In this document: piece by piece, positions 1-64,000 of the stretch
How positions within the stretch are numbered: the stretch's first letter is position 1
Layout: each line of letters begins with the position of its first letter
Assembly (NCBI GenBank): GCA_008690995.1
Contig: VRMN01000001.1
Location: 124,001-188,000 of the forward strand
Direction: 5' to 3'
From: Porphyridium purpureum
Taxonomy: Eukaryota
DNA length: 64,000 nt
Position numbers and translations under genes: made by a program
The notes under the pieces: model-generated
What the model saw: the letters and a program-made list of their open reading frames with translations, nothing else
Told to the model about the DNA's origin: nothing
Databases searched by the model: none

Positions 1-2870
1 CTCCTGGACCGTATGATTGGGCCAGTTGGGAAACTTGGTCAGCTTCTGTCGGGGCCGCAGGCGCAGGCACACACTGAAAATAAAGAAGTGCAGGTCCCGG
101 GAGGACATTTGGTCCACCGCTGGCTCTAGAAGATTTGGAGATCAAATATATGAATATAGAAGAACTGAAGGTATGGCAACAAGCCTACAAAGGTTCGGAC
201 TTTGCAAAGCAAGGCGATCCGCGCTTCGTAACTTGTTTCAGCAAACATTGTTGATTGCTTGACGATCACCCTGCTGTGAACCATATCGGGGATCACCTGG
301 AAGCGAAATAGACCAGCTCTGCCTTCGTGGGCGCAGCACAACTGTATCATGATCGCTTGTGGGTCGGAATTGTGAATGTGCTGGAAATCCAGAATGCTAT
401 GCGTAACCTCTTTTGCAACGGGATCGGTGCCTAGACCATTCGAATCTGCTTCGAGCACGCCAGGATGGTGAACCGCGAAAGCGTGTAATCTTTCAATCAG
501 CCATTGACTCAGCTTGCTTTGGCCCTGCCGGTCCCGCTAGGTGAATTGGGCTAAAGATTCGTTGCATCAAGGGACTACCCGAGTGCCTTCATGATTGCAT
601 TATATGCTGCAAGGCTCGTACACCAAAGCCGTTGCTGCAACAGCTACGCATCAAGAAGAGTGGCTCGCGGGCCGCACACCGGAGCTCAAGAAAGTGTCAA
701 TAAAGGCGATTGACATTTCCTTCACTTTGATGGCCGGTTGACGTAAGCATGAGTAACAGGAACTCTTGTTCCTTCCACTGGAGGATCTTGTAACAGACGC
801 CAAAGCAGGTGAGGTCGTCATTGATGCAGTGGATCATGTTCTGCCTACCTAATCACCGATTGTCCGTTTCCACACAACAGTACCTTCTCTTAAGCCCCCG
901 GGCCCGACAAATAACCCACACTCGGTTGGACATAGGGCTGGCCCGGCCTTCTACTATTTCAGTCCGTCACAACATGCGGACTTCGAGACAAAAGATCGCA
1001 AGAGCGATCACGTGGGAGAGTCTAGAGTAAAATGGGGAGAAGGAGGACGGATGAGACAGAAAAGTGCCCGACCATCCGCTGCTAGAGCTATAAGTGGCGA
1101 GGCCACCGCTTCCTGTCAAGCACCTTCTAGCTCTTCGAACAGAGCCTTTTCCACGAATGTTGGCCCAGCCCCGGTGTCAACCTTAGACTCAAAAGTCACC
1201 TCTCCGCGGGACGTTGGCAACGCAACTGGTATACGAATCGGCAGTTGGTTCATTTTCGAGTCCATCACTTCAGTCTCAATCGCATCTGACTCTTCCAATT
1301 GATGTTCTATTTGATGAGCCGGCCCGGACCAAATGTAATCATTTTCGTCTGGCGGCCCCAATTCCACAGTATCAATGGATTCCGGCGGGACTACCAATGT
1401 TGAAACGGTGGAGTCTAGCGCCCCAACTCATTGTGAACCCAGAAGGTCGATTTTCCATCAGGACAATCTTTTTTTTGGTGACCAATTTTGTAGCGACCAC
1501 AACACTCAGCTACAGCGGATCTCGACGACTGTCTCGTCGCTTATTGAACATACCTGGGCTTTACAGCTTGTTGTGCTAGAGGCATCAGAACCACTTTAGG
1601 AGCAAGAGCAAAACCATTCACTGTAGGATTTGGCATTTGACTTGGGCTTCTCCATTGGGGTTGCACCGGTGTCACAATTGTCGGCGCTCCCAAGGCATCG
1701 ACTTGTGCATGGATTGACCATGATCCTTCCACTCGATGCGATGCACCTTCCTCGTCTTTCACTGGCAGGTGGCCACCTCGCCGCCTGGCCAAGTATAGAG
1801 CGTTCTTTCGTACCACCCAAACCGCTTCAGCAAAGCTCGCACCGACCATCAAAGATTATACCTTCAAAATTGACGGAAGTCCCGTCAAGAAGCGGATTTT
1901 AATATCTCGATCCTCTGGAACGACAGCTTGACGTGTGGATGATTCCGAAACTTTTGCGGCATAGTCTCCCACTGACTGCTTGTCACTCAGACGCAGGTTT
2001 TTGCATCGAAGCTTGAAGTCTACTTGAAACACAGAATCATAAAAACCTGAGTTTCATCTGAGTGCAGGATTTATACCGGGTCTTTCGTTGGGTAATGAGT
2101 GGTCAATTGCCACATATACCGTTTTGTATGACAATCAAACGAGCACCCCAACCAATTAAGCGCTTTGCTCTAGCTTCACGTGAGGCGTACCAACCGGCGG
2201 CTACGTCCTCCAGAGCTTTAAAATCCGTCCCCTGATCATCAAAAATGGCAATCTCTTCTGAGATCCGTACACCGTCAAACTCTCCACGCCACAGCGTTGC
2301 TCGATCCATATGTACCCTTACACTTGCGTTCGCAGGACCACCCGTGGTGCCCTCGAATTGAAACGATACAGGCACGGTCTGAGCCGGCTCCACCGTCTGT
2401 GCATGAGCACCGACCTCTCCATGACTACCAGGCAACCATGAAGCCTCTCGTTTCGCAGCTAGACCCTGAACTGCAGCCAATAGCTTCTCACATTGCTCCC
2501 TTGTGGGTGTGGTACCACCGTCTTCTTCGGTGGTTGCTTCTTGGAGATCAACCATATTAACCCTGTACCCAAATACCGCAGTCTCCTGCCCAGACAATCG
2601 GATATCCCGCGACTCCTGATGATCGTTCAGCCACTTGGTCTTTGGTGCTTCACTTGCCAACCCTGAACAAGTGGCCACTTTGAAGTCATGTCACCGAGAG
2701 GGGGCTGTCCCTTGTTGGCCTTACTAGGTTTTCCCTATCTCTCAACCTTTTCTTCTTTTTCCCCCTTTCCTTAAACTTTTGTGGAAGTAAATTGGTTTTG
2801 GCCTTGTCCGCCCACTGAACAAAGCTAGTGTGTTGTGGGTCTCAGGCTGACCCAAAAAGTCATACCACCA
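1..2870 (-). mobile_element. Highly degenerate, internally deleted LTR-retroelement relic (probably Ty3/Gypsy-like)
   Basis: The minus-strand 1116..1397 frame contains an aspartic-protease-like 'FESKVDTGAGPTFV'. There is a Gag-like ORF at 2103..2678, integrase-core-like remnants at about 540-780 and a possible PBS TGGTGGTATGAC (reverse complement of 2859-2870). Many stops; boundaries are uncertain. Confidence 0.35.
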
Positions 2871-2932
2871 CTTCGGGAGTGCGGAAGGCCTGAATCCTGC
2901 GTCCAGGTGGCCTTTTGTCGGAACATTCTAGA

Positions 2933-3826
2933 TGTTGGTACCGATGTACTTGTCTGCCGGAGGTAGGCGCTCCTGTGCGCGAGCGGGGAAATTTAGTTAT
3001 GGCGAGTTTGCGGCTTTTTGGGTGTAAAAGCGTGGTCTGGCGAGCGACCCGGCGGCAGCGTGACGGCAAATGGAGGAGGCCCCGGATTCAGGGAGTGAAA
3101 AGCGTAACTTTGCACTGTCAAGTATGAAGTTTTTGGTTTACTTCAGCGAACATTTCAGCAGTGAAAGAAGTGTTAACATAGTGGACTGCCGCAGCAATGT
3201 ACCGTGCGATACAGTGTACACCAATCGGGCGGGAGCATAGCTCAAGCAGTAGAGGAATACGTCCTCCTCGATGGCCAATGGAGTGGTGCGGCGATCGAGC
3301 TCACGCGAACGTGCTGTCCGTGGGCGTGTGAGGGATGTGGCAGTGCCGCAGTAACTAACAAATACAGCTTTATCGGTAGTCGATGAGCACGATCCAAGAA
3401 AACACTCCTTACCCGAAAGAGTGGGTCAGTGAGACCGTCCGCGCTCTCCGCCCGCTTATCGTCGCGGCGCGGTCCTCTACCCAAACTGTACACAACCACC
3501 AGGTGTACACCTAGTATGCGCAACACAAGCACGTAATGGCAGTACGAGATTGGGAAGCGGGGTTGGCGAATTCAGGACCGAAGGCGGTAGTCGAGCGACA
3601 TTCAGGATAGTGGCGGCCAATATGGTCTTTGACTTGAAGGCGAAGTAGAGAATGTAGAGCAGCACGGAAACTGCGATTCCTTTAGGATCTAGCTTAAAGG
3701 GAAACTCTCTTCCGTGGTGTGATAAAAAAGGGTGCTATTGTAAACAACAGAGTCTCTCATTTATTGGGCCTATTTGGTCAGTTGGAAGTGCACGTGGGTG
3801 CACGTGATCTCATACGCCCTTCTAAT
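2933..3826 (+). repeat. 5' LTR of the degenerate element, interrupted by a solo LTR of another family
   Basis: It ends immediately before the PBS-like motif. 3538-3826 is clearly similar to 11944-12265 (shared ACAGAGTCTCTCATTTATTGGGC..ATTTGGTCAGTTGGAAGTGCAC). The left boundary is approximate. Confidence 0.6.
3248..3525 (-). mobile_element. Solo LTR of the self-priming Copia family (28137-33995)
   Basis: The reverse complement aligns end-to-end with the 278-bp LTR at 28137-28414, with substitutions. Flanked by 5-bp TSD CAAGC (3243-3247, 3526-3530). Termini TGTTG...CTACT. Confidence 0.95.
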
Positions 3827-6800
3827 GTTTATGAGCCCTGCATCTGACACTGTGGAGAAGTGAAAATGGAGGAAACGCAGAGCAAGGATCTGGCATTATA
3901 CCGTACCTGCTCAGAAAGCACGAACCAGATGGATTACGAAGACCAGTCCGGTCCAGGAGCACCGCCGACGCCTCAGCAGGTGCGTCTGAGCACGTAACAG
4001 ATGCTCGAGGCCCGTCCCCTAGGGCAGAAGTCTTGGCTCTCAGAGGAGCCTGTTGCAATGTAGGCGCAGTTATCGGACCGATGGCAAGGGTGGGTGCGTG
4101 CCGTGAAAGAGCAGCACCAGGCACACGTCCGGACAGCACATGGGGCTGTACAACACCAGTATCAAGAACGTATGATGAGCTTGCAGGCCTCGCTGAAGGA
4201 GAAGCGTGTAGAGCTCAACCGCGTCAGACAGATGCAGGACGCTACAGCTAGACAGGTCGGACGCGCTGCCAAAACGTTTTCGGAGCCCGCTCAATTTGCA
4301 CGGACGATCCCGTATGGCGGCTCTAGAGATTTAACTGCCATCCTGATGTAGCAGAATGCTGCTCGAGAAAGGGTGCTCGAGCCCTTCAAGAACCCTTGAC
4401 GCGTGGATGGCCTACGTACTAGCGCTACGGTGGAAGCTCGCTTGGTCCGAGTTGCATCCACGTACCTGTACGGTGAAGCCATGCTATGGTATATGGATCT
4501 GGGCCCAAAGCCACAGCAGTTCGAAGGCTTCCTCGGGATGCTCATGGAGCAATGCTGCCCCGGTACCGCATACTACCAGGCTTGCGACGAGCTGGCTGCA
4601 CGTGTGCTGGACTCGAGGAGCATACAGGAGTACGAGGCAACATTCTCGGCCCTGATGTTACGTCTGCCCCGCCTCACGGAGGATGAAAAGATGGACAAGT
4701 TTAAATGCGGCTTGGCCACCCAAATTCGCGCCTTCATGCAGTTGGCCGAGCCAAAGAGGCTGCGCGAGACCATTCGGCAGGCCGTCAACACGGACGTGGC
4801 ACTGCATCCAGAACGCGCAAGGACTGCGTCAGCGGTCAGCATGCGATGCCATTTGTAGCCGCCTGAACGAATGGAGGTAGGCGCTGCCCAGATAATGCCC
4901 GCTGGATGGAGCGACGGAGGCACTGACTCTGCCAGATTAGGAGACGATGCTCGGCCGCTTAGCTTCAAGAAACGCGGTCAGTCGAAAGACACAACACACG
5001 ACAGGGCCAGGCGACCCACGCGACCTGGTCTTCGCATCATTCCGGCTGTCCGTCTCGAATGGGCGATGCCCCATGGCTCTGACGCCAGTGCCGGATCGGT
5101 ATGCTAATGCTGGAGTAGGCGTGGTCATATCGCTTGCGAATGCACAGCGACGGCCGTGCACTCGATGGAAGTCGAGGACTCCGACCTCGAGTTGAATGTC
5201 CTGGAGGACCGTCACTCCGACACCAAAATGGGTCCCGGCGATGGGCACGCTTGGTTCGCAAGCTTCTGGACACTGTATCATATCACTGCGCCCGTTGTAC
5301 CTTCTACGGGACCATCAGGTAGGATGGGGAATGATAGATACACTGTGGGACACCGTGGAACACAAAATGGCTTACTGAGGACTATTGCCATGGTCAACCG
5401 GTGCATGGTATATGCTATTGTGGACAGTGGGGCCAGCCATACGTTCATCTCTGCCGAGACAGCGGCCAGATGCGGAACAATACCGATCAAGAAGGGTTCG
5501 GGCAAGCCTCGCCTTGCACACAGCGACGAGATGGAGGCATATGGACGGTCGTTCGCGGACATAGCCGCTGCGGTCGCTATTTTTTGAAGCGTGGCCAATG
5601 GTTTTGCATGACTCGCCCCTGGAACGCATCCTTGCGCTCGACTTCATCCGCGAAGTAGGTTCAAGTTACAAGGTCACAGAGCTCCAGCTGCCGGTCGTCG
5701 AGGATACAAACAAGTCGATCGAGGATGAAATGAGCACCGGCAAGCAGGCGGAGCAAGATGTGTAGGGCCAGGGCAGCAGATTGGGGATCTCGGAATATCA
5801 GGCGGTGTCCACGAGTGACGAAGAAGGTGCCTGACGAAGCCGGCAGGTGCATGAGCACGCACTGCTGCGCTTTCCGGCGGATGACAAGTGCAACGTATGT
5901 TGCATAGCGAGGAAGCGACGAGCACGCGTCGTTCGCAGGGTACGGTCAGAGTCCACTAAATAGTCGTTGGAGTTCAACGACACTGTCTCAGTAGACTTGG
6001 TAGATCATGTACGGCCCTCAGTAAATATCTTTTCAGCCACTTGGATAAAGCAACCAAGTGCTTATAGGATACAGGCATATCCGACAAGACTACATCCTGT
6101 GCACTGAGGGCTTTTCAGGAGTTGCGACACGGAAGAGGATGGCCACACACTGTCAAATGTGACGACGGACGTGAGTTTCAGGGCGCATTGGAGGATATTC
6201 TGCGTAAAAACCTCGTCGCACAGGAGCTCGGAGTGCCCAACCGACCGAGTGCGCGTGCAACACATGAAAGACAGCCTGCAGACTTTAATGCTGGGATCCG
6301 AGCATAGCTTCTGCAAGCCGGTTTGCCCACAGAATGATACACATATGCAGTGCGCTACTGGACGCTCGCGAAAAACCTGCTATAGGAGCAGGACGGACAG
6401 ACCCCATTCCACCGACGTTTTGGGAAGCCAGGGACTGGGAAGTTGCCAGCCTTCGGCATGGGAGTCGTGGTGTACGACAACGCCAGAGACAGCAAGTCCG
6501 AATCAGCTGGTTGAATTGCAACAATGGTCGGCATTACCGTACCGAAACCATAGGGTGAACTTCTGCACGCTATCGTGCACGTGGTATTCGAAGACAACTT
6601 GAGCCCGGGTAGTATCAAGCGTGCACAAAAGTGGAAAGAGGTACCGGAGGCCCACCCACTGCGCAAACTGCGTCTCAGATCCCCGCACGAGCTGGAGTGC
6701 CTGTTCGACGCAGACCAAGCTGCGGGCTCCGGCGAGTCTGCCGATGTGGATACCTGTCACTAATGTGGCAGACCATGGGCAAAGATGCACCCGTAACCTG

Positions 6801-9723
6801 CGACAAATGCAGGCTTGGGAAGCGGCTTCGACTAAAGCACTTGGCTGAACCCGAGTGCGCCACAAGACACTGCAAATGCCCTAGAAACTCCGATGGCACC
6901 CTCGTATGGATTGAACGAGAAGTGGTCGAGTCACGTGGACAGAATGTACGGTGGATGGATGCCAAAGGCGCTGCATTGAAAGCAGGATTTGGCAAATGGG
7001 GGACCGCGATGGAGAGATAGCTGTCGCGAGCACGCCGACGACCTCGCACTCAATAGCCGCGTTCCTGGCGACCTACGCAGCCGCGCGTTCTGTATCGGTT
7101 TGCTGGCTAAGCAGGGCGCTGCACCTCCAATATGTATATTTTCGGGCCCAAGATGCTCCGTTCACCACGTCCGGCAGAAGGAGGGTAGCCCCGACAGCGT
7201 TCGAGGCCGACATACTGCCGTTTGGGTCGTCGGCGAGGGCCACGGATGGGTGAAACGCATGGCAGAAGGAGCCAAAGACCCTGTATGAACTTGGAGTGCT
7301 CCAATTCGAAAGTGCTGTGGAGCACGACGCTGTCGCGCGCCAGATGGGGGCCCGATTTGTGAAGCTCAAGGGCATCATGGCAATCAAGAATGCGGAGATG
7401 CCAGCTGAGTATCGAAAGCGCAAGTTTAGAAGTGTTGCGTATGGCTGCATTGTGAAGGAGGGCGATGGTAGACTAGCAGAGCCAGACCCATTTCCGTACG
7501 ACAAGCCACCGGGGCTCATGAGCATCAGAGCCTTCATGAGCTACTGAATCCATACCTTTGCCCAGGACGCGGATGCAGCATTATTCGATGTCGATTCGGC
7601 CTACCTGCACGCCCAGCTTGGTGACAGACAGACGTACAGGGAACTGTCGGCCATGATGCCGCATTTGGAAGGTGCGCTAACAAAGCGCGCAGGGTCGAAA
7701 CTGCCGTCGATAAAACAACCGGTGCTGCGATAACCATTGTCGCTGAATGGACTGGCAAGGTCAGGGTCGGACTTTGCTGCGCGTGCCAGATGACAGCTGG
7801 TGGAGAAACGCTGGCGCGAGTCGAAGACCGATTCGAACGTCTACTGGAGGCGCGGCAGAGAATGCTGCATTACTATTCTGGTGTTGTATGTGGATGACGG
7901 TGCGCTGTTCGTGCATTGAGATAGTGTGCGAGCTCTAGCGAGGGAGCTCCGGACATCTGCCACCATCTCAAAAGATATGAAATACGTGTCCTGCACATCG
8001 AGTGAGAATCCCATCCGGTACCTGGGCGTGTCTAAATACGCAAGAGGTCAAAGTTGAACTCTGGAATCGACCGACTAGGGAATGCACGTGGTCACAGATA
8101 CACCACAATGTCGTCAGCGTAGCAAGCCGCCAAAATATAGAATCGAACCGAATACGGAGTTGCGATTGTGCCCTGACGGTGTGTGCAAAATTGTTGGACA
8201 GTTACTCTGGCTCTCGAGGATGACGAGACCCGAAGCTGCTCGTGTTGTGGCACAGGTTGCATGATGCCTGGATAGATGAAAAGCGTTAGCCAAGGATGTC
8301 CTTGAAAACGTTCTCCGGTACCTAGCAAAGCACCAGCACGTGCTAATGAAGTATGACTTGTCTGCGTCGGCGCACGGCAGCATAGCCGTCGAGTGCATGG
8401 CGGACGCTGGCTTCGATCTGGGCACGTCCACATCCGGTTACTTGCTTTTCACAATGTGTGGTGGAATAAAGCACTTTGTGCCATGGTGCTGAAGGCGTCA
8501 GAGGCGAGTGGCCGCTTCGACAGTCGAGGCTCAGCTGGTCACGATACACGCAGCGGTGCAGGGTGATGTGTTTCCTGTCGGCGTGTTGTCGGAAGAGGTG
8601 CGTGGCAGGCGGTCGACAACAGTTCTGCGCCCGCATAACGAGGCTGCCTTGAAAGCAGTGGACGGCGATCCTACCAATGCTCTGACCCATGCAAGCAAGA
8701 CGCAAAACATTAGCTTGCGGTGACTGTGTGAGGTGGGGCGGGATGGGCTCGTACACTATGGACACGTGGCCACGAGAGCCAATCTGGCAGATGCTATGAC
8801 AGAGCCTCTCGTTGCCGATGTGTTCCTTGCTCACATGTGCCATTATGGATTGTGGAGTCAAGCGTTCTTCGCATCTGTTGGAAATGCTACCGAGCGAGCG
8901 CCGTCTCCTGAGCCATCGGCAGGCACCGGGACCAGCTAGTTTACAATCGGAAAAGTGTGAGGATGTAACGGTTAAGGGGCGTCGTGTTAGGTTTTGAGGT
9001 CATCTTGTTACAGCGAATTCGCAACGAAATCCCTAGATTTAGGTGATTGAGGGTGGTCATGGATTTTTCCTCAGCGGGTTCGCTTTTTACCATGATTCCA
9101 TCAATGTGTGCTATTGTTTCACATGAATTTGCCCGATTTACTATCCACCGTGGGCGAACAACCCAAAAGGGGGCGCTTGGAAGTAAATTGGGGTTTGACC
9201 TTGTCTGCCCACTGATTACAGCTAGTGAACCTCCGCTGTACTGTGTTGCGGCCGCGAGGGAAACTAAACAACCAGGAACCGCCTTATCCGCGCCCGCTCC
9301 CTCCAGTGGCCTGGCGGCAACCCCAACCACCGAAGAATCCCCTCAAGCCAATGTTTACGAGTTAAATCAGCCTTCCTCTAGCTCCACCCCTCTGACTCTC
9401 TTCCTGACGCTCCAACCAAGAGTCTTTTTTACATATTCATATTTTTATACCCGCTGGCGTCCAAACATGTCCGCGCTGTCTCACGTCGCAGCGCCGACAC
9501 GTGTCCGCTTCCATTCGCCAACACTTTGCGCGCGAGCGCATCGCCCATCCTCTCCAGCCTCTCCTCCCGTCTCAGCTCCACCTTGCCCTTCCTACTCCCA
9601 CCTCTGCTGCTTCGGAAAGGCCCGCTCGTATTCACCCTCCGCCTGCCGCTTGCGCTAAACTCCATTCATCCCTTTGCAACAAGTGTACCGTTTGATACAG
9701 TATACAACCGTCGGACAGGTGTA

Positions 9724-11117
9724 AAGCAAGTGGCAATCAATTAAAAGCGCCCCTACTTTTTCACTTTTTCCAACAAAAAAGATAATTTTACGGCAAAGCG
9801 ACAGAAGGTCGACCTTGCCGTGGCCGTTGCAAGCGTCCAAACGATTAAAAACACAACAGGCAAACACGCATTCCAAGCTTTACAGCGCGTGGAGTTAAGC
9901 CCGCGGCGGGGCAAAATCATGGGCAAGGCGTCAAGCCTCGTTGAATGAGAACAGGGCGTCATTGCTGCTTTGGTTGCTGACCGTCACTAATCGCAGGTTA
10001 TCGCGGACCGACTGGGACGATCTCGCTCAGTAACGGTCGTGAGGAACTATTTGAAACGCCCGGAACAGTACGGCAAACGGGGACCGAATCAAAATGCTGG
10101 AAAACGGACACCTTACCTGCGCCCAAGGATTGAGAATGTCCTGAAAACAAAGCCATTGTCTAGGGCAAACCAGGTGCACGCAGGCATCTTGTCAACACGT
10201 GCCAAGCCAGCCTCAGTACAAACGGTCCGCCGTGTCTTTCGAAATGGGCACATGTGGAAGAAGTGCAAGAAAACGCCGCATTTGTAGGATCACCATCGAC
10301 AAGCTCGTGTCAAATTTGTGCTCGATCACCACTGGAAACGAGAAGAATGCCGAGATGTCGTGTTTACAGACGAGAAAAAGTGGAATTTGGACAGTCCTGA
10401 TGGCTCGAAATTCTATTGGGCGGGTCTGGAGGACAAACCAGCCGTCCGTTTGAGTCGTGTTTGTGGTGGACAGAGCTTGATGGACTGGGAAGCGATAGCC
10501 GGCGACGGAAAGCTTACTGTCTTGTTCACAAAAGACTACTCCTCGGGCGGCGCGACTGCCGCAAAATACGTGGAAATGTTGGACAGGTCTCGAGTCATTG
10601 TGAAGGCTAAATAAAAGATTGGATACTTCAAATTCATGCGGGACGAGGCCGCTTCCCACAGGGCCAAAATCACGACTGACTGGTTGCAACGCAAAAACAT
10701 AGAGGTTCAAGATTGGCTCGCGCTTGCGCCAGACCTGAATCCAATTGAGAATGTATGGGGCCATTTGACAGGTCAGGGTTACCGTGGATGCAAGCAGTAT
10801 TCTGGTGTGAAAAGCTACGAGAGGTCGGCGAGGATTCGTGGGAGAAAATGGAGGATTGCTTCGTCAGAGACCTGTATGACAGCATGTCGAAGCGGATCAT
10901 TGAAGTGGCTTTGGTGCAAGGAAAGACAGGCCGCTTCTAGAACTTGATTTTATCTTTCAATCTTCTGGTGAATGTGCTCAACCTTCGCTGCCTTTAATCG
11001 TTTATCACTTCCTTTTCGCGCCAAACAGTCGACCTTCACCAAGTTTTGACAAAGTTTACCTTTTTTGTTAGAAAAATTAAAAAAGTACGGTTGTTTTACA
11101 TTGATTGTTGCTTACTG
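9724..11117 (+). mobile_element. Degenerate Tc1/mariner DNA transposon
   Basis: TA flanks at 9722-23 and 11118-19. Diverged about 90-bp terminal inverted repeats (ending in GAAGGTCGAC / GTCGACCTTC). Transposase motifs VVFTDEKKWNLDSPDG and APDLNPIENVWG. Confidence 0.9.
9919..10940 (+). pseudogene. Tc1-family DD34E transposase pseudogene
   Basis: Starts MGKASSL with an early TGA. Fragments 10039..10287, 10318..10614, 10636..10947 and 10755..10940 carry Tc1 motifs separated by stops and a frameshift. Confidence 0.9.
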
Positions 11118-11688
11118 TATACGTGAATGAAAGCTTCGCACCGAGCACCTGGCGTCCGCGACTGCTGCTCTATTCAACCACACAGAAGTTATTTGCTCAC
11201 AACCGAACCTTTATTATGCAGCCTGTCGGCAAACGAACCACGATCACTATTTACTTGACCGAACTGAACCGAGATGAACGCTACCGATGACAACCGCTGT
11301 GAAATAGACCTTTGCGCATGCCAAGCTCGCTCCTCACGCATCGGCGCACCTCACACACACGTGCATATCTGCTCGACGCACTATACCATACGCTTCTTAA
11401 TATAGTTCCGCGCACGGGAGGAGCCACTTTTATTCCTCGGACAGCAGAAAAAGAATTCTCTTTACATCCCTTGGCGGCAAAAAGATATGAACCTACCTCC
11501 TCGCCCTTACTTCACACCGGCCGTTTCGTCCGCTCTGGTTCTAAAGTGCCACTCGCTTGAGCGAACGGGCCTGTTTTCTCCTTGTGTCACGCACGTCGAC
11601 CATGATACGCTGGACGCTCATTCGTGCACACCCTGCCAAGTGTACAGCACCGATGTATTCTCTTGCCAACATTTGTGCCAACAGTATA

Positions 11689-12266
11689 TGTTGTAGAGTA
11701 AGGAACTGGCCTGAAGTACTGTGGCGATCGTCGGCTCATACACGAGTCGTTGGTTGCGGGGAAAAACCTGGCCATCAGCAGCAAAAACAATAGCCGTCTG
11801 TTGGTCAAAGTGAAGGAGTGAGGGGCAAGGATTTAGAAAGTGAAGAATCCGCTTCTGCACCGTATAGTAAAAGTGTTCGGGTATTTCGCAAAAGCCTTTC
11901 TGAGCGTGGCGTGCGCTTCAATAGTTTAGCGTAAGAACTCAGCGGCAGTGTGAGATTGGGAAGGGGCATTAGCGAATGTGGCAAGGTGTACAAGTGCGCG
12001 ACCGTCCACAGTCACTGTGTACGAATTCAGGACCCGACGCGGTGGTCAAGCGGCCTCTGGGACCGCAGCGACTGTGACGGTGTTTGACTTGAAGGCGCGG
12101 TATAAAATGAGGAGCAGAACGGAAGCTGCGATCAATTTTGGACCTAGCTTCAGCGGTGTGATGGAAAATGGTGCTAGTGTGAAGAACAGAGTCTCTCATT
12201 TATTGGGCATATTTGGTCAGTTGGAAGTGCACAGGGATCCATGTGATCTCAGACTTCTCTCCAACA
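11689..12266 (+). repeat. Isolated LTR related to the 2933-3826 LTR
   Basis: Terminal inverted repeat TGTTGTAGAG...CTCTCCAACA. Internal similarity to 3110-3826. The 3' end CTCTCCAA matches the end of the intact Myb-element LTR. No TSD found. Confidence 0.7.
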
Positions 12267-13032
12267 CTTTTCTTTTTAATAAGCTGCTTCTCTACTTTCT
12301 GCTAGCTTGAACAGAGGGCCTCGCACAACCGACCCTTTTTTACCATAATCCTCACCCCAGAGATCCTTTGACCTCGGTAATTCGCACCCGGGAGGAGGAC
12401 ACCTCGCGCCCAAGAGCGCATCTGGGAGTGCGCTCGAAGCACCGACGCCGGGTTCGTCGTTTGCACGCCGGCGCTTTAAAGCAGCGCGCTCCAGCTCAGC
12501 TCAGCTTCGGCGTTTCGACACAGCCGCCTTCACCGACTGCAACAACTTTCCGGTACAGTACAGTGCTTGCTGTACCTCGACGTTTGGCCAGGTCGGACGC
12601 GGGAGTAGCAGGCCAGGCAGCCGAGCAGACCGCTGCCGCCTTTTGTATTTGTACGAGCCCGGCTTTCTGCAGGTATGAGGCTGCATGTCGGCGCCGGTGA
12701 CTTGCTGGGTGCCGCCGTGGCGCATGTGTTGCGGTGGCGAAGAATTCCTCGGTGAACCGTGGGGGTACAAGAGTTTCACAGTTCCGGACAAGGCCCAGAC
12801 GCTGCGAGCTCGGTAATGCAGTTTGTGTCGACACATCATGCTGTCATCTGCACGTCAGCGTAAATGGGCGCCTTATGCGCAAATCCTAATTTGCCGGTGA
12901 GCGTGATTCGGCGCCGTTTCCACGCATTGCTTTGACTCTCGAGACCAGCCGTTCTCCTTCCAATGATTCCTGCCTCATGAGGCACTAGAAGCCGACAACA
13001 CTCTGTTTATTCTGCGCTCTGGTTTAACACGT

Positions 13033-14754
13033 TCAGCGTCGCTTTCGTCGACCACGGAAAAACTCCCGAAACGTTCTAGCTTCTTCCTCGGAGTCTGTCA
13101 AACCTTCGACTTTCCCTTCTGCTGCTGCTTCGGCTTTTCTGTACCATTCCGCAGCGACTGCTTCATCGGCAACCGCGCCGCCTATGCCAAACTCGTAGTA
13201 CTCACCCATTTTGTCCATGGCATCGGCCACACCTTTCGCGGCTGCCTTGCGATACCAATTCAACGCCTTGAATTTGCTAGAAAGAAGTCCTCCTCTTCCA
13301 TACTCCTGGAATTCAGCAAACTTGCACTGGGCCACGGCGTGCTCTTTTCTTCCGGCCTTGAAGTAAAAATCCCGTGCTTTTGCATCGTCCATAGGTAGAC
13401 CACCTTTTCCCCACTCGAAAAAGTCGCCCGCATGGAACTGCGCTTCGGCGATGCCTTGCTTGGCGGCTTTGAGATACCATACCGCCGCCTCTGGTTCATT
13501 TTCTTGAAGACCCAGCTCCGCACGTTCATAGCAACGGCCCAACCTCAGCTGCGCTTCAGGGGCGCCGCCAACGGCTGCCTTGAAAAGCCATTTGACTGCT
13601 TTCTTGTGATTCACCGGGAAGCCATATTTCCCGCGCTCGTAAAAGTCACCAAGCTTGTACTGCGCGTCGCAGTCCCCTCCGACCGCAGACCTACGGTACC
13701 ATTTGACCGCCCTACGCTCATCCATATCAAGTTCTCCTTTTCCATACTCATAGTACAAGCCCAGCATGTACTGTGCGTCGGGGTCTCCACCGAGAGCGCC
13801 TTTGCGAAACCATTTCGCCGCCTCACGCTCATTTATGCGCAGTCCTCCCTCTCCGGACTCATAGCAGGTCCCCAAGTTGAACTGTGCTGGAGCAAAGCCC
13901 CGCCATGCTGCTTGGCGATACCAAAACACCTCGCTGCGATGGTTTGGCCGAGCGGAGCCTTGTCCCTGACCGACGCAGATGGCCAACCTATTTTGCGCCT
14001 CGACATGTCCTTGCCTTGCGGCGCGGAGTAGCCAAGGAACCGCGAGTCTGTCATCGGCTCGCATACCGCATTTCCCGTCCAAGTAGCACTGGCCCAGCTT
14101 GAACTGCGCGTCCGCATGACCCTCCATGGCCCGCTTCTCAATGGCCTCCCTTTCCATTCGCTGCACTTCACGCATGCGCGCTTCGGCAAATAAGCGCGCA
14201 AGATTCGGCTTCCCGCGAACTCCGCTCATATCCGAACCGTGCGCGAGCATCCCTTTCCTGTCGCACGACAGGCCCAGCGCATTCTTGGCTTCGTCGTGCC
14301 CTTGCAAGACAGCCTTTTGCCACCAGTCGACCGCCGTGTGGTAATCTACTCCAAGCCCAAATTTCCCGAGTTGGTAGCAGATGCCCAGTTGATACTGCGC
14401 CTCGGCATCGCCAGCCTCTGCAGCCCTGCGGATTGCTTCTCCCTCTTCTCGATCCGCATATCGCCACCAAGCTCGGCCCCCGGCAGGAGCCACTGTCACG
14501 CGTTTAGACGTCGCGCTGCAAAAACTGCTCGCACACAGACCACGCGTTCCCGACCATGTCGCGCCGCACACCACAGGGAGTCCATGCGTGGTCGACGCCG
14601 CAGCCGTTGTCTCGACAAAGTGTCCTGGCCGCCTCGTCATAAACGTGCTTCTCCACTTCATTGTCAGGCGCCACTCTGGGCGAATACCGCCTCCGCGCAG
14701 CGCGATACCGGCGCGCGGACTCACGCTGCGTACAACGCACCAAGCTCGCGCCAT
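13033..14754 (-). CDS. SEL1-like repeat protein (about 10 repeats), probable mitochondrial presequence
   Basis: 573-aa ORF with repeated 'AQYxLGxxYExGxxGLxxDxxxAxxWyxKAAxxG'; Arg/Ser/Ala-rich, acid-poor N-terminus. Confidence 0.93.
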   Translation of the reverse strand: MARAWCVVRSVSPRAGIALRGGGIRPEWRLTMKWRSTFMTRRPGHFVETTAAASTTHGLPVVCGATWSGTRGLCASSFCSATSKRVTVAPAGGRAWWRYADREEGEAIRRAAEAGDAEAQYQLGICYQLGKFGLGVDYHTAVDWWQKAVLQGHDEAKNALGLSCDRKGMLAHGSDMSGVRGKPNLARLFAEARMREVQRMEREAIEKRAMEGHADAQFKLGQCYLDGKCGMRADDRLAVPWLLRAARQGHVEAQNRLAICVGQGQGSARPNHRSEVFWYRQAAWRGFAPAQFNLGTCYESGEGGLRINEREAAKWFRKGALGGDPDAQYMLGLYYEYGKGELDMDERRAVKWYRRSAVGGDCDAQYKLGDFYERGKYGFPVNHKKAVKWLFKAAVGGAPEAQLRLGRCYERAELGLQENEPEAAVWYLKAAKQGIAEAQFHAGDFFEWGKGGLPMDDAKARDFYFKAGRKEHAVAQCKFAEFQEYGRGGLLSSKFKALNWYRKAAAKGVADAMDKMGEYYEFGIGGAVADEAVAAEWYRKAEAAAEGKVEGLTDSEEEARTFREFFRGRRKRR

Positions 14755-16448
14755 CTCACTGCCATCATCACGTCACGCTTGCGCCCGACGAGCTCGAAGT
14801 CGCGCCGCCGCTGCCGCCGCTCGTCGAGTTCGTGTCGCGCTTGGACGCCGAACGCGCAGGCTCGTTGCGGGTTTCCGAGCTAGTTCTGGCCCCGTGTCGC
14901 AGACAGGTTGACGATGTAGAGCGACGCGAAAGAGTCGCCGAGGCAGTGGTCGGCGCGAACACGGTCGTCGGGCTCCCGGCAGCGCGTACGCTCCGCAAGA
15001 TGGCCGTGGTCGTGCGGGCAGGGGATAATCGGGAGGCTGGCCGTGCGCATACCGGACATTTGCGCTGACGGGCGCGTCCAAGTAGATGTCGGAGGCTTCA
15101 GGCTACAGGATCTTTTAGAGAATCCCTTCGTAGCACAATTTGCGGCAGGCGCTGTTAATTAACATGTGGACCCGGCGGCTATCGCATACTACGGTGGCAT
15201 GCGCGTACTGGTTCCACATGATGTCCAGCGGCCTGCAGGCCTTTGGTCGATCTATGGCTTCACGAGGCCGAGGCACGTGCCGGAAAGCTTTCCGCAGAGG
15301 AGGTCTTTCGTATATCTGCTATTGGACGTCATGCCCACGTTGTCGCAGCAAAGTATCGCACGCGACTCCCAGTTGGCGACCAAAATGCACGCGGCCATGC
15401 AGCTGCGTGCGATGCTGGAAAGTTGCTTGCCTTTTGGCGTCGAGTCTCCTCGTCGGACTTGGCGTGGCCGCTTTGATAAAAGCCCCAGAGCATTATGTTC
15501 CGACACGGCACCAAAGTCGCAGCCGAGCACCTCGCAGAACACGTAGCCATGCGTTCCAAGCAGATGGTGCGACAGAACCACGCAGACCGCGAGGAAGAGG
15601 CTCGTTTCAACCGATGACGGCACGGTTGTCGCGGCTGATCGGGCTATGAGGGCCCAACTTTTGGGCGTTCCCAAAGCCAGTCGAGTCATATTCGTTTCTA
15701 TGCTAGTGGCGGCAAACCAGCACGTTATCATGGGCCTTGGCTTTGGGACTCTCGACGGGACTTTGCTCTGCTTTAGGGAAACGCTCCTTTTTTGTTGTTG
15801 TTGTTTTCTTCCAAAGCGCGATGCTCGTGTCGACATGTACTTGACTCTAGACAGATTGCCAGCCGGCTTCAATCTCGATCTTCTTGCTTGCTTGGCCTAG
15901 CTGGTGTCTGTTTCTGTCGTTCAGCGGTCATTTGTAAATCTTTTCGAGCAGCTTTTGGCCTTTTAACCTGGCACAAACGCCAGAAAGACGCGGCGACGAA
16001 TGTACGATGCAAGCATTCCGGCTTCTGTGGAAAGCTAATGTACGAAATGTTCAGGTGGTCCAGATGCAAGTGGATCGCCCACAGACGCAAAGGAGGTACT
16101 TTGCAGTCCTTGCTAGACTGAAGTGCTCGCTCATGCGGAACCAATCGCCACAAAGATCATCTTCGCAAGCGAATCGAGTTCCCTACACGAAGCGGTATCG
16201 ATGGATGAAGCTCACATCACACGACCGCGTGCAGCTGGGAAAATACAAGAAATTCGCAGTGTGACAAAAAAGAATTCTGATACTCGTCACTTGAGAGCTG
16301 GCCGACAATAATTGGCAAAGAATACAGCCGCCCAGAGTGGAAGATAGCAGTTTCACACCCAAAGCTTCGGCTCGGCGGACGGCCTTGAGGTCCTTCGTTT
16401 CATTAATTTGGAGATCGCATCATGTCGGGCGAATGCATTTGAGGCTTC

Positions 16449-17552
16449 TCACTCGAGACCCTTTTTACACCGATTGTACCATTCCTCAGCTTTTTTCTTG
16501 TCGATCGTAAAGTCGCATGTGCCGTGTTCGTAGCAGTAGCCCATATAGAATTGAGCTTCTTCATAGCCTTGCTTCGCGGATTTGCGGTACCACTTTGCCG
16601 CTTCGATCTCGTTTATCGCAAGACCGCCCTTTCCAAACTCGTGAAAGAAGCCATACCAAAACTGCGCAGGTGCATGACCTTGCTTGGCGGCTCTGTGAAA
16701 CCAATATATAGCGGTACGCTCATCCTCAGGAAGCCCACCGTCTCCATGATAGTAGTTAACACCCATTTCATATTCGCCAGGAGCATGAAACTGGTCTGCT
16801 GCTCTGCGGTACCACTCCAGAGCCAAACTCATATCAAGTCGAAGCCCTCCTTTCCCACTTTCGTAGTACTGACCTAATCTTACCTGCGCATCTGGGTCTC
16901 CTTGTTCGGCCAACTCGCGAATTCTGCGAACGCCATCATCTTCAGTGCCACCGTCACTTTCGAGAACGACCTTCTCCAGCCAGTCCTTCTCTGAGCCCTT
17001 GTTCTTTGACGCTGGCTCAGAGTCTGTCGGGCGTTCCTGGACAATCTCAACTTTGGAGGGCGTGTTCTCTTCATCCGCGCCGTCTGCAATTCCCTCAGAT
17101 TCGCGCTCCTGTCTCGCGTGAGGACGAGCACCGTCCTCCATAACTACATCGTCAGCGCCTGCCTGTCGCTCTTCCTGGTCTCTCGGGAGGTCAGCTGTGT
17201 CTGCAAACATGCGCACGCCGCTCCAGCTCAGCCAAGGTTTATGGCTCATTTCTGTGCGAGATACCAAACCGGTCGTCGCCACAGGCGCAGAACATAGATT
17301 CGCCTTCTGTCTGGCCACATCACTCCGTCGCACAATGCGGGCACGAAGAAAGGCACTTGCCCGACGGCTCATGCACGAAGACATGTAGCACGCCTCGGCA
17401 CTGCTCCACGTGCGGCCGCGCACGGCGCGAGAAAAGACTGCAGACTCGCGCAGCCTGCACAACTTGATTGGGAGAACGCAGGTCATTTCTCTTCTTGACG
17501 CCAGACTCGTCTGCTGCCAAATGGACGTGACAGAACCAGTGCTTTCTTGCAC
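16449..17552 (-). CDS. SEL1-like repeat protein
   Basis: 367-aa ORF with about 4 C-terminal SEL1 repeats (GDPDAQVRLGQYYESGKGG...). The true start may be a downstream ATG. Confidence 0.9.
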   Translation of the reverse strand: MQESTGSVTSIWQQTSLASRREMTCVLPIKLCRLRESAVFSRAVRGRTWSSAEACYMSSCMSRRASAFLRARIVRRSDVARQKANLCSAPVATTGLVSRTEMSHKPWLSWSGVRMFADTADLPRDQEERQAGADDVVMEDGARPHARQERESEGIADGADEENTPSKVEIVQERPTDSEPASKNKGSEKDWLEKVVLESDGGTEDDGVRRIRELAEQGDPDAQVRLGQYYESGKGGLRLDMSLALEWYRRAADQFHAPGEYEMGVNYYHGDGGLPEDERTAIYWFHRAAKQGHAPAQFWYGFFHEFGKGGLAINEIEAAKWYRKSAKQGYEEAQFYMGYCYEHGTCDFTIDKKKAEEWYNRCKKGLE

Positions 17553-18040
17553 GCCCCCGGCGAATAACGAGTCCGGGGCAATTTTGCTGAATGCGTGTAT
17601 TCACTCGCCGACCACCGCGAGAGGACTAGAGTCAGCACACCGCCCGACGGAAGCTGCACAACCTTGGCATCAACTCAACTTTCCCGGTGCCAAGTCGACC
17701 TTGTCCGTGGATTGGATGGAAAATATCTAGCGCTTGGCCAGCAGCAGCGAGAAAAAGGCGAGTCTTGGAAGACACTGGCTTTATGAGAGGACAACAACAG
17801 GCACGCGGAGCGGACTTCGGTGTTCATTTGATATCGAGAGAGACAATCGAACTGCGTGGCAACAAATCGCTGCGCCGTGCGGACGAAATGACAAGGCGCC
17901 ATCGAACGCGACCTGAACCATCGTTCTGCATTGACCGAATACCTCGACCATCCTCTGAATCGCCATGGTTTAAAGCCATGGAGCTTTCGAGGCCAGCCCG
18001 CTCGAGTCCAGACCAAGTCTTGTGCACAGGTGGCGCATTT

Positions 18041-19183
18041 CTAAGCGCCCTTTACATTCGTCGGACGAGACAAACAGTACAGTTCTATTTTCTCCTTCGC
18101 AGGGCCCCAACCTTGATCTGCAGCCTTGTAAAGCCAGAACGCTGCGATACGGGTGTCTTCAGGGAGGCTAGCTTCTCCGTGGTAATACAACAAGCCCAAA
18201 AGTGTCTGTGCAAGGTCGTAGCCTTGGTCTGCAGACTTGCGGATCCAGTACACAGCTTTGGCCTCGTCCAGCGGAACGCCTCCTTTACCGTGATACAGCA
18301 TCACACCCAGGTTGAACTGCGCTTGGTGATTTCCCAGCTTGGCGGCTTTGCGAGTACACACAATTCCCTTTTCAGTGTCGTATTTCAGGCCTCCGGTTTC
18401 ATTCATGTAATTGACGGCCATCTCAAACAGCGCTCCGGCATGATCCTGCTTCGCAGCTTTACGATACCACTCGACCGCCGCTTTTGGATTTTTTTCGGCG
18501 CCTCGTCCTTCCTCAAAAGCCATGCCGACGCAGTACTGCGCCTCGGCGTTTCCTTGCTGTGCGGCTTTCAGAAACCAGTCGAACGCCTTGAAGTGATCTG
18601 ACTCGAGACCGCATTCTCCCTTTTGATATGCGACGGCCAAGACGAGCTGGGCAAGCACGTATCCAGCATCTGCCGATTTTCGAATCCAGAGCAGCGCCTC
18701 AGTAGAGTTTCCTTTGTCCTTCTCTCGTAGCCCGCGCTGGCACCACGCCTCGCTTTCGTCACCTACTGCTTCCTCGCTTGCTGGCGCTTGCGGAGCGGGC
18801 GGATTCGGGTCTGCTTCGCGTTCAGCATGATTCTCAGATTTCGCGGCATTCAGAGTTGCCTTGACTGGATCGTACGGTGGTAGTGTGTTGGAACTCGACG
18901 CTTCACGTTGAGAATCCCTTGGGCTGTCATTACCTACAATCACTCCCGTCAAACGACGAGCCGAGTGTGACGACGCCCGCGTGATAGACACAAGCCTACC
19001 CGCACGCATTGCTGCGACTCTGCTCGTCGACGACGCTACGGTTCCGAATCGCGCTGGAGTCACGCTTCCGCGAAGCCAATCTCGCGGCGTGCTCCACACC
19101 GGCCCGCCACACGCAACCGTATCTCGCGTGCACGAACGCACGACCGCGCCGCGCGCGACGCGCAAGCAGCTCACGTTCCTCAT
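18041..19183 (-). CDS. SEL1-like repeat protein, probable mitochondrial presequence
   Basis: 380-aa ORF with about 5-6 SEL1 repeats (GNAEAQYCVGMAFEEGRG...) and an Arg-rich N-terminus. Confidence 0.92.
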   Translation of the reverse strand: MRNVSCLRVARGAVVRSCTRDTVACGGPVWSTPRDWLRGSVTPARFGTVASSTSRVAAMRAGRLVSITRASSHSARRLTGVIVGNDSPRDSQREASSSNTLPPYDPVKATLNAAKSENHAEREADPNPPAPQAPASEEAVGDESEAWCQRGLREKDKGNSTEALLWIRKSADAGYVLAQLVLAVAYQKGECGLESDHFKAFDWFLKAAQQGNAEAQYCVGMAFEEGRGAEKNPKAAVEWYRKAAKQDHAGALFEMAVNYMNETGGLKYDTEKGIVCTRKAAKLGNHQAQFNLGVMLYHGKGGVPLDEAKAVYWIRKSADQGYDLAQTLLGLLYYHGEASLPEDTRIAAFWLYKAADQGWGPAKEKIELYCLSRPTNVKGA

Positions 19184-19321
19184 TCCGTCCGGCTCTCCTC
19201 CACGTGCCGCACCACGCGCATGCTCGACGCTGTTTGCACTGCGGAACGTTGCTATGTCGATTGGCGAGTGCAGCAGTCTGGATATTTACGGAGCGAGCTG
19301 GTACTGCGGTCGGTAGCAGCA

Positions 19322-19648
19322 ATGGTCGGACAATGGCGCACACAGACGCGCGGCGCAGCGTGCGCGGCGCTGTTGTGCTTGTACGCCTGGGCCTGCTCGG
19401 CGAGAAATGTGTGGATGTCGGAGTACGCGAGGCGCGTCGTGTTTGCGTTGCCGGCGTACGCGTTCGTCGTTTTCTGCTGCTTTGCGCTGGCAAACGTGGG
19501 CGTGGGTCTTGCGACATTTCCGGAATGCCCGCATGAACTAGTGCTGCTTCAACAAGATCTCGCGGAAGCCCGTGCGGAGCTAGAGCACGCCGACGTGTTT
19601 GGATCTGCAGCAGAGGACGAAGCCGCAACAAAGGCACGGAACAGTTGA
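19322..19648 (+). CDS. DPM3: Dolichol-phosphate mannosyltransferase subunit 3
   Basis: Two hydrophobic helices followed by 'LPAYAFVVFCCFALANVGVGLATFPECPHELVLLQQDLAEARAEL', the DPM3 pattern. ATG at 19322 is in frame. Confidence 0.8.
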   Translation: MVGQWRTQTRGAACAALLCLYAWACSARNVWMSEYARRVVFALPAYAFVVFCCFALANVGVGLATFPECPHELVLLQQDLAEARAELEHADVFGSAAEDEAATKARNS

Positions 19649-20308
19649 GCACATTGCACGAGGCACACAGGATTTGCGATCGCGTGCTTCGGAAGATCCT
19701 TACCGCTTCTCTGAACTGTGTCAATGAGGCGAGCGCGTGCCAATATGTGACTCTGTGAGAGTGGATTCACTGAGTGGACGTCGAAGAGCATGCACCAGTT
19801 GTATACAAGTGGCGTGCGCGAGCGCCATGCGTAGGCTAGACTCAGTCAGATACTCAACTTGAGGAAGCACGGTTGGAGACATCTCCTTCGCGCCGGAGCG
19901 CGAATCAGGACGAGACAGCCTGAATCGCGCGTACTTGTCGGATAGGTTTTTCCCGCTCGACATGGGCCCGAAGTGAGAAAGATTCCGTTAAGCTACTTCG
20001 AGCGCTCCTGCAAATCATTATTTAACCCTTTCACCCGCTAGTCAGAAGTACGCAGACGTGAACTATTCATTTTCAGACCAGCAAAGCCATCGCGCTTGAA
20101 AAATCTGGCTCTCCAGTGTTCCGTGGAACCACTTTCCGTCCTTCTCGCTATCACTACATGCTCATGGAACGATTAGTAGGGCTGCCATGCAGACAAGGTG
20201 CCATTTGTTGTAGCTTGAGTATGTAAAGCTTGGGCAAACTCGCGCGGCTGAGATGGCTGACCGCAGGCGGGTCAACCTAGCTTATTCTATCTCTCAATCG
20301 TAAAATGC

Positions 20309-23300
20309 CTACGTCCGTTCGAGGCTCCACCGATTCAATGCGGTCATTTCAAACAGAATCTCAGACTCGAAATCAGACTCACGCACACGTGCAGACATGT
20401 ACGGGTCCTCATGTAAGCGCTGCAGCATCCCAGCCAGTGTGTACATGGCAACGGCATCCTCCTCCCCTGCGCTATGATCCTGTCCCTTTGCACGCTCTGG
20501 TTCCGGCCCTGTGCCACTGCTTGCAGCGTCACTGCCACCCAGCTCAAACGCGCGCACCCAAGGTGCGCGAGCGGCATCTTCACCAAGCTCTGGACCGAGT
20601 GCAATGCGGGTAACCAACGGCATGATGCCTTGAGCATTATCTGCGGGTGATCCCGGATCAGACGCCACGCTGGTGCTGCCAGGCGCCTTGTCGATCAGGA
20701 AAAAGCACAGCTCATAATTAAAATCGTGCGAGCATAGCGCTCGCGCAAGACGGAGGAAACGGAGCGCGGCGATCGACTCGATGTACGATCGCTGCGGCGC
20801 TTCCAAAATGCGGAATAGCTCGCTTACGATAGACGCCTTGATGGGGGAAAATGCGACACTGGAGCTGCGAATTAGTAGCACACGCGCGCAGAGCAATGCA
20901 GCCTGTGTAATCCGAGCATGCCCGATCCTGAACAAGTCACGCAGTCGCTCCAACACGAAAGGCGTCTGCTCGTCAAAGCCACGGGACCCATGCTGGTTTC
21001 CTGCAAAATAGAGCACGTACACCATACGACACACCGTCTTGACCACCGCGCTCAAATCCAGGTCAGAGCTCCCCAGCATTAGTGCCTTTCCGATTGACGA
21101 CCCAATGGCACTGCTCACCGCACCCAGCGAGACTGTGGTGGCCGTGCCAGATCGGCCGCCTGCCACAATCATACTTCGCTCCCCGGACGCCTGACTCTGA
21201 TCTCGAGTCGAGCTGTTTGTACTGCTGCTACTCCCACCACCACTTGTGGCGCTGGAGCCCAGCCCGTTCGGCATGGACGCGGCAATCACACTGAGCGACG
21301 CTCGCTCGACAGCAACGACTTGGGAAATCAGTCTGCCCACGTGCGTCTGCAATGCGCGGTGCTTGCTCAAAGCCACAAGAAGCGCCGTGTCTTCTAGAAG
21401 ACCGAATACCTCTCGCCGTGCCAGTTTCGCACTCCAGTCCTTGCGGCTGAGTATGGTTATCAAATCCATGGCGTAAGCAACAGCGGAGACGCACACCGAA
21501 ACCGAACTTGGCTCCACCGCTGAAAGCAATCCTCTCGTGCCCGTTTTGATGCGGCTGGCACAAACCGAAAGAAGCGACTGGAGCATAGAGATCGCCGACA
21601 CACGATCTTCCTGCTGCGCAACGTCGAGCAACTCCACCGCGTGTGCCCGCGCAACGGCCAATGCCATGACACCAAAGTGGAGCGTGAGCTGCTGCCGGTC
21701 GGGCGTTTCGTGCGCCTCGCCGCTCTCACTTGGAGTTCGGAGTGCGCGAATGCTTTGCGCAGCATTTTCAAGATCGGTCGAGCTGATGGTCATATTGCCG
21801 GCGATCAACGAACTGCAAGACGCCAATGCCTGTGTCGCTAGCGCCGCAATTTCCTTTTTCATTCTACGGTCCGAGCCGTCCGCTGCACTACCTGAACAGC
21901 GCACTATGCTAGAAAGCAACCGCACGGTGCAGATCTGGGCACCCGCGTTCGTGGACTCAGAGATGACCGCTCGGCAGCATGTTAGCAGCACTGGCACCGC
22001 AGAACTGATCTGCTGTTGGAACAAAGATTCGTTCGAAGATGCCGTTGATGATGACGCACAGAAATCAATAACCTGCGTGAGAAGAGATAGGGTACCAATT
22101 AACGCATTCGCGGCTTGACAAGTCCCGATGGCTAGGTCCATAAAAGCAAGATCGTCTGCTGCGGGCACCGAGCCAGCAGCACTGAGGTACGCATACTTGG
22201 CGGTAGCTGCCGCTTGTATCACAGACGAAGTAGGTTGCGACATTGAAGCGGAGCCTGCACCAGGATTGAATCTGCCCCCCGACCCAGTCGCCGTTCCCGG
22301 TTCCTCTGCAAACGTTTGCATTCGTGGCAGAAATCCCAAAGCACCATTCAGATTAAGCTCCGAGGCACGCATGAACTCCGAACCGTGATCACCTTTGCGA
22401 CGGCGTGCTGGGCTGCGAGGTGAATTCTCCACGTTTTGAAACAAGCTCATGAATCCGTCTAGGCACGACTTGCTCAGCGTTCGCATCCACTTGCTCGCCT
22501 CACGCACTTCCTGAGCGCCTTCATTGACGCTCATGCAAACGTGCACAATCATTGCGAGCGCGTGCAGCGGGTGGGCGATGACCGCTGCACCCACCGATCC
22601 ACTTGCAAGCACAGGAGAGCCGGGAAATCTTCCGCATTTGAGCACAATATCCAGCACATATTCCTGAATGGTTTGGTACTTGATCATCCGCGCCCTGGCG
22701 CTCTGCGCTTCGTCTACGCTGATGCAGCCATTCATAATTCCTAGCGGAAGTGTCAGGAAGCGCGCATGCACGCGCCACCAGACATGCACCAGCACGAACA
22801 TGAGATCAGACGGGTACAAGACGCCAAATGAATTCAGTGTGGACAAAATGAATGCCCGGCCGCGATGACCCTGCGCTGCAAGCTGAGCCCGCGGTGCGAC
22901 CTGCTGAAGTCGCTGACGATGATCTCGCAGCTGCGGGTGCTGTACATTTTGGTTCCCGTGCTCATCCAGCATCCAGAAAAACGCATCATACATGCTGCTG
23001 ACGCTTGCGACTCTCGCGGGAATCCATGCATGCGCAAAACACTCCACGAGTCGCGGCATGAGGGCGAAAACGGTACAATGCACATCGCGCGCAATCTGCT
23101 TGCTGATGGCGCCCGTCATCTGCCCCAACAGGCGATCGCTATGGCCACTGGAGCTGCTGGAAATAAACGTGTCGCGCATCAAACCTTCGATGTACTCAAA
23201 AGCTGAACGACCAGCGCTGCCAGAATAGTTAGGTTGTCCCGCCGCTGCGCTTGACGCAGATTTATCTTGATGCGTCAGCAAAGTTGCTCCATTCTCTGCT

Positions 23301-26300
23301 TGCAGGGACAGCCGGCCACTGAGAGACGACAAAGTAGCGTTCGTGGACATGGCGCCGATTATAACCTGACGGACGGAGCGCAGAATCGTAAGGTTGCTGC
23401 ATGTTGATCCCTGCACGGGCCGTTCGACACTCTCCATCAACTCGCCGCCGAGGATGTGCAATGATCCAAACACCAACTGCGGAAGAAATGTGACATCGAA
23501 TACGTCGCTGAAGCCCACGCCCACACCGTGATTCCATGAGCACATGCGTATCGTCAGCAAGCAGAACTGCGTCCAACGGGATACAAAAGCATCACCGTAC
23601 GCTCCGTCCGCATCATGTCTAAACACACATGCATTCCGTAAGCCATGCCACACGCATGGAGCAAGGGTCGCGGCAAATGAATCTGATGCCTGGGACTGGG
23701 GTGGGAGTTCGGGCGTCAAGTGACCGCCACCTGTGCTTCCCACTTGGCTCGCATGACTCTCGCCATCATCACCAGCCGCTGAAGGGCCACGTTCATGGGC
23801 GCGAGCAAGCGAAGACACCCAAAAGAACGATTCCAGCGCGTCCAACAAATGCTTCTGGAGCATTTTGTCGTCAAGCGCGATTGAATAAAACAGATTCTGA
23901 AGGAAAGCTTGTGCGATGTGTGCGCGTACTTGCTGAGCACTGGCAACGCTGGAAGACCATGACGACACCAGCGACGACGATGCTGCGGAAAATAGCTTAG
24001 CAAGGAGCTCGGCGGCCATAATCGCGAGCGCGCGGAGCTTGGACTTGCTGGGCCGTAGCATAATATCACTCGGGTCATCCCTTTCCTTTTCATCCGCGCT
24101 TTGCGCGACCGAGGTCTGAGCCATCACGGCGAGCTGGATGAGCACGTAATGGCCAATGCACTCAAATGCTACAATCAATATTGCGTGAAGATACGTTCCG
24201 CCTCCATCACCATCTTCCACAAAGTTCGTTAGCGCCAACTTTCTCAGCTTGAGCTCCTGAACGCGCAAGTCCTCATGAATGTGAGACTGAGCACCCCCTG
24301 CTCCGGAAGAGCGCGTTGATGACTTTTTAAAATTGTCATACAGCGCGGAGAGCGACATGGAGACCTCGACTGAGCACTTTGCACGCAAAAGCGATTCCAT
24401 TGTGGACGTCGGCTCGAAGAGGAGCTCCATCAATCCATCCATCCGATCTCCACCGCCTCTGCCAGTGGTGGTCAATGGGCTCGCGTTCATGCCATTCATA
24501 TTCGAAGACTGCGAAAGAATCGGTGACAACGACCCGGCGGCTGCTTGTCCAAACCCATCTGCCGTGCCAAAAAGCGCTGCATTGGCTGGAGGTCCTGTCG
24601 CGGCACCGACTGCATGCAGAGAGACGAGGTCGCGGATACGCTGAATGGCGTACTGGCTACGCGCCACGTCAAAGGACTCGGAGGCAAACGCACTAGTAAG
24701 TTCAGGCTGCTCTGAGTATACACGTGCTGGCAAAAGCAGCAGGCGGAACAGCGGGTCTAGCAATGTGCCTGGAGCAAAGCGCATCATTCGGGCGAGCCAT
24801 GTTTGCACAAATGCGCACACGGACAGATTCTCCTTATTGCAGATCTGCAGACCATTGCTACTGCCGGATCCTGAACTCGCTGCGTCAAGAAACAGACATA
24901 GCAGCGCGTCAGATGTGGCCACGGACATCAAAAGGTGATGCTCAATACTCAGATCCCATAATGAAGCGAGGCACTGCAAGTTCTGCAAACGCGCAGAAGC
25001 AAGCGCAGGCTTCGCATTCGCAGAATCTACACTGAATAATCTCTTGCCACTACTTGCATCAGCAAGAATACCGTCCGCCACAAGTGCATGGGCAGCGTCT
25101 GTAAAGCTGCGTTCCAAGCCAAGCCAAAGCTCAGCGCACGCTGCGTTCGCTGATGCGCGCGAGGGATGCAGCAGCCGCCATGCCCGGCATATGCATGGAC
25201 GAATCAAGCCCATCTCAATCGATTCTGGCGCCTCTGATGCGTCAAAGGCAATCAGCAGGCCGAGTCTTTGCATCACACGTTGGTCCATGTCAACGCGAGA
25301 AGCATCGCCCGACAGATAAAGAATGTTTTCCGATTGATCCAATTCAAAGCCCGAACGCATGCCAATTAACTTTCCCATGCGAATGCAGAACGCATCACTC
25401 ACGCTGTGCTTCTGAAGCGCCGGCGCGCTGCCATCCATGAGCGCAAATAGCTCAGAAAGTGGTTCCTTCTTGACTTTCTCGCGTCTTTCTCGCGGTACGT
25501 ATCGCGACACGTCAATGAGAGTCCTTAGGCCAGCAAACACAATGCCAAGCGACGAAGAGACAACACAGCGGTTTGCGCAGATGAGTACAAGACGTACGAG
25601 TGTCATCAGCGCGAATGAAGAGTCGTCTAGAGCGCTAGCGTCCTTGACGGTGCCTAATGAGGCTGTTGCACGCAAAAGCAGGCCGCTGATGATACTGGTC
25701 CCTGCAAGCGCGACCGAAACCTGCAAGTCAGACGCCTGTCCAGACAAGCCCAAATCATCGCTTGCTCCGCGTCCCACTCCTGCATCGGCAATTGTCTGAT
25801 CCTGCGTTTGATGCGAATGCGATTCAGCTTCAAAAGACTCGCTGGCCTGGTTGAGTGGGCGCATATCGCTGCAGACGCGCTCCACACGCACGCGCATGTA
25901 GAGCCAGATCCAGAACACGGTTGCTATTTGTACTGCGCTCCGCATGAATAATGTCGTGCACCGTTTGTTTTCAGCGCGGCTCAAAGCGCTCAGTAACAGA
26001 ATCGTCACTTGCATCCATCCATGCAAAGCGACATCCGTATGCGTGTCGAGTGCTCTCGTCAAATCAATGCCTTCTTGACTATCAGCAGAACCATCATCGC
26101 GCATCAGCACACGCTCGTAAAATCCTGCACAAGTCGCGAGCAAGCTCGGAATCCAGTCAAGCTGAGCCTCGCGCGAGTTCAGAGGAAGTGTCTGCAGTGC
26201 GAGCAGGACAACCGAGAAGAAAGAACTCTGACTTTCGGCGAGAGTCTGCGTGTGAAGCATGTACTTGCACAAGTCTGCATAAAATGCGTCGTTGCCGATG

Positions 26301-28021
26301 CAGCCAATGACTTCCGCGTTGGATCGCTCAATCAGCGCGACAAGTTTTTGCGCTTGCTCGATCGAGAGAGGCTGATGCACTGACGCTAGACCGTAATTCT
26401 GGGCCTGCCGCGATGTGTACTCGTCCATCTTCACGTTTGGTTCTCGGACACGAGAGAAAGCACCGATGAGCGGGCTTGAAAGTTGCATGAGACGCATGCC
26501 AATTGTTGGGCGGAGACTGGTGAATATTTCTTCCCTGTCCAGCAAGCCTAGCAGCACTCGGTACGCCGAAAGTATGTGTCGCTTGAGCTTTGCGTACGCG
26601 CCTTGCTGTTGGTGCGTACCGTTGCTGCTCAAACTGTTCGCGCCACTGATCATCTGATGTTCCGAAGCAGCAGTTGCATCGAACGCGCCCATGTCGCCCT
26701 GCTGGTGATCGTCGTTGGAAGTGCTGAGCTCCTGCGCGAGCTGCAGCTTGGACCACATTTCGTCGATCACCGCCAGGCATCCCGCTCGGGCATTTTCCTC
26801 AAAGTACGACTGGCGTTGGGTGGAGTCGGTAGAATTACCGACAAGATAAGAGTAGACGCGCTTGGACAAGTTCAGTTCCCTTCGGATCAACACAAGGAGT
26901 ACGCTTTTCAACAGCCTGATCTTGCGCGTCGTACAAGTGCCATCCAGTCGTGCACGCGCCGCTTCCTCTCCTGCTTTCGATGTCAGGACCGCTGTGTCTG
27001 TACTCTCTGGTCCACGCCCAGGTCCAAATAGTGATGTGCTGCCAATGTTGAGCTCCGAGCATGTCAGGAGAAGGTCGAGCGCCGCGCGTTGCGTGAGCGC
27101 ACCTTGATCCTCCCCAAGAGCGACTGAGAGAGCTGCAGCGACTAGTTCTGGATTCGACACCAACGCATTCTTGCGTACCTGACCGTTCGGCGTGGCCGCG
27201 GCGCTGCTTAAACTTGCGTGATACGTGTTCGCCTCCACGAGTGACCTCAGATAATTGCACGCGGTAAGACGGAGCGAGCCCGGCGCTGTTAGGATGACGT
27301 GCCACAGGGATTCAGTAAACAACGCATCGTCACTCAGAACGTCACGAAACTGCGCAAGCAGGTCGGAAGCCGCGAGGAAACACTCAGAACTCTCGTCGGT
27401 ATCCTCCAGCGCGGGCAGAAGCGCCTGTATAAAACCCGATGCAACCCCGCGCAACGGTTGCGCCCCCAGTGGTAGCAAATACTGTTCGTACAGAGCGATC
27501 AGAGGACGCTTGAGCGGCATGGCCCCGTACGAGAGCAATGGAAACAAGCCCGCGCAGTACTTGGGCAGGTCTTTCGCGAGCCTGCGCGGCCCAATCCGGC
27601 CGAACACGAGATGATACGTCTCGAGCGCCTTGAGATGCACGCCCGATGGCAGCGACGGCGTCAGGCACTGAGCAAGGCGCTTTGCCAGCAAGTTTTTCTC
27701 AGGAATGTATCCATACTGTGCCGCACTTGTCCCGTTTTCCGCGTGATTGCTTGCGGCGGCCGTCACGTTGCCTGCCTGATTCTGACTCGTTTCGTCCGCA
27801 GCTTCAACACTGCTGCTGGAGGCCGCAGGAGCAGGTGCCGCAGACGCGTGCTTGAGCAGGATGCGATTCACGCGCTGCAGGTCGTGAATCAAGTCGGCCC
27901 AGTCCTGGGCACGGTCAAACGCATGCAGCGCGTTCAGCAGCTCGGAACGCAGCAACGCATACTTTCCTCCGCGCACGCGGCCGCCGCGCTCCAGGACGCG
28001 CTCCTCCTCAGACGACTCCAT
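20309..28021 (-). CDS. DOP1: Dopey family protein (DOP1/PAD-1), endosome-Golgi trafficking
   Basis: 2570-aa intronless ORF. Dopey N-terminal signature 'FDRAQDWADLI...KRLAQCLTPSLPSGVHLKALETY...GLFPLL'. Confidence 0.93.
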   Translation of the reverse strand: MESSEEERVLERGGRVRGGKYALLRSELLNALHAFDRAQDWADLIHDLQRVNRILLKHASAAPAPAASSSSVEAADETSQNQAGNVTAAASNHAENGTSAAQYGYIPEKNLLAKRLAQCLTPSLPSGVHLKALETYHLVFGRIGPRRLAKDLPKYCAGLFPLLSYGAMPLKRPLIALYEQYLLPLGAQPLRGVASGFIQALLPALEDTDESSECFLAASDLLAQFRDVLSDDALFTESLWHVILTAPGSLRLTACNYLRSLVEANTYHASLSSAAATPNGQVRKNALVSNPELVAAALSVALGEDQGALTQRAALDLLLTCSELNIGSTSLFGPGRGPESTDTAVLTSKAGEEAARARLDGTCTTRKIRLLKSVLLVLIRRELNLSKRVYSYLVGNSTDSTQRQSYFEENARAGCLAVIDEMWSKLQLAQELSTSNDDHQQGDMGAFDATAASEHQMISGANSLSSNGTHQQQGAYAKLKRHILSAYRVLLGLLDREEIFTSLRPTIGMRLMQLSSPLIGAFSRVREPNVKMDEYTSRQAQNYGLASVHQPLSIEQAQKLVALIERSNAEVIGCIGNDAFYADLCKYMLHTQTLAESQSSFFSVVLLALQTLPLNSREAQLDWIPSLLATCAGFYERVLMRDDGSADSQEGIDLTRALDTHTDVALHGWMQVTILLLSALSRAENKRCTTLFMRSAVQIATVFWIWLYMRVRVERVCSDMRPLNQASESFEAESHSHQTQDQTIADAGVGRGASDDLGLSGQASDLQVSVALAGTSIISGLLLRATASLGTVKDASALDDSSFALMTLVRLVLICANRCVVSSSLGIVFAGLRTLIDVSRYVPRERREKVKKEPLSELFALMDGSAPALQKHSVSDAFCIRMGKLIGMRSGFELDQSENILYLSGDASRVDMDQRVMQRLGLLIAFDASEAPESIEMGLIRPCICRAWRLLHPSRASANAACAELWLGLERSFTDAAHALVADGILADASSGKRLFSVDSANAKPALASARLQNLQCLASLWDLSIEHHLLMSVATSDALLCLFLDAASSGSGSSNGLQICNKENLSVCAFVQTWLARMMRFAPGTLLDPLFRLLLLPARVYSEQPELTSAFASESFDVARSQYAIQRIRDLVSLHAVGAATGPPANAALFGTADGFGQAAAGSLSPILSQSSNMNGMNASPLTTTGRGGGDRMDGLMELLFEPTSTMESLLRAKCSVEVSMSLSALYDNFKKSSTRSSGAGGAQSHIHEDLRVQELKLRKLALTNFVEDGDGGGTYLHAILIVAFECIGHYVLIQLAVMAQTSVAQSADEKERDDPSDIMLRPSKSKLRALAIMAAELLAKLFSAASSSLVSSWSSSVASAQQVRAHIAQAFLQNLFYSIALDDKMLQKHLLDALESFFWVSSLARAHERGPSAAGDDGESHASQVGSTGGGHLTPELPPQSQASDSFAATLAPCVWHGLRNACVFRHDADGAYGDAFVSRWTQFCLLTIRMCSWNHGVGVGFSDVFDVTFLPQLVFGSLHILGGELMESVERPVQGSTCSNLTILRSVRQVIIGAMSTNATLSSLSGRLSLQAENGATLLTHQDKSASSAAAGQPNYSGSAGRSAFEYIEGLMRDTFISSSSSGHSDRLLGQMTGAISKQIARDVHCTVFALMPRLVECFAHAWIPARVASVSSMYDAFFWMLDEHGNQNVQHPQLRDHRQRLQQVAPRAQLAAQGHRGRAFILSTLNSFGVLYPSDLMFVLVHVWWRVHARFLTLPLGIMNGCISVDEAQSARARMIKYQTIQEYVLDIVLKCGRFPGSPVLASGSVGAAVIAHPLHALAMIVHVCMSVNEGAQEVREASKWMRTLSKSCLDGFMSLFQNVENSPRSPARRRKGDHGSEFMRASELNLNGALGFLPRMQTFAEEPGTATGSGGRFNPGAGSASMSQPTSSVIQAAATAKYAYLSAAGSVPAADDLAFMDLAIGTCQAANALIGTLSLLTQVIDFCASSSTASSNESLFQQQISSAVPVLLTCCRAVISESTNAGAQICTVRLLSSIVRCSGSAADGSDRRMKKEIAALATQALASCSSLIAGNMTISSTDLENAAQSIRALRTPSESGEAHETPDRQQLTLHFGVMALAVARAHAVELLDVAQQEDRVSAISMLQSLLSVCASRIKTGTRGLLSAVEPSSVSVCVSAVAYAMDLITILSRKDWSAKLARREVFGLLEDTALLVALSKHRALQTHVGRLISQVVAVERASLSVIAASMPNGLGSSATSGGGSSSSTNSSTRDQSQASGERSMIVAGGRSGTATTVSLGAVSSAIGSSIGKALMLGSSDLDLSAVVKTVCRMVYVLYFAGNQHGSRGFDEQTPFVLERLRDLFRIGHARITQAALLCARVLLIRSSSVAFSPIKASIVSELFRILEAPQRSYIESIAALRFLRLARALCSHDFNYELCFFLIDKAPGSTSVASDPGSPADNAQGIMPLVTRIALGPELGEDAARAPWVRAFELGGSDAASSGTGPEPERAKGQDHSAGEEDAVAMYTLAGMLQRLHEDPYMSARVRESDFESEILFEMTALNRWSLERT

Positions 28022-28136
28022 GAATCACCGCGCGCGGCGCCCGACGCGACCCTGCGCGCGCGCGCGTATTCTGTGACCTGCCGCCGGGTCCACAAGGTCC
28101 CAGCGGTCGGCGAATCGCTCAATAGGCGTGTGGCAC

Positions 28137-28414
28137 TGTAGTGTACACTGGGTGTACACCTCGTGGCTGTGTACAGTATGGGTAGAGGAGCGCGCCGCGA
28201 TTGTAAGCGGCCGGAGAGCGTGGACGGTCTCACTAGCCCGCTCTTTCGGGTAAGGAGTGTTTTCTTGGAGCGTGCTCGTCGACTACCAGTAAAGCTGTGT
28301 TTGTTGGTTACTGCGGCACTGCCACACCCTTCACGCGCACACGAACAGCGCGTACGCGTGAGCTCGATCGCCGCACCACTCCGTTGGCCATCGAGGAGGA
28401 CGTATTCCTCTACT
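28137..28414 (+). repeat. 5' LTR (TGTAG...CTACT)
   Basis: Direct repeat of 33718-33995. Confidence 0.97.
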
Positions 28415-28429
28415 CACGCTCCAAGAAAA
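28415..28429 (+). promoter_or_regulatory. Primer-binding site complementary to the element's own LTR (28260-28274)
   Basis: CACGCTCCAAGAAAA abuts the LTR end and is the exact reverse complement of TTTTCTTGGAGCGTG. It has no TGG start (complement of tRNA CCA). Confidence 0.85.
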
Positions 28430-28462
28430 TCTGAGAGTCTGCGACACCGGTGACAAACGAGA

Positions 28463-29572
28463 ATGTCACGTGTCGGACAAAGCGGCGCAGGCCGTTCGCC
28501 GCACCCACGCGAAGCCGGTCTTGTAGAGACACTTCCGCTGCTCACTTACGACAGCACGCGTGTGGTGCCGGCCGCGGTGGTAGTTTGGGTCGAGGAGCTC
28601 GGCAACTACTGCAAGAAGGAATACGGCGCTATCGGCACAGCGTTTGCGATAGAGCGCCAAGGACGCGTGTACCCCACCTTGCCGACGATCCCGCAAGCAA
28701 CCCCAGGGCTCGGGGAGGCGGGACGGGAGGATTGGTACAGCGCCACCGTCGCCAAGGAAGAGCTCAAGCTGGCGCTCGCGGCGCGCTCGGACGCGATACG
28801 CAAGGACAAGGAAACTCGCGTGCGCGTGTTTGGACTCATCATGGGCCAACTGAGCCGCGCATCTAAGGAAGCGCTGGCCGTAAAGCCCGGCTGGAGTCAA
28901 CTCGTACGAGAATCGGACGATCCGCTGCAGCTTCTCGAGCGCGTGATCGAGGCGCACCTGACCCGTGGCTACGACGACCCGCTGCGTAACCAGCAGTATG
29001 CTCGCATGTCGTACGATCAACTGAGAGTTGGAGCAGACGAATCACTTGTTTCGTTCAAGACGCGCTTCAAGGCAGCGGTGATGGCCCTTGAAGCCGTGGG
29101 CGAACCAGTGCCGTCTTCCGAGCGCTGCGCGGCTGACTTTATCCTAAAGCTTGAAGGTACGCGCTGGGACGAAGCCGTACGCAAGTGCAACAACGAGCAC
29201 CGACGGTTCGACACGGTCGACCAGGCAATGTCTTTCATGGCGCAGTTCGCGTACGCGAAACAACCGGTACAGGGTCGCACTTGGCGGACGGACACCGAAC
29301 ACCCAGAAGACGAGGACACAGATGATGTGGAGCTCGCAGCAGCACCACGCGTACGCGAATGCTACAACTGCGGCGCGGATGATCATCTCCTTCGCGACTG
29401 CCACGCGCGACCGCTGGACAGCGGAATGGCCGATAGGATGCGCGCGGCGAAGGAGAGGCAGGCGCGCATGGCGAGGCGCGACACGCGCGGACGCGGGCCG
29501 GTGCTGGCCGGGGCGACGGAGCAACAGCTGCGGGCCGCACTTGACGCGTTGAAAAGGAACGCCGATGCATGA
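28463..29572 (+). CDS. gag: Copia Gag with CCHC zinc knuckle
   Basis: 369 aa; 'CYNCGADDHLLRDC' knuckle; ends in TGA in frame with pol. Confidence 0.93.
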   Translation: MSRVGQSGAGRSPHPREAGLVETLPLLTYDSTRVVPAAVVVWVEELGNYCKKEYGAIGTAFAIERQGRVYPTLPTIPQATPGLGEAGREDWYSATVAKEELKLALAARSDAIRKDKETRVRVFGLIMGQLSRASKEALAVKPGWSQLVRESDDPLQLLERVIEAHLTRGYDDPLRNQQYARMSYDQLRVGADESLVSFKTRFKAAVMALEAVGEPVPSSERCAADFILKLEGTRWDEAVRKCNNEHRRFDTVDQAMSFMAQFAYAKQPVQGRTWRTDTEHPEDEDTDDVELAAAPRVRECYNCGADDHLLRDCHARPLDSGMADRMRAAKERQARMARRDTRGRGPVLAGATEQQLRAALDALKRNADA

Positions 29573-32500
29573 CGGTGTGCGACGTGGCCCACGGGCTTCG
29601 GTGACGAGATACCTTTGGGTCTCGACACCTGCTCGGGTGTTCACGTCATGAAGGATAAGGGGTTAGTCCATCGGGTAAAGAAAATTGACGAGTATTTGCT
29701 GCTGTCCGGAATTGACGCGCGGGCGAGCGAGCTGGCCATCGGGCACGGCGGTGAGACGGCCTTCGGCATGGCGTACGTCAACGAGAACCTTGCAGGCAAC
29801 GTGCTGTCTATGACCAAGCTGGTCGCGGAAGGGCATGATGTACGCTTCGACGCGGATGAGAACCGCTTCCGCGTACGCGTGCCGAACTCCAAGCGCTGGC
29901 TGGTCTTCGCGCCCGATGCACACGGAATGTACACTGCGATGATACGGCGTGCAGATCTCGTGCACACGACGGGCCCAGCATACAAGAAGGCAGCCACGAA
30001 TAAGGACAACCGGAACAGCTGCCGGGCCGGTCCATCGTCTGCCAAGGCTTGGACCTCAAGCACAATCACGACGGTCGCCAGCAACCTTGCCCGATGCACG
30101 GTACGCGAGGTTGAACGCGCACGCGCCGCTCGCTCTCTGCAGGCGAGGCTGGGATTCCCATCCTTTGGTGTGCTGAAGCGCATGCTTCAGCGCGGGGACA
30201 TAAGCAACTGTGACGTCACGTCGGCGGACCTCGAGCGTGCGAATGCAATCTGGGGCACTCCACTGCCGTGTGTGAAGGGAAAGACAACGGGACACGCGAC
30301 ACCGAGGCTGTCTGAAACGGTCACCACTGGTCCCAAAGCGCGCCAGGTGATGCACTCCGACCTGATGTTCATCTCGAAGGTGCCTTTCCTCGTGTCGGTC
30401 TTGAAACCGAGTCAATACATCCTGGCCACCGAGCTGAAGCGGAAGGACGCGCCTTCGGTGCGCGCGGCGGTGCAGCGGCGGTTGAACGAGGCCCGCGGGC
30501 ATGGAGTGCAGATACCTGAGATTCGGTTCGACCGTGAAAGCGCAGTCCTGTCGCTCTGGATCGAGTTGATGGAGGCCGGCATCCTGCCCGAGCTAACCGC
30601 GGCAGACGAGGTGGTGCCCGCCGCTGAGCGAGCGATTCGCCTTCTAAAGGAAAGGGTCCGCACATTGTCGTACGACCTGCCGTACACCATGCCATTATGC
30701 ATGCTGCCGGGAGCCGTGGAGTTCTCTCGACAGAGACTGAACATGGTGACGAGCGAGGCCTCCGACGCGGGCGAACCGGCGCACGCCATCTACTTTGGTC
30801 GTAAAGTAGACGCGAAGACGGACCTACGTGCTCCATTCGGGGCGTATGTCCAGGCACATACAGCGTCCGTGGACAGCACGATGAGGCCCAGAACGTTGGG
30901 CTGCCTCACCCTGCATTCCGCCGAGAATGCTGCGGGAAGCTGGGTGCTCATGAATCTGAACACACTGAAGCCCATCGTCAGACAGGTGTGGACAGAGCTC
31001 CCGGTACCGGACCACCTGATCACGTACGTAAATGCGCTCCCAACCGTGGCAGGCATCGACGATGGCGATCAGGACCTCGGCCGCACGGAGGTGGAACTCT
31101 CGCAGGAGGAAGACAAAGAGACGGCGGAGGTCGAGGCGGCGCTGAAAAACGGCGGGCCGGTCGACGAGCCAGCGGCGGAGGGGCACACGTATCTGGACCA
31201 GCCAGAAGACGCGGTACTGCGTGAACAGGCGCAGACTCCGACACACGCCGACACCGATCACCCCGCACCGGCGGGCGCCGACGTGCTGAGTAAGGATGAG
31301 TCACCGTCCACTCCCACGCAGTTGCGCATGGAAGAGATGCGACGTGCAGCGGATTCACTCTTCGAGGCGGGGCGAGCAATGACGCCAACGACTGCGGAAG
31401 CGACCGGCGAGGGTCTGCCAAGCACGGACGCAGTACTGCCGGAGCCGCTTATCGTGGCAGAATCTGTGGAAACCCATGTGCCCGAGGAAGAGGCGTCGAC
31501 TGATCCACCCGCTACTGCCGCACGGCCGCACGGCGACGCCACAATCACCAGTCCGGACGCTTCAGACGGCGAAGCGGCCTTGACCCCCTCGGTCGCCGAG
31601 GTGACAATGGAACAGGCCAAAGCGCGGGTGGAAGCAATTGAAGAGAAGCTGCGAGCGCTGGAGGAACGTGAGGCGCGTCTGCTGAGTCAGATGACCACGG
31701 AGCCATCGTACGCGGACGCCGTCCGAAATGCGGTACCGCGCACGAGCGAAGCCGAGCATGCCCGCGCCGTCAGCTCTCCGCGTCGGACACGGAAGCGGAA
31801 AGCAGAAGGGACATTCCCGGACGTCGAGCGCGAAAAGAATGAGCGGCTATCGCGCCGCGAGAAGGAACGCCTGCGTGTACGGCGCGCGCCGGAGGTCGTG
31901 GTCGCCCTGAAACGAGAGGCGGAGGACTTGCTATCTTCTGCGATGCCGGGAAAGCGCAGACACAAAACGCTGAGGATCGGCGTACGCCAGGCGATACGCC
32001 AATACGGTATGGAAGGACTCAAGGCGATTGTCGCTGAGCTGTTGCAGCTGTCCAAGCACGGTCTGGACGTGCTGGAGCCGGTCCACGTGCACACGCTCAC
32101 GAAGAAACAACGAGACGGGATCATACCGTCGTTCATGTTCGTGAAGGAGAAGCACGATGCTTCAGGCGCCTTGGAGAAAATCAAAGCACGAATGGTGGCC
32201 GGCGGGAACGAGCAAGATCGATCGGAGTACTCCGACTGTTCGTCCCCCACGGTGGCGACCGAGGCTATTTTCTTACTGGCAGCCGAGGCAGCGAGAAGCG
32301 GTGCCGCAGTCGCCACGATTGATTTCCCCGGGGCATTTCTCAACGCAAGCATCCCCGACAGCGACCCACACACGTACGTGAGGATCAACAGAAACCTGAC
32401 CGGGCTGCTCGCCGCCGTAGATAAGCGCATGAAGCAGTTCGTCAAGAACGGTGTTCTGGTCTGCAGGTTGAAGCGCCCGTTGTATGGATGCATCGATGCG

Positions 32501-33631
32501 TCCAAGCGTTGGTATGACCACCTCTGCGAAATGTTGAGCGAGCTCGGATTCGAACAGAATGCTTACGACGCTTGTGTCTTGCGGAAAGTCTCCCGTACGG
32601 GCGAGCCTTCCGTCACAGCGCTTGTGCACGTGGACGACGTGAAGCTGATCGCAGAAAGCGAGCAAGCGATTGATGAAGTGGTGGCGCGCGTACGCGAAAG
32701 GTTTCCGTCGCTGCAGGAGCACCGAGGGCGCACACACAGCTACCTGGGGATGGAGTTTGACTATACCTCCCCGGGGGTGGTGCGCATCGGGATGGGCGGG
32801 TTTGTAGACTCTTTACTGCGAGAGAATGACGTACGCGGTACCGCAGACACGCCCGCTCAAGCCGGGTTGTTCGTGGATGACGAGTCGCAGTTACTGACGT
32901 CGCACGACAAGGAGGCGTTCCACAGCGCCACCGCAAAGGTACTATACCTCGCGAAGCGCATACGCCCGGACCTGCTCACTGCGGTAGCGTTTCTGGCTAC
33001 GCGAGTACAGGCCCCGGGCGAGAATGACCGCGCGAAGCTGACCCGCCTGCTGAGGTACCTCAACAAGACGCGAGACATGAGGCTGGAGCTGGGCACGGGT
33101 TGGGTTGCAGACGAGCGCGAGCCCGATTGCGCGAGCCATGCGGAGCCGCACGTAGAGTGCTATGTCGACGCCTCATTCGCGACACATGCGAACATGAGGA
33201 GCCACACGGGTGGCGTTGTGAGCCTGGGCCGCGGCGCGGCGTACGCCACCAGTGTCAAGCAGAAGCTCAACACAAAGAGCTCCACCGAAGCGGAACTGGT
33301 GGGCGTGAGCGATGTGATCGGGCAAGCGATATGGACGCGGAACTTCCTCGAGGCGCAGGGCATCCGCACAGCTGGCGTACGCCTACACCAGGACAACGAG
33401 GCGACCATGTCTCTCCTTGCACACGGTCGGGCGACCTCGCGTAGGTCGCGCCACATCGCGATCAAACACTTCTTCACGCACGATCTGCTGAAGAGGCGAG
33501 TCGCGACGATGGTACATTGTAGCACCGAGGTCATGATCGCGGACCTGCTGACCAAACCGCTGCAGGGAAAGAGGTTCGCACACCTCCGTGATATGATCCT
33601 CGGGCGTGCGCCGACAGCGCAAGAACCGTAG
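29573..33631 (+). CDS. pol: Copia Pol (protease-integrase-RT-RNase H), in frame with gag after one TGA
   Basis: PR 'GLDTCSGVHV'; INT 'MHSDLMF..IRFDRES..AERAIR'; RT 'KIKARMVAGG..IDFPGAFL..PLYG..HVDD'; RH 'YVDASFA..KSSTEAELV..QDN..IADLLTKPL'. Open from 29573 to the stop at 33631. Confidence 0.95.
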   Translation, partial: RCATWPTGFGDEIPLGLDTCSGVHVMKDKGLVHRVKKIDEYLLLSGIDARASELAIGHGGETAFGMAYVNENLAGNVLSMTKLVAEGHDVRFDADENRFRVRVPNSKRWLVFAPDAHGMYTAMIRRADLVHTTGPAYKKAATNKDNRNSCRAGPSSAKAWTSSTITTVASNLARCTVREVERARAARSLQARLGFPSFGVLKRMLQRGDISNCDVTSADLERANAIWGTPLPCVKGKTTGHATPRLSETVTTGPKARQVMHSDLMFISKVPFLVSVLKPSQYILATELKRKDAPSVRAAVQRRLNEARGHGVQIPEIRFDRESAVLSLWIELMEAGILPELTAADEVVPAAERAIRLLKERVRTLSYDLPYTMPLCMLPGAVEFSRQRLNMVTSEASDAGEPAHAIYFGRKVDAKTDLRAPFGAYVQAHTASVDSTMRPRTLGCLTLHSAENAAGSWVLMNLNTLKPIVRQVWTELPVPDHLITYVNALPTVAGIDDGDQDLGRTEVELSQEEDKETAEVEAALKNGGPVDEPAAEGHTYLDQPEDAVLREQAQTPTHADTDHPAPAGADVLSKDESPSTPTQLRMEEMRRAADSLFEAGRAMTPTTAEATGEGLPSTDAVLPEPLIVAESVETHVPEEEASTDPPATAARPHGDATITSPDASDGEAALTPSVAEVTMEQAKARVEAIEEKLRALEEREARLLSQMTTEPSYADAVRNAVPRTSEAEHARAVSSPRRTRKRKAEGTFPDVEREKNERLSRREKERLRVRRAPEVVVALKREAEDLLSSAMPGKRRHKTLRIGVRQAIRQYGMEGLKAIVAELLQLSKHGLDVLEPVHVHTLTKKQRDGIIPSFMFVKEKHDASGALEKIKARMVAGGNEQDRSEYSDCSSPTVATEAIFLLAAEAARSGAAVATIDFPGAFLNASIPDSDPHTYVRINRNLTGLLAAVDKRMKQFVKNGVLVCRLKRPLYGCIDASKRWYDHLCEMLSELGFEQNAYDACVLRKVSRTGEPSVTALVHVDDVKLIAESEQAIDEVVARVRERFPSLQEHRGRTHSYLGMEFDYTSPGVVRIGMGGFVDSLLRENDVRGTADTPAQAGLFVDDESQLLTSHDKEAFHSATAKVLYLAKRIRPDLLTAVAFLATRVQAPGENDRAKLTRLLRYLNKTRDMRLELGTGWVADEREPDCASHAEPHVECYVDASFATHANMRSHTGGVVSLGRGAAYATSVKQKLNTKSSTEAELVGVSDVIGQAIWTRNFLEAQGIRTAGVRLHQDNEATMSLLAHGRATSRRSRHIAIKHFFTHDLLKRRVATMVHCSTEVMIADLLTKPLQGKRFAHLRDMILGRAPTAQEP

Positions 33632-33717
33632 GGCGTACGCATCGTCTCGTGTGACTCGCTTCGCCGTCGGGTGGCTTGTGTGGAGCGGGTGGTAGCTTCC
33701 ATCGCGGCGAAGGAGTG

Positions 33718-33995
33718 TGTAGTGTACACTGGGTGTACACCTCGTGGCTGTGTACAGTATGGGTAGAGGAGCGCGCCGCGATTGTAAGCGGCCGGAGAGC
33801 GTGGACGGTCTCACTAGCCCGCTCTTTCGGGTAAGGAGTGTTTTCTTGGAGCGTGCTCGTCGACTACCAGTAAAGCTGTGTTTGTTGGTTACTGCGGCAC
33901 TGCCACACCCTTCACGCGCACACGAACAGCGCGTACGCGTGAGCTCGATCGCCGCACCACTCCGTTGGCCATCGAGGAGGACGTATTCCTCTACT
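33718..33995 (+). repeat. 3' LTR
   Basis: Identical to 28137-28414; preceded by purine-rich GAAGGAGTG (putative PPT). Confidence 0.97.
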
Positions 33996-34210
33996 GGCAC
34001 TTTCGTCCTTGGTGTCCAGGTACAGCCGTCACACACAAGTAGAAGCGGGAGACGCAGAGAAGTTTATGGAAAGGAGCAAATGGACCTGGCCAGACGAGGC
34101 AGACCGACGTTTGATTTCGTCCACACCGCTCCGGCGGAAGCGCCGCACAGTGGGCTGAAACAAAAGGATACGTGCTTGTTCGCTGTCCCGCGTGACATGG
34201 GGCTCGCGTG

Positions 34211-34885
34211 CTAGTAAGTGGAGCCGGCAATAAAGTCGCTCATCACCTTTTGCTGTTCGTGGAAGTACTTGACAAGGTCCTTGACGACATCGCCCATGGA
34301 GATGACGCCTCTGAGTTTGTTTTGCTCGATGACAGGGATATGCGTGACGCTCATTTCGGCCATGAGGTCCATACAGTAACCGACCGTGGCAGACGGCGTC
34401 ACCCACACTAAGCTCTTGGTCGACATGATGTCCTTCACGTACGTCGAGTCTGATTTGCGGCCCAGAACCACCACCTTTTCCAAGTAGTCGCGCTCCGTGA
34501 CAATGCCCACGGGCTTCTCGTTTTGGGTCACGACGAGCGAGCCAATGTTGTGCTTGACCATCTCGCGCACGGCCTCAATCACCAGATCATCCGGCTTGCA
34601 TGTGCGGATCTCCGCACCCGCACCGCCCTTCTTGATATCCACGAGGTCGCCGGCGGTTGCCTGGTTGGGCCCAAACTGCGACTTCCTCGCATGCTCGTCC
34701 TCAATCTCGCGTCGCTTGTTGTACCCTGTCGGCGTGTTGACACTGCGCGAGAATTTCTGACCGAGGCGCGACAATGCCGCCGGCGCGGGCAGCGTCACGA
34801 ATTCTCGATACAGCACAGTGGGGCGTCCCGCCGCCGCCGTGCATCGGGGCAGCAGCGCACGCAGCGCAGCCGTCACGCGACTCAT
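34211..34885 (-). CDS. CBS-domain pair protein, probably mitochondrial (CBSX3-like)
   Basis: 'AVREMVKHNIGSLVV..GIVTERDYL..VKDIMS..HIPVIE..GVISMGDVVK'; presequence-like N-terminus from ATG 34885. Confidence 0.9.
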   Translation of the reverse strand: MSRVTAALRALLPRCTAAAGRPTVLYREFVTLPAPAALSRLGQKFSRSVNTPTGYNKRREIEDEHARKSQFGPNQATAGDLVDIKKGGAGAEIRTCKPDDLVIEAVREMVKHNIGSLVVTQNEKPVGIVTERDYLEKVVVLGRKSDSTYVKDIMSTKSLVWVTPSATVGYCMDLMAEMSVTHIPVIEQNKLRGVISMGDVVKDLVKYFHEQQKVMSDFIAGSTY

Positions 34886-35630
34886 TGCAGTGTCAGTCAC
34901 GTGTCGCGGCCGTTCCCTTTCCGCACAAAACCCACACCGCGAACTGACCGACTGGCGGAGCGAAGCAGCGGATGTCCTGTGCGCGCGCAACGCAAGCGTT
35001 TGCGCCTTTCTGCTGCCGAAACGTGCGTCCTTCTCACCAACGCGCAGTTGCCAACGTCTCCTGCCTTCTCCAGCTCCTCCTGGAGATTTTCGGGCGTTTA
35101 TGTTCTGCCTAAGCAAAATCACAAAATGGCCCTGTTTTGCTAGAAACCGCGCTTGGTGCCCGCAATCGGGATCCCAACTGAAACCCTCGATCTAACAACA
35201 CCAGCGGGTTATTTCGAGGGTTGAACCAACCCACAGAAGCATGCACAAGTGCGCGCAAGTGCGTGCACTAGCTCCGACCTGCATCTCGCGTCTGTGATCT
35301 TGATCATTGCATGCCGCCGGGGTCCCTGCTGCATCTCACTCAGGCGTCAAGAGCTGGCTCGCGGCCGCCCCGAGTCCTTTCGAGCCCGGATTCGGACGGA
35401 CAAATGGTCTGCACACGTTCGGCAGACCAGGTGCTGCCCGCAAACTGGCCGCGATGGGCTGCTCGTTGTCTGGCATCGGAATAGCGAAATACGGTAGTAA
35501 AGAAAAAAAAAAATTAAAAAAAACAAAGGCCATTCCTTCACAATTTGCGCCCCGGTCTTTCAACAAAGCAAAAAACGCATAACCCGCCAGATTCCCCGCG
35601 GAAGTATAGACTATCTCCTCATTTCTTGTA

Positions 35631-37817
35631 TTACCAGAAGAAGAGTGACTTCTCGCGGAGCGCAGTCGAACCCTTGAATGCCCATTGCTCCGCAGTGAGC
35701 CACAACTCGCTCCCAGACTCGGCTTGTATGTGCGCGAGTACTGCGCCGCCTTTCCATGCAAGCGTATCTGCGGGCATGTCCTTGCCTCCGAGCAGAACCT
35801 CGACGTTCGTTGCACCCGCCGCACCTCCGTCGCCAAACTGCTGCTTGACACGCTCGCTGAGCGCAGACTCGAGGCGCGCGCGCAACCCATCAATACCTGC
35901 GCAGCCACCTACCACCAGTACGGCGCCGAGCAGTCGTTTCCGCAACTCGGTAGCCATGCCCGGCTGTCGTACCTCGCACGAGTTGAGCACACTCTGTACA
36001 ATGGCTTCGTCAACCGCCCAGTTGGTGCCATCCAGTACTCGCCCAAAGTATCCAGCGCCAGCCATGTTGATCACTTTAGATCCGCACGAGTTGCCCGTCA
36101 CGTCGTCTACGAGCATGTCAAAATACATCGAGTCAGGGTCGTCCTGATATAGATCTAGAGCTGCCGTAGAGCTGCGTTCGTAGCCTATTCCGCGACCATG
36201 GTTGTCCAGGAGCGGCGATGGCTGCAAAAAGCGGAAAATGTCTGGATAGAAAAGAGACAGCGCGGGCACCACCCGGAACCCAATGCCCACATGAACGCGA
36301 AGCGTGCGTGAAGGTGTGTGCACAAGCTCAGTCGCCATGACGTCATTGTCTGTGACCGTCGTGCTGCTCCTTCTTTCCTTCAGACAGCGTGATACGCGCA
36401 CCAATTCGTGCTCAGGGAGGGGCTGCGTGCCGACCCTGAGCTTAGGACGCAGAAGCTCCATCAGCACAGCATCTAGTGCGCGACCGCCGTACTGAATTGC
36501 CACGCGCGACTCTGGCACGACTAGGCCGTCGTCCACGCACGCTACATACCCACCTGTGTGCCCAAGGTCCACGACTACGCACGAGGACAGCCCGGCACCG
36601 AAGGAGGCCATTACGGACGTGTGATGCACAATCACACTCCCAATCTCGCGTTGCCGAAATGCAGCGCCCACTAACGTGTAGATGTCAAGTCGCTTGAACT
36701 CTTCTGGTACAACCAGAACCACTCCAAACTTGTCCGCGCCTTTGCCAGCCGAAGGAGGACCGGGGCTGCGGCCATCCGCCTGCTCGTCGTCACTCATTTC
36801 GTTTTCGTCACCTTCACCTTCAGGGCGCATGCGACCTTGCCTTTCTTCCTCGCAATCTTGAACGGCGCACTTCATGGCATGACAGATGAGGACGTCTAAT
36901 GCACCTTCCAGTGCGCTGCGAGAGTACTCGGTCCATGCCAGACGACCGTTCCGTACGGGGAACACTAAATCGTACGAATGTTCGTTAAGCAAGTCCATGC
37001 GATCAATAGAATCATCGAATACCTTGCGCTTCGTCCTCGTCGTCTTGCCTGCGTCATGTGGAGTACTCTTGTTGCTTGTTCGGTCAGGTCGTTCCATAGC
37101 TGTATCAAGCCCATTCACGTGTTGTGCCTGATATCCTTCGGCCTTTGCGCTGCTCGCACTCTCATCTGCCTGCGATGAAACCGCATGCAGGCCTTCCTCT
37201 GCCGATGCATCCTCCACAAGAGTATCCCACGGGATCGGCTTTCCTCCTCCACGGCGTCGCTCCTCCAGTCGCTCCATGTGTCCAATCCCGAGAACAACCT
37301 CATCAAATGACTTGGGCCCGGCGGGTATCAGCATGTCCACGCCCGGAGTCGACGCGCTATAGGCGACGCTGTTGGTCAGAGAAGTCGCTGCCGCTGCTGC
37401 TGTCGCAGCCACCATGGTCTCCGACTCATTCTGCTGGATGCGTGCCGGTTTGCGTCGGATGCGTGATTGCTGCTGGTCAGCTGGGGGCACCTGGGCATGA
37501 GGCTGCGCTGCGTCCGACCCATTTCGGAGAAATCCAGCACACGTTGCAATGACGCGCGGATTGCGGTCGGTAATTCTACCGAAGCGCGTGGTAAACGAGC
37601 CAAACTGGATGACCACCGATCGGTTTGCCGCATACACAACCTTGTCCTTCTCGGCCGCTATCGCATCCGCCGCTGCTGCCGCTGCGAGCTCGGCGGCAGT
37701 CACGTTCGTCGATGCGTAGGTCGCCATCCCCACGGTGCCAACACCGGCTGTCGAAGCTGAAAGGCTGCGTTTACCCAGCGACGGCGACTCTCGCGGCGAC
37801 GACGCGGCGGATGCCAT
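35631..37817 (-). CDS. ARP8: Nuclear actin-related protein 8 (INO80 subunit)
   Basis: Actin-fold motifs 'VVIQFGSFTTRFG', 'ASFGAGLSSCVVVDLG' and C-terminal 'LAWKGGAVL..ELWL..LREKSLFFW'. Confidence 0.85.
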   Translation of the reverse strand: MASAASSPRESPSLGKRSLSASTAGVGTVGMATYASTNVTAAELAAAAAADAIAAEKDKVVYAANRSVVIQFGSFTTRFGRITDRNPRVIATCAGFLRNGSDAAQPHAQVPPADQQQSRIRRKPARIQQNESETMVAATAAAAATSLTNSVAYSASTPGVDMLIPAGPKSFDEVVLGIGHMERLEERRRGGGKPIPWDTLVEDASAEEGLHAVSSQADESASSAKAEGYQAQHVNGLDTAMERPDRTSNKSTPHDAGKTTRTKRKVFDDSIDRMDLLNEHSYDLVFPVRNGRLAWTEYSRSALEGALDVLICHAMKCAVQDCEEERQGRMRPEGEGDENEMSDDEQADGRSPGPPSAGKGADKFGVVLVVPEEFKRLDIYTLVGAAFRQREIGSVIVHHTSVMASFGAGLSSCVVVDLGHTGGYVACVDDGLVVPESRVAIQYGGRALDAVLMELLRPKLRVGTQPLPEHELVRVSRCLKERRSSTTVTDNDVMATELVHTPSRTLRVHVGIGFRVVPALSLFYPDIFRFLQPSPLLDNHGRGIGYERSSTAALDLYQDDPDSMYFDMLVDDVTGNSCGSKVINMAGAGYFGRVLDGTNWAVDEAIVQSVLNSCEVRQPGMATELRKRLLGAVLVVGGCAGIDGLRARLESALSERVKQQFGDGGAAGATNVEVLLGGKDMPADTLAWKGGAVLAHIQAESGSELWLTAEQWAFKGSTALREKSLFFW

Positions 37818-38098
37818 GCAAGATTGACTCTCAACTACAAGCGCCGGATAGCGAGTATGTTTGCGGCTGGCGCTGGCGACATGCGTGCGAAGCAGCAACT
37901 AGATTTGTTGCAGCTCGCTTCGCACAACCATCCCACAGCGGCCAAACCCGATTCCCGGCCCGCACACCTTGGTTGAGCAGGGCCGTCCTCGTGTTGACTG
38001 TGTGCGGCACGCGGAGCTAGGACGCACGTGCAGGAGCGGAACGCGAGCTGTGGTTCATTCGACAGTGGTAGAAGCGACCGGGGCGAGAAAGTGCGCCG

Positions 38099-38692
38099 AT
38101 GGAAGACTCACCACGCCTGGATGTCTACACTGCATGCGGACGAAAGGCGGCGTTTGCTGCTCCCGTGGCGTTCGTGCCCGTGGGGCAAAATCAGAGCCAG
38201 CGGTGTCGACGTGTGGTGCATGCGTTGCCGCGGTATACGCGGTGTGCCCGCGTGCGTGTGGATATGTGCGCTGGCGAGCAGGGCGAAGCTGCGCTTGGGC
38301 CTGATAATCTTATTCCGACCTGGTCTTGCGTCAAGCACTGCGGCGCGTGCTGCTACTTGAGCGCGGACGAGCGCGACTTGCATGTGGCTCTCCAAACGGC
38401 AGAGCAAGTCACGGAGTATTTGTCCTTAATTGGTCCAGACGGCTGGTGTGTGCACTTTGACAAGCAGAAACGCAGCTGCAGCGTTTATGCGTCGCGGCCG
38501 CTGTTCTGTCGCGTGGACCGAGCGCGTTTCGAAGAGCTGTACGGCGTGGCGGACGACGCCCAGTTCAACGAGTTCGCCGTAGGGTGTTGTGAGGACCATA
38601 TTGAGAGCATCTACGGCGGCGGTTCCGCCGAAATGGACCGCTTTGCGGCTGCTGTGTACGGAGACAGCAGCGGCAATGACACCGATCAGTAG
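38099..38692 (+). CDS. YkgJ-like CxxCxxCC putative Zn/Fe-chelating protein, probably plastid-targeted
   Basis: 'WSCVKHCGACCYL..DGWCVHFDKQKRSCSVYASRPLFCR..GCCEDHIESIYG'. Confidence 0.85.
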   Translation: MEDSPRLDVYTACGRKAAFAAPVAFVPVGQNQSQRCRRVVHALPRYTRCARVRVDMCAGEQGEAALGPDNLIPTWSCVKHCGACCYLSADERDLHVALQTAEQVTEYLSLIGPDGWCVHFDKQKRSCSVYASRPLFCRVDRARFEELYGVADDAQFNEFAVGCCEDHIESIYGGGSAEMDRFAAAVYGDSSGNDTDQ

Positions 38693-38806
38693 ATATGTAG
38701 ATCCATGTAGTGGATTCAAGAAACACAGTTCTACGTACGTACCGTACATCTACTTGACATGAAATGTTTCGCGTCGTTGCTTGGACTTGAACGGCTTTCC
38801 CAAGCA

Positions 38807-39703
38807 TCACTGCTCAGGAACCTCGTTGCGAACATAGCCAAGTGTGCGTTCAAACTCCATAATCTCGTCGCGATGTCCCTTGATATATACGGTGTTTGGT
38901 TCGCCGGGCGTCTCGGCCTCTTCGATGAGAAGCTTGACCTGCTCGATGCGCTCGGCGCCGCGCCAATACCACGGCACAACAAGTGCAGATACGGGTGTGA
39001 TGCCCCACCAGTAGACGGAACGGTACTCATCCGGCAAGAAAGTGTTCAACAGGACCACCAGCGAGCCGAGCCCAAGCGCAAGGCAGCTGAACAAAAGGCC
39101 AGCAATGAAGTATGACGGCGAGACGAGGCCTTCAAAAGTGACCACGCCCGGGCGCGTGTCGGCTTGTGCGTTGATTTTGTATGCGCGGCTCGCAAAGTGC
39201 TGCGCACACGCTCGCGCCATGGCGCCCGGCTCGCCTTCCACGGAGTAATTGTGCTGCTCGATGCGCGGCTTGGTTGAGCCCTTGACAAACGAGATGAGGC
39301 CCCAGAATGTCAAAAACCACACGAGCGCCGTGATCCCCAAGCTCCGCAAATTATCGTCATCGACTGCGCCCAGCATCTGCAGATGCCGTGCAGTCGCACT
39401 TACGTCTGGTATGGCTGGTGCGATCACAGACAAATCAGACGCCGATTCCACGCTCAAACCCATAGTCACTGCGCGCGACGTGGCCTTCACGCTACGAGAT
39501 CTACCGCTAACTGCCGCTCCCCCGTGCACGCGACTGGATGCATTCACAGTGCGCGTGAACGCCACATGCTGCTGCAAACAAGACGCAGGACACAACGCGC
39601 CGGCTCGGCGAGCCACATGCGGCGCAGTGGCTGGCACAAACGCGGCGGCGGCGGCGGCGGCGGCGTGCACAGGTCGCTCACAACGCGGCGTCTGGATCTC
39701 CAT
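38807..39703 (-). CDS. CCB1: Cofactor assembly of complex C subunit B (cytochrome b6 heme ci attachment)
   Basis: Transit-peptide-like N-terminus, three TM segments, and 'GLISFVKGSTKPRIEQ', 'FEGLVSPS', 'RIEQV', 'KGHRDEI'. Confidence 0.85.
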   Translation of the reverse strand: MEIQTPRCERPVHAAAAAAAAFVPATAPHVARRAGALCPASCLQQHVAFTRTVNASSRVHGGAAVSGRSRSVKATSRAVTMGLSVESASDLSVIAPAIPDVSATARHLQMLGAVDDDNLRSLGITALVWFLTFWGLISFVKGSTKPRIEQHNYSVEGEPGAMARACAQHFASRAYKINAQADTRPGVVTFEGLVSPSYFIAGLLFSCLALGLGSLVVLLNTFLPDEYRSVYWWGITPVSALVVPWYWRGAERIEQVKLLIEEAETPGEPNTVYIKGHRDEIMEFERTLGYVRNEVPEQ

Positions 39704-39820
39704 GACGCGCCACGCTCTTTCCTACTCACGCAGCGCACTGCCAGCAACCCAGTTGCGCGGCCAAATCACACCCGACCCACGCCAACACACTCACAGACAC
39801 AGCATTAACCGACCTTTGGC

Positions 39821-39823
<3 letters not shown>

Positions 39824-39853
<30 letters not shown>
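39824..39853. repeat. (CT)15 microsatellite
   Basis: Direct reading; lies between the CCB1 start and the LTR insertion. Confidence 0.95.
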
Positions 39854-39856
<3 letters not shown>

Positions 39857-39884
39857 CAATCTCAACCTTCCACCTCGCAATAAA

Positions 39885-40198
39885 CGTGGGAACGATGAGG
39901 TCCCGCTGAACCGCGGACTCCCGTGTTCACTTGGCCGGCGGTGCGGCATAAGTACGTTCTGTGGAGCGGCCGGGTCCCGGCCGGATAACTAGCGAAGATA
40001 AGAGACTCTTTAGCGTGGTGAGGTAAAGGTTCGTCGTTTATTCGGAGCGATAGGGAGCCGGCGCAGAATCGTCTGCGCGCCTCGAAGAGTCCGCCATATT
40101 AGTGGCCCACGTGTTGCACGTTTCGCCGTGCGCACCCGCACCCCTTTCGGGCGTAGCATCGATCTTTCTCGGCCGATCCCTTGGAGCACCTCTCCAAG
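39885..40198 (+). repeat. 5' LTR (CGTGG...CCAAG)
   Basis: Direct repeat of 45134-45447. Confidence 0.96.
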
Positions 40199-40213
40199 GG
40201 TTATGAGCCCAGC
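40199..40213 (+). promoter_or_regulatory. PBS complementary to the anticodon stem-loop of initiator tRNA-Met (half-tRNA primer)
   Basis: GGTTATGAGCCCAGC abuts the LTR. Its complement GCUGGGCUCAUAACC contains anticodon CAU, the same PBS type as Drosophila copia and yeast Ty5. Confidence 0.88.
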
Positions 40214-40495
40214 GGCGGAAGCCGTCTGCGCGTATATTGATCACATGCTTAACTTCGTGTTCGCTTGATCGGTCGTGGGTTTATTTGGTTTGTATCATCT
40301 TTGCTTCGGGGAGTTGGCTCGTGTGGAACGTCGGGTGTCAACTTCGGACGCGGTCGTTGTGTCTCGCTTGACATCGACCCCAACCGCGATACGGAGCTCG
40401 TGAGTGATAGAATCAAGAAGCGAAACAGTCCATCGCCTGGACCATCACGAGATCGTCGCGCCAGGAGGCGGACCTCGTGATCATAACTGTCGGTC

Positions 40496-43400
40496 ATGGA
40501 CGACCGTGAGCAGGAGCAGTCACGTCTGCGCGCAATTATGGCAGCGAGACAGCAATCGTTGGAACCACAACCTCTGCAGCAGGGTGGAGGTACGCAAGGC
40601 AATGCACAGGCTGGTCCATCGCCGACCGAGTTTGACATGTTGATGGCCAGGGTGAGAGCGGAATTATCCGCCGACTTACGCATGGCACAGCAGCGCATTG
40701 AGGGTCTGGAGAGCGATTTGGCGCACGAAAGAGCAGCGCGATCGGCTTTGGCGTCCGCGGGCGCGGGGCAGGTGGTTCATCAGCGGGGAAAGTTGCTTGA
40801 ACCTGCACGTATGCCGGCGTATGACGGGAAAAGAGACCTAGTAAAGATCCTGACGTGGATTTCGGCGGCTCGCGACCGAGTGATTGAGCCGTACAAGGAC
40901 GAAGTCGCGGCGGTTGGCGAATCTTGGGACGACGCAGCCGAAAAGAGGGTCGTTCGAAACCTCGCTGGGTTCCTGACGGATGACGCGCAGTTGTGGTGGA
41001 TTCGCCTGAGGGAGCAGCCGTTCACGGTTGAAGCATTTCTAGCCGCGCTCGAGATGCGGTTCGCCCCGGTGAACCCAGGCGCTCGGGCTAGAGATGAGCT
41101 GTTCGCGTTGGAGCAGAATAGCACGAGCGTGGAAGAGTATACAAATACTTTCTCCTCGCTCTGTCTGCGCATTGAAGACGCCACAGAGTCTGAATTGTTC
41201 GACAAGTACAAGCGAGGGCTTGACAAGGACATTAGGGTGCAAACCGAACTTAAGGGCACATCCAGCTTGGAAGAAGTTATCCGCGTAGCTTCGGAGATCG
41301 ATGCCATCATGCACCCGGAACGCGCCCGGACTGCCAAGAAAGGGCAGACGCCCTACGGGGACGGACCGGCTCCCATGGAGCTGGGCTCCGCTGAGCGCGG
41401 CGGGAAAAGCGTAGGTGCTGGCAGCGGCGGTAAAAGAAAGAGTGGTCGAAAGAAGTGGAAGGCTCGGGACAGCGGGAGGAGAGATGGTCTGAAAAAGGAT
41501 CAATGCGCCAACTGCAAACGCATAGGGCATTGGAAAAAGGATTGCCCGGAGCTCGCCGCACAGGCGGCTGAGCTGGAACTACTCACTGCGAGCACCAGAC
41601 CAAAAGTCGAGAGGCTTGTGAAGAGAAAAATGTGGGTGAATGGTCACCAAGTCGACGCAGTGTTTGATACAGGCGCGACGAACACATATGCTTCGCTCGC
41701 TTTCTGTGAGAAAATTGGTGTGGCGGTGGACCGGCGCGCTGCCGTGGGAGGAGTTCGCTTGGCGGATGGTACCATGTGCAGGCCCGAAGGGACCGCGCGC
41801 CTGACGTTGAGAATGCATGGGGCTCGGGATGCAAAGTTGTCCGCGGTGGTACACAGAGCGCGTCACGAGCTCATAGTGGGCCTGGACTGGCTGAGGGCGC
41901 AGAAGGCGCATTTGTCCGTGGGAGGCATGGAACTACTCAGCACGGATGCGGAGAAAATCAATGAGAAGCCCAATGAGCCAATTAGAGCCACAGAGCCGGT
42001 GAGGGTTCTGGACCACGACCTTTTGCATATGCCTGCGAAGGAAGATTGTGGGATTTGTGCCCTGGGCAAAATACAGAGAGTGCGCGCGGTGCGTCGCAAA
42101 GAGAGTGACTCCAATGCAATCATCGACTTTAATGAGGCCGTCTCCATTGATCTCGTGGACCCCTCCTCGGTTGGTGTGGATGGGACGAGATGGGTTCTGG
42201 TACACAAAGACATCGGAACGGGCTGGGTCTCTGTGACGGGCCTGAGGAATAAACTCGCCGACACGGCCTCGTTCGCGTTTCGAGAGATACAGCGGGGCCG
42301 CGGTTGGCCTCGGCTGGTGAAAAGCGATGGCGGCGGAGAATTTGGAGGTGTTTTCGAAGACATGCTCCGAGACCACCTGGTTGCCCACGAAAAGGGCATA
42401 GCGAGGCGTTCAAACACGCATGCCAGTCAAGAGAGGCTTCACAGGGACATGAATGCGACGGTGAGGGCGCTTCTAATCCAGTCCGGGTTGCCATCGTCAT
42501 GGTTCTGCTTCGCGGCTCGGTATTGGGCGGATGCTCGAAATCTCGTTTGGGCTGGGCGCGGAGGCGGTACCACCGCGTACGAGAAACGATTCAATACTAA
42601 ATGGAAATTGGAGCTGCCTGCGTTTGGCCGGGGCGTCGTAGTTTACGACGAGGCTTCCGACAAGAATGAACCGAAGGGCTCTGTCGCAATCGTGGTCGGT
42701 TTTCGGATACCAGAATCAGCAGTCATCAAACAACGACTGAATTGCCTGGTGATCCCTGTTTCAGATATGAGGCCGGCAGCGGCGCGATGGGTACAAGAAT
42801 GGAAACTGCTCAAAGAAAAGTATCCCGTCGTAAGAAAACAGCTCAGGCCCGTTGAAGAAGAATTCGCCCGCCCGCCGGACCCTAAACCAGTTGCTGACGA
42901 CGAGGGGCAGCAGTACCCTGGAAGCGGTAGGAATGATAAGAGCGACGAGACCGGCGAGACCTCGGAAACCGAGCCGCCGGCCGACTCAAGAGAGAAAAGT
43001 AATGAGATAGAAACAGGTTTCAAAGAATGCGTACGTGCAAGCGAAACAGAAGCGCCTCCGATGGGGCCGCTCGCGACAGTAGACGGTCGATCGCGAAAGG
43101 GCTCGTGGAGCAGCGAGCAAATTGCGGCTATTTCGGGCGGCTTCACACGACTGGGTCCAAAGTGGTCGCAAATTATCAAAGAGAGTAAGGCCGCCTTGGC
43201 TGGTAAAACAGCGAAAGACGTGCGCTCGAAAGCGCAGGCGCTCGGATTGCTCGGCTCACAAGCCCAAGGTCTTGGCGAACACAGGCGCGGGAGGAGCGGG
43301 GCCTTGCGGCGCGCGAGGGTGAAGTTCGTAGAAGTTGCGGAAAAAGGGGTGTCGGCGCGGGCAGAGAAGGTCAGCGTGCCTCTTGCCGGAGCGACGGCCT

Positions 43401-45088
43401 TAGTTCAAGAGCTGCTGGTAACGCAGGTGATCGAATCCAAGAGTGCCATGGCCTCGAGTGCCGGTCGCGATGCTTTTGTCCGCGAGTTGACCGCGTTGAG
43501 AAGCGTCGGCGCGCTTCCGCTGGAGAAAGCGGTCGAGCGCAGAACGGCGACGCGAACGCCGCACGCACAGTTTGTGAAGCTGAAGGCCGTGTTCGGAATC
43601 AAAAATGCCGAACTAGGGCCCAGCGCGTGGAAACACAAGTGCCGACTTGTGTGTCAAGGGTGCGTGGTTAGAGACGCAACCGGAACCCTGGTTGTGAACC
43701 CATTTGATTGGGAGAAGCCGCCTGGTTTAGTAGCCATCAGGGCCGCATTAAGCGCAGCGCTGTTGGAGCACGGAGAACAGGCTGACGCTGCGTTCTTCGA
43801 CGTGGACAACGCATACGTACACGCGCCCCTCGGGGGTCCTCCGACATTCGTCGAATTAGCCGGTCTTACTCGCTGGTTGAGAGGTTGCATACCGTCCAGT
43901 CTGTCGTCAAAGCTCGAAGCCATGGAGAGGCCCGTCGTCAGGCTGCCCATGGCGCTGTATGGCTTGCCACGCAGCGGAAGCGACTTTGGAGCTCACGCAC
44001 GGTCAAGACTTGAAGGTCTGGGTTGGAAAGAATCCGCCTCAGATAAGAACGTATACTGGAGAAAGCGAATGGGTAAGACGGAATGGACAGTCCTATACGT
44101 TGATGATGGGGCGGTTTTCGGTGACAGTGGGGCAATACGGGAGGCGGTTGCGGAGATGAAAAAGGAGTTCTCTATCACCCGCGCGATTGAATACATGCGC
44201 GAAGCGACAAAAGAAAACCCTGTGCGGTTCCTGGGCATCGGGTTCTATGTCGACAAAGACATGGACGGTGCCTGGGTGATGAGTTCACGAGAGTATGCAC
44301 GGCATATGCTAGCAGACGGTCAAGAGAGGCAGGCGCGAAAGACTCCGATGTCTTGTAAACCTGAGCCCGACAGAGATGGCGAGGTCTGTGACAAGAGCGT
44401 GAGACGCACCTTGGGGCGTATTTTGTGGCTGGTTCGGACAACCAGGCCAGATCTGGCATTCGCAGTTGGTACGGTAGCGCGCTGCACGGATCGCTGGGGT
44501 GAAGAAGCCGAAAAGGGCCTGAACGACATCATGCGGTACCTGCAGGGCAGTGCCGATGCGGTGTTGGTGTTTCGCGTGCCACCTCTTTCGGGTGCCGGCA
44601 GGGCCTTGCCTGTGTCTGTATCTTGTTATACTGACGCAGACTTCAGCGCAGAGAGGTCGACTAGCGGCGTGTGCACTTTCTTTGTTGGTAAGAATACGAG
44701 ACACCTTGTGGACTGGTCAAGTGGGCGGCAACGCCGGACCGCGACCTCAACCGCCGAGGCGGAACTGATCGCTGCACATACAGCAGTGCAGTATCGTGTC
44801 TTTCCGCTGGGCGTGTTTATCGAAGAATGGCACAATGTATGGCCAAAGGTGGCCATGTATGTCGACAATGAGACCGCGCTAAACGCGATCAACAAGGGAT
44901 GGAGTGACAAGATGTTGCATCTTCACAAGATGCAGAAAATCAGCCTGAAATGGCTGAACGAAGTGTCCAAGGACGGCCTGGCAGACTTCGTGCACGTGAA
45001 CAGCAAAGACAATCTTGCAGACGGTTTGACGAAGAATCTCGCAGTCGACTCGTTCCAAAAGCAACGCCATGGTTGGTGCGTCGTCTGA
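40496..45088 (+). CDS. Gag-Pol polyprotein: retrotransposon Gag, CCHC, aspartic protease, integrase, Myb/SANT, RT, RNase H
   Basis: Gag 'FLTDDAQLWW..SVEEYTNTF..KYKRGL..GPAPMELG'; CANCKRIGHWKKDC; PR 'AVFDTGATNTY..IVGLDWL'; INT 'HDLLHMPAKEDCGIC..SIDLV..KSDGGGEF..SQERLHR'; Myb 43094-43252; RT 'KCRLVCQG..DVDNAY..LYGL..LYVDD'; RH 'YTDADF..STAEAEL..VDN..NLADGLTK'. Confidence 0.96.
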   Translation: MDDREQEQSRLRAIMAARQQSLEPQPLQQGGGTQGNAQAGPSPTEFDMLMARVRAELSADLRMAQQRIEGLESDLAHERAARSALASAGAGQVVHQRGKLLEPARMPAYDGKRDLVKILTWISAARDRVIEPYKDEVAAVGESWDDAAEKRVVRNLAGFLTDDAQLWWIRLREQPFTVEAFLAALEMRFAPVNPGARARDELFALEQNSTSVEEYTNTFSSLCLRIEDATESELFDKYKRGLDKDIRVQTELKGTSSLEEVIRVASEIDAIMHPERARTAKKGQTPYGDGPAPMELGSAERGGKSVGAGSGGKRKSGRKKWKARDSGRRDGLKKDQCANCKRIGHWKKDCPELAAQAAELELLTASTRPKVERLVKRKMWVNGHQVDAVFDTGATNTYASLAFCEKIGVAVDRRAAVGGVRLADGTMCRPEGTARLTLRMHGARDAKLSAVVHRARHELIVGLDWLRAQKAHLSVGGMELLSTDAEKINEKPNEPIRATEPVRVLDHDLLHMPAKEDCGICALGKIQRVRAVRRKESDSNAIIDFNEAVSIDLVDPSSVGVDGTRWVLVHKDIGTGWVSVTGLRNKLADTASFAFREIQRGRGWPRLVKSDGGGEFGGVFEDMLRDHLVAHEKGIARRSNTHASQERLHRDMNATVRALLIQSGLPSSWFCFAARYWADARNLVWAGRGGGTTAYEKRFNTKWKLELPAFGRGVVVYDEASDKNEPKGSVAIVVGFRIPESAVIKQRLNCLVIPVSDMRPAAARWVQEWKLLKEKYPVVRKQLRPVEEEFARPPDPKPVADDEGQQYPGSGRNDKSDETGETSETEPPADSREKSNEIETGFKECVRASETEAPPMGPLATVDGRSRKGSWSSEQIAAISGGFTRLGPKWSQIIKESKAALAGKTAKDVRSKAQALGLLGSQAQGLGEHRRGRSGALRRARVKFVEVAEKGVSARAEKVSVPLAGATALVQELLVTQVIESKSAMASSAGRDAFVRELTALRSVGALPLEKAVERRTATRTPHAQFVKLKAVFGIKNAELGPSAWKHKCRLVCQGCVVRDATGTLVVNPFDWEKPPGLVAIRAALSAALLEHGEQADAAFFDVDNAYVHAPLGGPPTFVELAGLTRWLRGCIPSSLSSKLEAMERPVVRLPMALYGLPRSGSDFGAHARSRLEGLGWKESASDKNVYWRKRMGKTEWTVLYVDDGAVFGDSGAIREAVAEMKKEFSITRAIEYMREATKENPVRFLGIGFYVDKDMDGAWVMSSREYARHMLADGQERQARKTPMSCKPEPDRDGEVCDKSVRRTLGRILWLVRTTRPDLAFAVGTVARCTDRWGEEAEKGLNDIMRYLQGSADAVLVFRVPPLSGAGRALPVSVSCYTDADFSAERSTSGVCTFFVGKNTRHLVDWSSGRQRRTATSTAEAELIAAHTAVQYRVFPLGVFIEEWHNVWPKVAMYVDNETALNAINKGWSDKMLHLHKMQKISLKWLNEVSKDGLADFVHVNSKDNLADGLTKNLAVDSFQKQRHGWCVV

Positions 45089-45133
45089 ACCTCGAGACAG
45101 AGTGGAGTCCGGTGATTTGCGCGTGAGGAGGCG

Positions 45134-45447
45134 CGTGGGAACGATGAGGTCCCGCTGAACCGCGGACTCCCGTGTTCACTTGGCCGGCGGTGCGGCATAA
45201 GTACGTTCTGTGGAGCGGCCGGGTCCCGGCCGGATAACTAGCGAAGATAAGAGACTCTTTAGCGTGGTGAGGTAAAGGTTCGTCGTTTATTCGGAGCGAT
45301 AGGGAGCCGGCGCAGAATCGTCTGCGCGCCTCGAAGAGTCCGCCATATTAGTGGCCCACGTGTTGCACGTTTCGCCGTGCGCACCCGCACCCCTTTCGGG
45401 CGTAGCATCGATCTTTCTCGGCCGATCCCTTGGAGCACCTCTCCAAG
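45134..45447 (+). repeat. 3' LTR
   Basis: Identical to 39885-40198; preceded by short purine tract GAGGAGG. Confidence 0.96.
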
Positions 45448-45599
45448 ATAAACACTGTACTCGGTGTACTCGGTGTACTTAGTGTACAGTTGCGCCCGAG
45501 CGTTTTGTGGAAGGCCGACTTGGTGGTGAGTGTGGGAACGGCCAGTGAGTTGGGAAAAGTGGGAGTGTTGGACGCGCGAGTGCGATGCGTGGTGGAGCG

Positions 45600-46260
45600 G
45601 CGGCCGGACAGAGGTGCCGGCAAATGCGCTGATGCGCGCCCTCGTCAAACGCGACCTGGACGCTGTCAGTGCGGGTGTGTGCGCGGATGCCAAGTTGCTG
45701 CGATTGAATGCAGCGTTCGGAGGAATGAGTGTGCGCCGTTAAGCGGGATGGCTGACCTTTTGCAGACGCCGTGCCGCGGCTGCTCGCTCGCGATGCGCAA
45801 CTTTACTTCTCGAGTAGACGTATGGTCGCTCTGAATGATGGCGTATCTGGTCAGCATGGTAAGGGCATTGTCAAGGCGCTTCGGAATCCCGGTGCGGACA
45901 CGTACCAGTGAACCACCTCGAAAGTCACACTGCTAAGTGCCGTGGCGGCGAGCAGGGCGCGTGGATGTTGTCCAGTGACCCTTACTTTGAGGCACAGATA
46001 TGGCTGCTCCGGAACAGACTCGTGAAAAGACCCGCCCGACACCTCGCCGTGGAACTTACGCATCGGCATGTTGTTGAGCTGGCTTGGAAGCCGGCCTCGG
46101 TGTGAACAAGGTTTGACGTGAACGGCCCCTGTGCATAGTATGTAGCCTTGCACTGGGACTTGCTTGATGTAGAAAGAATCCTTTTGGCACATGGCGCAGA
46201 CTCAAATGCCAAGACGCACGGCGGTGACCCGCCGTTGGACAGTGGACATCTTTTCAAAGA
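45600..46260 (+). pseudogene. Ankyrin-repeat pseudogene fragments
   Basis: Frame-hopping ankyrin-like pieces with stops: 'GIVKALRNPGADT', 'PARHLAVELTHRHVVEL', 'LLDVERILLAHGADSNAKTHGGDPPL'. Confidence 0.6.
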
Positions 46261-46434
46261 AACAAGTCCACTTCCCAGGAGATGGTGTTGTTCGCTTGGG
46301 ACGTTTAGCAGTGGGAGTTTGCCTGGGTCACAGTCACAAGGGTCAGAGGAACACCGTGGAGCGGAGTTGTAGAGTGCTTTTTTAAAAAAAACGGGCTGTT
46401 CTTCCACTTAGTTTACGTCGCGCTCAAGGGAACG

Positions 46435-47055
46435 CTAAATTCGTAGCGCGAGCAGCTGCTCTCGACTCATGGGCACGTTAGACGTATTCTTCGCTTCCTC
46501 GTTGTTGCCCCAGTATGGTTCGTCCATGTCCATATCCATGTCGGTCATGCACTTTGCGCTCTGTCCATCCACGGTGGTGGCGTCGCCCACAAAGTCAAAC
46601 TTGTGCGGGAATTTCGTGACGCGCGGCTGGTCTGCGCCAATGTTGCGCACGATCTTATGCACCAGAGCATGCGCCGGCGGGTTTTCCGCGAGCTCGGGAT
46701 CAACATACTCGTTATTAACGTAGTACCCCACGCGGATAAACTCCTTGTCCTTATAGCTACACGACAGAAGAATAATCGTGACGCCCAATACGTCTTCTTC
46801 GGGAAGCAGCTCAAACTTGGGCGCATCTACTTGAAGTACAAAGCCGAACCGGCCGACCGCATCCGCTGGAAGCAGCACCACATCCAAGTCTTGGTCGTAC
46901 GACTCGTCCTCGGCAGAGCCGACATAGGTCACTTTCCACTCAATGTCATCTTCGAGCGCCTCTCTAACCTCGTACGTAATTTCAAACTGGATGGGACTCG
47001 TGAATGTGGCTGGATTCTCAAGCACGCTCACATTCACAATATCCACAGCTGCCAT
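46435..47055 (-). CDS. ASF1: Histone H3-H4 chaperone ASF1
   Basis: 'NPATFTSPIQFEITYE..DIEWKVTYVGSAE..YDQDLD..GVTIILLSCSYKDKEFIRVGYYVNNEY..PRVTKF'. Confidence 0.98.
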   Translation of the reverse strand: MAAVDIVNVSVLENPATFTSPIQFEITYEVREALEDDIEWKVTYVGSAEDESYDQDLDVVLLPADAVGRFGFVLQVDAPKFELLPEEDVLGVTIILLSCSYKDKEFIRVGYYVNNEYVDPELAENPPAHALVHKIVRNIGADQPRVTKFPHKFDFVGDATTVDGQSAKCMTDMDMDMDEPYWGNNEEAKNTSNVPMSREQLLALRI

Positions 47056-47490
47056 CGTTCCCTGTCAACGCCAAAGAGCACGACGTCGGTCGCGACGTCA
47101 GCCACTGCGCCAGCTGCAGCCCTATGCGTCCCCCTCTCCGCGCGCCGCCAACCCTCCCCTTTCCTATCCCCTCCTTCCCCACTCCCTCTCGCTTCGTCTT
47201 GCTCCCACCACGCGACACACGCGCTGCTGTCAGTGACGCGCCAAACCCAGCTGCGGACACGTCCGTGTGCGTGACAACCTCGCCGAGGACACCTGCCGTG
47301 CTCCTTCTCTTCGTGCAACAATAGCCCGCGCGCCGCTGAGCCACGAAGCACCAAGCCGGTTCTTCCACGCCTTTTCTGTGCCTTCGACAACCGACGCGCC
47401 CACTCGCACGCCGTACGCCGCGCGCTCGCGCCTTGCCGCTCCCGGTTCGCGCGCAACTTGGTCCCGCGCCTGCCGCACGCACGTTTGCTT

Positions 47491-47559
47491 TTTCGCGCGC
47501 CAACTCAAGCACGCACGCCATTTCGGCTTCTCCGGTTTCCCGGTTTCCCGGTTTCCCGC
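47491..47559. promoter_or_regulatory. Cluster of E2F-type sites upstream of ASF1
   Basis: TTTCGCGC (47491-98) and tandem TTTCCCGG-TTTCCCGG-TTTCCCGC (47536-59) match TTTSSCGS. Confidence 0.6.
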
Positions 47560-48818
47560 GACGTGCTGCTTACACAACACCATCATCTAACAACCGCGCG
47601 TGTTTTGCTAGAAAAACACGGCGGCTCGAGCGTCAAATCTTAACGGTTTGCTTGGCGTTTCGGCGTTAAACCGTTAAAGAAAGAAGTACAGTGCGTACAG
47701 TAGTGGGTGGGGAGTGAAGGCGCTTGTGGTTGGTGCGCGCGGGGGAACTGGTGACAGGTGTGGAGAGTTGCGGCGGTGTGGTTGTGGAGTGGAAGACCAA
47801 AGCTCCACTGATGCGCAGCAGACATGGGCGTGAAATGCTCTGCTCGTATATGCGCAGGCGTCGGCACGCTGCGTAGTGTGTGCGGAGCTCGACACGATAC
47901 AGGCCTGGTCACGTTGACGTGTGTCTATGTGATCGTTTCCTGCAGCCGGGACACGGACGAGGGAACCTGAGGGCTGCAATTTATTATTTTTTTGCCTGAC
48001 TTTTCCTTCAGCAGGCGTGGGAACAGAGGCGCTATTCGGAATGCTGATATTCTGCTCATGTTACTGCTCCTGCTGGTGGTGATCCGGGCCAAAGCAAACC
48101 TAAATGCAACCGTAACATCGCGAACTTTGGCAAGACGGATGAGATCAGCGATCCAAACATGCGCGCGACGCGTGCAATGCAGACTCGGACTGCTGCCAAT
48201 CAAAGGGCGCGTGCAAACGTCGTGTCAAGGGGTCCCAATCTCCATCTGATTCCTTTCACTGTGTCGCTGCATCTCGCACAGCGTGACGAAATGGGAAACG
48301 AGACCCACGCATGTGGAACGTGGAGACAGAGAGAAGCGGCATCCATTCGTAGAGTACGGTACCAGTACCTGTGCGTGTATGTCTTTCCAGAGCTCGAGCT
48401 TATGCTTCGTATACTTTATTTCTCTGCAACATTACACTGTACAACACCAGCTCTTCAATGCCATAATTCACTTCTGAACCTTTGGTGGTCGTCCTTTCTA
48501 TCGTCGTTGGCGCTAACATCATCATCTCCACAACTATCATCATCAACATGAAATCTGTGTCATTCGCGTATCCCGAAACATTCTCGTTCTCCAATGACCG
48601 GCAAGTCCTACCCTTTCTTTCCGCGGCGTGCTCCATCAGCGAAGCAGAGAAGCTGTATGCGCCCATGAGCCCGGTCGAATTCTAAAACGTGGGTACCTTT
48701 GCTGCGGGCCAATGTCCTTTGCTTCCATCCCCGTGTTCTCTTCTGGCCGATACATAGGAAAGTACAGTCGATGTCCACGACCAAGATCTGGGGCCAAGAG
48801 TCCTGACGACATCTCCTG

Positions 48819-50057
48819 CTAGCTGCCCTGCTGCTTGCCGTAGAATTTGGACAGTTCCGATAAGTTTCCGTGCACGGAGCTCTCGTCTTGGCTCATGAGC
48901 AGAGCCTGCGACTGCGGCTGGTAAGACTTTGGTGGGCCTGGTGCGAATCGATGCCCGTGATCGACATTGGATGTGGAGCCGTACAGCTGGTTCTGCGGCA
49001 AGGAGCTCGGAAACGATATCCGTATGTCACGACATGAGCGCTGCGAGGACCCAAATACGACCGGCGCCGAACCAAGAAGCGAGCTGGCTTGGCGCGTGTC
49101 AGTTGTGTCGTCTGTAACGGGCAGCTGCGGCTCAAAGCGGCCCATGTCTTCGTGCGACGACTGCTGCTTCGGGATTTCCCAGAAAAGCGCAATTAGTATC
49201 AAAACTGGAACGATCTCCCACAGAAGCAGTGACGTAAAGACCAGCACAGGTCTTCTGTGGAATGAGATCATGGAACGAGACTCGTCCATGAATCCCCACC
49301 GGTACAAGCCGACGGCGCTCAGGTCGCACAGCGCCCGTGTCGAGCACACAAACACCAGAATACCCGTGACTACCACCATGCGCTCGACCGTATGGTGCCG
49401 CTTGCGGTTCATTCCGACGGCAAAGAGAGGCTGCAGCGTCTCGTTTTGCAGCATCCGCTTCATCTTCCGGTGGCACGAGCCGATGACGACGGCCAGAGAG
49501 CCGAACACGACGCCAGTGATGCCGAGGTGCACGCGGATCGAGTCGCGCAGTCCGTACATGGGAACGACGTAGCTCAGCGCGACGATGGACGCAAACATCA
49601 TGAGCACGGCGAGCACGTAGCACACGGTCCAGATAGTTCTGCGCGTGCTCCAGCTCTCGCGCTCGAGCAGGTAGCTGCAGAACATGACGAGCAGCGCAAA
49701 GCTGGCAAACTCAAAGGTCGCGGGCATCCACTCGAGCGTGAATGCCAGGAACGACGGCTCGAGCGGCTGCATGAGGACGAGCGCGCGCACGGCGGCCCAT
49801 CCCATGCACATGACCAGAAACGCGCACTGGAAGGAGAGCATGGAGTGGCGATGGTACGCAATGCGCGAGAGCTGCCACAGAATGAGCAGGACGAGGAGGA
49901 TGTAGAAGCCTCCCAGCAGCTGCGCGGCGCGCGACGGCGCAAACTGCTCCTGGTTGTACGGCAGGCGCGAGAGCTCGCGCGCGACGCCGACGCTGCTGAG
50001 CAGCGCGCGCGCGGGCGGGGCCGCGCGCGGCCGACCCATCACCCACGCATCTGCCAT
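48819..50057 (-). CDS. TOM1/THH1-like (GPR137/DUF1084-type) multi-pass membrane protein
   Basis: About 7 hydrophobic segments; 'WQLSRIAYHRHSMLSFQCAFL', 'PATFEFASFALLVMF', 'LLWEIVP'. First ATG at 50057. Confidence 0.8.
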   Translation of the reverse strand: MADAWVMGRPRAAPPARALLSSVGVARELSRLPYNQEQFAPSRAAQLLGGFYILLVLLILWQLSRIAYHRHSMLSFQCAFLVMCMGWAAVRALVLMQPLEPSFLAFTLEWMPATFEFASFALLVMFCSYLLERESWSTRRTIWTVCYVLAVLMMFASIVALSYVVPMYGLRDSIRVHLGITGVVFGSLAVVIGSCHRKMKRMLQNETLQPLFAVGMNRKRHHTVERMVVVTGILVFVCSTRALCDLSAVGLYRWGFMDESRSMISFHRRPVLVFTSLLLWEIVPVLILIALFWEIPKQQSSHEDMGRFEPQLPVTDDTTDTRQASSLLGSAPVVFGSSQRSCRDIRISFPSSLPQNQLYGSTSNVDHGHRFAPGPPKSYQPQSQALLMSQDESSVHGNLSELSKFYGKQQGS

Positions 50058-50431
50058 GCTCGCGCGACCATGGCGCGCGCCCTCCCACCCCCACCGACGA
50101 TCCACTCAAACCGACCCCACCCACGCACGCACACGCGCTTACTTTTCCTGCTCTCGGCCTCGCCTCAAACCGCTACCGCCACTGCGCCCGCTGCGCGCCC
50201 GCGCGGGCGCCAACGCGCGGCCCGTATCAAAACACCGCCGTTTTACTACACCCGCGCAAACGCCCCGCACCGGCTGCGCACAACCCTAGCGCCATCACGC
50301 CATCGCTGTACCTTACGGGTGTACACCTCCCGTTCCACCCCACAACCGACGCACTGTACTTCCACCGTACTTGGCTGTACTTGGCTGTACTTTGTGTGGG
50401 CGGTGTAAGCGAGGTCGATGCGTGAGAAACC

Positions 50432-53400
50432 CTAAGGGGTGGTGGTGCCGAGGATGGTGAGGAGCTGGCGCTGCTGTTCCTCGGGCAGCTCGCGCGCGGC
50501 GGTTTGCACGAGCGTCATGTCGGACTGGCACAGTGCGCGGACCGTGCTCGCGATCTCGTGGAGCACGGCGGTCGCGTCGAGTTGCACCAGCACGTCCGCC
50601 TGCTTTAGCTGCGCGTGCCGGCGCGCGCCCGGGTGCCGCTCGTAGTGCAGGCTCCCGCGCAGGTCGATAAAGTCGGCCGCTTCGTACGCATCGCACGCAT
50701 CGTCGGCGAAGCTCAGCTCGCGCGCCCCGGAAGAACCAGCTCCAGCACCAGCTCCACCGCCAGCTCCAGCGATCGCCACCGCGGCGCCGTCCTCGGCGCT
50801 CAGGCTGCGCTGCGAGTCCTCCTCAATGTTCATTTCCTGGTGAAGGCCCAGCGCGAGCAGCACAAACCGCGGAAGCGCCGCGAAAGAGCGGCGGTCAGCG
50901 CAGTTCTGCTTGAGAATCTCGCATAGCGCGAGTGTTGCAACTTTTTGACGCGGCGTCGTGTGCATCTCGTCGAAGAGATCAAACACTCGCACCGCAAAGA
51001 AAAACATCAGGTCCGTGTACTGCTCGGCGGTCCTAATGTCGCTCACCGTGCGCACCAGCTGCTGCCAGAGGTCGTTTCGCTGCACGAGCAGGCGGCAGAG
51101 TGTCACAAGTGATACAGCCGAGACATACGCGTCGTCGATGCTTCCTAGTGCTTGGGCATAGACCTCCGGCAGGAGTGGGAATGCGTGCTGGAAGCCAGCG
51201 GCCTGGTCTACAAGGAGCATCCAGTCCAGCGTCTCGAGCAGCAAAAGCACGGCACGCGGCCGCACTTCATGAAACAGTGGTAACAAAAGCTCACAGAAAA
51301 AGCCACTCTTCTGCGCAAGAAGATGCTCGCCTCCGAGAATCACGTAGGACTCAATGAGGCGCAAGATGATGGACAGGTGCTCGGTTCGGTCGGACACGTA
51401 GGTCAGAGCGTCGAGCATGGCATGCAGCTCCGGACGGTATTCACTGCTGACACTGACGGTGCAGTGCCACAACTCTAATCCATCCAGCAGTGAGTAGCTC
51501 GTCCCAAACGTGTCCTCATTACTTCGGATCGTGTACCGAATCATTTCGAAAACCAGCTCGCACACCACCCGGTTCGTGTAAAACATTTCTCCCACACCGT
51601 CTACCACGTACCGCAACTGCGCCAGGACGCAGTTAGCCATGAGCGTCTGATCATCCACGCTCCTGTCGGTAAAGCTATTCCTTCCGGTGTTGCTCAACAA
51701 TAAGCTAGTGGTGCTTGGCAGAGTCTGGCGACCGCCATCTCGCGCGTCAGCGCTCGCGTGTATGTTTATGGTGCTGGCAATGAGTCGCGGCACGTGCCGT
51801 GCAACGAGCTCGAGCATGGACACACTGGCTGGCGGCGGGCACTTCATGAAGAGGAGAGACACGAGGTCGAGAATTTGACGCACAGTGTCAAACTCCTGGC
51901 AATCGTCAATGAGATTATACGCGCGCTCCACAGCGGGTTGCAGCATGGGAACAAACTCATCCGGAACAAAACTCAGACTATCAGCAATGTAGTGCAGCGT
52001 CTGGCATGTCGCAATGCTGATGACAAGATCACCATTCTTCGGCAGCAAAAAGTGCACCAGCAGCTTGTAGACAGTGATATGGTCCACGGGCGGTCGTACG
52101 CTTTCTGAGAACATACCAATGAACCAGACGCTTCGTGCAAGCAGAGCACGCACTTGCACGGGAAGTGCAAAGTGGCCATCGGCATTGAGGCTAACGTTGG
52201 CGGCTGGGATAAGAATGCTAAATTTCTCATCCAATATTTCTTTCAGCGGCACCTTATCGTGCCATATCGCGTATGCCTTGCCGACAATGCGTAAGCAGGC
52301 CTCGTACCGCAAGAAGGCAGAAGGGTCCGCCACAAAGCCAGCTGCAGCAGCCTGCTCCGGAAATAACATCGCGTCCCATGTCTGGCGCGATTCAGACGCG
52401 CAACGCTCAAGCAAACCCAACAGCTTTCGCTTGACAAACGGATTGCGCTCCATGAGCGCCATAAGCATCGCCTCGCACACTGGCCTCAGATGCTTGTCTG
52501 GTTCGTATTCGGCAGCGTCCTCGTCGCGGCGAAAGCTTTCTGGGTCGTCCGCCCACTCTTCCAACTCCTCTGGCTGGAGCACAAAGACGCTCGCTGCGAC
52601 TTGCTCGCAGAAGAGCCAGCCGTCCAACCGCACAAATAAGGCGCGAATGAGCATTAATGCATTCATGTACATATCGTGTTTGAGGTGCTCTTCGAGATGT
52701 TCATCAATTTCCTCCAGAATATCATCGTCTTGCACCACAACTTCTTCCCCTTGCGGGTCTTGTTCGTGCCGCCGAGGATGCTGCTCATGCGATGGATCTT
52801 CTCCAGACGCCAGAACAGGAAGGCCCCATTCGTTATCCTGAGCGTCACCATCGCTCTCGTTGCCGTTGCCGATACCGTTGACAGAATACAAGCGCAGATT
52901 GTAGTATGATTGGCACGTCAGGATGTTCCGAAGCAGCGTTGCGCCGAGGCGGCAGTATTTCACGCTGCGACGTGGCCGGCTACCCATGCGTCCTAGAACA
53001 CCAGCGTATGCAGTTATGAATGGTGGCAGAAAACCGAGCATTTCCATGGGATGCCTACGCTGAATATGGACGAGCGAGCGAGCGGCATTTACAGACAGTG
53101 CGTGCATTAGAAAGCGCATGGTCCCACCGTGTCTTAGCTGGTCCGCATGAAAATGGTGCGACTGCTGCTGAGATTCCACTGCCGACACCGCGGCTTCTTC
53201 GTCGTCCGGATCAAATTCGTACGCACACTCTGGACGGCTCAAAAACGAAAAGAATCGGCGCGGAATAGACTCGACAGTCATTAGATCCAGCGTGAGGTTG
53301 GAAAATATAAGCCTTACGCATTTGAACGCAAGAATAAAACGCATGTAGACCGGATGGTTTCGTAACGCGTCTTCGTGTGTGATGTTCCGACTGAGCTCCA

Positions 53401-54103
53401 TCACTTCTGCAAGACCCGGCTCCAGCACGCGCTCAAGAATGGTCTCGACTAGAGCCGGTGCCTTGACTTGACTAGCCACCAGCTCATTCCTGGAGCTACG
53501 CGTGCTCTTGAGTACTACTTCCCTGAGCGTTTCTTTGAGCACCAGCAGCGACTGCAATGATGTGTGTAAATCTGATGCAATCGCACCGCGCACCAAAGCT
53601 GGAAAGAGCTCTGGCCATTCGGCCTTGAGCACGTCACTGCGCGCCATTTTCCCGATCACCAAGGCGATCTGTGTAATGATGCTCGACACGGGCTCAGCAC
53701 CAACAATGCCCAGCAACGCGGCACGAACTTGTGCTTTTTCGCCTTTGTCCATGTTGTAGTACCACGGTCGACTCGCGGTGTTTTTGGCCACAATCGCGGC
53801 AAGCAGCCGCACGCTCGGGTTTATGAGTGCAGATATCACGTCGGCGTCCGAGGTTCCAGCGCCGACGTGGACAATTCCGGCTCGCAGCACTGCTGCTTCA
53901 ATGGACGCAGCATGATCCTTCAGCTGCTCAGAAAGCGTTCGCGCGGCATCTGGCCGCGCCAGAAGAACCAGGCTTAGCAAAAACCCTGGCGCGCTTTGCC
54001 ACTGGTCCAACTTGGCCTCGGCCGGCATCCGCACCTCATCGCGCTCACTTTGAAGCTCGTGCAGCACCGCCACGATCTCGTGCGGTTTCACCTCGACGCC
54101 CAT
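50432..54103 (-). CDS. Importin-beta family protein, importin-11/KAP120-like
   Basis: N-terminal 'RMPAEAKLDQWQSAPGF..VRLLAAIVAKN..IGKMARSD..EWPELFPAL'; 'ELEEWADDPESF..LRPVCEAM'; helical HEAT-like body. Confidence 0.85.
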   Translation of the reverse strand: MGVEVKPHEIVAVLHELQSERDEVRMPAEAKLDQWQSAPGFLLSLVLLARPDAARTLSEQLKDHAASIEAAVLRAGIVHVGAGTSDADVISALINPSVRLLAAIVAKNTASRPWYYNMDKGEKAQVRAALLGIVGAEPVSSIITQIALVIGKMARSDVLKAEWPELFPALVRGAIASDLHTSLQSLLVLKETLREVVLKSTRSSRNELVASQVKAPALVETILERVLEPGLAEVMELSRNITHEDALRNHPVYMRFILAFKCVRLIFSNLTLDLMTVESIPRRFFSFLSRPECAYEFDPDDEEAAVSAVESQQQSHHFHADQLRHGGTMRFLMHALSVNAARSLVHIQRRHPMEMLGFLPPFITAYAGVLGRMGSRPRRSVKYCRLGATLLRNILTCQSYYNLRLYSVNGIGNGNESDGDAQDNEWGLPVLASGEDPSHEQHPRRHEQDPQGEEVVVQDDDILEEIDEHLEEHLKHDMYMNALMLIRALFVRLDGWLFCEQVAASVFVLQPEELEEWADDPESFRRDEDAAEYEPDKHLRPVCEAMLMALMERNPFVKRKLLGLLERCASESRQTWDAMLFPEQAAAAGFVADPSAFLRYEACLRIVGKAYAIWHDKVPLKEILDEKFSILIPAANVSLNADGHFALPVQVRALLARSVWFIGMFSESVRPPVDHITVYKLLVHFLLPKNGDLVISIATCQTLHYIADSLSFVPDEFVPMLQPAVERAYNLIDDCQEFDTVRQILDLVSLLFMKCPPPASVSMLELVARHVPRLIASTINIHASADARDGGRQTLPSTTSLLLSNTGRNSFTDRSVDDQTLMANCVLAQLRYVVDGVGEMFYTNRVVCELVFEMIRYTIRSNEDTFGTSYSLLDGLELWHCTVSVSSEYRPELHAMLDALTYVSDRTEHLSIILRLIESYVILGGEHLLAQKSGFFCELLLPLFHEVRPRAVLLLLETLDWMLLVDQAAGFQHAFPLLPEVYAQALGSIDDAYVSAVSLVTLCRLLVQRNDLWQQLVRTVSDIRTAEQYTDLMFFFAVRVFDLFDEMHTTPRQKVATLALCEILKQNCADRRSFAALPRFVLLALGLHQEMNIEEDSQRSLSAEDGAAVAIAGAGGGAGAGAGSSGARELSFADDACDAYEAADFIDLRGSLHYERHPGARRHAQLKQADVLVQLDATAVLHEIASTVRALCQSDMTLVQTAARELPEEQQRQLLTILGTTTP

Positions 54104-55289
54104 CTTCACCTTTCGGCCAAGGTCCCTTCGCCCTGGTCACCTCGCGCGAAAGATTCAGCAGCAGAAGTCCCTATGTCTGCAACGAGAGTGGAATGAGAGC
54201 AAGAACAAGACGCGAGTTGGTCGCGTTCCAGAAACGCTTCCAGGGTCGCGCTTATGCTCGTCAGCCTGCCTCGATGCTCGAGTGATGCGGCGCAGCCACC
54301 TGTCCCCGTGGCAAGCACGTCCGACCTTTCTCGCTCCTTCTCAATTTTGTGTTTCCCCTTACGAGATCAGCCCAGAGACCGACCGGGGCGCCTGCAGCCT
54401 CCTGCTGTTTGAGCATGCGAGATCCTTTCGTGATCACTACGCTCGAGGAAGAAGCCTCTGTGACATGGGAACTGTGAGAGGAGCACGTCGCACGCGGGAG
54501 GAGTTCTGCGCGCAAGCGAGCGGGTTCTTGAGTGATCAGGTCAGCCCAGTTTGTATTCTGTGAGCTCGCGCTCAGCACAAACGATAAGCCACGAGCTTTA
54601 TAGGAGCTTTTACGTATACCGCGCACTTCTGCAGACGCGCTTTACGAGGAGCGAGACTAGCGCGCGACTGTGTCAACGTGCCGTCCGTTGATTTGCGAAA
54701 CCATGTTTTCTCCGAACGCGGAGAAAGGCCGGAGTCAGATGCAGGACATGCGTAATTTCAGAAGCGAGGCCTTCTGTTTCAGCAAGGCCGCTGTCTTGCG
54801 CAGTGACGGGCACGCGCAGATCGTCAAACGCTGCACCAAACGACCAGCGTGCGCCTCTTCCACGGCTTCCTTCACAAAACCCGTTCATCAGTTTCTTCCG
54901 GTTCCCGATCGAACGGTCAACCGGCTAAATGGCTTGGTTCTTGTGCCGGTCTCCTGCTCCAAGCAGGTTGGCGTGTCTGCGTGCGTGGTGAAGGAGTAGC
55001 TGCGGCACGTCAATGGAGAAGCATGCGCAATTTGCGCCCATGATTGGGCTTGGATACTGCATTTTGCCATCCTTGCACATACCATGAAGTTTAAACGAGA
55101 GGCGGTGCTCGTTAATGCGGCTGACACTTGGAACAACGAACGGCGCCACTGCGGAAGTACGCTTCCGAGTGTTGTGGAAGCACATTGACATTGTTGTAGA
55201 GCACGGCTCCCAGAAGCGCAAAGCGTGCGAGTGGGCAAAAAATTAATGCCGGCACGCGTGCGATGCAGAAGCAACTCCACTGCGGCCCG

Positions 55290-56162
55290 CTAGGATGCAG
55301 AGACAGAAAAGGTATACACATGCAAGGGGCTCGATTTCGCACCAAACTCAAACAGGTTCTGCTCGATGTGTGCGTGCGTCCACCGGATGCTCAACCTCAA
55401 CAAGGACATCCGGATCAGCTGCTTCAGTGGCTGCATTCGCGACCGAAAGGCTTCCGACAAGATTGCGCCTCGGCGCCGCGCCATCAAAGTCAATCTCGTT
55501 GAAATTTCAACTTCCATGGCCTTCAATCGTCGCATGTGTTTTTGAGACTGCTGAAAAGCGAAATCAAAGATTTCACAGAGAGATCGACGGTTTCTCACTT
55601 GGCACCGAACGCAGATCTTTACCTCGCACGGTGATGGCGTCGCCCAAAGAAATGCACTCCAACATTCATAGGCTCGATACAAGAAGTCGTCCTTCGTGCA
55701 GGCACGCGCAAAAGCAGCGTCGCGACGAATACTCCAGTACCAGAACTCCTCGTGAACGTACGCCGCTTTCCCGTGGAGTGGCGCGTGTGTCAAAGTATTC
55801 TGCAGTTGCGGTCGGAGCTCGATCACCAACGATCTCGCATCTATTTGTGCATCGTCCTCGGCTTTCACCGCTGCCGCATGAGCCAGTAGCTCCACCTGTC
55901 TCATGGACTCTGGGAATGCGTACGTGCTCGCGGCACGTACGCGATGCTTGTGGTCAATGAAAGACGGCCCATGCAAACCATGGCTTTTGTTGCCATTGAG
56001 CTTCACTCCGCTCTCAATAGTATCGACGGCGCGGCCTTCCGTCAGTACTAAGTCAAAGAGCTGCACGTGCACTTGCGCCAGCTCGTGCCGGATTTGAGCG
56101 CATGCCTTCGCGTTAAGCTGCAGAAACAGCTCGGCGCGAGACCCGACCAGGGGCTCCGGCAT
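55290..56162 (-). CDS. Hypothetical protein
   Basis: About 290-codon ORF with plausible composition; no motif recognised. Confidence 0.35.
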   Translation of the reverse strand: MPEPLVGSRAELFLQLNAKACAQIRHELAQVHVQLFDLVLTEGRAVDTIESGVKLNGNKSHGLHGPSFIDHKHRVRAASTYAFPESMRQVELLAHAAAVKAEDDAQIDARSLVIELRPQLQNTLTHAPLHGKAAYVHEEFWYWSIRRDAAFARACTKDDFLYRAYECWSAFLWATPSPCEVKICVRCQVRNRRSLCEIFDFAFQQSQKHMRRLKAMEVEISTRLTLMARRRGAILSEAFRSRMQPLKQLIRMSLLRLSIRWTHAHIEQNLFEFGAKSSPLHVYTFSVSAS

Positions 56163-56661
56163 GGAATAAAACGCGACGTTGGAGAACAAGTAGAGCGGGC
56201 CGGCAGATCAATGGCACGAGCGCTCTAGCGTGAACCGGTCTCTGATCACAAGCTACACATTCAGAAGCACCCTAGAGACGCGGTCAATGCTTGCGCCACC
56301 TCATCTCGGCAGCTCAACAAGGTTTCAGGAAGTACACTCATGAGAGGCACCGATACAAAGATGCACCCAACCACTAGCCACCACTGACGCGTCCATTCAT
56401 TGGCTCACGACAAAGAAACAAACAACGGGCATCCACGGCCGCAGCATTCGCACTCCAGATGACCTGCATGTATGCGCGGCGGCACAAACGACACGAGTCC
56501 GTACTGCGTTCAGCGTCAGCAGCCCCGCACCACACAGTGGCCGCAACAATGTACCCACCCTGTGACAGGTCCGGCGTTCACGGCGCAAAGTCGACCCCGG
56601 TCGGATCTTTTCAAGCACTTTTCTGGGATGCTGGTCAAGGTAGGAGACTTCAGCGGCGGGC

Positions 56662-57894
56662 ATGTACAACAACGTAGGACTGCGTACGGCACGCGGCTCC
56701 GGGACAAGCGGGCACGTCCAGAAACATAGCGCGCATGTTGCGTGGGAGACGCTACAACAAGAACAGCAGGCATTGGGCAAAGCGGCACCTCCTCGGCGGG
56801 CGAGCGTATCGGTCTTGAACAAAGTCAAGGCCACGAATCCTGCGCTGGTGAGGCATCAGAAGCTGCGCAATGTTGAGCTGCAAGTGCGTGAGAAAGAGGC
56901 CGAGATGCGTGCCCGAGGCGAAACAGATGCCCTTAGAATCAGCACACAGATAGAAAAGCTGAGGGCTCAGTTGATGGAAGAAGTGGATGCTACCCCGACC
57001 GAGCAGGAGGTCGCTGGGAAAGCGAGTCGGAAAGCGCTGTGGGAAGCTGACGATCAGAAATTGCGTCACAATCTGGTAAAGCATCAAGCATCTCGTAGCG
57101 CCGGTGCGGTTGAAAAGGCGGCGCAAGGCAAGGAGTCGACAGAACCTGCCGATACTGCGCCTCCCGAAGCACTATGCCCACCGGGCGCAGAAATGGAGCG
57201 CATGGATCGTGAACACAAAGTGACAACTTCAGCAAAGGTTTCCGTCGGGTCTATTTTGGTCGCCAGACACGCCACCACGCTCCCAAAGCCATCGCCTCTA
57301 GAGAGACCAAGCAATCCTGGCACTGAGGATAGAAAAGGTTCGGACGCAAAGACAGAGGCAAAGAAGCATGCAGAAACACTGGGGAAGAGGCGTGCGCGAA
57401 TCCATCCTGACGCAAGTCTCGGACCAAAGGCATTGAATGAAGGGAGGGAGAGAAAGCGAACGAAAACTCGTCGCACTGGAGAAATTCCGCATCGTGTTGA
57501 AAAGAAGGAGAGCATGCGGCGAGAAGAGTTGCGACGCAGGCGAAGCCGTCGAAGTGCTCCTTCGCCTCCGACTTTGTCATCACGGGCCTCCTCTTCGTCT
57601 TCATCACCCGGCTCGTCCTCATCGTCGTCCTCATCGTCGTCGTCACCCAACTCTCCTTATTCGTCATGCTGTGATTCGAGTTCGACTTCACGGGGAGGCT
57701 CGACGAGCTCGACGAGCTCGACAACTTCCAGCTCATGCTCGACGTGCGAGAGGCAGCAATCTCGAAGCGAAAAAACTAGACGTCGAAACAGGAAAACACT
57801 GCGAGAAAACAAGGTCGCCCGACACGGTCGCCGTAGCGGAAAGAGGGAAGTTCACCGTTCGGCGGAACGGGTCAAGAAGAGCAGCCCGCGATGA
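56662..57894 (+). CDS. CWC21: Pre-mRNA splicing factor CWC21/SRRM2-like
   Basis: N-terminal 'MYNNVGLRTARGSGTSGHVQK', cwf21 helix 'HQKLRNVELQV..IEKLRAQL' and an Arg/Ser-rich tail. Confidence 0.9.
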   Translation: MYNNVGLRTARGSGTSGHVQKHSAHVAWETLQQEQQALGKAAPPRRASVSVLNKVKATNPALVRHQKLRNVELQVREKEAEMRARGETDALRISTQIEKLRAQLMEEVDATPTEQEVAGKASRKALWEADDQKLRHNLVKHQASRSAGAVEKAAQGKESTEPADTAPPEALCPPGAEMERMDREHKVTTSAKVSVGSILVARHATTLPKPSPLERPSNPGTEDRKGSDAKTEAKKHAETLGKRRARIHPDASLGPKALNEGRERKRTKTRRTGEIPHRVEKKESMRREELRRRRSRRSAPSPPTLSSRASSSSSSPGSSSSSSSSSSSPNSPYSSCCDSSSTSRGGSTSSTSSTTSSSCSTCERQQSRSEKTRRRNRKTLRENKVARHGRRSGKREVHRSAERVKKSSPR

Positions 57895-57928
57895 TTCACA
57901 ACCATGCACATTTATTTGATGCAATGAG

Positions 57929-59347
57929 TCAAGCTAACTTTCGGCCAAGACTACTTACAGGGCAGGCCAGAGCTTCTCGGAATAATCTAGAAAAAATTTG
58001 AGCATCGAATGATCCGTTTCGATACATCGCGACCGAAGTTAAACTGGCAGACAGAGAGCTCAAATCCGACGCGCCTCGGTGACCGTAAAGTACCTTGACA
58101 CCCGAATTGAGCGTAGCGGCAAAGTATGCAACCGAAGAGCGAGGTGATAAAACAAGCACGTCGGCGCGTGTCATATCGTGGAAGGTAACCGCCTCATTGC
58201 TTTCATACTGAACCGTTTGGATCGAGAGTGGGCTTGCCTTTGACTGCGCTGCTTCTAGCATCGCACGAATCCGTTGGAAGGCATCGCTACCCAGGGCTGC
58301 CTTGTTTTCATCGTACAGAATCACGTTGGCTGCTTGCAAAATGGCTGTGCTCTCACGCAATTGGGCGGTGATGACAAGGATGCGCTGCACGACAGCGCCA
58401 ATGCGCTCCGCAAGCGCAGCATCATCCTGGACAGGCCGACGTGCGAGAAAGACAACGATATTCAAACGCGTCTTGTCGAGCAGGGAGCCCCGGGTGAAGT
58501 TGCTCGATCCGTAGTCCAGCAGCGCAGAACGCATCAACGGCCCGGACAGCGCCACATCACGCGCCATGCGGTCGATCGCGATCTTCTCATCGGGAGAGTA
58601 GGCGGCGAAGGAGCCAGGCATCAGTTCAAGTACTGACTGCTCTGGCACTTGGCGTGTCGCCTGCTGGAGTTCGTCCATCGAAATTCCGACTTTGGACGTT
58701 TTCACTTCTTTATAGTCCCTCTTTTGCCGCAGGAAGCTTGTCAATGTTTCTGCCTCTTCTGCAAACAGAGTATGGTCTATCAATCCCGCGGTGAGCTGCA
58801 CGAACTGAGGAGACACGACCAAGGCCAAGTCGCTGAGAAGGCATAAATTGAGAGCCAGGTTCAGAACAGCCAAATTCTTGCCTAGCCCGCCGAGCACAGA
58901 GTACGGCGCCAGCAGGTACTTTTCTTTGGCGTTTTCACCAAACAGCACGGGACGTTGTACTTTCTTCTCGTTCCTCCAGCTCGCACACGATAGGCCTTCC
59001 GGCAGAACCTGTTCAGCCGCTGTGAGCGGCGCGTCCAGCGCGGCCGACGCTAGACCGACCTGCCCGCGGAGCTCCGGCTTGGGATCCAGGAAAAACTCGT
59101 CCAAAACCAATTCCACCGCATCCCGGCTGAGCGTCCCCCCACCCTGCGGGCCCATGACAAAGGCACCGCCAGGAAAACTGTCAAAGTGTCGCAGCAGCGC
59201 CGACTTGTGCCGCCACATGCGCAGCCCAAAGTACACCACCAGCAACACGGCCACGCCGATCCAGCCCAAGTTGGGCGACAGCGCACGCGGCGTTGGCGGC
59301 GCACGCGGCGACGCGTACGGCAGGACGGGCTTCTTCTTTTTCGCCAT
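57929..59347 (-). CDS. Type II membrane protein, possible Golgi glycosyltransferase-like
   Basis: Basic N-terminus, single TM 'WIGVAVLLVVYFGL', 'GGLGKNL' and C-terminal 'TFHDMTRADVLVLSPRSSVAYFAATL', reminiscent of fucosyltransferase-type motifs. Confidence 0.7.
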   Translation of the reverse strand: MAKKKKPVLPYASPRAPPTPRALSPNLGWIGVAVLLVVYFGLRMWRHKSALLRHFDSFPGGAFVMGPQGGGTLSRDAVELVLDEFFLDPKPELRGQVGLASAALDAPLTAAEQVLPEGLSCASWRNEKKVQRPVLFGENAKEKYLLAPYSVLGGLGKNLAVLNLALNLCLLSDLALVVSPQFVQLTAGLIDHTLFAEEAETLTSFLRQKRDYKEVKTSKVGISMDELQQATRQVPEQSVLELMPGSFAAYSPDEKIAIDRMARDVALSGPLMRSALLDYGSSNFTRGSLLDKTRLNIVVFLARRPVQDDAALAERIGAVVQRILVITAQLRESTAILQAANVILYDENKAALGSDAFQRIRAMLEAAQSKASPLSIQTVQYESNEAVTFHDMTRADVLVLSPRSSVAYFAATLNSGVKVLYGHRGASDLSSLSASLTSVAMYRNGSFDAQIFSRLFREALACPVSSLGRKLA

Positions 59348-61919
59348 GCCAGGTCGTTTCGAGCTTTGGTCGTCTCCTCTTTGGCGCTTCACCTGCCCTC
59401 TAGGCACAGAAACCGCAAACACTAACCCTATTAGGGTAGGGTTTCTCCGTTGATCATCAGCTGAAACTGTACCTCTTTACTGTACCGCATGCCTTGCAAG
59501 GCTAGTGCAGGAGGGCCGAACATGCAGAACGACGGAAAACTTTGTGCCCAGGTTCTGGTAATGCGCGCGCGCGGGCACGTACCGCACGTGTGGTCTTCTC
59601 GTATCGAGGACGATGCATTATCATCCGTTCCACGCAACACTTCTTCTTCAGGAGAAACTCCATTTGCAAGGTACGCGGAAGAACATTCTCAGCCACAAGC
59701 GACTCTGCAAATCCGCACTGTCTGCCCGGGGTGCCTTGTAGACAGTCGCATCTGCCTTCTCATGACTCGTGTGGGAGGCATCGTAGGCGTCGCTCGTGAC
59801 TCACTCCCATATCCCGCACTGAAGTCCGACAATCAGTTTGCAGGAAAGACATGCACGAAACTGTTCGACGGCTTGCTTTCTTGCTCGCTTGCGTAATTGC
59901 TTAATTGCTTGATTGATTGATCAGCGCAGCTCAGTAGCTTTGTCCATTTCATAGCGGATGGATGAATCCGTCATTTGGGCGCCCAAAGCTACCTGATCAT
60001 CAGAACTGATACATTCCGGCCTCGGCTCTACAAGGGCGTGCATATATTTAACACTTACGTAGCTTTTCAGAGCTTCTACTGGTCTGCAGGCCTTTCAGGC
60101 TTTGAAGCCGGTTAGAAAACTGACCGGCTAGCTTTACGCTAAAGAGCTCAGGGTGGTCCAATGTTGAGGACATTGATCCGACATTGCGCAGCCTCGACAA
60201 GATTACTGCCCGATTTCCTATTGTAGTGGATGGAAATCTGGCCATCCCTAAAAAAATATCAGTGTATTGATATCAGCTTGTCATATACCATTCGATCATT
60301 CATATCGCTTGCCAGCACAGAAATATGAACATCCTAGCCATATAAATTTAGAATTCCATCAAAGTTACCAAATAGACCAGCACATGTCGAAAACATGTGT
60401 TGAAGACGTCCGAAGAGAAGAATTTTGCAGACAGGGTCTCTGAGTTGAAACTGAGATATGCTATACCAGTCCACAGCTTTCCTATTCAATTGCGGGTGAA
60501 CACCATGTCCCACGATAGAAGAAACGCTTTGTCCATTTCATCAAGTCTTGCATGGCATGTTTAGGGCGTGGGGACTGGAGTGAATGGATCGCTGGCGGAC
60601 TGTATAATAGTGCTGTAAATATGGAAGTCCTCCCAGGATCGACTAGCACTACTCAAGAGGCAGACTGTGGTAATTTTTAAACTTTTCTGTGCTCGATTTT
60701 GACGTGTGATAACCTCCCTCGCTAAGAGGATGAAACACACATACCTGCACTCAATCCGTAAAAGACCGTAAACTACTTAATATCTCCTGTTTTGACCTGG
60801 TGACTAGCTTTTTGATATACTGGACGACTCATGCATCAGGCACCTCCAGCTCTTCACAAGCTTTCAGGTACTTGTTCTTTGCGTCTAGAACAGTAATAAG
60901 GGTCTAAAACGAGAGGTCGGACCTTCTGTGGTAGGCGACTAAATAGCTTCAGCACCGTGGTCTTTTCACGGGTGCCCCCTTGTATCAAATACCTTCTTTC
61001 GACTGTGACTGGAAGCCGTAAGATCCTTCAGAAGTGAAGACCTTACTAGGACTGATTAGGATCCTTCTCCACACGCAGAGAAAGTAGGCCCATCCAATCA
61101 TGCACCTTATCGCTGAGAGCTTCCATTCAGACGAGTTTATCTTGTGATATCGGATGCTGGCCAGCCGGGAAGCTAATGCACTTTGCTATCGGGCTACCAG
61201 AAGGGAAAAGTTGTTTTGTGCTACCTTGCACGTATGCGAAAGGTTCTCATGCTATCAATGACCCTGGAAGCACTCCCAACGAAGTAGGTCTTTCCGTAGC
61301 CTTGGAGTGGAGCTTGAGCTGAATTTCCCAACATCGAGCCAGTTCACGTTTGAAGAGGAAGTCCATGCTGACTGCAAAGTTTCCTTGGACCTATTGAGCA
61401 ATCACTGGCTGCATCGAAGGTATGCATACAAACTTTTCCACCGGTTGAAAGTCCTGAGGGTGAATCTCCTCGTACGAAAGTCAGATTCTGCACCAGTCAA
61501 CATTTGCTCATGTCCAGCAAACCTGCATTCACCACCTTGCAACCGATTTCCGCTCCAAGCAAGTTTAACACTGCTCGCAAGAGCTTCCTGAACCCTGGAC
61601 ATAAACAAGCCGGATAAACATGGTCCCGCGTAGGTGGCTAGGGTCAAACATTTCGCCGCCGCGGTTGCAGGATAACTAGGAAACGGCGGCACATATATTT
61701 CGTCTGGAGCATGCGAGCGGGAAGAAATTTACTCCATACTAAGAACACATTTGATAGGTCTTTTAAATAAAATCATCAGGGATGGAGCTAAAGAACTGTT
61801 TGAAGAAATTTTGAGTCTTTTTGCGGACAGGTTAGTCAGACTACGGTAGGCTTAACACATGGAAAGACACCAGAATTGAAGACTCACATCCTCATTGGCT
61901 GGCCTTTCATACACACCTA

Positions 61920-63356
61920 AAGTGCGACCAAATCGGATAGGGGACAGTACCTCTTTCAAGTTTTACTAGTAAAATGATCTGCTTTACTATAAAAAGGATA
62001 GAGGTCCGGTGAAAAGGGAATATGAAGGAGGTCAAAACGGATAGGGGACACGGCACATTTCTGGCCATTACTCAGCCATAGAGAATCGGAATTGGTCGCG
62101 GTTTCCTTGCACGCACGCGCCTCGAAGATACGCACAGTTAAATATTCGTTTCGGCAGCGACGCGTACAAATTGGCCATCACAGGCTGGTCCAAATCCTCC
62201 CAAGCCAGTAAAATGGCATGCTTGATCTCTAGCACCGTCTGATACAGCCTTGCACCTTCGTGAACTTTGCGCGATAGTATCCCCCACAGATTCGCGATGA
62301 TATTGAAGTCCGGCGAGTACGCTGGCCAGTAGAAGCTCCACATTCTCGTCATTCATGAAATTCTTAACCAGGCGACTTGTGTGCACTGGCGCGTTATCCT
62401 GCTGAAAAACCATGTTCGGGCCGACTATCTGACGGCAGCAGTCCAGCACATTGTTCTCTCGAAGCATGGAAACATATTTTGCAGCCATAAATGACCCCTC
62501 AATAAAATGAAGGTGAATCTTTCCTCTTGCAGAAATTGCACCCCAAACCATGCATCCACCGCCGCCGGAATGTCGCGACCAAACGTCTGGAACGTCCGCC
62601 GCACGCTCAACCCACGTCTTGTGGAAATCATCGGGTCCGTCCAGGTTGAACTTCTTTTCGTCAGTGAACACATCTTCGGCCCAATTGGTCTGTTCCAGCT
62701 GATGATGCCTGGCCCAGGCCAGCCTCTTGAGTTTGCAATTGAGTGTCAGTGGCGGACAAGCTGGAATTTTGCGGTATGCATGCGTGACACTCATTGCCTT
62801 CCTGATTATCGTCAAACTTTGGATTGGTTTAGCTCCACGAATTCGCAGAGCTGCTTGAACCTGACGTGCCGTGTGAATGTTCGGAAGCTTAGCGATGTTA
62901 AAAATCTTCGTTTTGACTGCCTCAGTCAGCTTTAAAGCGTTCACATTGGCATATTTCTGGCAGTAGTCGTTTGGAGCCGACAAATAGCGGGAAACCACGT
63001 TCTTCGAGCGCCCAATTTTGGTCGCAATGGCTCTCACGCTGTTGCTCGACTCTCGGAGACCCTGGATACGTCCTTTCTCCTCGCCCGTAAGGCCAATATT
63101 GCGCCCCATGGAGTCAAAATGGAGCTCTTCACGAGCTGCGATGGATCCGCACTTTTCCGCTTACACTGAACCGCCGACGTCCGAGATATTTCGCTTCCAC
63201 GCAGTGTCCCCTATCCGTTTTGAGCCACAAATTTCGTCGTAACCGTTGTAGACGAACCCCGCCGTTCTACTTTCATAGCAGAAGATTAAAATTTACTATT
63301 AATTAACTATTTTTTCTAAACATTTTGACTGTCCCCTATCCGATTTGGTCGCACCT
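61920..63356 (-). mobile_element. Tc1/mariner DNA transposon with IR/DR-type ends
   Basis: 29-bp TIRs (AAGTGCGACCAAATCGGATAGGGGACAGT; one mismatch) with TA flanks (61918-19, 63357-58). Inner copies of CGGATAGGGGACA at about 62038 and 63205. Confidence 0.95.
62068..63109 (-). pseudogene. Tc1-family transposase, frameshifted
   Basis: HTH start 'MGRNIGLTGEEKGRI', 'FTDEKKFNLDGPD', 'FQQDNAPVH'. A frameshift near 62335 continues into 'WPAYSPDFNIIANLW', where the catalytic E position reads A. Confidence 0.9.
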
Positions 63357-64000
63357 TATGAACCAGCATGTAAATGTCATAGGCCCAGCAGAGCTTCTGT
63401 ACAATGGTCTTGGTCTTGTAGAGCACTTTATGCTTTCACATTTTCTTTAATTCCGCACAGGGAGGGTTTGTATTTTGCTTTTCAATGTCAGTATCTATTA
63501 TGGCAGCCCCTGACCGGCTTCTGGCTGTTGAGATAGCAAGCTTGCGCCCAAACGCCCGTATATCCCGCCATTCACGATTTTGCTCAGTGCATTGCGCAGC
63601 ATTTCTCTCAACCTCTTCCATGTCAAATTCTGCACATCGCGAAGATCAGAACGACCATTGCTGTATGGATAGAATAAACAAAAGTCTCCGTGTCACCGAT
63701 TGCGAAGATAGACTTTATCTCTCCTAGTCTTGAAAAGTGAAAATCAGTGTAACGCCGAAACTACAGAGATTTGGTGTGAAAGTTTACAAAGCTGCACAAA
63801 ACGCGGGCAACTTTCAGTTCCGAGCTCCACTTGTTATACAGCTTTGCCGCTTGGCCTTTTGACAAATTCCACAGACAGAGGTACAGGGCACAGTTTCACC
63901 TCTCCGAATTTTGACATTGAAATTTCCTTTCTTTTGGGTTTGAAACTGAATCGACAAAATCCGATCACTTAATCGAAAATAGAAACGAAAAAGCGCCACA

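Follow-up and report, generated by a model that had tools for sequence, protein, structure and literature searches.

Does the segment at 6945–7110 of a 64,000-nucleotide stretch of Porphyridium purpureum DNA (the window; contig VRMN01000001.1, positions 124,001 to 188,000) hold the remnant of a Myb domain, as a sequence-only reading proposed after joining two frames across a 1-nt shift, and, if so, what would such a domain do in a retrotransposon? The window consists of eukaryotic DNA in which genes are dense and long ORFs run without interruption. The segment belongs to a decayed coding region (4121–8825, +) in the order gag, protease (PR), integrase (IN), Cys module, Myb, reverse transcriptase (RT) and RNase H, which shows 35% identity to the ORF of an intact family member in the same window and carries 24 stops and 7 frameshifts over 1565 aligned codons, one of the shifts within the Myb. 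Upstream of it lie a primer-binding-site-like 12-mer (3827–3838, +), with one mismatch to the corresponding site of the intact element, and a probable 5′ LTR relic (3527–3815, ends approximate, +) about 74% alike to 11933–12254.

The remnant of the Myb-like three-helix domain occupies 6952–7105 (+), beginning at Trp 1 and ending with GLL, between the IN and RT of this Ty1/copia-order element. Both frames and the one-base shift between them agree with the description in the reading: the first frame is open through Val 6946 and Trp 6952 up to Gly 7000–7002 and, after one extra base, the second runs from Pro 7004 to Leu 7105. A frameshift-aware alignment placed amino acids 873–922 of the intact ORF onto 6949–7105 with one +1 shift near 7003 (approximately 7000–7003), and the alignment was gap-free between Trp 1 and Trp 2, with a two-residue insertion after them.

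With 16 identities over 48 aligned codons (33%) and no Pfam match when the decayed pieces were scanned singly, the resemblance could be thought a chance product of joining frames. We aligned amino acids 870–921 of the intact ORF against 571 nt centered on the remnant and allowed frameshifts in the nulls as well. The remnant scored 61, a value reached by 0/300 dinucleotide-shuffled DNA sequences (26.0 ± 3.7, maximum 43) and by 0/300 shuffled proteins (mean 27.6, maximum 56), while the adjoining 52-amino-acid linker pieces of the intact ORF scored 25 and 25, reached by 219 and 226 of 300 shuffles. The IN core and RT pieces, for comparison, reached 138 and 139 against the decayed element. When both strands of the window were scanned, no peak outside the intact element was higher than that of the remnant, which ends at 7102; the runner-up there scored 42. 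The Myb segments of five of the six database relatives also matched the remnant above the null (at most 1/100 shuffles reaching the score), the exception being P0006 (13/100). The homology thus withstood the test set for it beforehand, a comparison with shuffled sequence. Given the shuffle nulls, the window scan, the collinearity between IN and RT and the matches of the relatives, chance alignment is refuted and its probability practically negligible.

The intact family member spans 39885–45447 (+), with LTRs of 314 nt (39885–40198 and 45134–45447) that are 100% identical and end in CG...AG, and is flanked by a 5-bp target-site duplication (TSD; 39880–39884 and 45448–45452). Its single ORF of 1530 amino acids (40496–45088, +) encodes a Ty3-type Gag, a CCHC knuckle, a retropepsin protease, an integrase, the Myb-like domain, an RVT_2-type RT and RNase H. 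The Myb-like domain lies at 43097–43252 (+; amino acids 871–922 counted from 40487), and the Cys module is absent in front of it. By Pfam, the integrase lies upstream of RT–RNase H, which is the copia order; the RVT_2 match had E 7e-4 in the window ORF and 1.1e-7 in the relative P0002, and the rve match E 6e-8 in P0007. The LTRs and the short TSD are those of a Ty1/copia element, supported by an empty site in run X1. The termini are not TG...CA, the CG...AG ends being given by the TSD and by junctions in other runs, and the copia-type Gag and protease families PF14223 and PF22936 found in plant copia were not matched, PF03732, PF19259 and PF13975 being matched instead.

The primer-binding site of the intact element (40199–40213, +) directly follows the 5′ LTR, and its complement holds a CAT anticodon, which may indicate half-tRNA-Met priming. 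The 64-kb window contains no tRNA genes. Half-tRNA-Met primed copia elements, with a primer-binding site complementary to the tRNA-Met anticodon arm, are described for Osser, Bryco and Gymco-II (PMC6317226). The closest database protein to the intact ORF shows 99% identity over the searched region and is named P. purpureum, as are seven of the eight matches in the protein search. The first ATG of a CCB1 gene is 182 nt away from the insertion, which lies upstream of it and is oriented away from the gene; a further transcript lies on the other side of the insertion. A second copia element, unrelated to the intact one and Myb-less, is found at 28137–33995.

The sequence-only reading had considered the linkers around the Myb unalignable. 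This was correct with respect to the intact window copy, and it failed for the upstream flank, which aligned to P0006 and P0007 with scores of 98 and 76 (null about 30, 0/200 shuffles each). The aligned region (6755–6879, +) has the pattern C-x2-C...C-x2-C-x9-H-x5-C-x4-C-x-C, a C4-H-C3 ligand order predicted to bind zinc. In the decayed copy it is interrupted twice, by a stop (6761–6763) and by a frameshift located somewhere in 6764–6799; starting at 6790, one open frame joins the module to the first half of the Myb and contains five of the eight ligands and a Cys at 6799, with two more Cys upstream across the shift. In a sliding profile, the module formed a separate peak against P0007, with z up to 18.7, that was absent against P0003. 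The intact window copy, which is without the module, scored 31 and 25 against the region; the decayed copy keeps the Cys/His module and the Myb, the intact one the Myb only.

We searched 1.84 billion representatives with a profile; the resulting list of 150 proteins included 144 new ones. The Cys/His module was present in 22 of these 144 by the strict pattern and in 34 by a rebuilt profile, its carriers coming from JGI, ENA, Logan and MMETSP records as well as from Porphyridium, and in the members inspected it sits between integrase and RT. All eight C4-H-C3 positions align in 24 pattern-selected rows and follow the ligand order of PHD fingers. The PHD spacing is H-x2-C...C-x2-C, whereas the module has H-x5-C-x4-C-x-C; family scans of the alignment gave no Pfam match and marginal hits in PHROG (E 0.085) and NCBIfam (E 0.063). 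PHD fingers have a cross-brace two-zinc fold; over residues 17–43 the P0007 model has pLDDT <50. The upstream "linker" of the decayed copy is a second conserved module, unclassified, and one that is brought out here at the integrase C terminus of a wide copia clade.

The assignment of the downstream domain as Myb-like is supported by sub-cut-off matches to PF00249 together with a three-helix model that matches TRF1 and c-Myb. PF00249 was matched by seven out of seven named relatives, all below the cut-off (E 3.3e-5 to 0.19); against the gathering cut-off of 24.4 bits, the scores were 14.6 for the whole ORF, 20.9 for a fragment and 24.3 for whole P0002. The match in the intact ORF was weak and covered amino acids 871–917. 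In the trimmed alignment, 7/9 members matched (best E 4.8e-7), and the alignment profile matched c-Myb (E 1.5e-5) and Tbf1 (E 2.1e-5). The AlphaFold model of P0007 predicts helices at 69–82, 86–90 and 102–112, with pLDDT of 92, 89, 69 and 91 by ten-residue block over 71–110. Its best match in a wide structural comparison was the Myb domain of hTRF1 (rmsd 1.3 over 49 residues), at a modest Z of 6.5 that falls in the range given by common helical arrangements, and the top 13 matches were all Myb-family domains. SANT domains were among the structural matches at Z 5.0–5.1. Foldseek with the same model gave no match at E ≤ 0.001, the best Myb having E 0.18, and folding the tail of the intact integrase from its single sequence gave a pLDDT of only 36.8.

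Trp 1 and Trp 2 of the Myb are kept, also in the decayed copy, and the third of the regular three Trp is Ala in most aligned rows. Six of seven members have a basic domain, that of the intact window copy with pI 10.7, and P0003 has a neutral one (pI 6.9). The telobox consensus of helix 3 ends in Trp-Arg. This signature was absent, and the pattern (L/V)-R-(S/A)-(R/K/H)-A was read in 10 of 12 aligned rows. The predicted fold and these residues support a Myb-like domain that is not a telobox. Its basic pI and the target motif of the intact family, described below, bear only indirectly on whether helix 3 would bind DNA sequence-specifically.

The reading had also regarded the domain as ancestral to the lineage and as kept by purifying selection. 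Among the 144 new representatives, the Myb profile matched 5 in the first round and 6 in the second, the latter covering 158 proteins including cluster members. All six further carriers are named P. purpureum, as are all Myb carriers for which a source name was seen, and the profile matched none of 25 non-Porphyridium copia proteins. We inferred an RT–RNase H tree of 21 rows, picked from a tree of 68 rows, in which the decayed and intact copies fell within a 10-row clade supported at 100/100. Since 9 of the 10 rows carry the Myb, the domain is supported as ancestral to this clade; the exception, P0058, is the sister of the decayed copy (94/93), and its lack of the Myb reads best as a loss. The Myb-bearing P0067 and P0068 fall outside the clade, where they share an unresolved branching with rows that have no Myb; at least four changes are required. 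The ancestry proposed by the reading is therefore upheld for the clade and confined to a sub-lineage: the domain is patchy just outside it and was not found in the wider group. The Cys/His module, being far more widely spread than the Myb, is probably the older of the two.

When five non-redundant members with long ORFs were compared pairwise, identity averaged 40% in the Myb vs. 17% in the upstream and 27% in the downstream linker, with 57% in the IN core and 52% in RT, which supports purifying selection on the domain while the lineages were active. Identities by codon position (0.38/0.48/0.29 for the Myb and 0.47/0.54/0.26 for the linker) did not separate the two and so gave no evidence of selection. 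The selection claim therefore applies to active lineages and does not extend to the decayed copy, with its 24 stops and 7 shifts. Scans for related loci detected no relative in metagenome and viral contigs (0/381 and 0/144 stretches), and six metagenome loci found by the LTR-end pattern were rejected, all being chance matches of 19–25 nt. A word-based search with the Cys module and Myb of P0007, whose cluster has 16 members, returned P0007 alone, and scores in the ESM Atlas went up to 0.79, below lead level.

To study the target sites of the intact family, we mapped public runs onto the intact element, which exposes the flanks of other copies, and listed the consensus rows of the loose ends. 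Distinct insertion sites were counted by their 5-bp TSD and blended rows were left out. At five of the six distinct sites among the listed rows, GTACAGT or its complement begins at a distance of exactly 6 nt from the end of the LTR. This offset equals the TSD plus one base, and the TSD sequence differs at every one of the five sites; the motif occurs in both orientations. At the window site it lies on the right (45454–45460, −). It lies on the left in a single contig of X4 and in a single contig of X11, the latter site also covered by X23 reads, and in both cases the TSD is echoed on the right. Reads of the RNA runs X22, X23 and X24 have the motif on the right, followed by sequence unlike that of the window, and a single contig of X1 has it on the right too. 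The sixth site, seen in X4 and X22, has no motif on the right, the sole side seen. An X1 contig joins the left and right flanks of the window with one copy of the TSD and thus represents the empty site. Because X1 holds this site, the window insertion is polymorphic, and because the empty site already has GTACAGT, the motif predates the insertion.

The rows left out as blends were X24 before 45134 (agreement 0.73), which has the motif at the 6-nt offset, X23 before 39885 and 45134 (0.78), which covers the site of the X11 contig once more, X11 before 45133 (0.67), X9 behind 45447 (0.77) and X23 and X24 behind 45447 (0.56 and 0.62); the blend of X4 behind 40199 (0.57) was used for the TSD match alone. 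The chance of at least five motif sites out of six was 5e-16 at the non-coding motif density of the window and 5e-11 at a tenfold density; as the motif and the offset were picked after seeing the data, we applied a hand-estimated correction, which leaves a chance of about 1e-10. The Myb-less copia of the window, a very distant control compared with the close Myb-less relatives P0058, P0059 and P0071, showed no motif at the 6-nt register on either flank, be it the full copy or a solo LTR. We rejected telomere targeting, as the telobox signature is absent and the sites are interstitial, and an origin of the motif from Tc1/mariner termini (TA plus CAGT), as the sequence past the motif is different from site to site. 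That sequence also differs among the 15 GTACAGT copies of the window, family-B LTR copies excepted.

How could the Myb-like domain and the motif be connected? We give even chances to the reading that the locus preserves a decayed Myb-like domain behind a red-algal copia integrase and that, in active members, this domain binds the intergenic motif and sets the place of insertion. The Myb-like domain would then stay on the integrase after cleavage of the polyprotein, helix 3 of the intact-family Myb would read GTACAGT, and a rigid distance from the Myb to the active site would give the fixed offset of 6 nt. The benefit might be the avoidance of genes in a gene-dense genome. In such a history, the Myb may have been added to an older integrase with the Cys module, and subfamilies may then have lost one or the other. 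The stricter form, a copia-order integrase turned sequence-specific by its own Myb and inserting at a fixed offset from a 7-bp word with no host tether, falls somewhat short of an even chance in our judgment. The target recognition of R2 by a zinc finger and a Myb, as described in PMC13586686, is a precedent.

A host protein sitting on GTACAGT in promoters could instead place the insertions by tethering the integrase in the style of Tf1/Sap1 or Ty3/TFIIIB, the Myb-like domain then serving as a SANT-like contact with protein or nucleosome. GTACAGT is indeed a host intergenic word, with 15 copies observed in the window against 3.4 expected, 14 of the 15 outside ORFs and the copies often paired near gene starts, and because of this enrichment it is probably bound by a host factor; the missing third Trp and the SANT domains among the structural matches point in the same direction. 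Tethering is also the known route in yeast elements (PMC7175516, PMC5371812). However, the motif starts one base past the TSD, and a host protein bound there could be expected to collide with the integration complex. Furthermore, histone-binding SANT domains are acidic, unlike the mostly basic domain found here. On balance, we hold host tethering to be possible but clearly the lesser prospect.

Unlikely, in our view, is a read-out of the target by the integrase core or an SH3-like C-terminal part, as proposed for errantiviruses, the Myb then having another task, for example binding to the LTR or cDNA ends of the element itself. The motif falls within the expected footprint of an integrase, the Myb and the Cys module have each been lost in some long-ORF relatives, and the errantiviruses, according to PMC5408687, combine sequence-specific integration with non-TG/CA ends, comparable with the CG...AG of the intact family. 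Yet errantivirus targets are described there as the short palindromes TATA, CGCG and ATAT, whereas GTACAGT has 7 bp, lies outside a TSD that varies freely, and has to be present on just one side. Also against this reading, no GTACAGT is found in the intact family's LTR. Very unlikely is a captured host fragment with a non-targeting role, the motif being linked to the insertions by open promoter chromatin or by insertion survival. Intergenic DNA, in which insertions survive, is indeed enriched in the motif, but neither survival nor open chromatin can yield a base-exact offset of 6 nt at five sites in both orientations, and the fixed register largely refutes this explanation. Direct reading of GTACAGT by a Myb on the integrase would be the most economical account, and we compared it with known systems.

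In element type there is a likeness to the CoDi-A Ty1/copia of diatoms (Llorens et al. 2009, PMC2774666), described with copia order and an extra module at the integrase C terminus; there the module is a putative chromodomain and in Porphyridium a Myb-like HTH with or without C4-H-C3, the comparison being one of domains alone. Chromodomain families were absent from the Pfam matches of the window ORF, of 8 relatives and of 32 further proteins. The chromoviruses of the Ty3/gypsy group likewise append a targeting domain to the integrase but have gypsy gene order and, as presented in PMC12477314, read histone marks over regions and not a base-exact DNA word. In R2 (PMC13586686), a zinc finger followed by a Myb recognizes the target at a fixed distance from the cut; R2 is a non-LTR element with target-primed reverse transcription, N-terminal C2H2 fingers and one rDNA site, and the likeness is functional only. 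Tf1/Sap1, Ty1, Ty3 and Ty5 are LTR elements of compact genomes that are directed to intergenic sites, but the steering goes through integrase contacts with host proteins (PMC7175516, PMC5371812); the biases of Ty1, Ty3 and Ty5 are attributed to such contacts in PMC7175516, the portion of which available to us does not mention "Myb." The errantiviruses gypsy, ZAM and Idefix (PMC5408687) share sequence-specific LTR integration and non-TG/CA termini, and differ in belonging to the gypsy group and in their 4-bp palindromic targets. The repeats of TRF1, TRF2, Tbf1 and c-Myb (PDB 1w0t, 8x6d and 1h89) share the three-helix fold, the first two Trp and the basic character; they have a third Trp where Ala is found here, and the Porphyridium domain has neither a telobox helix-3 signature nor a telomeric repeat as the associated motif.

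A survey of 4,811 plant copia consensuses reports no domain gains and, in the text at hand, does not mention "Myb" (PMC9289625). The term was likewise absent from the accessible text of PMC2774666, PMC3248453 and PMC6317226, and in that of PMC12477314 it was used for host genes only. Our literature search, with subscription journals and Repbase reports outside its scope, found no Myb in an LTR integrase and no copia targeting in Porphyridium; the targeting of LTR elements, as found described, uses chromatin marks, host tethers or short palindromes. As an accessory module at the integrase C terminus, the Myb belongs to a known type of arrangement, and the base-exact target motif is the new aspect. 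If the proposed targeting is true, direct read-out by a copia integrase that has a Myb of its own and a base-exact target would become an additional route, parallel to the zinc finger and Myb of R2, and would explain how the intact family can stay active in a gene-dense genome. Cargo could then be placed on either side of a 7-bp word lying outside the duplicated target, and the Porphyridium subfamilies, with varied helix 3 and with or without the C4-H-C3 module, would form a natural series of differently aimed integrases.

The targeting idea lends itself to direct tests, since one family is intact, has inserted recently and is transcribed. Expression can be assigned to the family and not provably to the window copy, since many reads carry other letters. 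Two of the three RNA runs had a depth of 0–0.75 over the Myb of the intact ORF. In the third, X23, reads covered the whole ORF, with a depth of 4.5–5.6 at the Myb, and ran in the sense direction relative to it, as judged by host genes in the same mapping.

The LTRs of the intact, Myb-bearing family end in CG-TG...CA-AG (39885-39890 and 45442-45447), so that the canonical TG/CA lies 2 bp inward from both ends. These termini are confirmed by the target-site duplication and by junctions from other runs, and the terminal dinucleotides look as if they had been left untrimmed.

The family's target word, GTACAGT, occurs at 15 positions in the window, a 4.4-fold enrichment; the occurrences are almost all intergenic and frequently come in pairs, and the word is a candidate promoter element of Porphyridium. 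At the loose end before 45134, the public sequencing run X24 gave a blended consensus row whose left flank holds an inverted pair of GTACAGT around a 6-nt spacer. If this row is part of the insertion site seen in run X1, the element there is flanked by the motif on either side, an arrangement that would fit a two-fold symmetric integration complex.

Within the coding region, Gag and protease (40496-42000) matched Pfam families of Ty3/gypsy type, whereas the order of integrase, reverse transcriptase and RNase H is that of copia. All five named relatives whose sequences extend across the region share this combination. Directly 3' of the intact Myb domain lies a basic tail (43253-43320), which might serve as a minor-groove arm or as a nuclear signal. 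In a comparison of five members its conservation is 43%, and both the decayed copy and the database relative P0007 lack it. Another relative, P0085, found by a profile search of representative proteins, carries an AAA_28/NTPase domain C-terminal of RNase H.

A second copia family, without Myb, is present at 28137-33995, with identical LTRs of 278 nt, an in-frame stop codon between gag and pol, and GTACAGT within its LTR. Its solo LTR at 3248-3525 (minus strand, 89% alike) is placed at the 5' end of the decayed element. An element with terminal inverted repeats (9697-11125), which looks like a decayed Tc1/mariner, separates the decayed copia ORF from the probable relic of its 3' LTR; another element with terminal inverted repeats, at 61918-63358, has DDE_3 and Tc3 HTH matches. 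Three adjacent ORFs at 13033-19285 are built from repeats of 36-37 residues, which by eye look like the Sel1 type.

Follow-up and report, generated by a model that had tools for sequence, protein, structure and literature searches.

An intact Ty1/Copia retrotransposon in the 64-kb stretch of Porphyridium purpureum DNA analysed here (the window) likely primes minus-strand DNA synthesis with the 5' end of its own transcript, in a Tf1-like manner, rather than with a host tRNA; on the strength of sequence comparisons, we give this reading a probability of roughly 80%. The 15 nt directly after the 5' LTR of the element (28415-28429; CACGCTCCAAGAAAA) are the exact reverse complement of a segment within that LTR (28260-28274; TTTTCTTGGAGCGTG), with 15/15 nt matching and an offset of 0 from the LTR end. 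A sequence-only reading of this DNA had claimed the match, and direct comparison confirms it. The broader proposal of that reading, a Tf1-like self-primed primer-binding site in a Copia element, is supported by the RVT_2 match and integrase order in pol, by the complementary arms of related elements and by the lack of TGG at the site.

Element anatomy and complementarity at the LTR end

The element (28137-33995) lies on the forward strand and is bounded by two 278-nt LTRs of the form TGTAG...CTACT (28137-28414 and 33718-33995), which are direct repeats with 100% identity. The 5-nt target-site duplication GGCAC is common to their outer flanks (28132-28136 and 33996-34000). Because the LTRs are identical and GGCAC stands on both sides, the first post-LTR base is fixed at 28415. 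G28274 therefore lies opposite C28415, bearing out the earlier claim that the 3' G of the LTR segment pairs with the base abutting the LTR. The 5' arm, or self-primer segment (28260-28274), has an equivalent in relatives and a copy in the 3' LTR at 33841-33855; the 3' arm, or predicted primer-binding site (28415-28429), abuts the LTR end and carries no TGG. Downstream follow a gag ORF of 369 aa (28463-29572), with a weak CCHC zinc knuckle and tblastn matches to the gag regions of relatives, then pol (29573-33631), and finally the polypurine tract GGCGAAGGAGTG (33706-33717) immediately 5' of the 3' LTR.

The class of the element follows from pol. RVT_2 (PF07727) matches aa 839-1074 of the ORF from 29615 with E = 3.9e-18 (66.4 bits; cut-off 31.6), and in a profile combining pol with 24 relatives, positions 221-665, which precede the reverse transcriptase, match the Ty1 integrase chain 7z0h_W (E = 5.6e-11). 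The domain search of the element proteins gave no match to Pfam rve in pol and none to a chromodomain. Integrase before reverse transcriptase (PR-IN-RT-RH), together with RVT_2, makes this a Ty1/Copia element. A single TGA followed by C (29570-29572) divides gag from pol, which share one frame, and several relatives (L070, L019, L045, L053 and L078) likewise have two adjoining same-frame ORFs split by one stop. This recurrence suggests programmed stop-codon readthrough rather than decay.

A chance origin of the 15-nt complementarity is excluded. Judged by 100 shuffles of the window, a 15-nt pattern of this kind with at most two mismatches is expected 0.16 times window-wide; no 15-nt inverted repeat arose in 1000 shuffles of the LTR plus leader (326 nt); and the calculated odds that a 15-mer anchored at the LTR end matches anywhere in the LTR are ~264 x 4^-15 = 2.5e-7. 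The two arms are separated by a spacer of 140 nt. In the predicted fold of RNA 28260-28470 (-78.6 kcal/mol, z = -3.45, with 0/200 shuffles equally stable), the 15-nt duplex closes a multibranch structure. The arrangement also falls within the self-primer criterion given in a published survey (PMC6317226), namely at least 10 bp of complementarity to the 5' LTR beginning 0-5 bp after it.

The sequence-only reading had further proposed that an adjacent 8-nt stem, in which CTCGTCGA (28275-28282) pairs with TCGAGGAG (28391-28398), extends this structure. The pairing is real, with one mismatch, and by calculation ~0.05 8-mers with at most one mismatch are expected in the span of the stem. As an extension of the structure, we dropped it as unsupported: the stem is missing from both the minimum-energy and the centroid folds of 28260-28470, it would strand 16 unpaired nt (28399-28414) on one side and is not coaxial with the main duplex, and position 28398 within it varies (G>C) among LTR reads.

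Two small features lie just upstream of the 5' arm. The 8-nt sequence AAGGAGTG both ends the polypurine tract (33710-33717) and directly precedes the primer segment in the LTR (28252-28259), a double occurrence that is absent from the relatives whose regions were inspected; it could mark a second RNase H-resistant site or be a product of chance. The T-run with which the primer segment opens is immediately preceded by a small hairpin at 28239-28259 (8 pairs, G-U allowed). This hairpin was the sole match of a scan for bacterial-type promoters and terminators, and its designation as a terminator is probably meaningless in a eukaryote.

Complementary arms in related elements

A pol-alignment scan provided 78 metagenome-contig loci as relatives, with 34-48% pol identity in the best segment, and found none in the viral contig collection. 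Only three sources among the 120 matches listed are named organisms, all of them Porphyridium, and no plant name occurs among the matches listed. One pol match labelled Porphyridium purpureum is 100% identical over 29% of the query, and a second Copia family with the same label is 41% identical over 96% of the query. In many of the relatives' contigs the unit is collapsed or circularly permuted, and one LTR separates the stop codon of pol from the start codon of gag. Using the ORF map, we delimited the pre-gag region, from the pol stop or contig start to gag, in 50 of the 78 loci; it is absent from the other 28.

These 50 regions were searched for inverted repeats with arms of at least 8 nt and spacers of 40-440 nt, each locus being compared with 200 shuffles. 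Such a repeat is present in 45 loci. It reaches p <= 0.01 against the shuffles in 33 of the 50 and p = 0.015-0.04 in five more, while in seven the best repeat is no better than the shuffles. No repeat of at least 8 nt was found in the remaining five, among them L069, which is clipped by the contig end. Across the 41 loci tallied for arm length and position (L070, L078 and L003, with best repeats of 9 nt, being left out), the arms have a median of 14 nt and the spacers a median of 127 nt (85-205). As a control, coding windows of the same length from 30 loci gave a median repeat of 8 nt and a maximum of 9, with repeats of at least 12 nt in none; the non-coding regions of these 30 loci contain one in 25.

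The regions inspected have a shared plan. A polypurine tract of the form (A/G)GG(A/G)GTG leads into an LTR start TGTTG, followed by TCA or TC and the 5' arm; further downstream, CAAC(A), the complement of the TGTTG start, is followed at once by the 3' arm, after which a short leader precedes the gag ATG. In 34 of 41 loci (background 3.8%) the 3' arm opens exactly at the end of ACA, or between its C and final A; as collapse or permutation of the contigs obscures them, LTR ends in most relatives were placed by motif (polypurine tract, TGTTG and CAACA). Similarly, the 5' arm starts directly after CA, or between C and A, in 31 of 41 loci (background 11.7%); we take this CA motif to be initiator-like. 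The window element departs from the clade pattern, with AGTG instead of CA before its 5' arm and an LTR end of CTACT instead of CAACA.

Boundaries defined by repeats are few, comprising both LTR ends of the window element, L063 and the LTR start of L068, and those of other loci are motif-based. The repeat of L063 has its end at 127/5401, followed by 14 nt that perfectly complement a site 147 nt upstream; in L068 the repeat fixes the TGTTG start. Direct repeats proved a poor guide to LTR ends in the metagenome contigs, as most are terminal k-mer overlaps of 55-127 nt or coding overlaps of permuted units, and we rejected them. A complement test anchored on BLAST-derived ends recovered the arm of the window element and complements of 14 nt in L063 and 9 nt in L067, but was blank in L006, L068, L070, L036 and L002, where those ends are wrong. 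Part of the L006 LTR recurs in inverted orientation at the 3' end of its contig (6178-6265), most likely through a fold-back error in assembly, and the LTR end of this contig is therefore unusable.

Taken together, the comparison supports the view that most relatives examined keep an LTR-internal complement to the bases at the LTR end. Complementarity across relatives was a check that the sequence-only reading had suggested, and it favours that reading: 33 of the 50 loci have perfect arms of 12-19 nt, and one compensatory change is seen. It is in L064/L068, one of just two locus pairs that align as DNA, where T-to-C in the 5' arm goes with A-to-G in the 3' arm. The 41 loci contain 39 distinct 3'-arm sequences. 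As these distinct arms match the LTR of their own element, the primer site tracks each element's LTR and not a conserved host RNA. Across the relatives, the predicted Tf1-type self-priming geometry is kept by covariation.

Proposed priming mechanism and alternative explanations

We propose the following model for initiation of reverse transcription. Transcription would begin with R, at 28260 or immediately upstream, making 28260-28274 the first 15 nt of the transcript. These 15 nt would fold back onto 28415-28429, or pair with the same site in trans on a co-packaged RNA, and the RNase H of the element would cleave after G28274. The freed 3'-OH, opposite the first post-LTR base, would then be extended through U5 and the remainder of R, and the strong-stop DNA would transfer to the 3' R. 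The 15 nt would be recopied at the 3' R, and the LTR would thus be regenerated.

The mature CCA end of a tRNA is ruled out as the primer of the window element, as the site opens with CAC and not TGG. No TGG occurs within 8 nt of the LTR end in any of the 41 tallied relatives. In addition, ARAGORN found no tRNA genes within the 64-kb window, and no Rfam families were found in the LTR or leader.

The alternative that survives best, although we consider it unlikely, is that the long-range duplex is a structural RNA element, acting in cyclisation, dimerisation, packaging or control of gag translation, and that another primer initiates synthesis. The closeness of the 3' arm to gag fits such a role, as the arm lies 33 nt before the gag ATG in the window element and 1-60 nt before it in the examples inspected and in many of the loci tabulated, and so does the stable multibranch fold that the duplex is predicted to close. 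However, nothing requires a packaging or translation signal to start at the first post-LTR base, which is the defining position of a minus-strand primer site and where the arm is found in the window element, in L063 and, as judged by the ACA motif with its 3.8% background, in 34 of 41 relatives. Moreover, no other primer-binding site is visible in these elements, with TGG in 0/41.

We regard as very improbable a second alternative, in which a host RNA (a half-tRNA, tRNA fragment or small RNA) primes at 28415-28429 and the LTR copy is a mimic or a masking regulator. Half-tRNA priming is known in copia and Ty5, and AGCGTGCT in the LTR is, we presume, common to the D-arm region of initiator tRNA. 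Precedent within Copia also comes from the Osser and Bianca lineages, for which half-tRNA priming is described in PMC6317226. Set against these points, tRNAs are conserved, yet the 41 relatives have 39 distinct sites, each matching its own LTR; the CAC start excludes a mature CCA end, and the ARAGORN and Rfam searches gave nothing in the window and in the LTR or leader, respectively. Finally, inverted repeats can bind dimeric factors, but a DNA-level role as a protein-binding or recombination site is the most remote of the alternatives, along with a functionless by-product, because complementarity alone is conserved while the sequences change, with one compensatory change, a signature of RNA/DNA pairing and not of protein recognition, and because the shuffles exclude chance.

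For transcription, which the self-priming model would have begin at the 5' arm, we aligned three raw RNA-seq runs (X21, X22 and X23) and one DNA run (X1) to the element. In X22, reads of one orientation cover the interior at a depth of 7-15 while those of the other are absent (depth 0), and the element is thus transcribed in sense. The sequence-only reading had predicted a start at about 28260. In keeping with this prediction, coverage has a boundary at about 28250-28285: depth in X23 is flat at 4 up to 28250 and then takes values of 4.4, 6.2, 9.8 and 11 across 28251-28286, and depth in X21, in the opposite orientation to X23, climbs from 2 to 8 across 28233-28277. Against it, the RNA runs have low depth on the element and no position with at least five read starts, and the rise in X21 and X23 at ~28250-28277 comprises a handful of reads in both orientations. 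A start near 28260 therefore agrees with the RNA reads but is not demonstrated by them. No joints or poly(A) loose ends are listed among the reads on the element. In X22, sense depth drops from 48 to 20 across 28224-28286, possibly because transcripts end in the 3' LTR. Among the 78 related loci, one transcript-like contig starts at the 5' arm, and only partially (L004, 9 nt), three other matches being unrelated 9-mers.

The DNA contigs of X1 break at 28256/28285 with a depth step from 296 to 380, so a partial LTR copy elsewhere could produce an RNA coverage boundary. Contig depth in X1 is ~77 for the primer-binding site and internal part and 296-380 for the LTR, from which we infer roughly one full-length copy and a few solo LTRs. 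Five LTR variants in the RNA reads (28221 T>C, 28225 C>T, 28274 G>A, 28365 C>A and 28398 G>C), each in ~1/5 to 1/2 of these reads and absent from the X1 DNA contigs, probably come from other LTR copies or strain differences. One of them concerns the predicted 3' end of the primer, as A stands at 28274 in about one-third of the LTR reads from the RNA runs and would mismatch C28415. These reads are not linkable to any primer-binding site and may be of solo-LTR origin.

LTR coverage in X21 and X23 is in both orientations. Many RNA reads also pass from the LTR into the 3' flank of this copy (28414/33995 junction, 33996 onward; X21, 13 reads; X23, 17 reads), and others enter three or more further flanks; LTR copies are therefore read through into neighbouring DNA.

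Known priming systems, wider implications and other LTR elements in the window

Levin in 1995/1996 and Lin and Levin in 1997 are said to have established self-primed reverse transcription experimentally in Schizosaccharomyces pombe Tf1. This mode of priming is used by the Tf1/Tf2, Tf1/sushi and Tcn1 groups, which are Ty3/Gypsy chromoviruses. The Tf1 primer is the first 11 nt of its own mRNA, and both the transcription start and the RNase H cut are established there. Like Tf1, the P. purpureum element has no tRNA-type primer-binding site that we could see, post-LTR bases complementary to an LTR segment and the same fold-back geometry. Unlike Tf1, which is Ty3/Gypsy, it is Ty1/Copia (RVT_2, with integrase before reverse transcriptase), its duplex is 15 nt (9-19 nt in relatives) instead of 11 nt, and its transcription start and RNase H cut are predictions. 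As a Copia element, with integrase before reverse transcriptase and no chromodomain match, it falls outside the Tf1/sushi group. To our knowledge, experimental evidence for self-priming comes only from Tf1-like Gypsy elements, and self-priming in Copia has been predicted in just one plant lineage.

Self-priming in Copia is already predicted in print for that lineage, plant TAR, and is not new here. Neumann et al. 2019 predict it for 89% of 203 plant TAR Copia elements and cite earlier self-priming proposals for Houba and Osr-1, both TAR members (PMC6317226). Our element resembles plant TAR elements in superfamily, predicted mechanism, criterion, 5-bp target-site duplication and length of ~5-6 kb (PMC6317226). 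In contrast, TAR is a land-plant lineage, whereas the element is red-algal and its relatives were recovered from metagenomes, aquatic and other.

Other Copia elements depart from standard tRNA priming in different ways. Fungal GalEa, like our element, is a Copia element without a tRNA primer-binding site and with a self-complementary feature at that position; according to Donnart et al. 2017 (PMC5445492), this feature is a Conserved Hairpin Site, for which the authors found no LTR complement. GalEa has a local 9-bp palindrome and a hairpin spanning the LTR end (PMC5445492), whereas CACGCTCCAAGAAAA is non-palindromic and has its pairing partner inside the LTR, 140 nt upstream. The Osser, Bryco and Bianca lineages, for which half-tRNA priming is described in PMC6317226, share with our element an unconventional primer-binding site without a TGG start. 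Their site is conserved within each lineage through the host tRNA; here, by contrast, the site is element-specific and matches the element's own LTR. In the open-access literature (subscription papers and Repbase reports being outside our scope) we found no description of a self-primer site in red-algal, diatom or other protist Copia elements, and primer sites are not a topic of the diatom CoDi paper (PMC2806351).

The element is likely part of a large undescribed algal/protist clade of self-priming LTR retrotransposons, and the comparison of arms suggests that tRNA-independent priming is a lineage-wide strategy outside plants and fungi. A further proposition, that this is a large and old algal/protist Copia clade, including dozens of aquatic metagenome families, that does without tRNA primers and is separate from TAR, is one we put forward tentatively and with some doubt. 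If it were true, self-priming would have had repeated origins across both LTR superfamilies, or else would represent the ancestral start mode, a possibility on which Benachenhou et al. 2013 speculated (PMC3601003). There are also practical consequences. First, annotation tools that demand a tRNA-type primer-binding site would miss or misclassify such elements. Second, they would go unseen by host defences in which tRNA-fragment small RNAs are directed against the primer-binding site (reviewed in PMC7472051). Finally, the mechanism could be tested on this copy, which is young and transcribed and resides in an alga that can be cultured.

Elsewhere in the window, an older solo LTR of the same family lies on the reverse strand at 3248-3525, with 247/278 positions identical, a TGTTG start and the target-site duplication GCTTG at 3243-3247 and 3526-3530. 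Its primer segment (3388-3402) has one change, G>T, and no primer-binding site follows the solo LTR. The window holds no further copies of the family beyond this one. Upstream of the full-length element, an intron-free ORF of 2570 aa with a Dopey N-terminal domain runs on the reverse strand (20309-28021). Its start codon is 115 nt from the 5' LTR, and the element therefore occupies the upstream region of that gene.

A second intact LTR element occupies 39885-45447, with 314-nt LTRs, delimited by eye, at 39885-40198 and 45134-45447 and the target-site duplication ATAAA at 39880-39884 and 45448-45452. It has a single ORF of 1530 aa with gag, an aspartyl protease and a weak RVT_2 match near the C-terminus. 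The sequence directly after its LTR, GGTTATGAGCCCAGCGG (40199-40215), presumably resembles the complement of the anticodon stem-loop of initiator tRNA-Met; this would be a putative half-tRNA primer site, contrasting with the arrangement in the element at 28137-33995. A 9-bp hairpin (CCCTTGGAG / CTCCAAGGG) spans the LTR end of this second element.

Follow-up and report, generated by a model that had tools for sequence, protein, structure and literature searches.

How does a retrotransposon whose gag gene is closed by a stop codon make the Gag-Pol protein encoded beyond it? Retroelements need far more Gag than Pol, and the solution found lineage by lineage is a classic question of recoding; Copia elements mostly keep both genes in a single frame. 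The question is raised by an element in a 64,000-nt stretch of DNA from the red alga Porphyridium purpureum (contig VRMN01000001.1, positions 124,001 to 188,000 of the forward strand), referred to here as the window. In this element, a single in-frame UGA separates gag from pol. The best explanation, which we hold with moderate confidence, is that programmed ribosomal readthrough of this UGA is the likely source of Gag-Pol.

The element is a Ty1/copia (Pseudoviridae-type) LTR retrotransposon, as defined by its LTRs, a copia-type reverse transcriptase in pol (Pfam RVT_2, E 4e-18, 66.3 bits; cut-off 31.6), a CCHC gag, and the order of its pol domains (Table 1). These are protease, integrase, reverse transcriptase, and RNase H, with integrase before reverse transcriptase as in Ty1/copia. 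The gag zinc knuckle scores just below the Pfam cut-off (zf-CCHC, E 0.0018, 18.7 bits against 20.8). The stretch between the protease fold and RVT_2 aligns with proteins named 'Integrase catalytic domain-containing', and the D, D, and E residues and the ADLLTKPL end are presumably hallmarks. No match to Pfam rve was obtained in the element's pol; the protease piece gave no Pfam match, and the protease/integrase pieces gave only gag_pre-integrs (E 0.13). A tblastn search of the window with 14 relatives returned only the element itself and a weak reverse transcriptase match at 43730-45076; the window contains no sister-family DNA. In Rfam, the only match to the element was a minus-strand ALIL below threshold (18.3 bits, with a cut-off of 50), which we take as chance.

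Table 1. Features of the element, in positions of the window
Feature	Position	Strand	Remarks
Ty1/copia-type LTR retrotransposon	28137-33995		P. purpureum window; defined by LTRs and 5-bp target duplication
Target-site duplication, left copy	28132..28136	.	GGCAC, 5 bp
5' LTR	28137..28414	+	278 bp; 100% identity to 33718-33995
gag coding region	28463..29569	+	369 codons, stop codon excluded
Zinc knuckle	gag residues 300-313		CYNCGADDHLLRDC; Pfam zf-CCHC, below cut-off
TGA closing gag	29570..29572	+	In frame with pol; proposed readthrough site
Spacer	29573..29580	+	8 nt, CGGTGTGC; includes CGG, the codon of the leaky context
Predicted RNA hairpin 3' of the gag stop	29581..29647	+	From folding
pol region	29573..33628	+	1352 codons in the gag frame; TAG stop at 33629-31
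Invariant protease Asp codon	29624..29626	+	LDT motif; from alignment of relatives
First in-frame ATG of pol	29648..29650	+	8 codons past the Asp
3' LTR	33718..33995	+	278 bp
Target-site duplication, right copy	33996..34000	.	GGCAC

The junction reads GCA TGA CGG TGT GCG (29567-29581). As the preliminary description of this DNA held, gag ends in GCA-TGA and the same frame then stays open. The open stretch runs from 29573 to 33628, 1352 codons up to the TAG at 33629-31. The TGA at 29570-72 is the sole internal stop among the 1723 positions of the gag-pol frame. The public annotation begins pol at the ATG at 29648-50, and all four family pol models that were read begin at this ATG after the gag stop. 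This annotated start sits inside the protease, so that the public pol models lose the catalytic Asp.

The protease motif LDTCSG is encoded at 29621-29638, where its Asp is residue 18 of pol, and this residue is invariant in all 22 aligned relatives. A model of the protease domain (pLDDT 86.7) shows a retropepsin-like fold over pol residues 10-130. Every one of the 50 matches listed by Foldseek for this model is either a retroviral protease or the protease-like domain of Ddi1 (E 3e-3 for the best), and the top 10 matches of a VIA structure search are all of the retropepsin type (Z 4.1-5.5). In the predicted structure, the fold begins at pol residues 10-11, ahead of the first Met at residue 26. 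The invariance of the Asp and the retropepsin-like domain models bear out the earlier claim that the protease Asp (29624-26) precedes the first in-frame ATG (29648-50). The downstream pol is therefore without a usable start of its own, since both the Asp and the beginning of the fold lie upstream of that ATG.

The surroundings of the stop, GCA-UGA-CGG-UGU-GCG, fit the type-II leaky pattern xxA-stop-CGx-xxx-xxG as given in PMC3159437. According to the same account, type-II readthrough in plant viruses and alphaviruses is marked by a UGA-CGG/CUA-type context and a stem after an 8-nt spacer, and the initial designation of UGA-CGG as a leaky-stop context agrees with this published motif (PMC3159437). 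In the element, a predicted hairpin of 67 nt (29581-29647, -35.5 kcal/mol) begins 8 nt past the gag stop. The 80 nt after the stop have a z of -2.57, with 6 of 500 shuffles equally stable, and rank fourth in stability among 255 folding windows of the element, 22 of which reach z <= -1.8. The hairpin is predicted from one sequence by folding methods blind to pseudoknots, and the interval 29423-29694 is free of variation in six near-identical contigs, hence gives no covariation signal. A different stem had been proposed at first, pairing GGUGU.CGA with UCGACACC. It is present in the minimum-energy fold of a 66-nt piece (-26.4 kcal/mol, z -1.9), but longer pieces form the other, stronger hairpin at 29581-29647 instead.

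The viral type-II signals described in PMC3159437 come from tobra-, peclu-, furo-, and pomoviruses and from alphaviruses, and they serve replicase or coat-extension genes of RNA viruses. Their stems have at least 12 bp, enclose loops of about 100 nt, and are supported by covariation and mutagenesis, whereas the hairpin here is compact and predicted from a single sequence (PMC3159437).

In the proposed readthrough, translation would end at the UGA for most ribosomes, which would release Gag. In a small fraction, with help from the hairpin and the 3' CGG, a near-cognate amino acid would be inserted at the UGA, and translation would go on through protease, integrase, reverse transcriptase, and RNase H. 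The protease would then cleave the Gag-Pol fusion. Because most ribosomes would terminate at the UGA, Gag would outnumber Gag-Pol.

The stop recurs in other copies of the family. The TGA and the next CGG are retained in 6/6 contigs that run across 29570-72, a count that refers to near-identical contigs and leaves out a contig of X12/X13 with about 83% identity. The six contigs come from the runs X1, X8, X12, X13, X15, and X16, with six organism labels; among them are at least four sequence variants, with 0 to 6 other differences from the window copy. The preliminary description had reasoned that a sense codon in other copies would reveal a private nonsense mutation or a sequencing error and so refute readthrough; all six near-identical contigs read TGA-CGG. 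The contig of about 83% identity belongs to a divergent subfamily and also spans the stop; over 29454-29861 it shows 71 differences, plus two gaps of 1 nt. Public proteins include three distinct gag sequences of the family, each exactly 369 aa long, on at least four contigs. No fused gag-pol of the family was found among the public proteins of 947-3014 aa that were searched across the junction.

In run X1, the word depth of the junction contig is 1073, against 70 for a contig that leads from an LTR end into other DNA. The contrast is a hint of multiple copies, as depth is not a copy number.

The TGA could also be an old disabling mutation common to the sampled copies. The family would then be dead or non-autonomous, with its enzymes supplied in trans and its own pol untranslated. 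We consider this unlikely, although several observations agree with it. Some runs are rich in copies that carry additional nonsense changes, at 28592 in contigs of X12 and X15 and at 30052 in contigs of X12, X13, and X15, and such decayed family copies with extra stops reach high depth. Moreover, four of the six models in the family pol cluster are truncated (334-964 aa). Since decayed copies with nonsense changes persist, the persistence of the gag stop in many copies is no proof of function. Nor does the open pol prove selection, because identical LTRs mark a recent insertion that has left no time for pol to decay. Against the earlier argument that the identical LTRs speak against simple decay, LTR identity shows recent insertion and not selection.

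Against a disabling mutation, no stop-free version of the family was found in the six runs or in the protein collection, and the stop has a textbook leaky context, with a predicted hairpin after it. Among 63 variant positions from family contigs, a modest surplus of synonymous changes is seen in pol (17/37 against 11.2 expected, P about 0.04), which also argues against an untranslated pol, and likewise in gag (12/26 against 7.4 expected, P about 0.04).

The sister families bear on the same alternative. Eight sister gag clusters with 28-50% identity, six of them named P. purpureum, consist of gag-only proteins of 335-416 aa. A zinc knuckle is present in seven of the eight, which end 49-79 aa past the knuckle (56 in the window element), and an acidic Ser/Thr-rich tail is common to five. 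For two of the eight, the annotated pol carries a neighbouring accession number. Eight gag-only sisters that end in the same region would not readily result from independent damage; the families were compared as annotated proteins alone, and frameshifting or separate damage could account for some of them.

Fused relatives are found as well. The sister family P0015 is annotated as a single fused gag-pol of 1607 aa in three copies, and the more distant relatives P0064 and P0091 are fused. Being in the same genome, P0015 could supply enzymes to a family with a disabled pol, but this only fused relative in the genome is 33-35% identical and thus probably too distant to act on the LTR ends or RNA of the element. 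Metagenome contigs yielded 44 gag-relative loci, all distant (23-35% identical) save for a 32-residue fragment at 53%, and an in-frame stop between zinc knuckle and protease was seen in 0/38 parsed metagenome loci, which are too remote to bear on the UGA itself. No gag relative was found in the viral and genome contig collections. We infer that the gag stop is an inherited trait of a Porphyridium Copia family group and not damage to the window copy. More tentatively, we suggest that this group of families may have swapped an ancestral single gag-pol frame for a conserved gag stop with plant-virus-style UGA-CGG/hairpin readthrough.

Alternatively, pol could be expressed without decoding of the stop, by a splice, by termination and reinitiation, or from a non-AUG start, a possibility that we regard as improbable. 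Precedents exist, as Drosophila copia and Arabidopsis EVD set their Gag:Pol ratio by RNA processing according to the account in PMC5580714, and a minor internal promoter is described at the junction of Tca2, a Candida element (PMC2194720). In the element, sense-strand RNA depth drops about tenfold from 29446 on, which would be compatible with such a route. In the better of two raw-read RNA runs, sense depth over 29446-29632 is 0.59x. No splice joint was detected inside the element in the two RNA runs, in which the depth at the junction (<1x) is far too low to count. The sole GT..AG pair around the stop that keeps the protease strand, as judged by eye, is 61 nt long and hence out of frame. Reinitiation at the AUG that overlaps the gag stop (29569-71) would open a frame of a mere 11 codons. 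Near-cognate in-frame start codons are present upstream of the Asp (ACG 29582, ACG 29591, ATA 29609, and TTG 29615); since the protease fold extends from pol residue 10-11, initiation at 29609 or 29615 would cut into it.

It is hardly credible that the stop results from faulty assembly or sequencing, or that UGA is decoded as selenocysteine or under a changed genetic code: six independent runs have contigs with the TGA, as do separately annotated copies; TGA normally serves as a stop here, closing 6/13 other long ORFs of the window, including a Sel1-repeat ORF; and a SECIS search of 28100-34050 with Rfam gave no match at E up to 1, which is an absence of match only.

Readthrough of the gag stop, the explanation that we favour, can be set beside known systems. 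In Tca2 (pCal), a Ty1/copia element of Candida albicans, gag and pol lie in one frame with a single UGA between them, and pol is translated from a full-length gag-UGA-pol RNA (PMC2194720). Tca2 resembles the window element in being Copia-type, with one in-frame UGA and a predicted RNA structure after an 8-nt spacer (PMC2194720). Its host is a fungus, whereas that of the window element is a red alga, and the likeness is one of layout. The Tca2 spacer is purine-rich, while CGGUGUGC here, with 4/8 purines, is not of the MuLV/Tca2 type (PMC2194720). In addition, a MuLV-type pseudoknot was proposed for Tca2, in contrast to the simple hairpin predicted here by pseudoknot-blind folding and to the UGA-CGG context (PMC2194720). 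As reported in that account, the local context of Tca2, when placed in a yeast reporter, did not bring about readthrough; Tca2 is there the only well-studied Copia element with an in-frame UGA, and the mechanism of bypass is left unresolved (PMC2194720). The strategies that the preliminary description listed for Copia elements (one ORF, splicing, or +1 frameshifting) are incomplete in omitting Tca2, an in-frame-UGA precedent (PMC2194720).

In MuLV, about 5% readthrough of an in-frame gag stop yields Gag-Pol, as cited in PMC2194720 and PMC3159437, and the protease is encoded just past this stop, as in the window element. MuLV differs in its UAG and pseudoknot, and is a retrovirus with another order of pol domains. 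Drosophila copia, Arabidopsis EVD, and barley BARE1 belong to the same superfamily as the window element and share the need for excess Gag (PMC5580714). According to this source, they have one open gag-pol frame and use an RNA that is spliced or short to produce additional Gag (PMC5580714). The window element, with a stop after gag, faces the reverse task of getting past it.

The gag-UGA-pol layout is therefore already known from Candida Tca2, a precedent that lowers the novelty of the window element, which adds a red-algal case. Among the papers listed on P. purpureum copia retrotransposons and on red-algal LTR gag readthrough, none concerned the element. A survey of LTR-retrotransposon recoding signals by Gao et al. 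(2003) reportedly exists and may include further Copia elements with in-frame stops.

For annotation, the consequence is that in public models these elements fall into two parts, a 'hypothetical CCHC protein' and a pol begun inside the protease. For the study of recoding, a red-algal family that is young and multi-copy and has a textbook leaky context would offer a second test case beside Tca2, possibly a simpler one. If readthrough occurs as proposed, the UGA-CGG and stem signal of RNA viruses would also be used by a retrotransposon. If it extends to the whole group of Porphyridium families, it would be the first report of programmed readthrough from a red alga, and it would provide a Copia case with a sufficient local signal, unlike Tca2, that is tractable for studying the evolution of recoding.

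The window contains a complete LTR retrotransposon of the Ty1/copia type, flanked on either side by the five bases GGCAC and bounded by two LTRs of 278 bp that are 100% identical to one another. Its single frame has one interruption, a TGA separating a gag part of 369 codons with a CCHC zinc knuckle from a pol part of 1352 codons with a Copia-type reverse transcriptase (Pfam RVT_2, E 4e-18). The names of public protein entries that are identical to its products, or nearly so, assign the element to the red alga Porphyridium purpureum; in these entries the gag product is a hypothetical CCHC protein and the pol product, 'Copia protein', begins at ATG 29648. The positions assigned in the preliminary description are all right, and the stop context, GCA-TGA-CGG-TGT-GCG, is confirmed in the sequence.

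Features of the element and its surroundings, and contigs covering the gag stop (X numbers denote sequencing runs carrying the element; differences are from the window copy)
Feature	Positions	Stop and next codon	Remark
Complete element	28137-33995
LTR ends, TGTAG...CTACT	28137-28141, 33991-33995
Single frame, ATG to TAG	28463 to 33629-31
Gag stop	29570-72	TGA-CGG (29570-75)
LDTCSG	29621-38		Asp at 29624-26, eight codons ahead of first in-frame ATG
Predicted hairpin	29581-29647		8-nt spacer after stop
Solo LTR-like copy	3248-3527		minus strand
Second retroelement	40496-45088		plus strand
X1 contig	28386-32609	TGA-CGG kept	5 differences, all away from stop and CGG
X8 contig	28385-30306	TGA-CGG kept	3 differences
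X12 contig	29230-29938	TGA-CGG kept	3 differences
X13 contig	28950-29938	TGA-CGG kept	same 3 differences as X12
X15 contig	29411-29575	TGA-CGG kept	0 differences
X16 contig	28519-29659	TGA-CGG kept	6 differences

LTRs usually end in TG...CA, and a tRNA primer-binding site commonly begins with TGG, which is absent from the start of the sequence 3' of the 5' LTR, CACGCTCCAAGAAAA. No tRNA gene is found in the window. On the minus strand, a 2570-codon Dopey-N-domain (Dopey-like) ORF starts 115 bp away from the element (interval 28021-28137); the insertion is upstream of its start codon and thus in its likely promoter region. The solo LTR-like copy, with 89-90% identity to the element's LTR over 268-280 nt, points to an earlier insertion by a related element.

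We regard programmed readthrough of the gag UGA, as previously proposed, as moderately probable. According to Firth et al. (2011, PMC3159437), UGA-CGG and UGA-CUA are consensus readthrough contexts in several plant virus genera and alphaviruses, xxA-stop-CGx-xxx-xxG is invariant in 35 such plant-virus sequences, and a stem beginning 7-9 nt past the stop increases readthrough by a factor of 3 to 14. The element agrees with every letter of this pattern, which bears out its description as a leaky-stop context. Folding predicts a hairpin of -35.5 kcal/mol after the stop, favoured in longer folded pieces; the stem suggested earlier forms when a 66-nt piece is folded (-26.4 kcal/mol) and gives way to this hairpin in longer ones. 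The 80 nt past the stop have a z of -2.57: out of 500 dinucleotide shuffles, 6 fold equally well. Among 255 windows taken from the whole element, they are the fourth most stable. Since 22 of these 255 windows reach z <= -1.8, and the predicted hairpin is without the sequence variation that a covariation test needs, the folding result lends support, but not strong support.

Pfam recognizes neither a protease nor an integrase core in pol, and the LDT motif was therefore tested separately. Across an alignment of 22 relatives, only four of the first 146 pol residues are invariant, the Asp of the motif among them; an AlphaFold model of the protease region was built on this alignment (mean pLDDT 86.7). 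In the PDB, Foldseek listed 50 matches, every one a retroviral protease or the protease-like domain of Ddi1, at weak scores (best E 3e-3, TM 0.4-0.5). The top ten of an independent structure search are ten retropepsin-type chains with Z of 4.1-5.5, a range (below 8) that may reflect just a common arrangement; the EIAV match has Z 5.5 and an rmsd of 3.1 Å over 72 residues. What supports the protease identity is that both searches agree; neither score carries it alone. The structural match begins at pol residues 10-11, opposite residue 18 of HIV-1 protease; if this stretch is ungapped, pol Asp18 would fall on the catalytic Asp of that enzyme, which we take to be Asp25. With both this Asp and the predicted fold start ahead of the first ATG, a pol begun there would be without the catalytic strand, as had been argued.

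The motif itself reads Asp-Thr-Cys (29624-29632) and not Asp-Thr/Ser-Gly, an unusual retropepsin active-site loop; relatives (alignment A2) keep Leu/Phe-Asp-Thr/Ser but differ in the residue that follows, which can be M, C, L, G, Q or A. In the integrase region (30011-31100), Pfam rve gives no match and the usual His/Cys zinc-finger residues seem degenerate by eye; the region aligns well to relatives that sources name integrase-containing.

The element is present in sequencing runs under six organism labels, and eight runs were aligned to it. TGA and CGG are kept in all six near-identical contigs covering the stop, a count that leaves out a seventh, divergent contig spanning it (71 differences in 408 nt; X12, X13). 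The stop is thus not private, and the sense codon that the preliminary description had named as refuting readthrough does not appear in these copies. Three different 369-aa gag sequences occur on at least four contigs in the public protein collection, four examined members of the pol cluster (n=6) share the start Met after the stop, and a junction-spanning search among proteins of 947-3014 aa found no fused gag-pol of the element's family. In X1, the 3' part of pol (32580-33683) falls on a contig of its own, whose word depth is about fourfold that of the rest (4608 vs 1073), and at 32609 contigs and RNA reads fork into different sequence. The RT/RNase H end thus seems common to this element and either another, more abundant one or a chimeric form.

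That the stop is a disabling mutation passed down within a family whose copying depends on enzymes acting in trans is an unlikely alternative, though one to be weighed. Contigs with nonsense changes at 28592 (gag Glu to stop; X12, X15) and 30052 (pol Trp to stop; X12, X13, X15) are decayed copies under other organism labels. Such copies are common, so mere persistence of the stop is no proof of function. Among the variants listed (63 coding-region positions in two read-alignment tables with 23 and 68 further rows), synonymous changes make up 12 of 26 in gag against 7.4 expected, and 17 of 37 in pol against 11.2 expected (both P ~0.04 by resampling).

Bypass of the stop by splicing, reinitiation or internal initiation appears improbable. 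Inspected by eye, the surroundings of the stop offer a single GT..AG pair that spares the protease strand; at 61 nt, it is out of frame. The AUG overlapping the stop opens 11 codons only. Sense transcripts of the element are found in two stranded raw-read runs, where sense depth is 8-15x over gag and below 1x at 29446-29632, and no internal joints are reported, at a depth too low to show a splice or to exclude one. In run X22, sense depth is 7-15x over gag (28698-29445), about 0.6-1.6x across 29446-30380, and rises again further 3'; a short gag RNA, a bias due to structure, or reads of related families mapping here could each account for the drop.

An error in sequencing or a recoded UGA has next to no likelihood: TGA serves this genome as a normal stop, terminating 6 of the 13 further long ORFs listed for the window, among them a Sel1-repeat ORF and the second retroelement ORF, and within the element neither a SECIS nor any other Rfam family scores above threshold.

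A full HMMER search with a gag-X-protease-integrase query gave 2433 matches. The gag matches among the best 150 include eight further gag-only clusters (335-416 aa, 28-50% identity), six of them named P. purpureum. Seven of the eight have a zinc knuckle, the protein ending 49-79 residues past it vs 56 in the element; five share an acidic Ser/Thr-rich tail, and for two the annotated pol has the neighbouring accession number. The sister family P0015 is represented by one fused model (1607 aa, three copies) with a junction ~10 residues shorter than the element's, and the more distant relatives P0064 and P0091 are fused. Of 44 metagenome loci, 38 were parsed, and in none of these does an in-frame stop separate knuckle from protease: 18 carry the knuckle and the protease-integrase match in the same ORF, six lack a canonical knuckle and are open for 386-740 codons upstream, another four place the knuckle in a different frame, and ten are too short or interrupted for a call. 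The simplest reading of these protein sequences would be an ancestral single frame, with a gag stop that arose in the Porphyridium group and was retained through long divergence. Unlike the stop-split element, the second retroelement has one open 1530-codon frame, with TGA at its end, that encodes a Retrotrans_gag/Ty3-capsid-like gag, a zinc knuckle, an aspartyl protease and a weak RVT_2 match; its RT is only ~25% identical.

Within the superfamily, Tca2 of Candida albicans already provides a case of this arrangement, with an in-frame UGA dividing gag from pol; according to PMC2194720, the local context of Tca2 was unable to drive readthrough in yeast. New here are the red-algal host and the virus-like type-II context, together with a hint, from sister families known as proteins alone, that the gag stop may be common to a whole group of families.

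Follow-up and report, generated by a model that had tools for sequence, protein, structure and literature searches.

A Porphyridium purpureum LTR retrotransposon with Ty3/Gypsy-type Gag and protease and Ty1/Copia-type integrase, reverse transcriptase and RNase H

In Porphyridium purpureum, the window (the whole 64,000-nucleotide stretch of DNA analysed here) contains an intact LTR retrotransposon, inserted recently, that encodes a Gag and a protease (PR) that group with Ty3/Gypsy and an integrase (INT), reverse transcriptase (RT) and RNase H (RH) that group with Ty1/Copia. This combination most likely goes back to an old recombination in which a Copia Gag-protease cassette was swapped for a chromovirus-like Gypsy one. 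Ty1/Copia and Ty3/Gypsy are regarded as distinct lineages, the domains of which are inherited together. A search of openly accessible papers found no account of a Gypsy-Gag-PR/Copia-Pol build, of CG...AG ends or of an integrase with a Myb domain, although one may exist in subscription papers, supplements, Repbase, GyDB or Dfam. The REXdb survey discarded chimeric-looking elements as likely errors (PMC6317226).

The element, its ends and its copies

All features of the element lie on the + strand. A single Gag-Pol ORF of 1530 aa without an internal stop (40496..45088) is placed between a 5′ LTR (39885..40198) and a 3′ LTR (45134..45447), which are 314 nt long, 100% identical and flanked by the 5-bp target-site duplication ATAAA (39880..39884 and 45448..45452); the sequence-only reading had rightly described an uninterrupted ORF between identical LTRs. 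A 6-bp duplication, ATAAAC, was ruled out by the paired 5-bp duplications of two other copies (ATTCT and GCTAA), which fix the ends of the element. The LTR begins with CG-TG and terminates with CA-AG, and the flanks of other copies break at identical ends. Indeed, the termini are CG...AG, not TG...CA, in all copies with ends seen, and their position two bases outside TG...CA suggests that they are unprocessed cDNA ends.

Directly 3′ of the 5′ LTR is the primer-binding site (PBS), GGTTATGAGCCC (40199..40210), the reverse complement of which contains a CAT anticodon loop and which, presumably, matches tRNA-iMet. It is compatible with the CAT anticodon arm, as in the Osser/Bryco-type half-tRNA-Met PBS. 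A plant survey gives such a PBS for Osser, Bryco and Gymco-II, and half-molecule tRNA priming for Ty1/copia only (PMC6317226). There are no tRNA genes in the window, so no host tRNA is available there to pair with the PBS. A short purine-rich tract ahead of the 3′ LTR (45123..45133) is the putative polypurine tract.

Four copies, around 99% identical, exist in the assembly, and an X15 contig carries an empty insertion site; the family is insertion-polymorphic. RNA from X22 covers the ORF at a depth of 4–41, with the mate direction that normally corresponds to the sense strand; in X21 and X23 little RNA is present, with variants of other copies among the reads. Transcription holds at the level of the family. 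The sequence-only reading had proposed a functional inter-superfamily recombinant lineage. Its recombinant character is supported (see the trees below), and its function is inferred from the intact catalytic motifs, the identical LTRs, the empty-site allele and the RNA.

The window also contains a degenerate copy with stops and frameshifts (4121..8834, + strand), in which Gag (4298–4834), PR (5369–5548), INT (6020–6664), RT (7281–8045) and RH (8157–8834) occur in the order of the focal element, as had been claimed for an old copy at 2.9–8.9 kb. Its 30–38% amino acid identity to the focal ORF places it in a different, related subfamily. A search for its LTR pair gave no clear boundaries. The Gypsy-Gag/Copia-Pol build is, moreover, common to families P0006–P0009 and P0011 (31–41% identity) and to P0280.

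Affinities of the Gag-protease and Pol modules

The Gag contains a Ty3/Gypsy-type capsid (40793..41386), which forms two helical lobes in the structure model and has GPAPMELG at its end, and is followed by a CCHC nucleocapsid zinc knuckle (41504..41545) and a Ty3/Gypsy-type aspartic protease (41609..41929) with DTG at 41666 and a C-terminal IVGLDW. This last motif is of the ILG type, which distinguishes Gypsy proteases from Copia ones with LLS (PMC2774666). All of the motifs previously named for this region are present in the translation (LTDDAQLWW, SVEEYTNTF, KYKRGL, GPAPMELG, VNG..AVFDTGAT and IVGLDWL). Pfam profiles matched in the focal ORF are Retrotrans_gag (1.9e-9), Ty3_capsid (4.7e-7), gag-asp_proteas (2.9e-9), Asp_protease_2 (1.3e-7) and zf-CCHC (9e-5), as expected of Ty3/Gypsy. 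Retrotran_gag_2, Pol_BBD, gag_pre-integrs and RVT_1 find no match at E up to 1; the first of these, the profile of Copia-type Gag, also finds none in P0006–P0009, P0011 and P0280. The protease, which has neither the LLS motif nor the Pol_BBD match of Copia, lies on the Gypsy side of a tree in which 10 family and 11 Gypsy proteases, 8 of the latter found through searches whose seed words came from the family itself, split from 33 Copia proteases with 100/100 support (P0161, P0025, P0039 and six Gypsy loci were omitted, either because no motif was found or because the sequence was too short).

For Gag, the evidence comes from sequence and profile comparisons. The best match is the chromodomain-bearing Gypsy element P0126 (39.8% identity over 123 aa, E 1e-19), in which Gag, PMELG motif, CCHC and protease have an identical order; the protease itself branches within the Gypsy side without resolution. 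In hhalign, the family Gag profile reaches a probability of 96.6% against Gypsy Gags selected by RT, against 13.9% for canonical Copia Gags and 0.45% for Gags of the sister lineage in Pol. Of 11 Gypsy loci chosen by RT patterns alone, 5 score 30–43 bits with the family Gag HMM; on 127 non-family Copia proteins with at least 400 aa before INT, the family HMMs score at most 8.5 bits (Gag) and 13.9 bits (PR). Among PDB entries, the family profile matches the Ty3 Gag-Pol structures 7q5b (E 1e-8) and 6r22 (E 2e-8) over Gag-PR. The sequence-only reading had named profile scans and trees as its tests, and both had the outcome that it predicted. The capsid model, which was built with Gypsy rows, gives PEG10 CTD (Z 13.8), Copia capsid (Z 11.2) and dArc1 (Z 11.0) in a fold search; such searches, that with the modelled capsid included, fail to separate the two superfamilies.

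Two further searches concern the distribution of this module. A Gag-PR Atlas search gave Gypsy-type protease and gag clusters at 0.87–0.94, which are a lead only, and a word-seeded search with Gag-PR alone gave just 2 proteins and missed known family members, and is uninformative on absence.

The remainder of the ORF has the order PR-INT-RT-RH that Ty1/Copia requires and that had been read from the sequence. The integrase (42017..42835) consists of a short zinc finger (H-X3-H-X6-C-X2-C), a D,D35E core and an SH3-like tail, and the best PDB match of the family profile over INT is the Ty1 integrase 7z0h_W (E 6e-9). It is followed by the RT (43493..44275) and the RNase H (44363..45070), and the Pol motifs listed earlier were likewise recovered (KCRLVCQG, DVDNAY, LYGL, YVDD, STAEAE and NLADGLTK). 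RVT_2 reaches only 7e-4 in the focal ORF, under the cut-off; among the matches listed in an RT-RH search (at least 120), all are RVT_2 proteins or family members, one of them having RVT_1 in addition. In trees, RT, RH and INT go with Copia rather than Gypsy (100/100; the RT-RH tree omitted P0145 and P0173), so the RVT_1-type RT and Gypsy-grouping RH of Ty3/Gypsy are lacking. The INT+RT+RH tree places the family inside Ty1/Copia (100/100), which bears out the earlier assignment; its neighbours there (97/92) carry a Gag and a protease of Copia type. Together with these Pol relatives, the family belongs to a divergent Copia lineage whose integrase has a short zinc finger; the literature search found no published name for that lineage. 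Comparison with one of the relatives, P0143, gives 35–36% identity in RT and RH (E 4e-34 and 1e-35) but E 0.91 for Gag and E 10 for PR; with the Gypsy P0126, RT (E 0.54) and RH (E 0.22) have no significant match. No Pol relative was found among the viral contigs searched, and a metagenome scan gave 11 distant loci, two of which were inspected and are ordinary Copia.

The focal element thus shares with the short-zinc-finger lineage (P0140, P0141, P0143 and others, from JGI, ENA, Logan and MMETSP) its INT-RT-RH order and phylogeny, an RVT_2-type RT and a Copia RNase H, and with Ty1/Copia a 5-bp target-site duplication; it differs from that lineage by the Gypsy-type Gag and protease (ILG, not LLS), a Myb domain and the CG...AG ends. 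With chromovirus-like Ty3/Gypsy elements (Ty3 7q5b and 6r22; P0126 of Haematococcus), it shares the capsid, PMEL motif, CCHC knuckle and protease type, but not RVT_1, the RT-RH-INT order or the chromodomain. An element of Peddigari (2008), to go by its title, is said to be Copia-like with a gypsy-like integrase; here it is instead Gag-PR that is Gypsy-like. The GalEa clade, to which red-algal PyRE10G and CoPorcru1/2 of Porphyridium cruentum belong, likewise has red-algal members with the Copia order, but its PBS (TGGTAGCAGAGC), zinc finger (HX4HX30CX2C) and TG...CA ends (PMC3587641) are all different. Gmr1-like elements also combine a Gypsy-type Gag-PR with INT before RT (PMC3587641, PMC2774666), but they are classed as Gypsy elements with a rearranged order, whereas the RT, RH and INT of the focal element are Copia.

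Origin of the combination

The preferred reading is an internal cassette exchange, which would have involved two crossovers, at PBS|gag and at PR|INT, because gag is preceded by a Copia-type PBS and followed, further downstream, by a Copia pol. The hybrid would work because Gag and protease form one co-adapted assembly and processing module and primer, RT, RNase H and integrase form another. In such an element, RNA driven by the LTR would be translated into a single polyprotein; the Gypsy-type capsid would package the RNA and the Gypsy-type protease would cleave the polyprotein; the Copia RT would be primed from a half tRNA-Met; and the integrase would join cDNA ends from which two bases had not been trimmed, leaving CG...AG.

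One alternative is that nothing was swapped, the lineage being the first branch of Ty1/Copia and having retained an ancestral Gypsy-like Gag and protease. A root on the family branch needs just one change of protease type, and this placement was not rejected in a first rooting test, which was confined to 263 columns of RT+RH (p 0.19). The family as sister to all other Copia was, however, rejected by the AU test on INT+RT+RH (p 0.014), in a set from which P0155, P0146, P0172, P0174, P0202 and P0095 were taken out and to which four short-finger rows were added, and the free tree nests the family with Copia-protease elements under starred nodes. Moreover, a Gag 40% identical to that of a Gypsy element whose RT gives no significant match is the opposite of what vertical descent leads one to expect, Gag usually evolving faster. 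Retention is consequently very unlikely. Another possibility, slight though a shade less so, is a donor other than Ty3/Gypsy proper, such as a related carrier (DIRS-like or caulimovirid-like), or else a host protease of Ddi1 type to which a Gag was added separately. Ddi1 domains are the top protease matches in both sequence and fold searches, the trees contained no DIRS-like, caulimovirid-like or Ddi1 carriers, and a constraint that unites the 11 Gypsy proteases and leaves the family out was not rejected (p 0.16), so a nesting of the family PR inside Gypsy is not demonstrated. Against such a donor are the Gag-PMELG-CCHC-protease order, as in the chromodomain-bearing P0126, and the Ty3 Gag-Pol match, which runs across Gag into PR.

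That a diverged Copia Gag-PR merely scores on Gypsy models, by convergence or profile overlap, is largely refuted and can be given very little credence. The capsid fold is common to both superfamilies, and Retrotrans_gag weakly matches a true Copia, P0020 (E 2e-5), but P0020 also matches Retrotran_gag_2 and Pol_BBD, which the family never does; the sister-lineage Gag resembles canonical Copia Gag (89% in the profile comparison) and not family Gag; and holding the family PR with the sister-lineage PR is rejected by the AU test (p 0.02). An assembly join or a dead nested insertion is refuted, its residual probability being negligible: the ORF is single, the LTRs are identical and a target-site duplication is present, independent contigs from three other runs (4392, 3364 and 4995 nt) span the Gag-PR to RT junction, and the build recurs in the families 31–41% identical, which upholds the view that this is a family and neither a one-off nor an artefact.

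The swap may not have been a single event. A single clade of all Gypsy-Gag families is not adequately supported (91/78 in one tree; P0280 falls outside in a quick tree), and these families may have one origin or several. Four Porphyridium families whose RT-RH is closely related, P0284, P0293, P0294 and P0295, match the canonical Copia profiles in Gag, protease and integrase; the pairing of the same RT-RH with an ordinary Copia Gag-PR-INT in these families indicates that module shuffling recurs.

Target choice and the Myb-like domain

Between the integrase and RT lies a Myb/TRF-like domain (aa 868–918; 43097..43249), for which a three-helix Myb fold is predicted from PDB sequence matches (c-Myb, TBF1 and Trf1) and from a model with pLDDT 94–97, which aligns with the hTRF1 DNA-binding domain at Z 8.1 and an rmsd of 2.3 over 51 aa. 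Pfam Myb gives E 0.037 in the focal element, 3e-5 in P0004 and 9e-5 in P0011, all below the cut-off.

Next to the right-hand duplication is the host motif GTACAGTG (45453..45460, − strand), which is one of a cluster of four GTAC. GTACAGT(G/T) directly adjoins the 5-bp duplication, at a fixed offset, in 6 of 9 insertion sites seen, and, in favour of the motif, two of the six were observed after it had been written down. On the other side, some flanks are low-agreement consensus lines (0.57–0.78), and two of the nine sites may be one. As background, 34,978 host bases contain 6 matches on both strands. Where the motif is missing, one site seen on both sides has 6 of its 8 letters, and two others were seen from one side only. 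Since GTAC is as dense in genes (4.2 per kb) as in intergenic DNA (3.9 per kb), only the fixed offset carries weight.

It is about an even call whether the Myb-like domain reads GTACAGT(G/T) and steers insertions into intergenic, promoter-like DNA. The fuller proposal, which we put forward tentatively and at somewhat less than an even chance, is that the element is an active hybrid of Copia enzymes and Gypsy capsid which inserts its cDNA with the ends untrimmed, always at one position next to this motif, and that the Myb domain linked to its integrase serves as an inbuilt module that reads the target sequence; in the host genome, a single RT-RH lineage would have been joined by recombination to various Gag-PR(-INT) modules. 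For targeting only, it is also quite conceivable, if again not quite probable, that a host protein bound to GTAC clusters tethers the integrase and that the Myb domain does something else. GTAC is tightly clustered in the intergenic host DNA of the window, host tethers are the described basis of Ty1, Ty3 and Ty5 targeting (PMC5408687), and the Myb domain is absent from some family members (P0005, P0010 and P0280). However, the element itself encodes a well-predicted fold of DNA-binding type directly behind its integrase, and the Myb HMM reaches at least 10 bits in 15 of 278 proteins, all within the RT-RH clade of the focal family. Errantiviruses and Ty1/Ty3/Ty5 share the non-random target choice, and errantiviruses the non-TG/CA ends as well, but their preference lies within the duplicated target (TATA, CGCG or ATAT) or comes from host tethers (PMC5408687), whereas in the focal family the duplicated 5 bp differ from site to site and the motif, of 8 nt, adjoins them from outside.

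If confirmed, a target motif at a fixed offset, with a Myb domain as its candidate reader, would represent a new way of directing integration by sequence, and one that can be tested, since the alga can be cultivated. Because of the CG...AG ends, LTR finders based on TG...CA may miss or mis-trim such elements. The hybrid is a natural experiment on the features that a capsid and a protease must recognise in a foreign Pol and primer, and, as a long-lived and apparently active one, it would make Gag-PR an assembly module exchangeable across the deepest split among LTR retrotransposons; a classification based on RT only would consequently miss part of the history of LTR elements.

Structure of the element and its family

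The element at 39885–45447 (plus strand) carries a single uninterrupted Gag-Pol ORF of 1530 aa (40496–45088, +) between two identical 314-nt LTRs (39885–40198 and 45134–45447, +), as the sequence-only reading had described it, and the LTR pair is flanked on both sides by the 5-bp target duplication ATAAA. All the motifs that this reading listed were found in the ORF translation. In Pfam, Retrotrans_gag, Ty3_capsid, gag-asp_proteas and zf-CCHC match the first third of the ORF, and RVT_2 matches weakly farther along; the Copia Gag, Copia protease and RVT_1 models gave no match in it. The database protein that is 99% identical to the ORF is from Porphyridium purpureum. A further protein record, P0292 (2313 aa), runs a copy of the element into a host cyclin domain and probably results from merged gene models.

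That this is a family, not a one-off or an assembly join, was borne out: P0006–P0009 and P0011 have the same build at 31–41% identity to the focal protein, as does P0280, and in three other sequencing runs single, independent contigs (4392, 3364 and 4995 nt) carry the span from Gag to RT. Four copies (~99% identical) make up the 90% cluster, and the contigs that bear them come in three lengths. The old copy of a related subfamily at 4.1–8.8 kb, although degenerate, has all five domains in identical order, in agreement with the layout first proposed for it. A contig from run X15 joins both flanks without the element, so the focal insertion is polymorphic. RNA reads from X22 cover the entire ORF at a depth of 4–41, in the mate orientation that usually indicates sense transcripts, and coverage in X21 and X23 is low; since variants from other copies occur among the reads, the expression is that of the family. 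Runs X12, X14, X15 and X23 also gave, on 39700–45600, copies with internal deletions (in X14, skips of 904 and 1425 nt) as well as pieces of a diverged sister subfamily.

Elsewhere in the window, a second intact Copia-type element (28137–33995, +) has identical 278-nt LTRs with TG...CT ends, the target duplication GGCAC, an unusual PBS and separate ORFs (28463–29572 and 29648–33631); its Gag has no Pfam Gag match. A solo LTR 89% identical to its LTR (3248–3527, minus strand) lies directly upstream of the old copy's gag. Two pairs of diverged repeats (3567–3815 and 12022–12254, 74%; 2782–2830 and 9178–9227, 86%) are probably old LTRs. A Tc1/mariner-type transposase (DDE_3, HTH_Tnp_Tc3) occupies a low-GC stretch at 62138–63109 (minus), and three tandem genes at 13033–19183 (minus) contain repeats ~111 nt apart, which we take to resemble Sel1-type repeats.

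Affinities of the two halves

The family profile matches Ty3 Gag-Pol structures across Gag-PR and Ty1 integrase across INT. The proposed Ty3/Gypsy character of Gag and protease was upheld by the Pfam matches, by Gag profiles and by a protease tree. In profile–profile comparison, the family Gag reached a probability of 96.6% with Gypsy Gags, 13.9% with those of canonical Copia and 0.45% with the Gags of the Pol sister lineage; the latter match canonical Copia Gags at 89%. Of 11 Gypsy loci picked by RT patterns, 5 score 30–43 bits with the family Gag HMM, but none of 127 Copia proteins from outside the family that are long enough to include a Gag exceeds 8.5 bits. Pairwise, Gag is 40% identical to that of P0126, a chromodomain-bearing Haematococcus Gypsy protein, while the RTs do not match; against the Pol sister P0143, the pattern is reversed. 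The family protease has an ILG-type motif, which, according to Llorens et al. (PMC2774666), belongs to non-Copia proteases, LLS being that of Copia. The protease tree (54 rows) splits 10 family and 11 Gypsy proteases from 33 Copia proteases at 100/100; constraining the family with the sister-lineage proteases was rejected (p 0.02), and a constraint that keeps the Gypsy proteases as a group apart from the family was not (p 0.16). In an AlphaFold model, the capsid has two lobes and the protease folds as a retropepsin. The best fold match of the capsid is the PEG10 CTD (Z 13.8), but a Copia capsid comes next (Z 11.2), and the fold therefore does not decide the superfamily.

INT, RT and RNase H proved to be of Ty1/Copia type, as first read. 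On an INT+RT+RH tree (437 columns, 9 Gypsy outgroups), the family is nested in Copia as sister to P0140, P0141 and P0143 (97/92). Forcing it to be sister to all other Copia was rejected on these data (p 0.014), but an earlier test that used RT+RH without INT, on rows that were not quite the same, did not reject it (p 0.19). Profile searching of 1.84 billion representative sequences yielded a wide, divergent Copia lineage (P0140–P0274) whose integrase zinc finger is very short and for which we found no published name; where the record includes a protease, it is LLS-type in 17 proteins read by eye. Some members have extra zf-CW, CCCH or AAA domains. In an RT-RH tree of 59 rows, the Gypsy-Gag elements lie inside starred clades that also contain LLS elements. 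The Gypsy-Gag families do not make up a single supported clade; one swap or several may lie behind them.

Four other Porphyridium families (P. purpureum proteins P0284, P0293, P0294 and P0295) combine an RT-RH near that of the focal family with a Gag, protease and integrase that match canonical Copia profiles. The integrase of P0284, like those of P0206 and P0149, groups with canonical Copia (100/100), while their RT-RH remain in the short-finger clade. The four P. purpureum proteins are a second class of mosaic, in which Gag-PR-INT of canonical Copia type precedes an RT-RH of the short-zinc-finger lineage. In this genome, a single RT-RH lineage is thus found with two or more types of 5' half.

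Ends, target sites and the Myb-like domain

The flanks of other copies break precisely at 39885 and 45447, and two of these copies have paired 5-bp duplications (ATTCT and GCTAA); the element therefore ends in CG...AG, with TG...CA two bases inward at both ends. We infer that the family integrase joins untrimmed ends; PMC8487063 attributes end trimming to Ty3 and retroviruses and not to Ty1. Non-TGCA Copia ends are already known; the eight Copia types described for lotus (PMC9804982) all start with T, whereas the focal element begins with C.

At least nine insertion sites, named by their duplications, were recovered among the loose-end rows listed. The motif GTACAGT(G/T) abuts the duplication on one side at six of the nine listed (ATAAA in the window, ATTCT, GCTAA, AAACA, CCCAC and CCCAT), or at five of eight listed if CCCAC and CCCAT are one site, as they may be. 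At CCTTC, where both sides were seen, 6 of the 8 letters are present; at TCTTC and TTTGT, each seen on one side only, the motif is absent from that side. It was written down after the first set of sites, and two further matching sites came later. Its background is 6 occurrences in 34,978 host bases, both strands counted. In the window, the element sits in a GTAC cluster, with a gene on the minus strand to one side of it and a transcript on the plus strand to the other. Tight intergenic GTAC clusters occur at 19301–19456, 38735–38744, 45457–45484, 47686–47695, 48354–48365 and 50308–50387, and are possibly a host promoter element.

The ORF includes a Myb-like domain (aa 868–918) with Pfam scores below the cut-off and with PDB sequence matches to c-Myb, TBF1 and Trf1. 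Its three helices are predicted at pLDDT 94–97, and the model superposes on the hTRF1 DNA-binding domain (Z 8.1, rmsd 2.3, 51 aa). Of the 278 proteins scanned with the Myb HMM, 15 scored at least 10 bits, every one a member of the focal RT-RH clade. This domain may direct target choice, a reading that we hold at roughly even odds with a rival in which a host tether steers insertion instead. Sequence-specific integration is described as an errantivirus property (PMC5408687).

A possible origin and mode of replication

One study reportedly found a red-algal Copia element with a gypsy-like integrase. No description of the Gypsy-Gag-PR/Copia-Pol build was found in the main text of the openly accessible papers searched. 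Recombination between Copia lineages is already published, and chimeric-looking elements were taken out of REXdb, according to PMC6317226. GalEa membership was ruled out against the GalEa descriptions in PMC3587641 and PMC5445492; a Gmr1-like identity was ruled out as well.

Because a Copia-type PBS precedes gag, the Gag-PR of a Copia chassis would have been replaced via two crossovers. We presume this PBS to match a tRNA-iMet half. Reverse transcription would be primed by that half tRNA, half-tRNA primers having turned up in Ty1/copia alone in the REXdb survey (PMC6317226); the cDNA ends would then be integrated untrimmed, with the Myb-like domain perhaps steering target choice. The element would thus resemble Ty1/Copia in its predicted replication and Ty3/Gypsy in its predicted particle assembly, but it falls outside each by a defining test.

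Follow-up and report, generated by a model that had tools for sequence, protein, structure and literature searches.

An intact LTR retrotransposon of Copia order in Porphyridium purpureum carries a conserved Myb repeat at the C-terminus of its integrase and inserts, with base precision, beside the 7-mer ACTGTAC; this combination is real and exceeds what had been claimed from the sequence-only reading, in which a TRF/telobox-like Myb domain had been noticed and thought capable of tethering integration to specific DNA or chromatin. The explanation that we favour, with a probability of roughly 55%, is that the Myb repeat reads the candidate word ACTGTAC and tethers the integrase, as the Myb of R2 does. 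A Myb repeat aiming the insertions of an LTR retrotransposon by reading DNA would be new for this kind of retrotransposon.

The element occupies positions 39885–45447 of the window (i.e., the whole stretch of 64 kb of P. purpureum DNA that was analysed) and encloses the Myb segment; it is flanked by a 5-nt duplication and its two LTRs (314 nt) are identical. Its features, and the word next to it, are as follows:

39880..39884, + strand: left target-site duplication, ATAAA
39885..40198, + strand: 5' LTR, 314 nt, with ends CG...AG, not TG...CA; same sequence as the 3' LTR
40199..40212, + strand: probable primer-binding site, directly after the 5' LTR
40496..45088, + strand: Gag-Pol in one open reading frame, 1530 aa, in the order Gag-PR-INT-Myb-RT-RH
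40943..41551, + strand: Ty3/gypsy-type capsid (PF03732, PF19259) and CCHC knuckle, from profile matches
41636..41896, + strand: aspartyl protease with DTGA, of PF13975/PF13650 type, from profiles and motif
42017..42850, + strand: integrase (finger, catalytic core, beta-rich C-terminal domain), from motifs and model
42851..43093, + strand: variable linker of ~81 aa, predicted disordered (10% mean identity, low pLDDT)
43094..43258, + strand: single Myb repeat with a predicted TRF-like fold, residues 867–921, from profile, model and conservation
43259..43315, + strand: basic tail after the Myb (53–84% identity in four other families; absent from the P0008 family)
43421..45088, + strand: Copia-type reverse transcriptase (YVDD, residue 1201) and RNase H (end ADGLTK), from RVT_2 and motifs
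45125..45133, + strand: short purine-rich tract before the 3' LTR
45134..45447, + strand: 3' LTR
45448..45452, + strand: right target-site duplication, ATAAA
45454..45460, + strand: candidate target word ACTGTAC, one base beyond the duplication and in the register found at other copies

The unusual CG...AG ends of the LTRs are fixed by matching 5-nt duplications at three sites (ATAAA in the window; ATTCT and CCTTC at other copies), and the identity of the LTRs, together with the open frame, indicates that the element was inserted recently. It lies ~180 bases upstream of the CCB1 gene (minus strand), just before a plus-strand transcript. RNA reads (run X23) cover the element, mostly on its sense strand. 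The probable primer-binding site resembles the internal (half) initiator-tRNA-Met site of copia and Ty5, so that priming by a short internal tRNA segment, as in hemiviruses, is possible; the literature searched gave no match for its sequence. As the 64-kb window yielded neither a tRNA gene nor an Rfam match, there is no sign here that the element targets tRNA or snRNA genes. The integrase has a short finger (H-x3-H-x6-C-x2-C) and a D,D-35-E core (D552, D611, E646), and its model matches retroviral integrases in Foldseek (best E 1.9e-5). The basic tail that follows the Myb may act as an arm that binds DNA or as a nuclear localisation signal.

A protein with 99% identity is labelled P. purpureum and belongs to a cluster of four that includes the window copy, and a search with Pol returned 16 proteins, eight of them close; the outside relatives are Copia-like or unnamed. 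The Myb module is present in six of the eight close relatives (P0002–P0006 and P0008), at the same place and without gaps, and P0007 and P0009 gave no score for it. The same linker holds a Cys/His module in P0007, P0008 and P0009, P0008 thus carrying both modules; a search of the ESM Atlas with the Cys/His module returned no match. In the RT-RH tree, which was computed without named GalEa references, the eight close proteins fall into a single clade with good support and a long stem (97/99). Within it, the Myb-less P0007 and P0009 stand on one branch (94/100) as opposed to the six Myb versions, a grouping for which shuffles were equally low in 52–61 of 500 and in which long branches meet. Beyond these relatives, a word-index search with the Myb profile (7998 candidates) recovered only the six P. 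purpureum clusters and a plant R2R3 Myb (E 0.026), and no donor gene; it is a weak sign of absence outside P. purpureum. A metagenome scan yielded two distant Copia loci (24–26%), both devoid of Myb.

The segment singled out by the sequence-only reading, 43094–43252 (+), had been correctly located and spelled: it encodes polyprotein residues 867–919, between the integrase and the reverse transcriptase. Taken in isolation, it matches PF00249 (Myb_DNA-binding) over profile positions 1–43 of 46 with E 1.6e-4 and 22.1 bits, which is below the curated cut-off of 24.4 bits; the whole P0003 protein reaches 24.3 bits on the same scale, and all six family versions match the profile (best E 4.9e-7), the window copy standing for P0002. 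Among the 12 PDB sequence matches to the segment at E<=10, 11 are Myb domains (c-Myb, Tbf1, Trf1), and a profile of the six versions finds Tbf1 (E 2.9e-6) and c-Myb (9e-6), over helices 1–2 only. Along with the three-helix model described below, these matches confirm a single Myb repeat. The single-repeat Myb pattern that had been written for it applies in part, EE being EQ, AL being AI and D-L-K-D-K being D-V-R-S-K in the actual sequence.

Conservation leads to the same conclusion. Over the 15 pairs of the six versions, mean pairwise identity amounts to 0.42 for the Myb, 0.10 and 0.19 for the flanking linkers, and 0.51–0.55 for the enzymes (RT 0.51). Three near-identical copies, which differ from the window copy at 14–17 other residues, show no substitution in the Myb, and the repeat is kept across families with an RT 44–67% identical to that of the window copy. 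In the family of the window element, the domain is basic (10 K+R vs 3 D+E). As PF00249 and TRF/Tbf1 structures are matched, and as the repeat is better conserved than its linkers, the claim of a Myb domain survives both of the refuting tests that the sequence-only reading had set for it; moreover, its position, which had been recognized as the one where other integrases carry targeting modules, is where the Myb is kept across families.

The AlphaFold model of the repeat (nine sequences) has three helices with a pLDDT of 82–86. When aligned with VIA-align, TRF2, TRF1 and Tbf1 come first (Z 8.0–8.2, where a Z near 8 may, by the tool's own warning, reflect a common arrangement) and TRF1/TRF2/Tbf1 fill ranks 1–10, the rmsd being 0.9–1.3 Å over 49–50 residues for TRF1/TRF2 and 2.4 Å over 64 for Tbf1. 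The repeats of c-Myb reach a Z of 6.6 or less, and SANT domains are found at 5.4–5.9. Foldseek returned nothing at E<=0.001 for the 81-residue Myb model, with Tbf1 ranked first. Given this result and the VIA-align warning, the structure counts only together with the sequence evidence. In a joint model of integrase and Myb, the latter folds separately, beyond 85 low-confidence residues (pLDDT <50, model residues 281–365). The ESM Atlas contributes Myb clusters at 0.75–0.83, all under 0.9 and hence a lead only.

The telobox recognition-helix signature of TRF is LKDKW. In the element, helix 3 is KTAKDVRSKAQAL, with DVRSKA at the position of the signature in the window copy, and the third Trp is replaced by an invariant Ala in six of the six versions; one Arg of the helix is likewise invariant. 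Otherwise, helix 3 differs between families, and the N-terminal part is glycine-rich in P0005/P0006. The C-terminal end recalls Timeless-type repeats (ESM Atlas 0.83; again a lead only). The description of the domain as TRF/telobox-like therefore holds for the single repeat and for the predicted fold, which is closest to TRF1/TRF2/Tbf1, but not for the recognition helix, devoid of the telobox signature. Telomeric or telobox specificity is not supported: on top of the missing signature and the Ala in place of the third Trp, the word found on the insertion side, ACTGTAC, is not a telomeric repeat, and no telomeric repeat was seen in the displayed insertion flanks (inspected by eye) or in the 64-kb window. 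The telomere repeat of the host was not found in the literature. We would predict a TRF-like fold with a different read-out.

The flanks of further copies were obtained from loose read ends at LTR termini, read by eye, in eight of the 24 listed read runs, which were aligned to the element; runs with small shares of matching words (X19–X21) were not used. Ten insertion sites (S1–S10) are distinguishable, several of which are common to multiple runs, so that runs do not represent independent strains; this count leaves out four mixed consensus rows (agreement 0.56–0.62), rows that belong, inside the element, to related families, and a further 35 loose-end rows that were not displayed. In register, the word is exact at four of the ten sites (S1–S4), matches at six of seven letters at S5, is presumed at S6, reaches five of seven at S7 and is absent from S8–S10. 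At S1 (the window), ATAAA is followed by C and ACTGTAC on the right, with no word on the left, and at S2 (raw reads of X22 and X23, right side) AAACA is followed in the same way by C and ACTGTAC. S3 (X23) has ATTCT on both sides; its left flank carries the exact word in register (4-read consensus, agreement 0.78) and its right flank none. At S4 (contigs of X8, X10 and X2), GCTAA is accompanied on the left by the exact word, also in register, and then by two further GTAC words. S5 (X22, X24, X2) shows CCTTC on both sides, the 6/7 match on the right and no word on the left, and at S6 (X10) the alignment reaches the last base of the word, the letters of which are not displayed. At S7 (X13), the match is at most 5/7. 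Finally, S8 (X13) has two ends with an apparently common 4-nt duplication and no word in register, both sides apparently being seen, while S9 (X10) and S10 (X13), each seen on one side, lack the word in register, S9 having TGTAC within its first six bases.

Wherever both sides could be read, the word is one-sided; the duplicated 5-mers are all different and insertions occur in either orientation. Since duplications and distal flanks differ, these sites represent separate insertions. For the statistics, the defining side of S1 was left out, as well as S2, S6 and S7, which were aligned through the word. Against a background of 3.2e-4 per strand-position (from the non-coding DNA of one 64-kb window, genes being assigned by ORF length), the exact word is found on two of the 10 remaining sides (P 4.5e-6; 4.9e-5 when allowing 11 registers), and the word within one mismatch on three of them (P 4.7e-7). 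Another Copia element of the window, devoid of a Myb, lacks the word in this register at its one site. The search for a motif in insertion flanks that had been proposed, here run on reads at ten sites, thus recovers ACTGTAC in a fixed register, on one side and at several sites, which shows that the insertion of the element is sequence-directed. Varying 5-mers and a one-sided word also fit a tether better than a symmetric preference of the integrase.

In the window, ACTGTAC occurs 15 times for 3.6 expected (a 4-fold enrichment): 11 copies fall in DNA that is non-coding or unassigned, one is in an ORF and three are in LTRs of another, Myb-less, Copia family, none of the 15 being inside the element. 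Words with the GTAC core also form arrays:

45454..45490, unstranded: host array of four GTAC-core words with 9-nt spacing, immediately preceding a + strand transcript (read depth)
50356..50387: array of four GTAC words, upstream of a minus-strand ORF
59469..59482: array of two GTAC words, upstream of a minus-strand ORF

ACTGTAC probably serves the host as a regulatory element and, in view of the enrichment, of the arrays upstream of genes and of the copy in a Myb-less Copia LTR, a host protein probably binds it too. Such a role fits a Myb that reads an intergenic word, but it equally feeds the rival hypothesis of a host tether. No description of ACTGTAC in Porphyridium was found in the literature searched, Repbase and subscription journals being outside its scope.

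According to the mechanism that we favour, proteolysis would leave the Myb on the integrase rather than on the reverse transcriptase, its third helix would read ACTGTAC, the linker would span the distance to the target DNA, and the intasome would capture the adjoining DNA in either orientation; the Myb bound to the word would thereby keep the integration complex at a distance of one base from ACTGTAC. What the element probably gains is a way to insert between genes in a compact genome, as the word is enriched in non-coding DNA and often found in arrays upstream of genes. Counting against this mechanism are the three of ten sites that lack the word in register, the incomplete match at S7, the small read consensus at S3, the variation of helix 3 between families and the Pfam score of the window copy. 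At face value, a tether provided by the host, in the manner of Tf1/Sap1 or Ty3/TFIIIB, would account for the same sites: a host protein would sit on the GTAC arrays and the integrase would dock on it, the Myb being a protein- or chromatin-binding (SANT-like) surface or merely helping to hold DNA. This is the main rival, and we consider it somewhat unlikely. In its favour, the word behaves as a host cis-element (11 of 15 copies non-coding or unassigned, one in an ORF, three in LTRs), SANT domains are among the structural matches (Z 5.4–5.9), and a 2015 study by Hickey, going by its title, is said to describe single-nucleotide-specific targeting of Tf1 by Sap1. Moreover, in the available text of a review on yeast elements, every protein tether is a host factor, and Sap1 binds promoters and LTRs (PMC7175516). 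However, the Myb is basic (10 K+R vs 3 D+E) and closest to the DNA-binding TRF/Tbf1, ~2 Z units above SANT, and a peptide tether needs no whole DNA-binding fold, Ty5 using six residues in the same text (PMC7175516).

Rather improbable, in our view, is a choice of the target by the integrase core and C-terminal domain, with a Myb that would bind the CG...AG ends, hold the complex on chromatin or assist the reverse transcriptase. Retroviral intasomes contact target DNA around the insertion point, and the word, at 2–8 bases outside the duplication, is within reach of such contacts. In errantiviruses, unusual LTR ends, a trait of our element too, likewise go together with integration at specific sequences, for which the portion of the source available names no extra domain (PMC5408687). 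The same portion nevertheless presents core-driven preferences as palindromic and centred on the duplication (PMC5408687), whereas here the 5-mers differ and the word is one-sided. Finally, the likeness to Myb might be due to chance or be a neutral relic, and the flanking word might reflect non-independent flanks or survival in promoters. We regard this as very improbable: the window copy is indeed under the Pfam cut-off, Foldseek gave no match at E<=0.001, the Atlas values are <0.9 and the sites are few, but the Myb is conserved four-fold above the upstream linker in the six versions, PF00249 is matched by 6/6, the differing flanks imply separate insertions, and a survival bias cannot fix a one-base register. 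PF00249 matches, structural matches, site statistics and conservation thus largely refute it.

Regarding its class, the element shows the features of Ty1/copia in the definition of Pseudoviridae used for the comparison (PMC8515867), i.e., the order PR-INT-RT-RH inside LTRs, a putative primer-binding site and a polypurine tract, while RVT_2 (Copia-type RT) is above its cut-off in P0003, P0007 and P0009, and below it in the window copy. The TG...CA ends of typical Ty1/copia members are absent (the element ends CG...AG), and the Copia-type Gag and protease profiles are not matched, the matches being PF03732, PF19259 and PF13975; for Gag-PR, the one outside relative found was a Ty3-type protein of a plant (25% over 279 aa). 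These sequence comparisons suggest a mosaic lineage, with Gag-PR of Gypsy type and INT-RT-RH of Copia type, an origin that they do not prove, since GalEa Copia elements likewise have a DTG(C/A) protease. The GalEa clade of Ty1/copia has been reported in Porphyridium and Porphyra and is described, in the excerpts available, with LTRs of the form 5'-TGT...CA-3', TGGTAGCAGAGC as primer-binding site or a fungal hairpin site, an integrase finger HX4HX30CX2C and the DTG(C/A) protease (PMC5445492, PMC3587641). Like GalEa, the element has a single ORF, a 5-bp duplication, a DTGA protease, YVDD, TRPD and ADxxTK, but the LTR ends, the primer-binding site and the spacing of the finger (H-x3-H-x6-C-x2-C in the element) all differ, so that membership is rejected; a Myb is not mentioned in the description of GalEa in PMC5445492. 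It is no chromovirus either, because INT precedes RT and no chromodomain is matched at E<=10, nor is it a non-LTR element of the R2/R4 class, given its LTRs and DDE integrase, the likeness to R2 being one of targeting logic only.

As far as it is known, the targeting of LTR elements depends on histone marks or host proteins; non-LTR elements provide the known cases of strict sequence targeting with a Myb of their own. If the mechanism proposed here is true, direct aiming of a DDE integrase would be shown to be feasible, by a natural enzyme that has a domain of its own for reading DNA and works in a one-base register. The system is small and testable, with a 55-residue domain, a 7-mer and several sister families with different helix-3 residues; the element is young and transcribed, and the host alga is transformable. 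It would inform on the capture and retuning of targeting modules and provide a natural model for site-directed integration. We see an even chance that this is the first LTR lineage that targets with a sequence-specific domain of its own, i.e., a captured TRF-like Myb, its recognition helix rewritten, that would read ACTGTAC and set the point of insertion with base precision, in a Gypsy/Copia mosaic with CG...AG ends that swaps its modules (Myb, Cys/His finger or both).

No LTR element carrying a Myb domain was found in the literature searched, with Repbase, subscription journals and supplements outside its scope, and the closest parallels in targeting include non-LTR elements. As excerpted, R2 reads a motif near its site with a zinc finger and a Myb, the Myb helping to read the upstream target motif (PMC12203849), and R4/Dong elements have a Myb-like domain (PMC7998251). 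Like our element, these encode a Myb and have a target motif that lies at a set distance from where they insert, but they have a restriction-like endonuclease, an N-terminal Myb and rDNA or microsatellite targets, whereas the element has LTRs, a DDE integrase, a Myb between INT and RT, and a dispersed 7-mer as target. Among LTR elements, Ty1 (AC40), Ty3 (TFIIIB), Ty5 (Sir4) and Tf1 (Sap1) are tethered by host proteins, Tf1 going to Sap1-bound promoters and Ty3 within 0–20 bp of the start site (PMC7175516). They too are steered by their own integrase to non-coding sites; however, the tether is a host protein, and none is described in the available text with a sequence-reading domain of its own.

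Chromoviruses resemble the element in having a captured, folded chromatin/DNA module at the integrase C-terminus (PMC5408687, as excerpted), and its Gag-PR is also of Ty3/gypsy type, but they have INT last, in the Gypsy order, and their module is a chromodomain, in place of the Copia order, the Copia-type RT/RH and the Myb. With respect to the fold and the sequence of helices 1–2, the Myb is akin to the telobox Myb of TRF1/TRF2/Tbf1, from which it differs by a diverged helix 3, an Ala for the third Trp and the absence of a telomeric repeat from the sites seen. Sequence-specific LTR integration, finally, is called exclusive to errantiviruses in the portion available of PMC5408687, their targets being 4-bp palindromes. 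The errantiviruses of Drosophila (gypsy, ZAM, Idefix) do share with the element sequence-specific integration and LTR ends other than TG/CA, but their palindrome is at the duplication, whereas the duplication of the element varies and its word lies outside it, on one side.

The Gag and protease of the Myb-bearing element (window 40943-41896) match Ty3/gypsy profiles, despite a Pol of the Copia order with a reverse transcriptase of Copia type, and this pairing of a Ty3/gypsy-type Gag-protease with a Copia-type Pol is also common to three of its close Pol relatives (P0005, P0006 and P0008). The lineage is possibly a Gypsy-Copia mosaic.

The post-integrase linker of P0008 holds, at residues about 908-950, a Cys/His module (CxxC...CxxC...H...C...CxC) that recurs at the same position in P0007 and P0009 and matches nothing in Pfam or the ESM Atlas. 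It accompanies the Myb repeat in P0008 and occurs without a scoring Myb in P0007 and P0009, the latter of which may retain a decayed Myb trace. The P0008 cluster counts 16 members, several of which have adjacent accession numbers and lie on a single scaffold or on small ones, and its insertions are possibly clustered or tandem.

Further mobile features of the window include:

28137-33995, second Copia element, intact, its two 278-nt LTRs identical and ending in TG...CT, duplication GGCAC
62138-63160, Tc1/mariner-type transposase, Pfam DDE_3 and HTH_Tnp_Tc3_1

In the second Copia element, which lacks Myb and does not have the target word (ACTGTAC) in register at the one site covered, one stop codon divides gag (28454-29572) from pol (29573-33631) in the same frame, an arrangement that could permit readthrough. 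An inverted copy of its LTR, 89% alike, lies at 3247-3527 and is adjoined by diverged repeats also present near 11933-12254. A putative Tc1/mariner-type remnant (about 10213-10947) looks similar to the 62138-63160 copy, and a three-gene cluster (13033-19285) contains repeats of about 111-nt period, presumably Sel1-like from their sequence pattern.

GTAC-core words form arrays in non-coding DNA at 45454-45490, 47686-47701, 50308-50390, 59466-59485 and 12553-12575, and LTRs carry one copy (at 3485, 28171 and 33752); the word is a candidate host promoter element. Directly past one array begins a plus-strand transcript (about 45490-45900), in which no long ORF and no Pfam or Rfam match was found.

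Finally, the LTRs of the Myb-bearing element terminate in CG...AG (39885-39886, 45446-45447; three sites agree), as opposed to TG...CA, and its integrase must accept non-CA ends.
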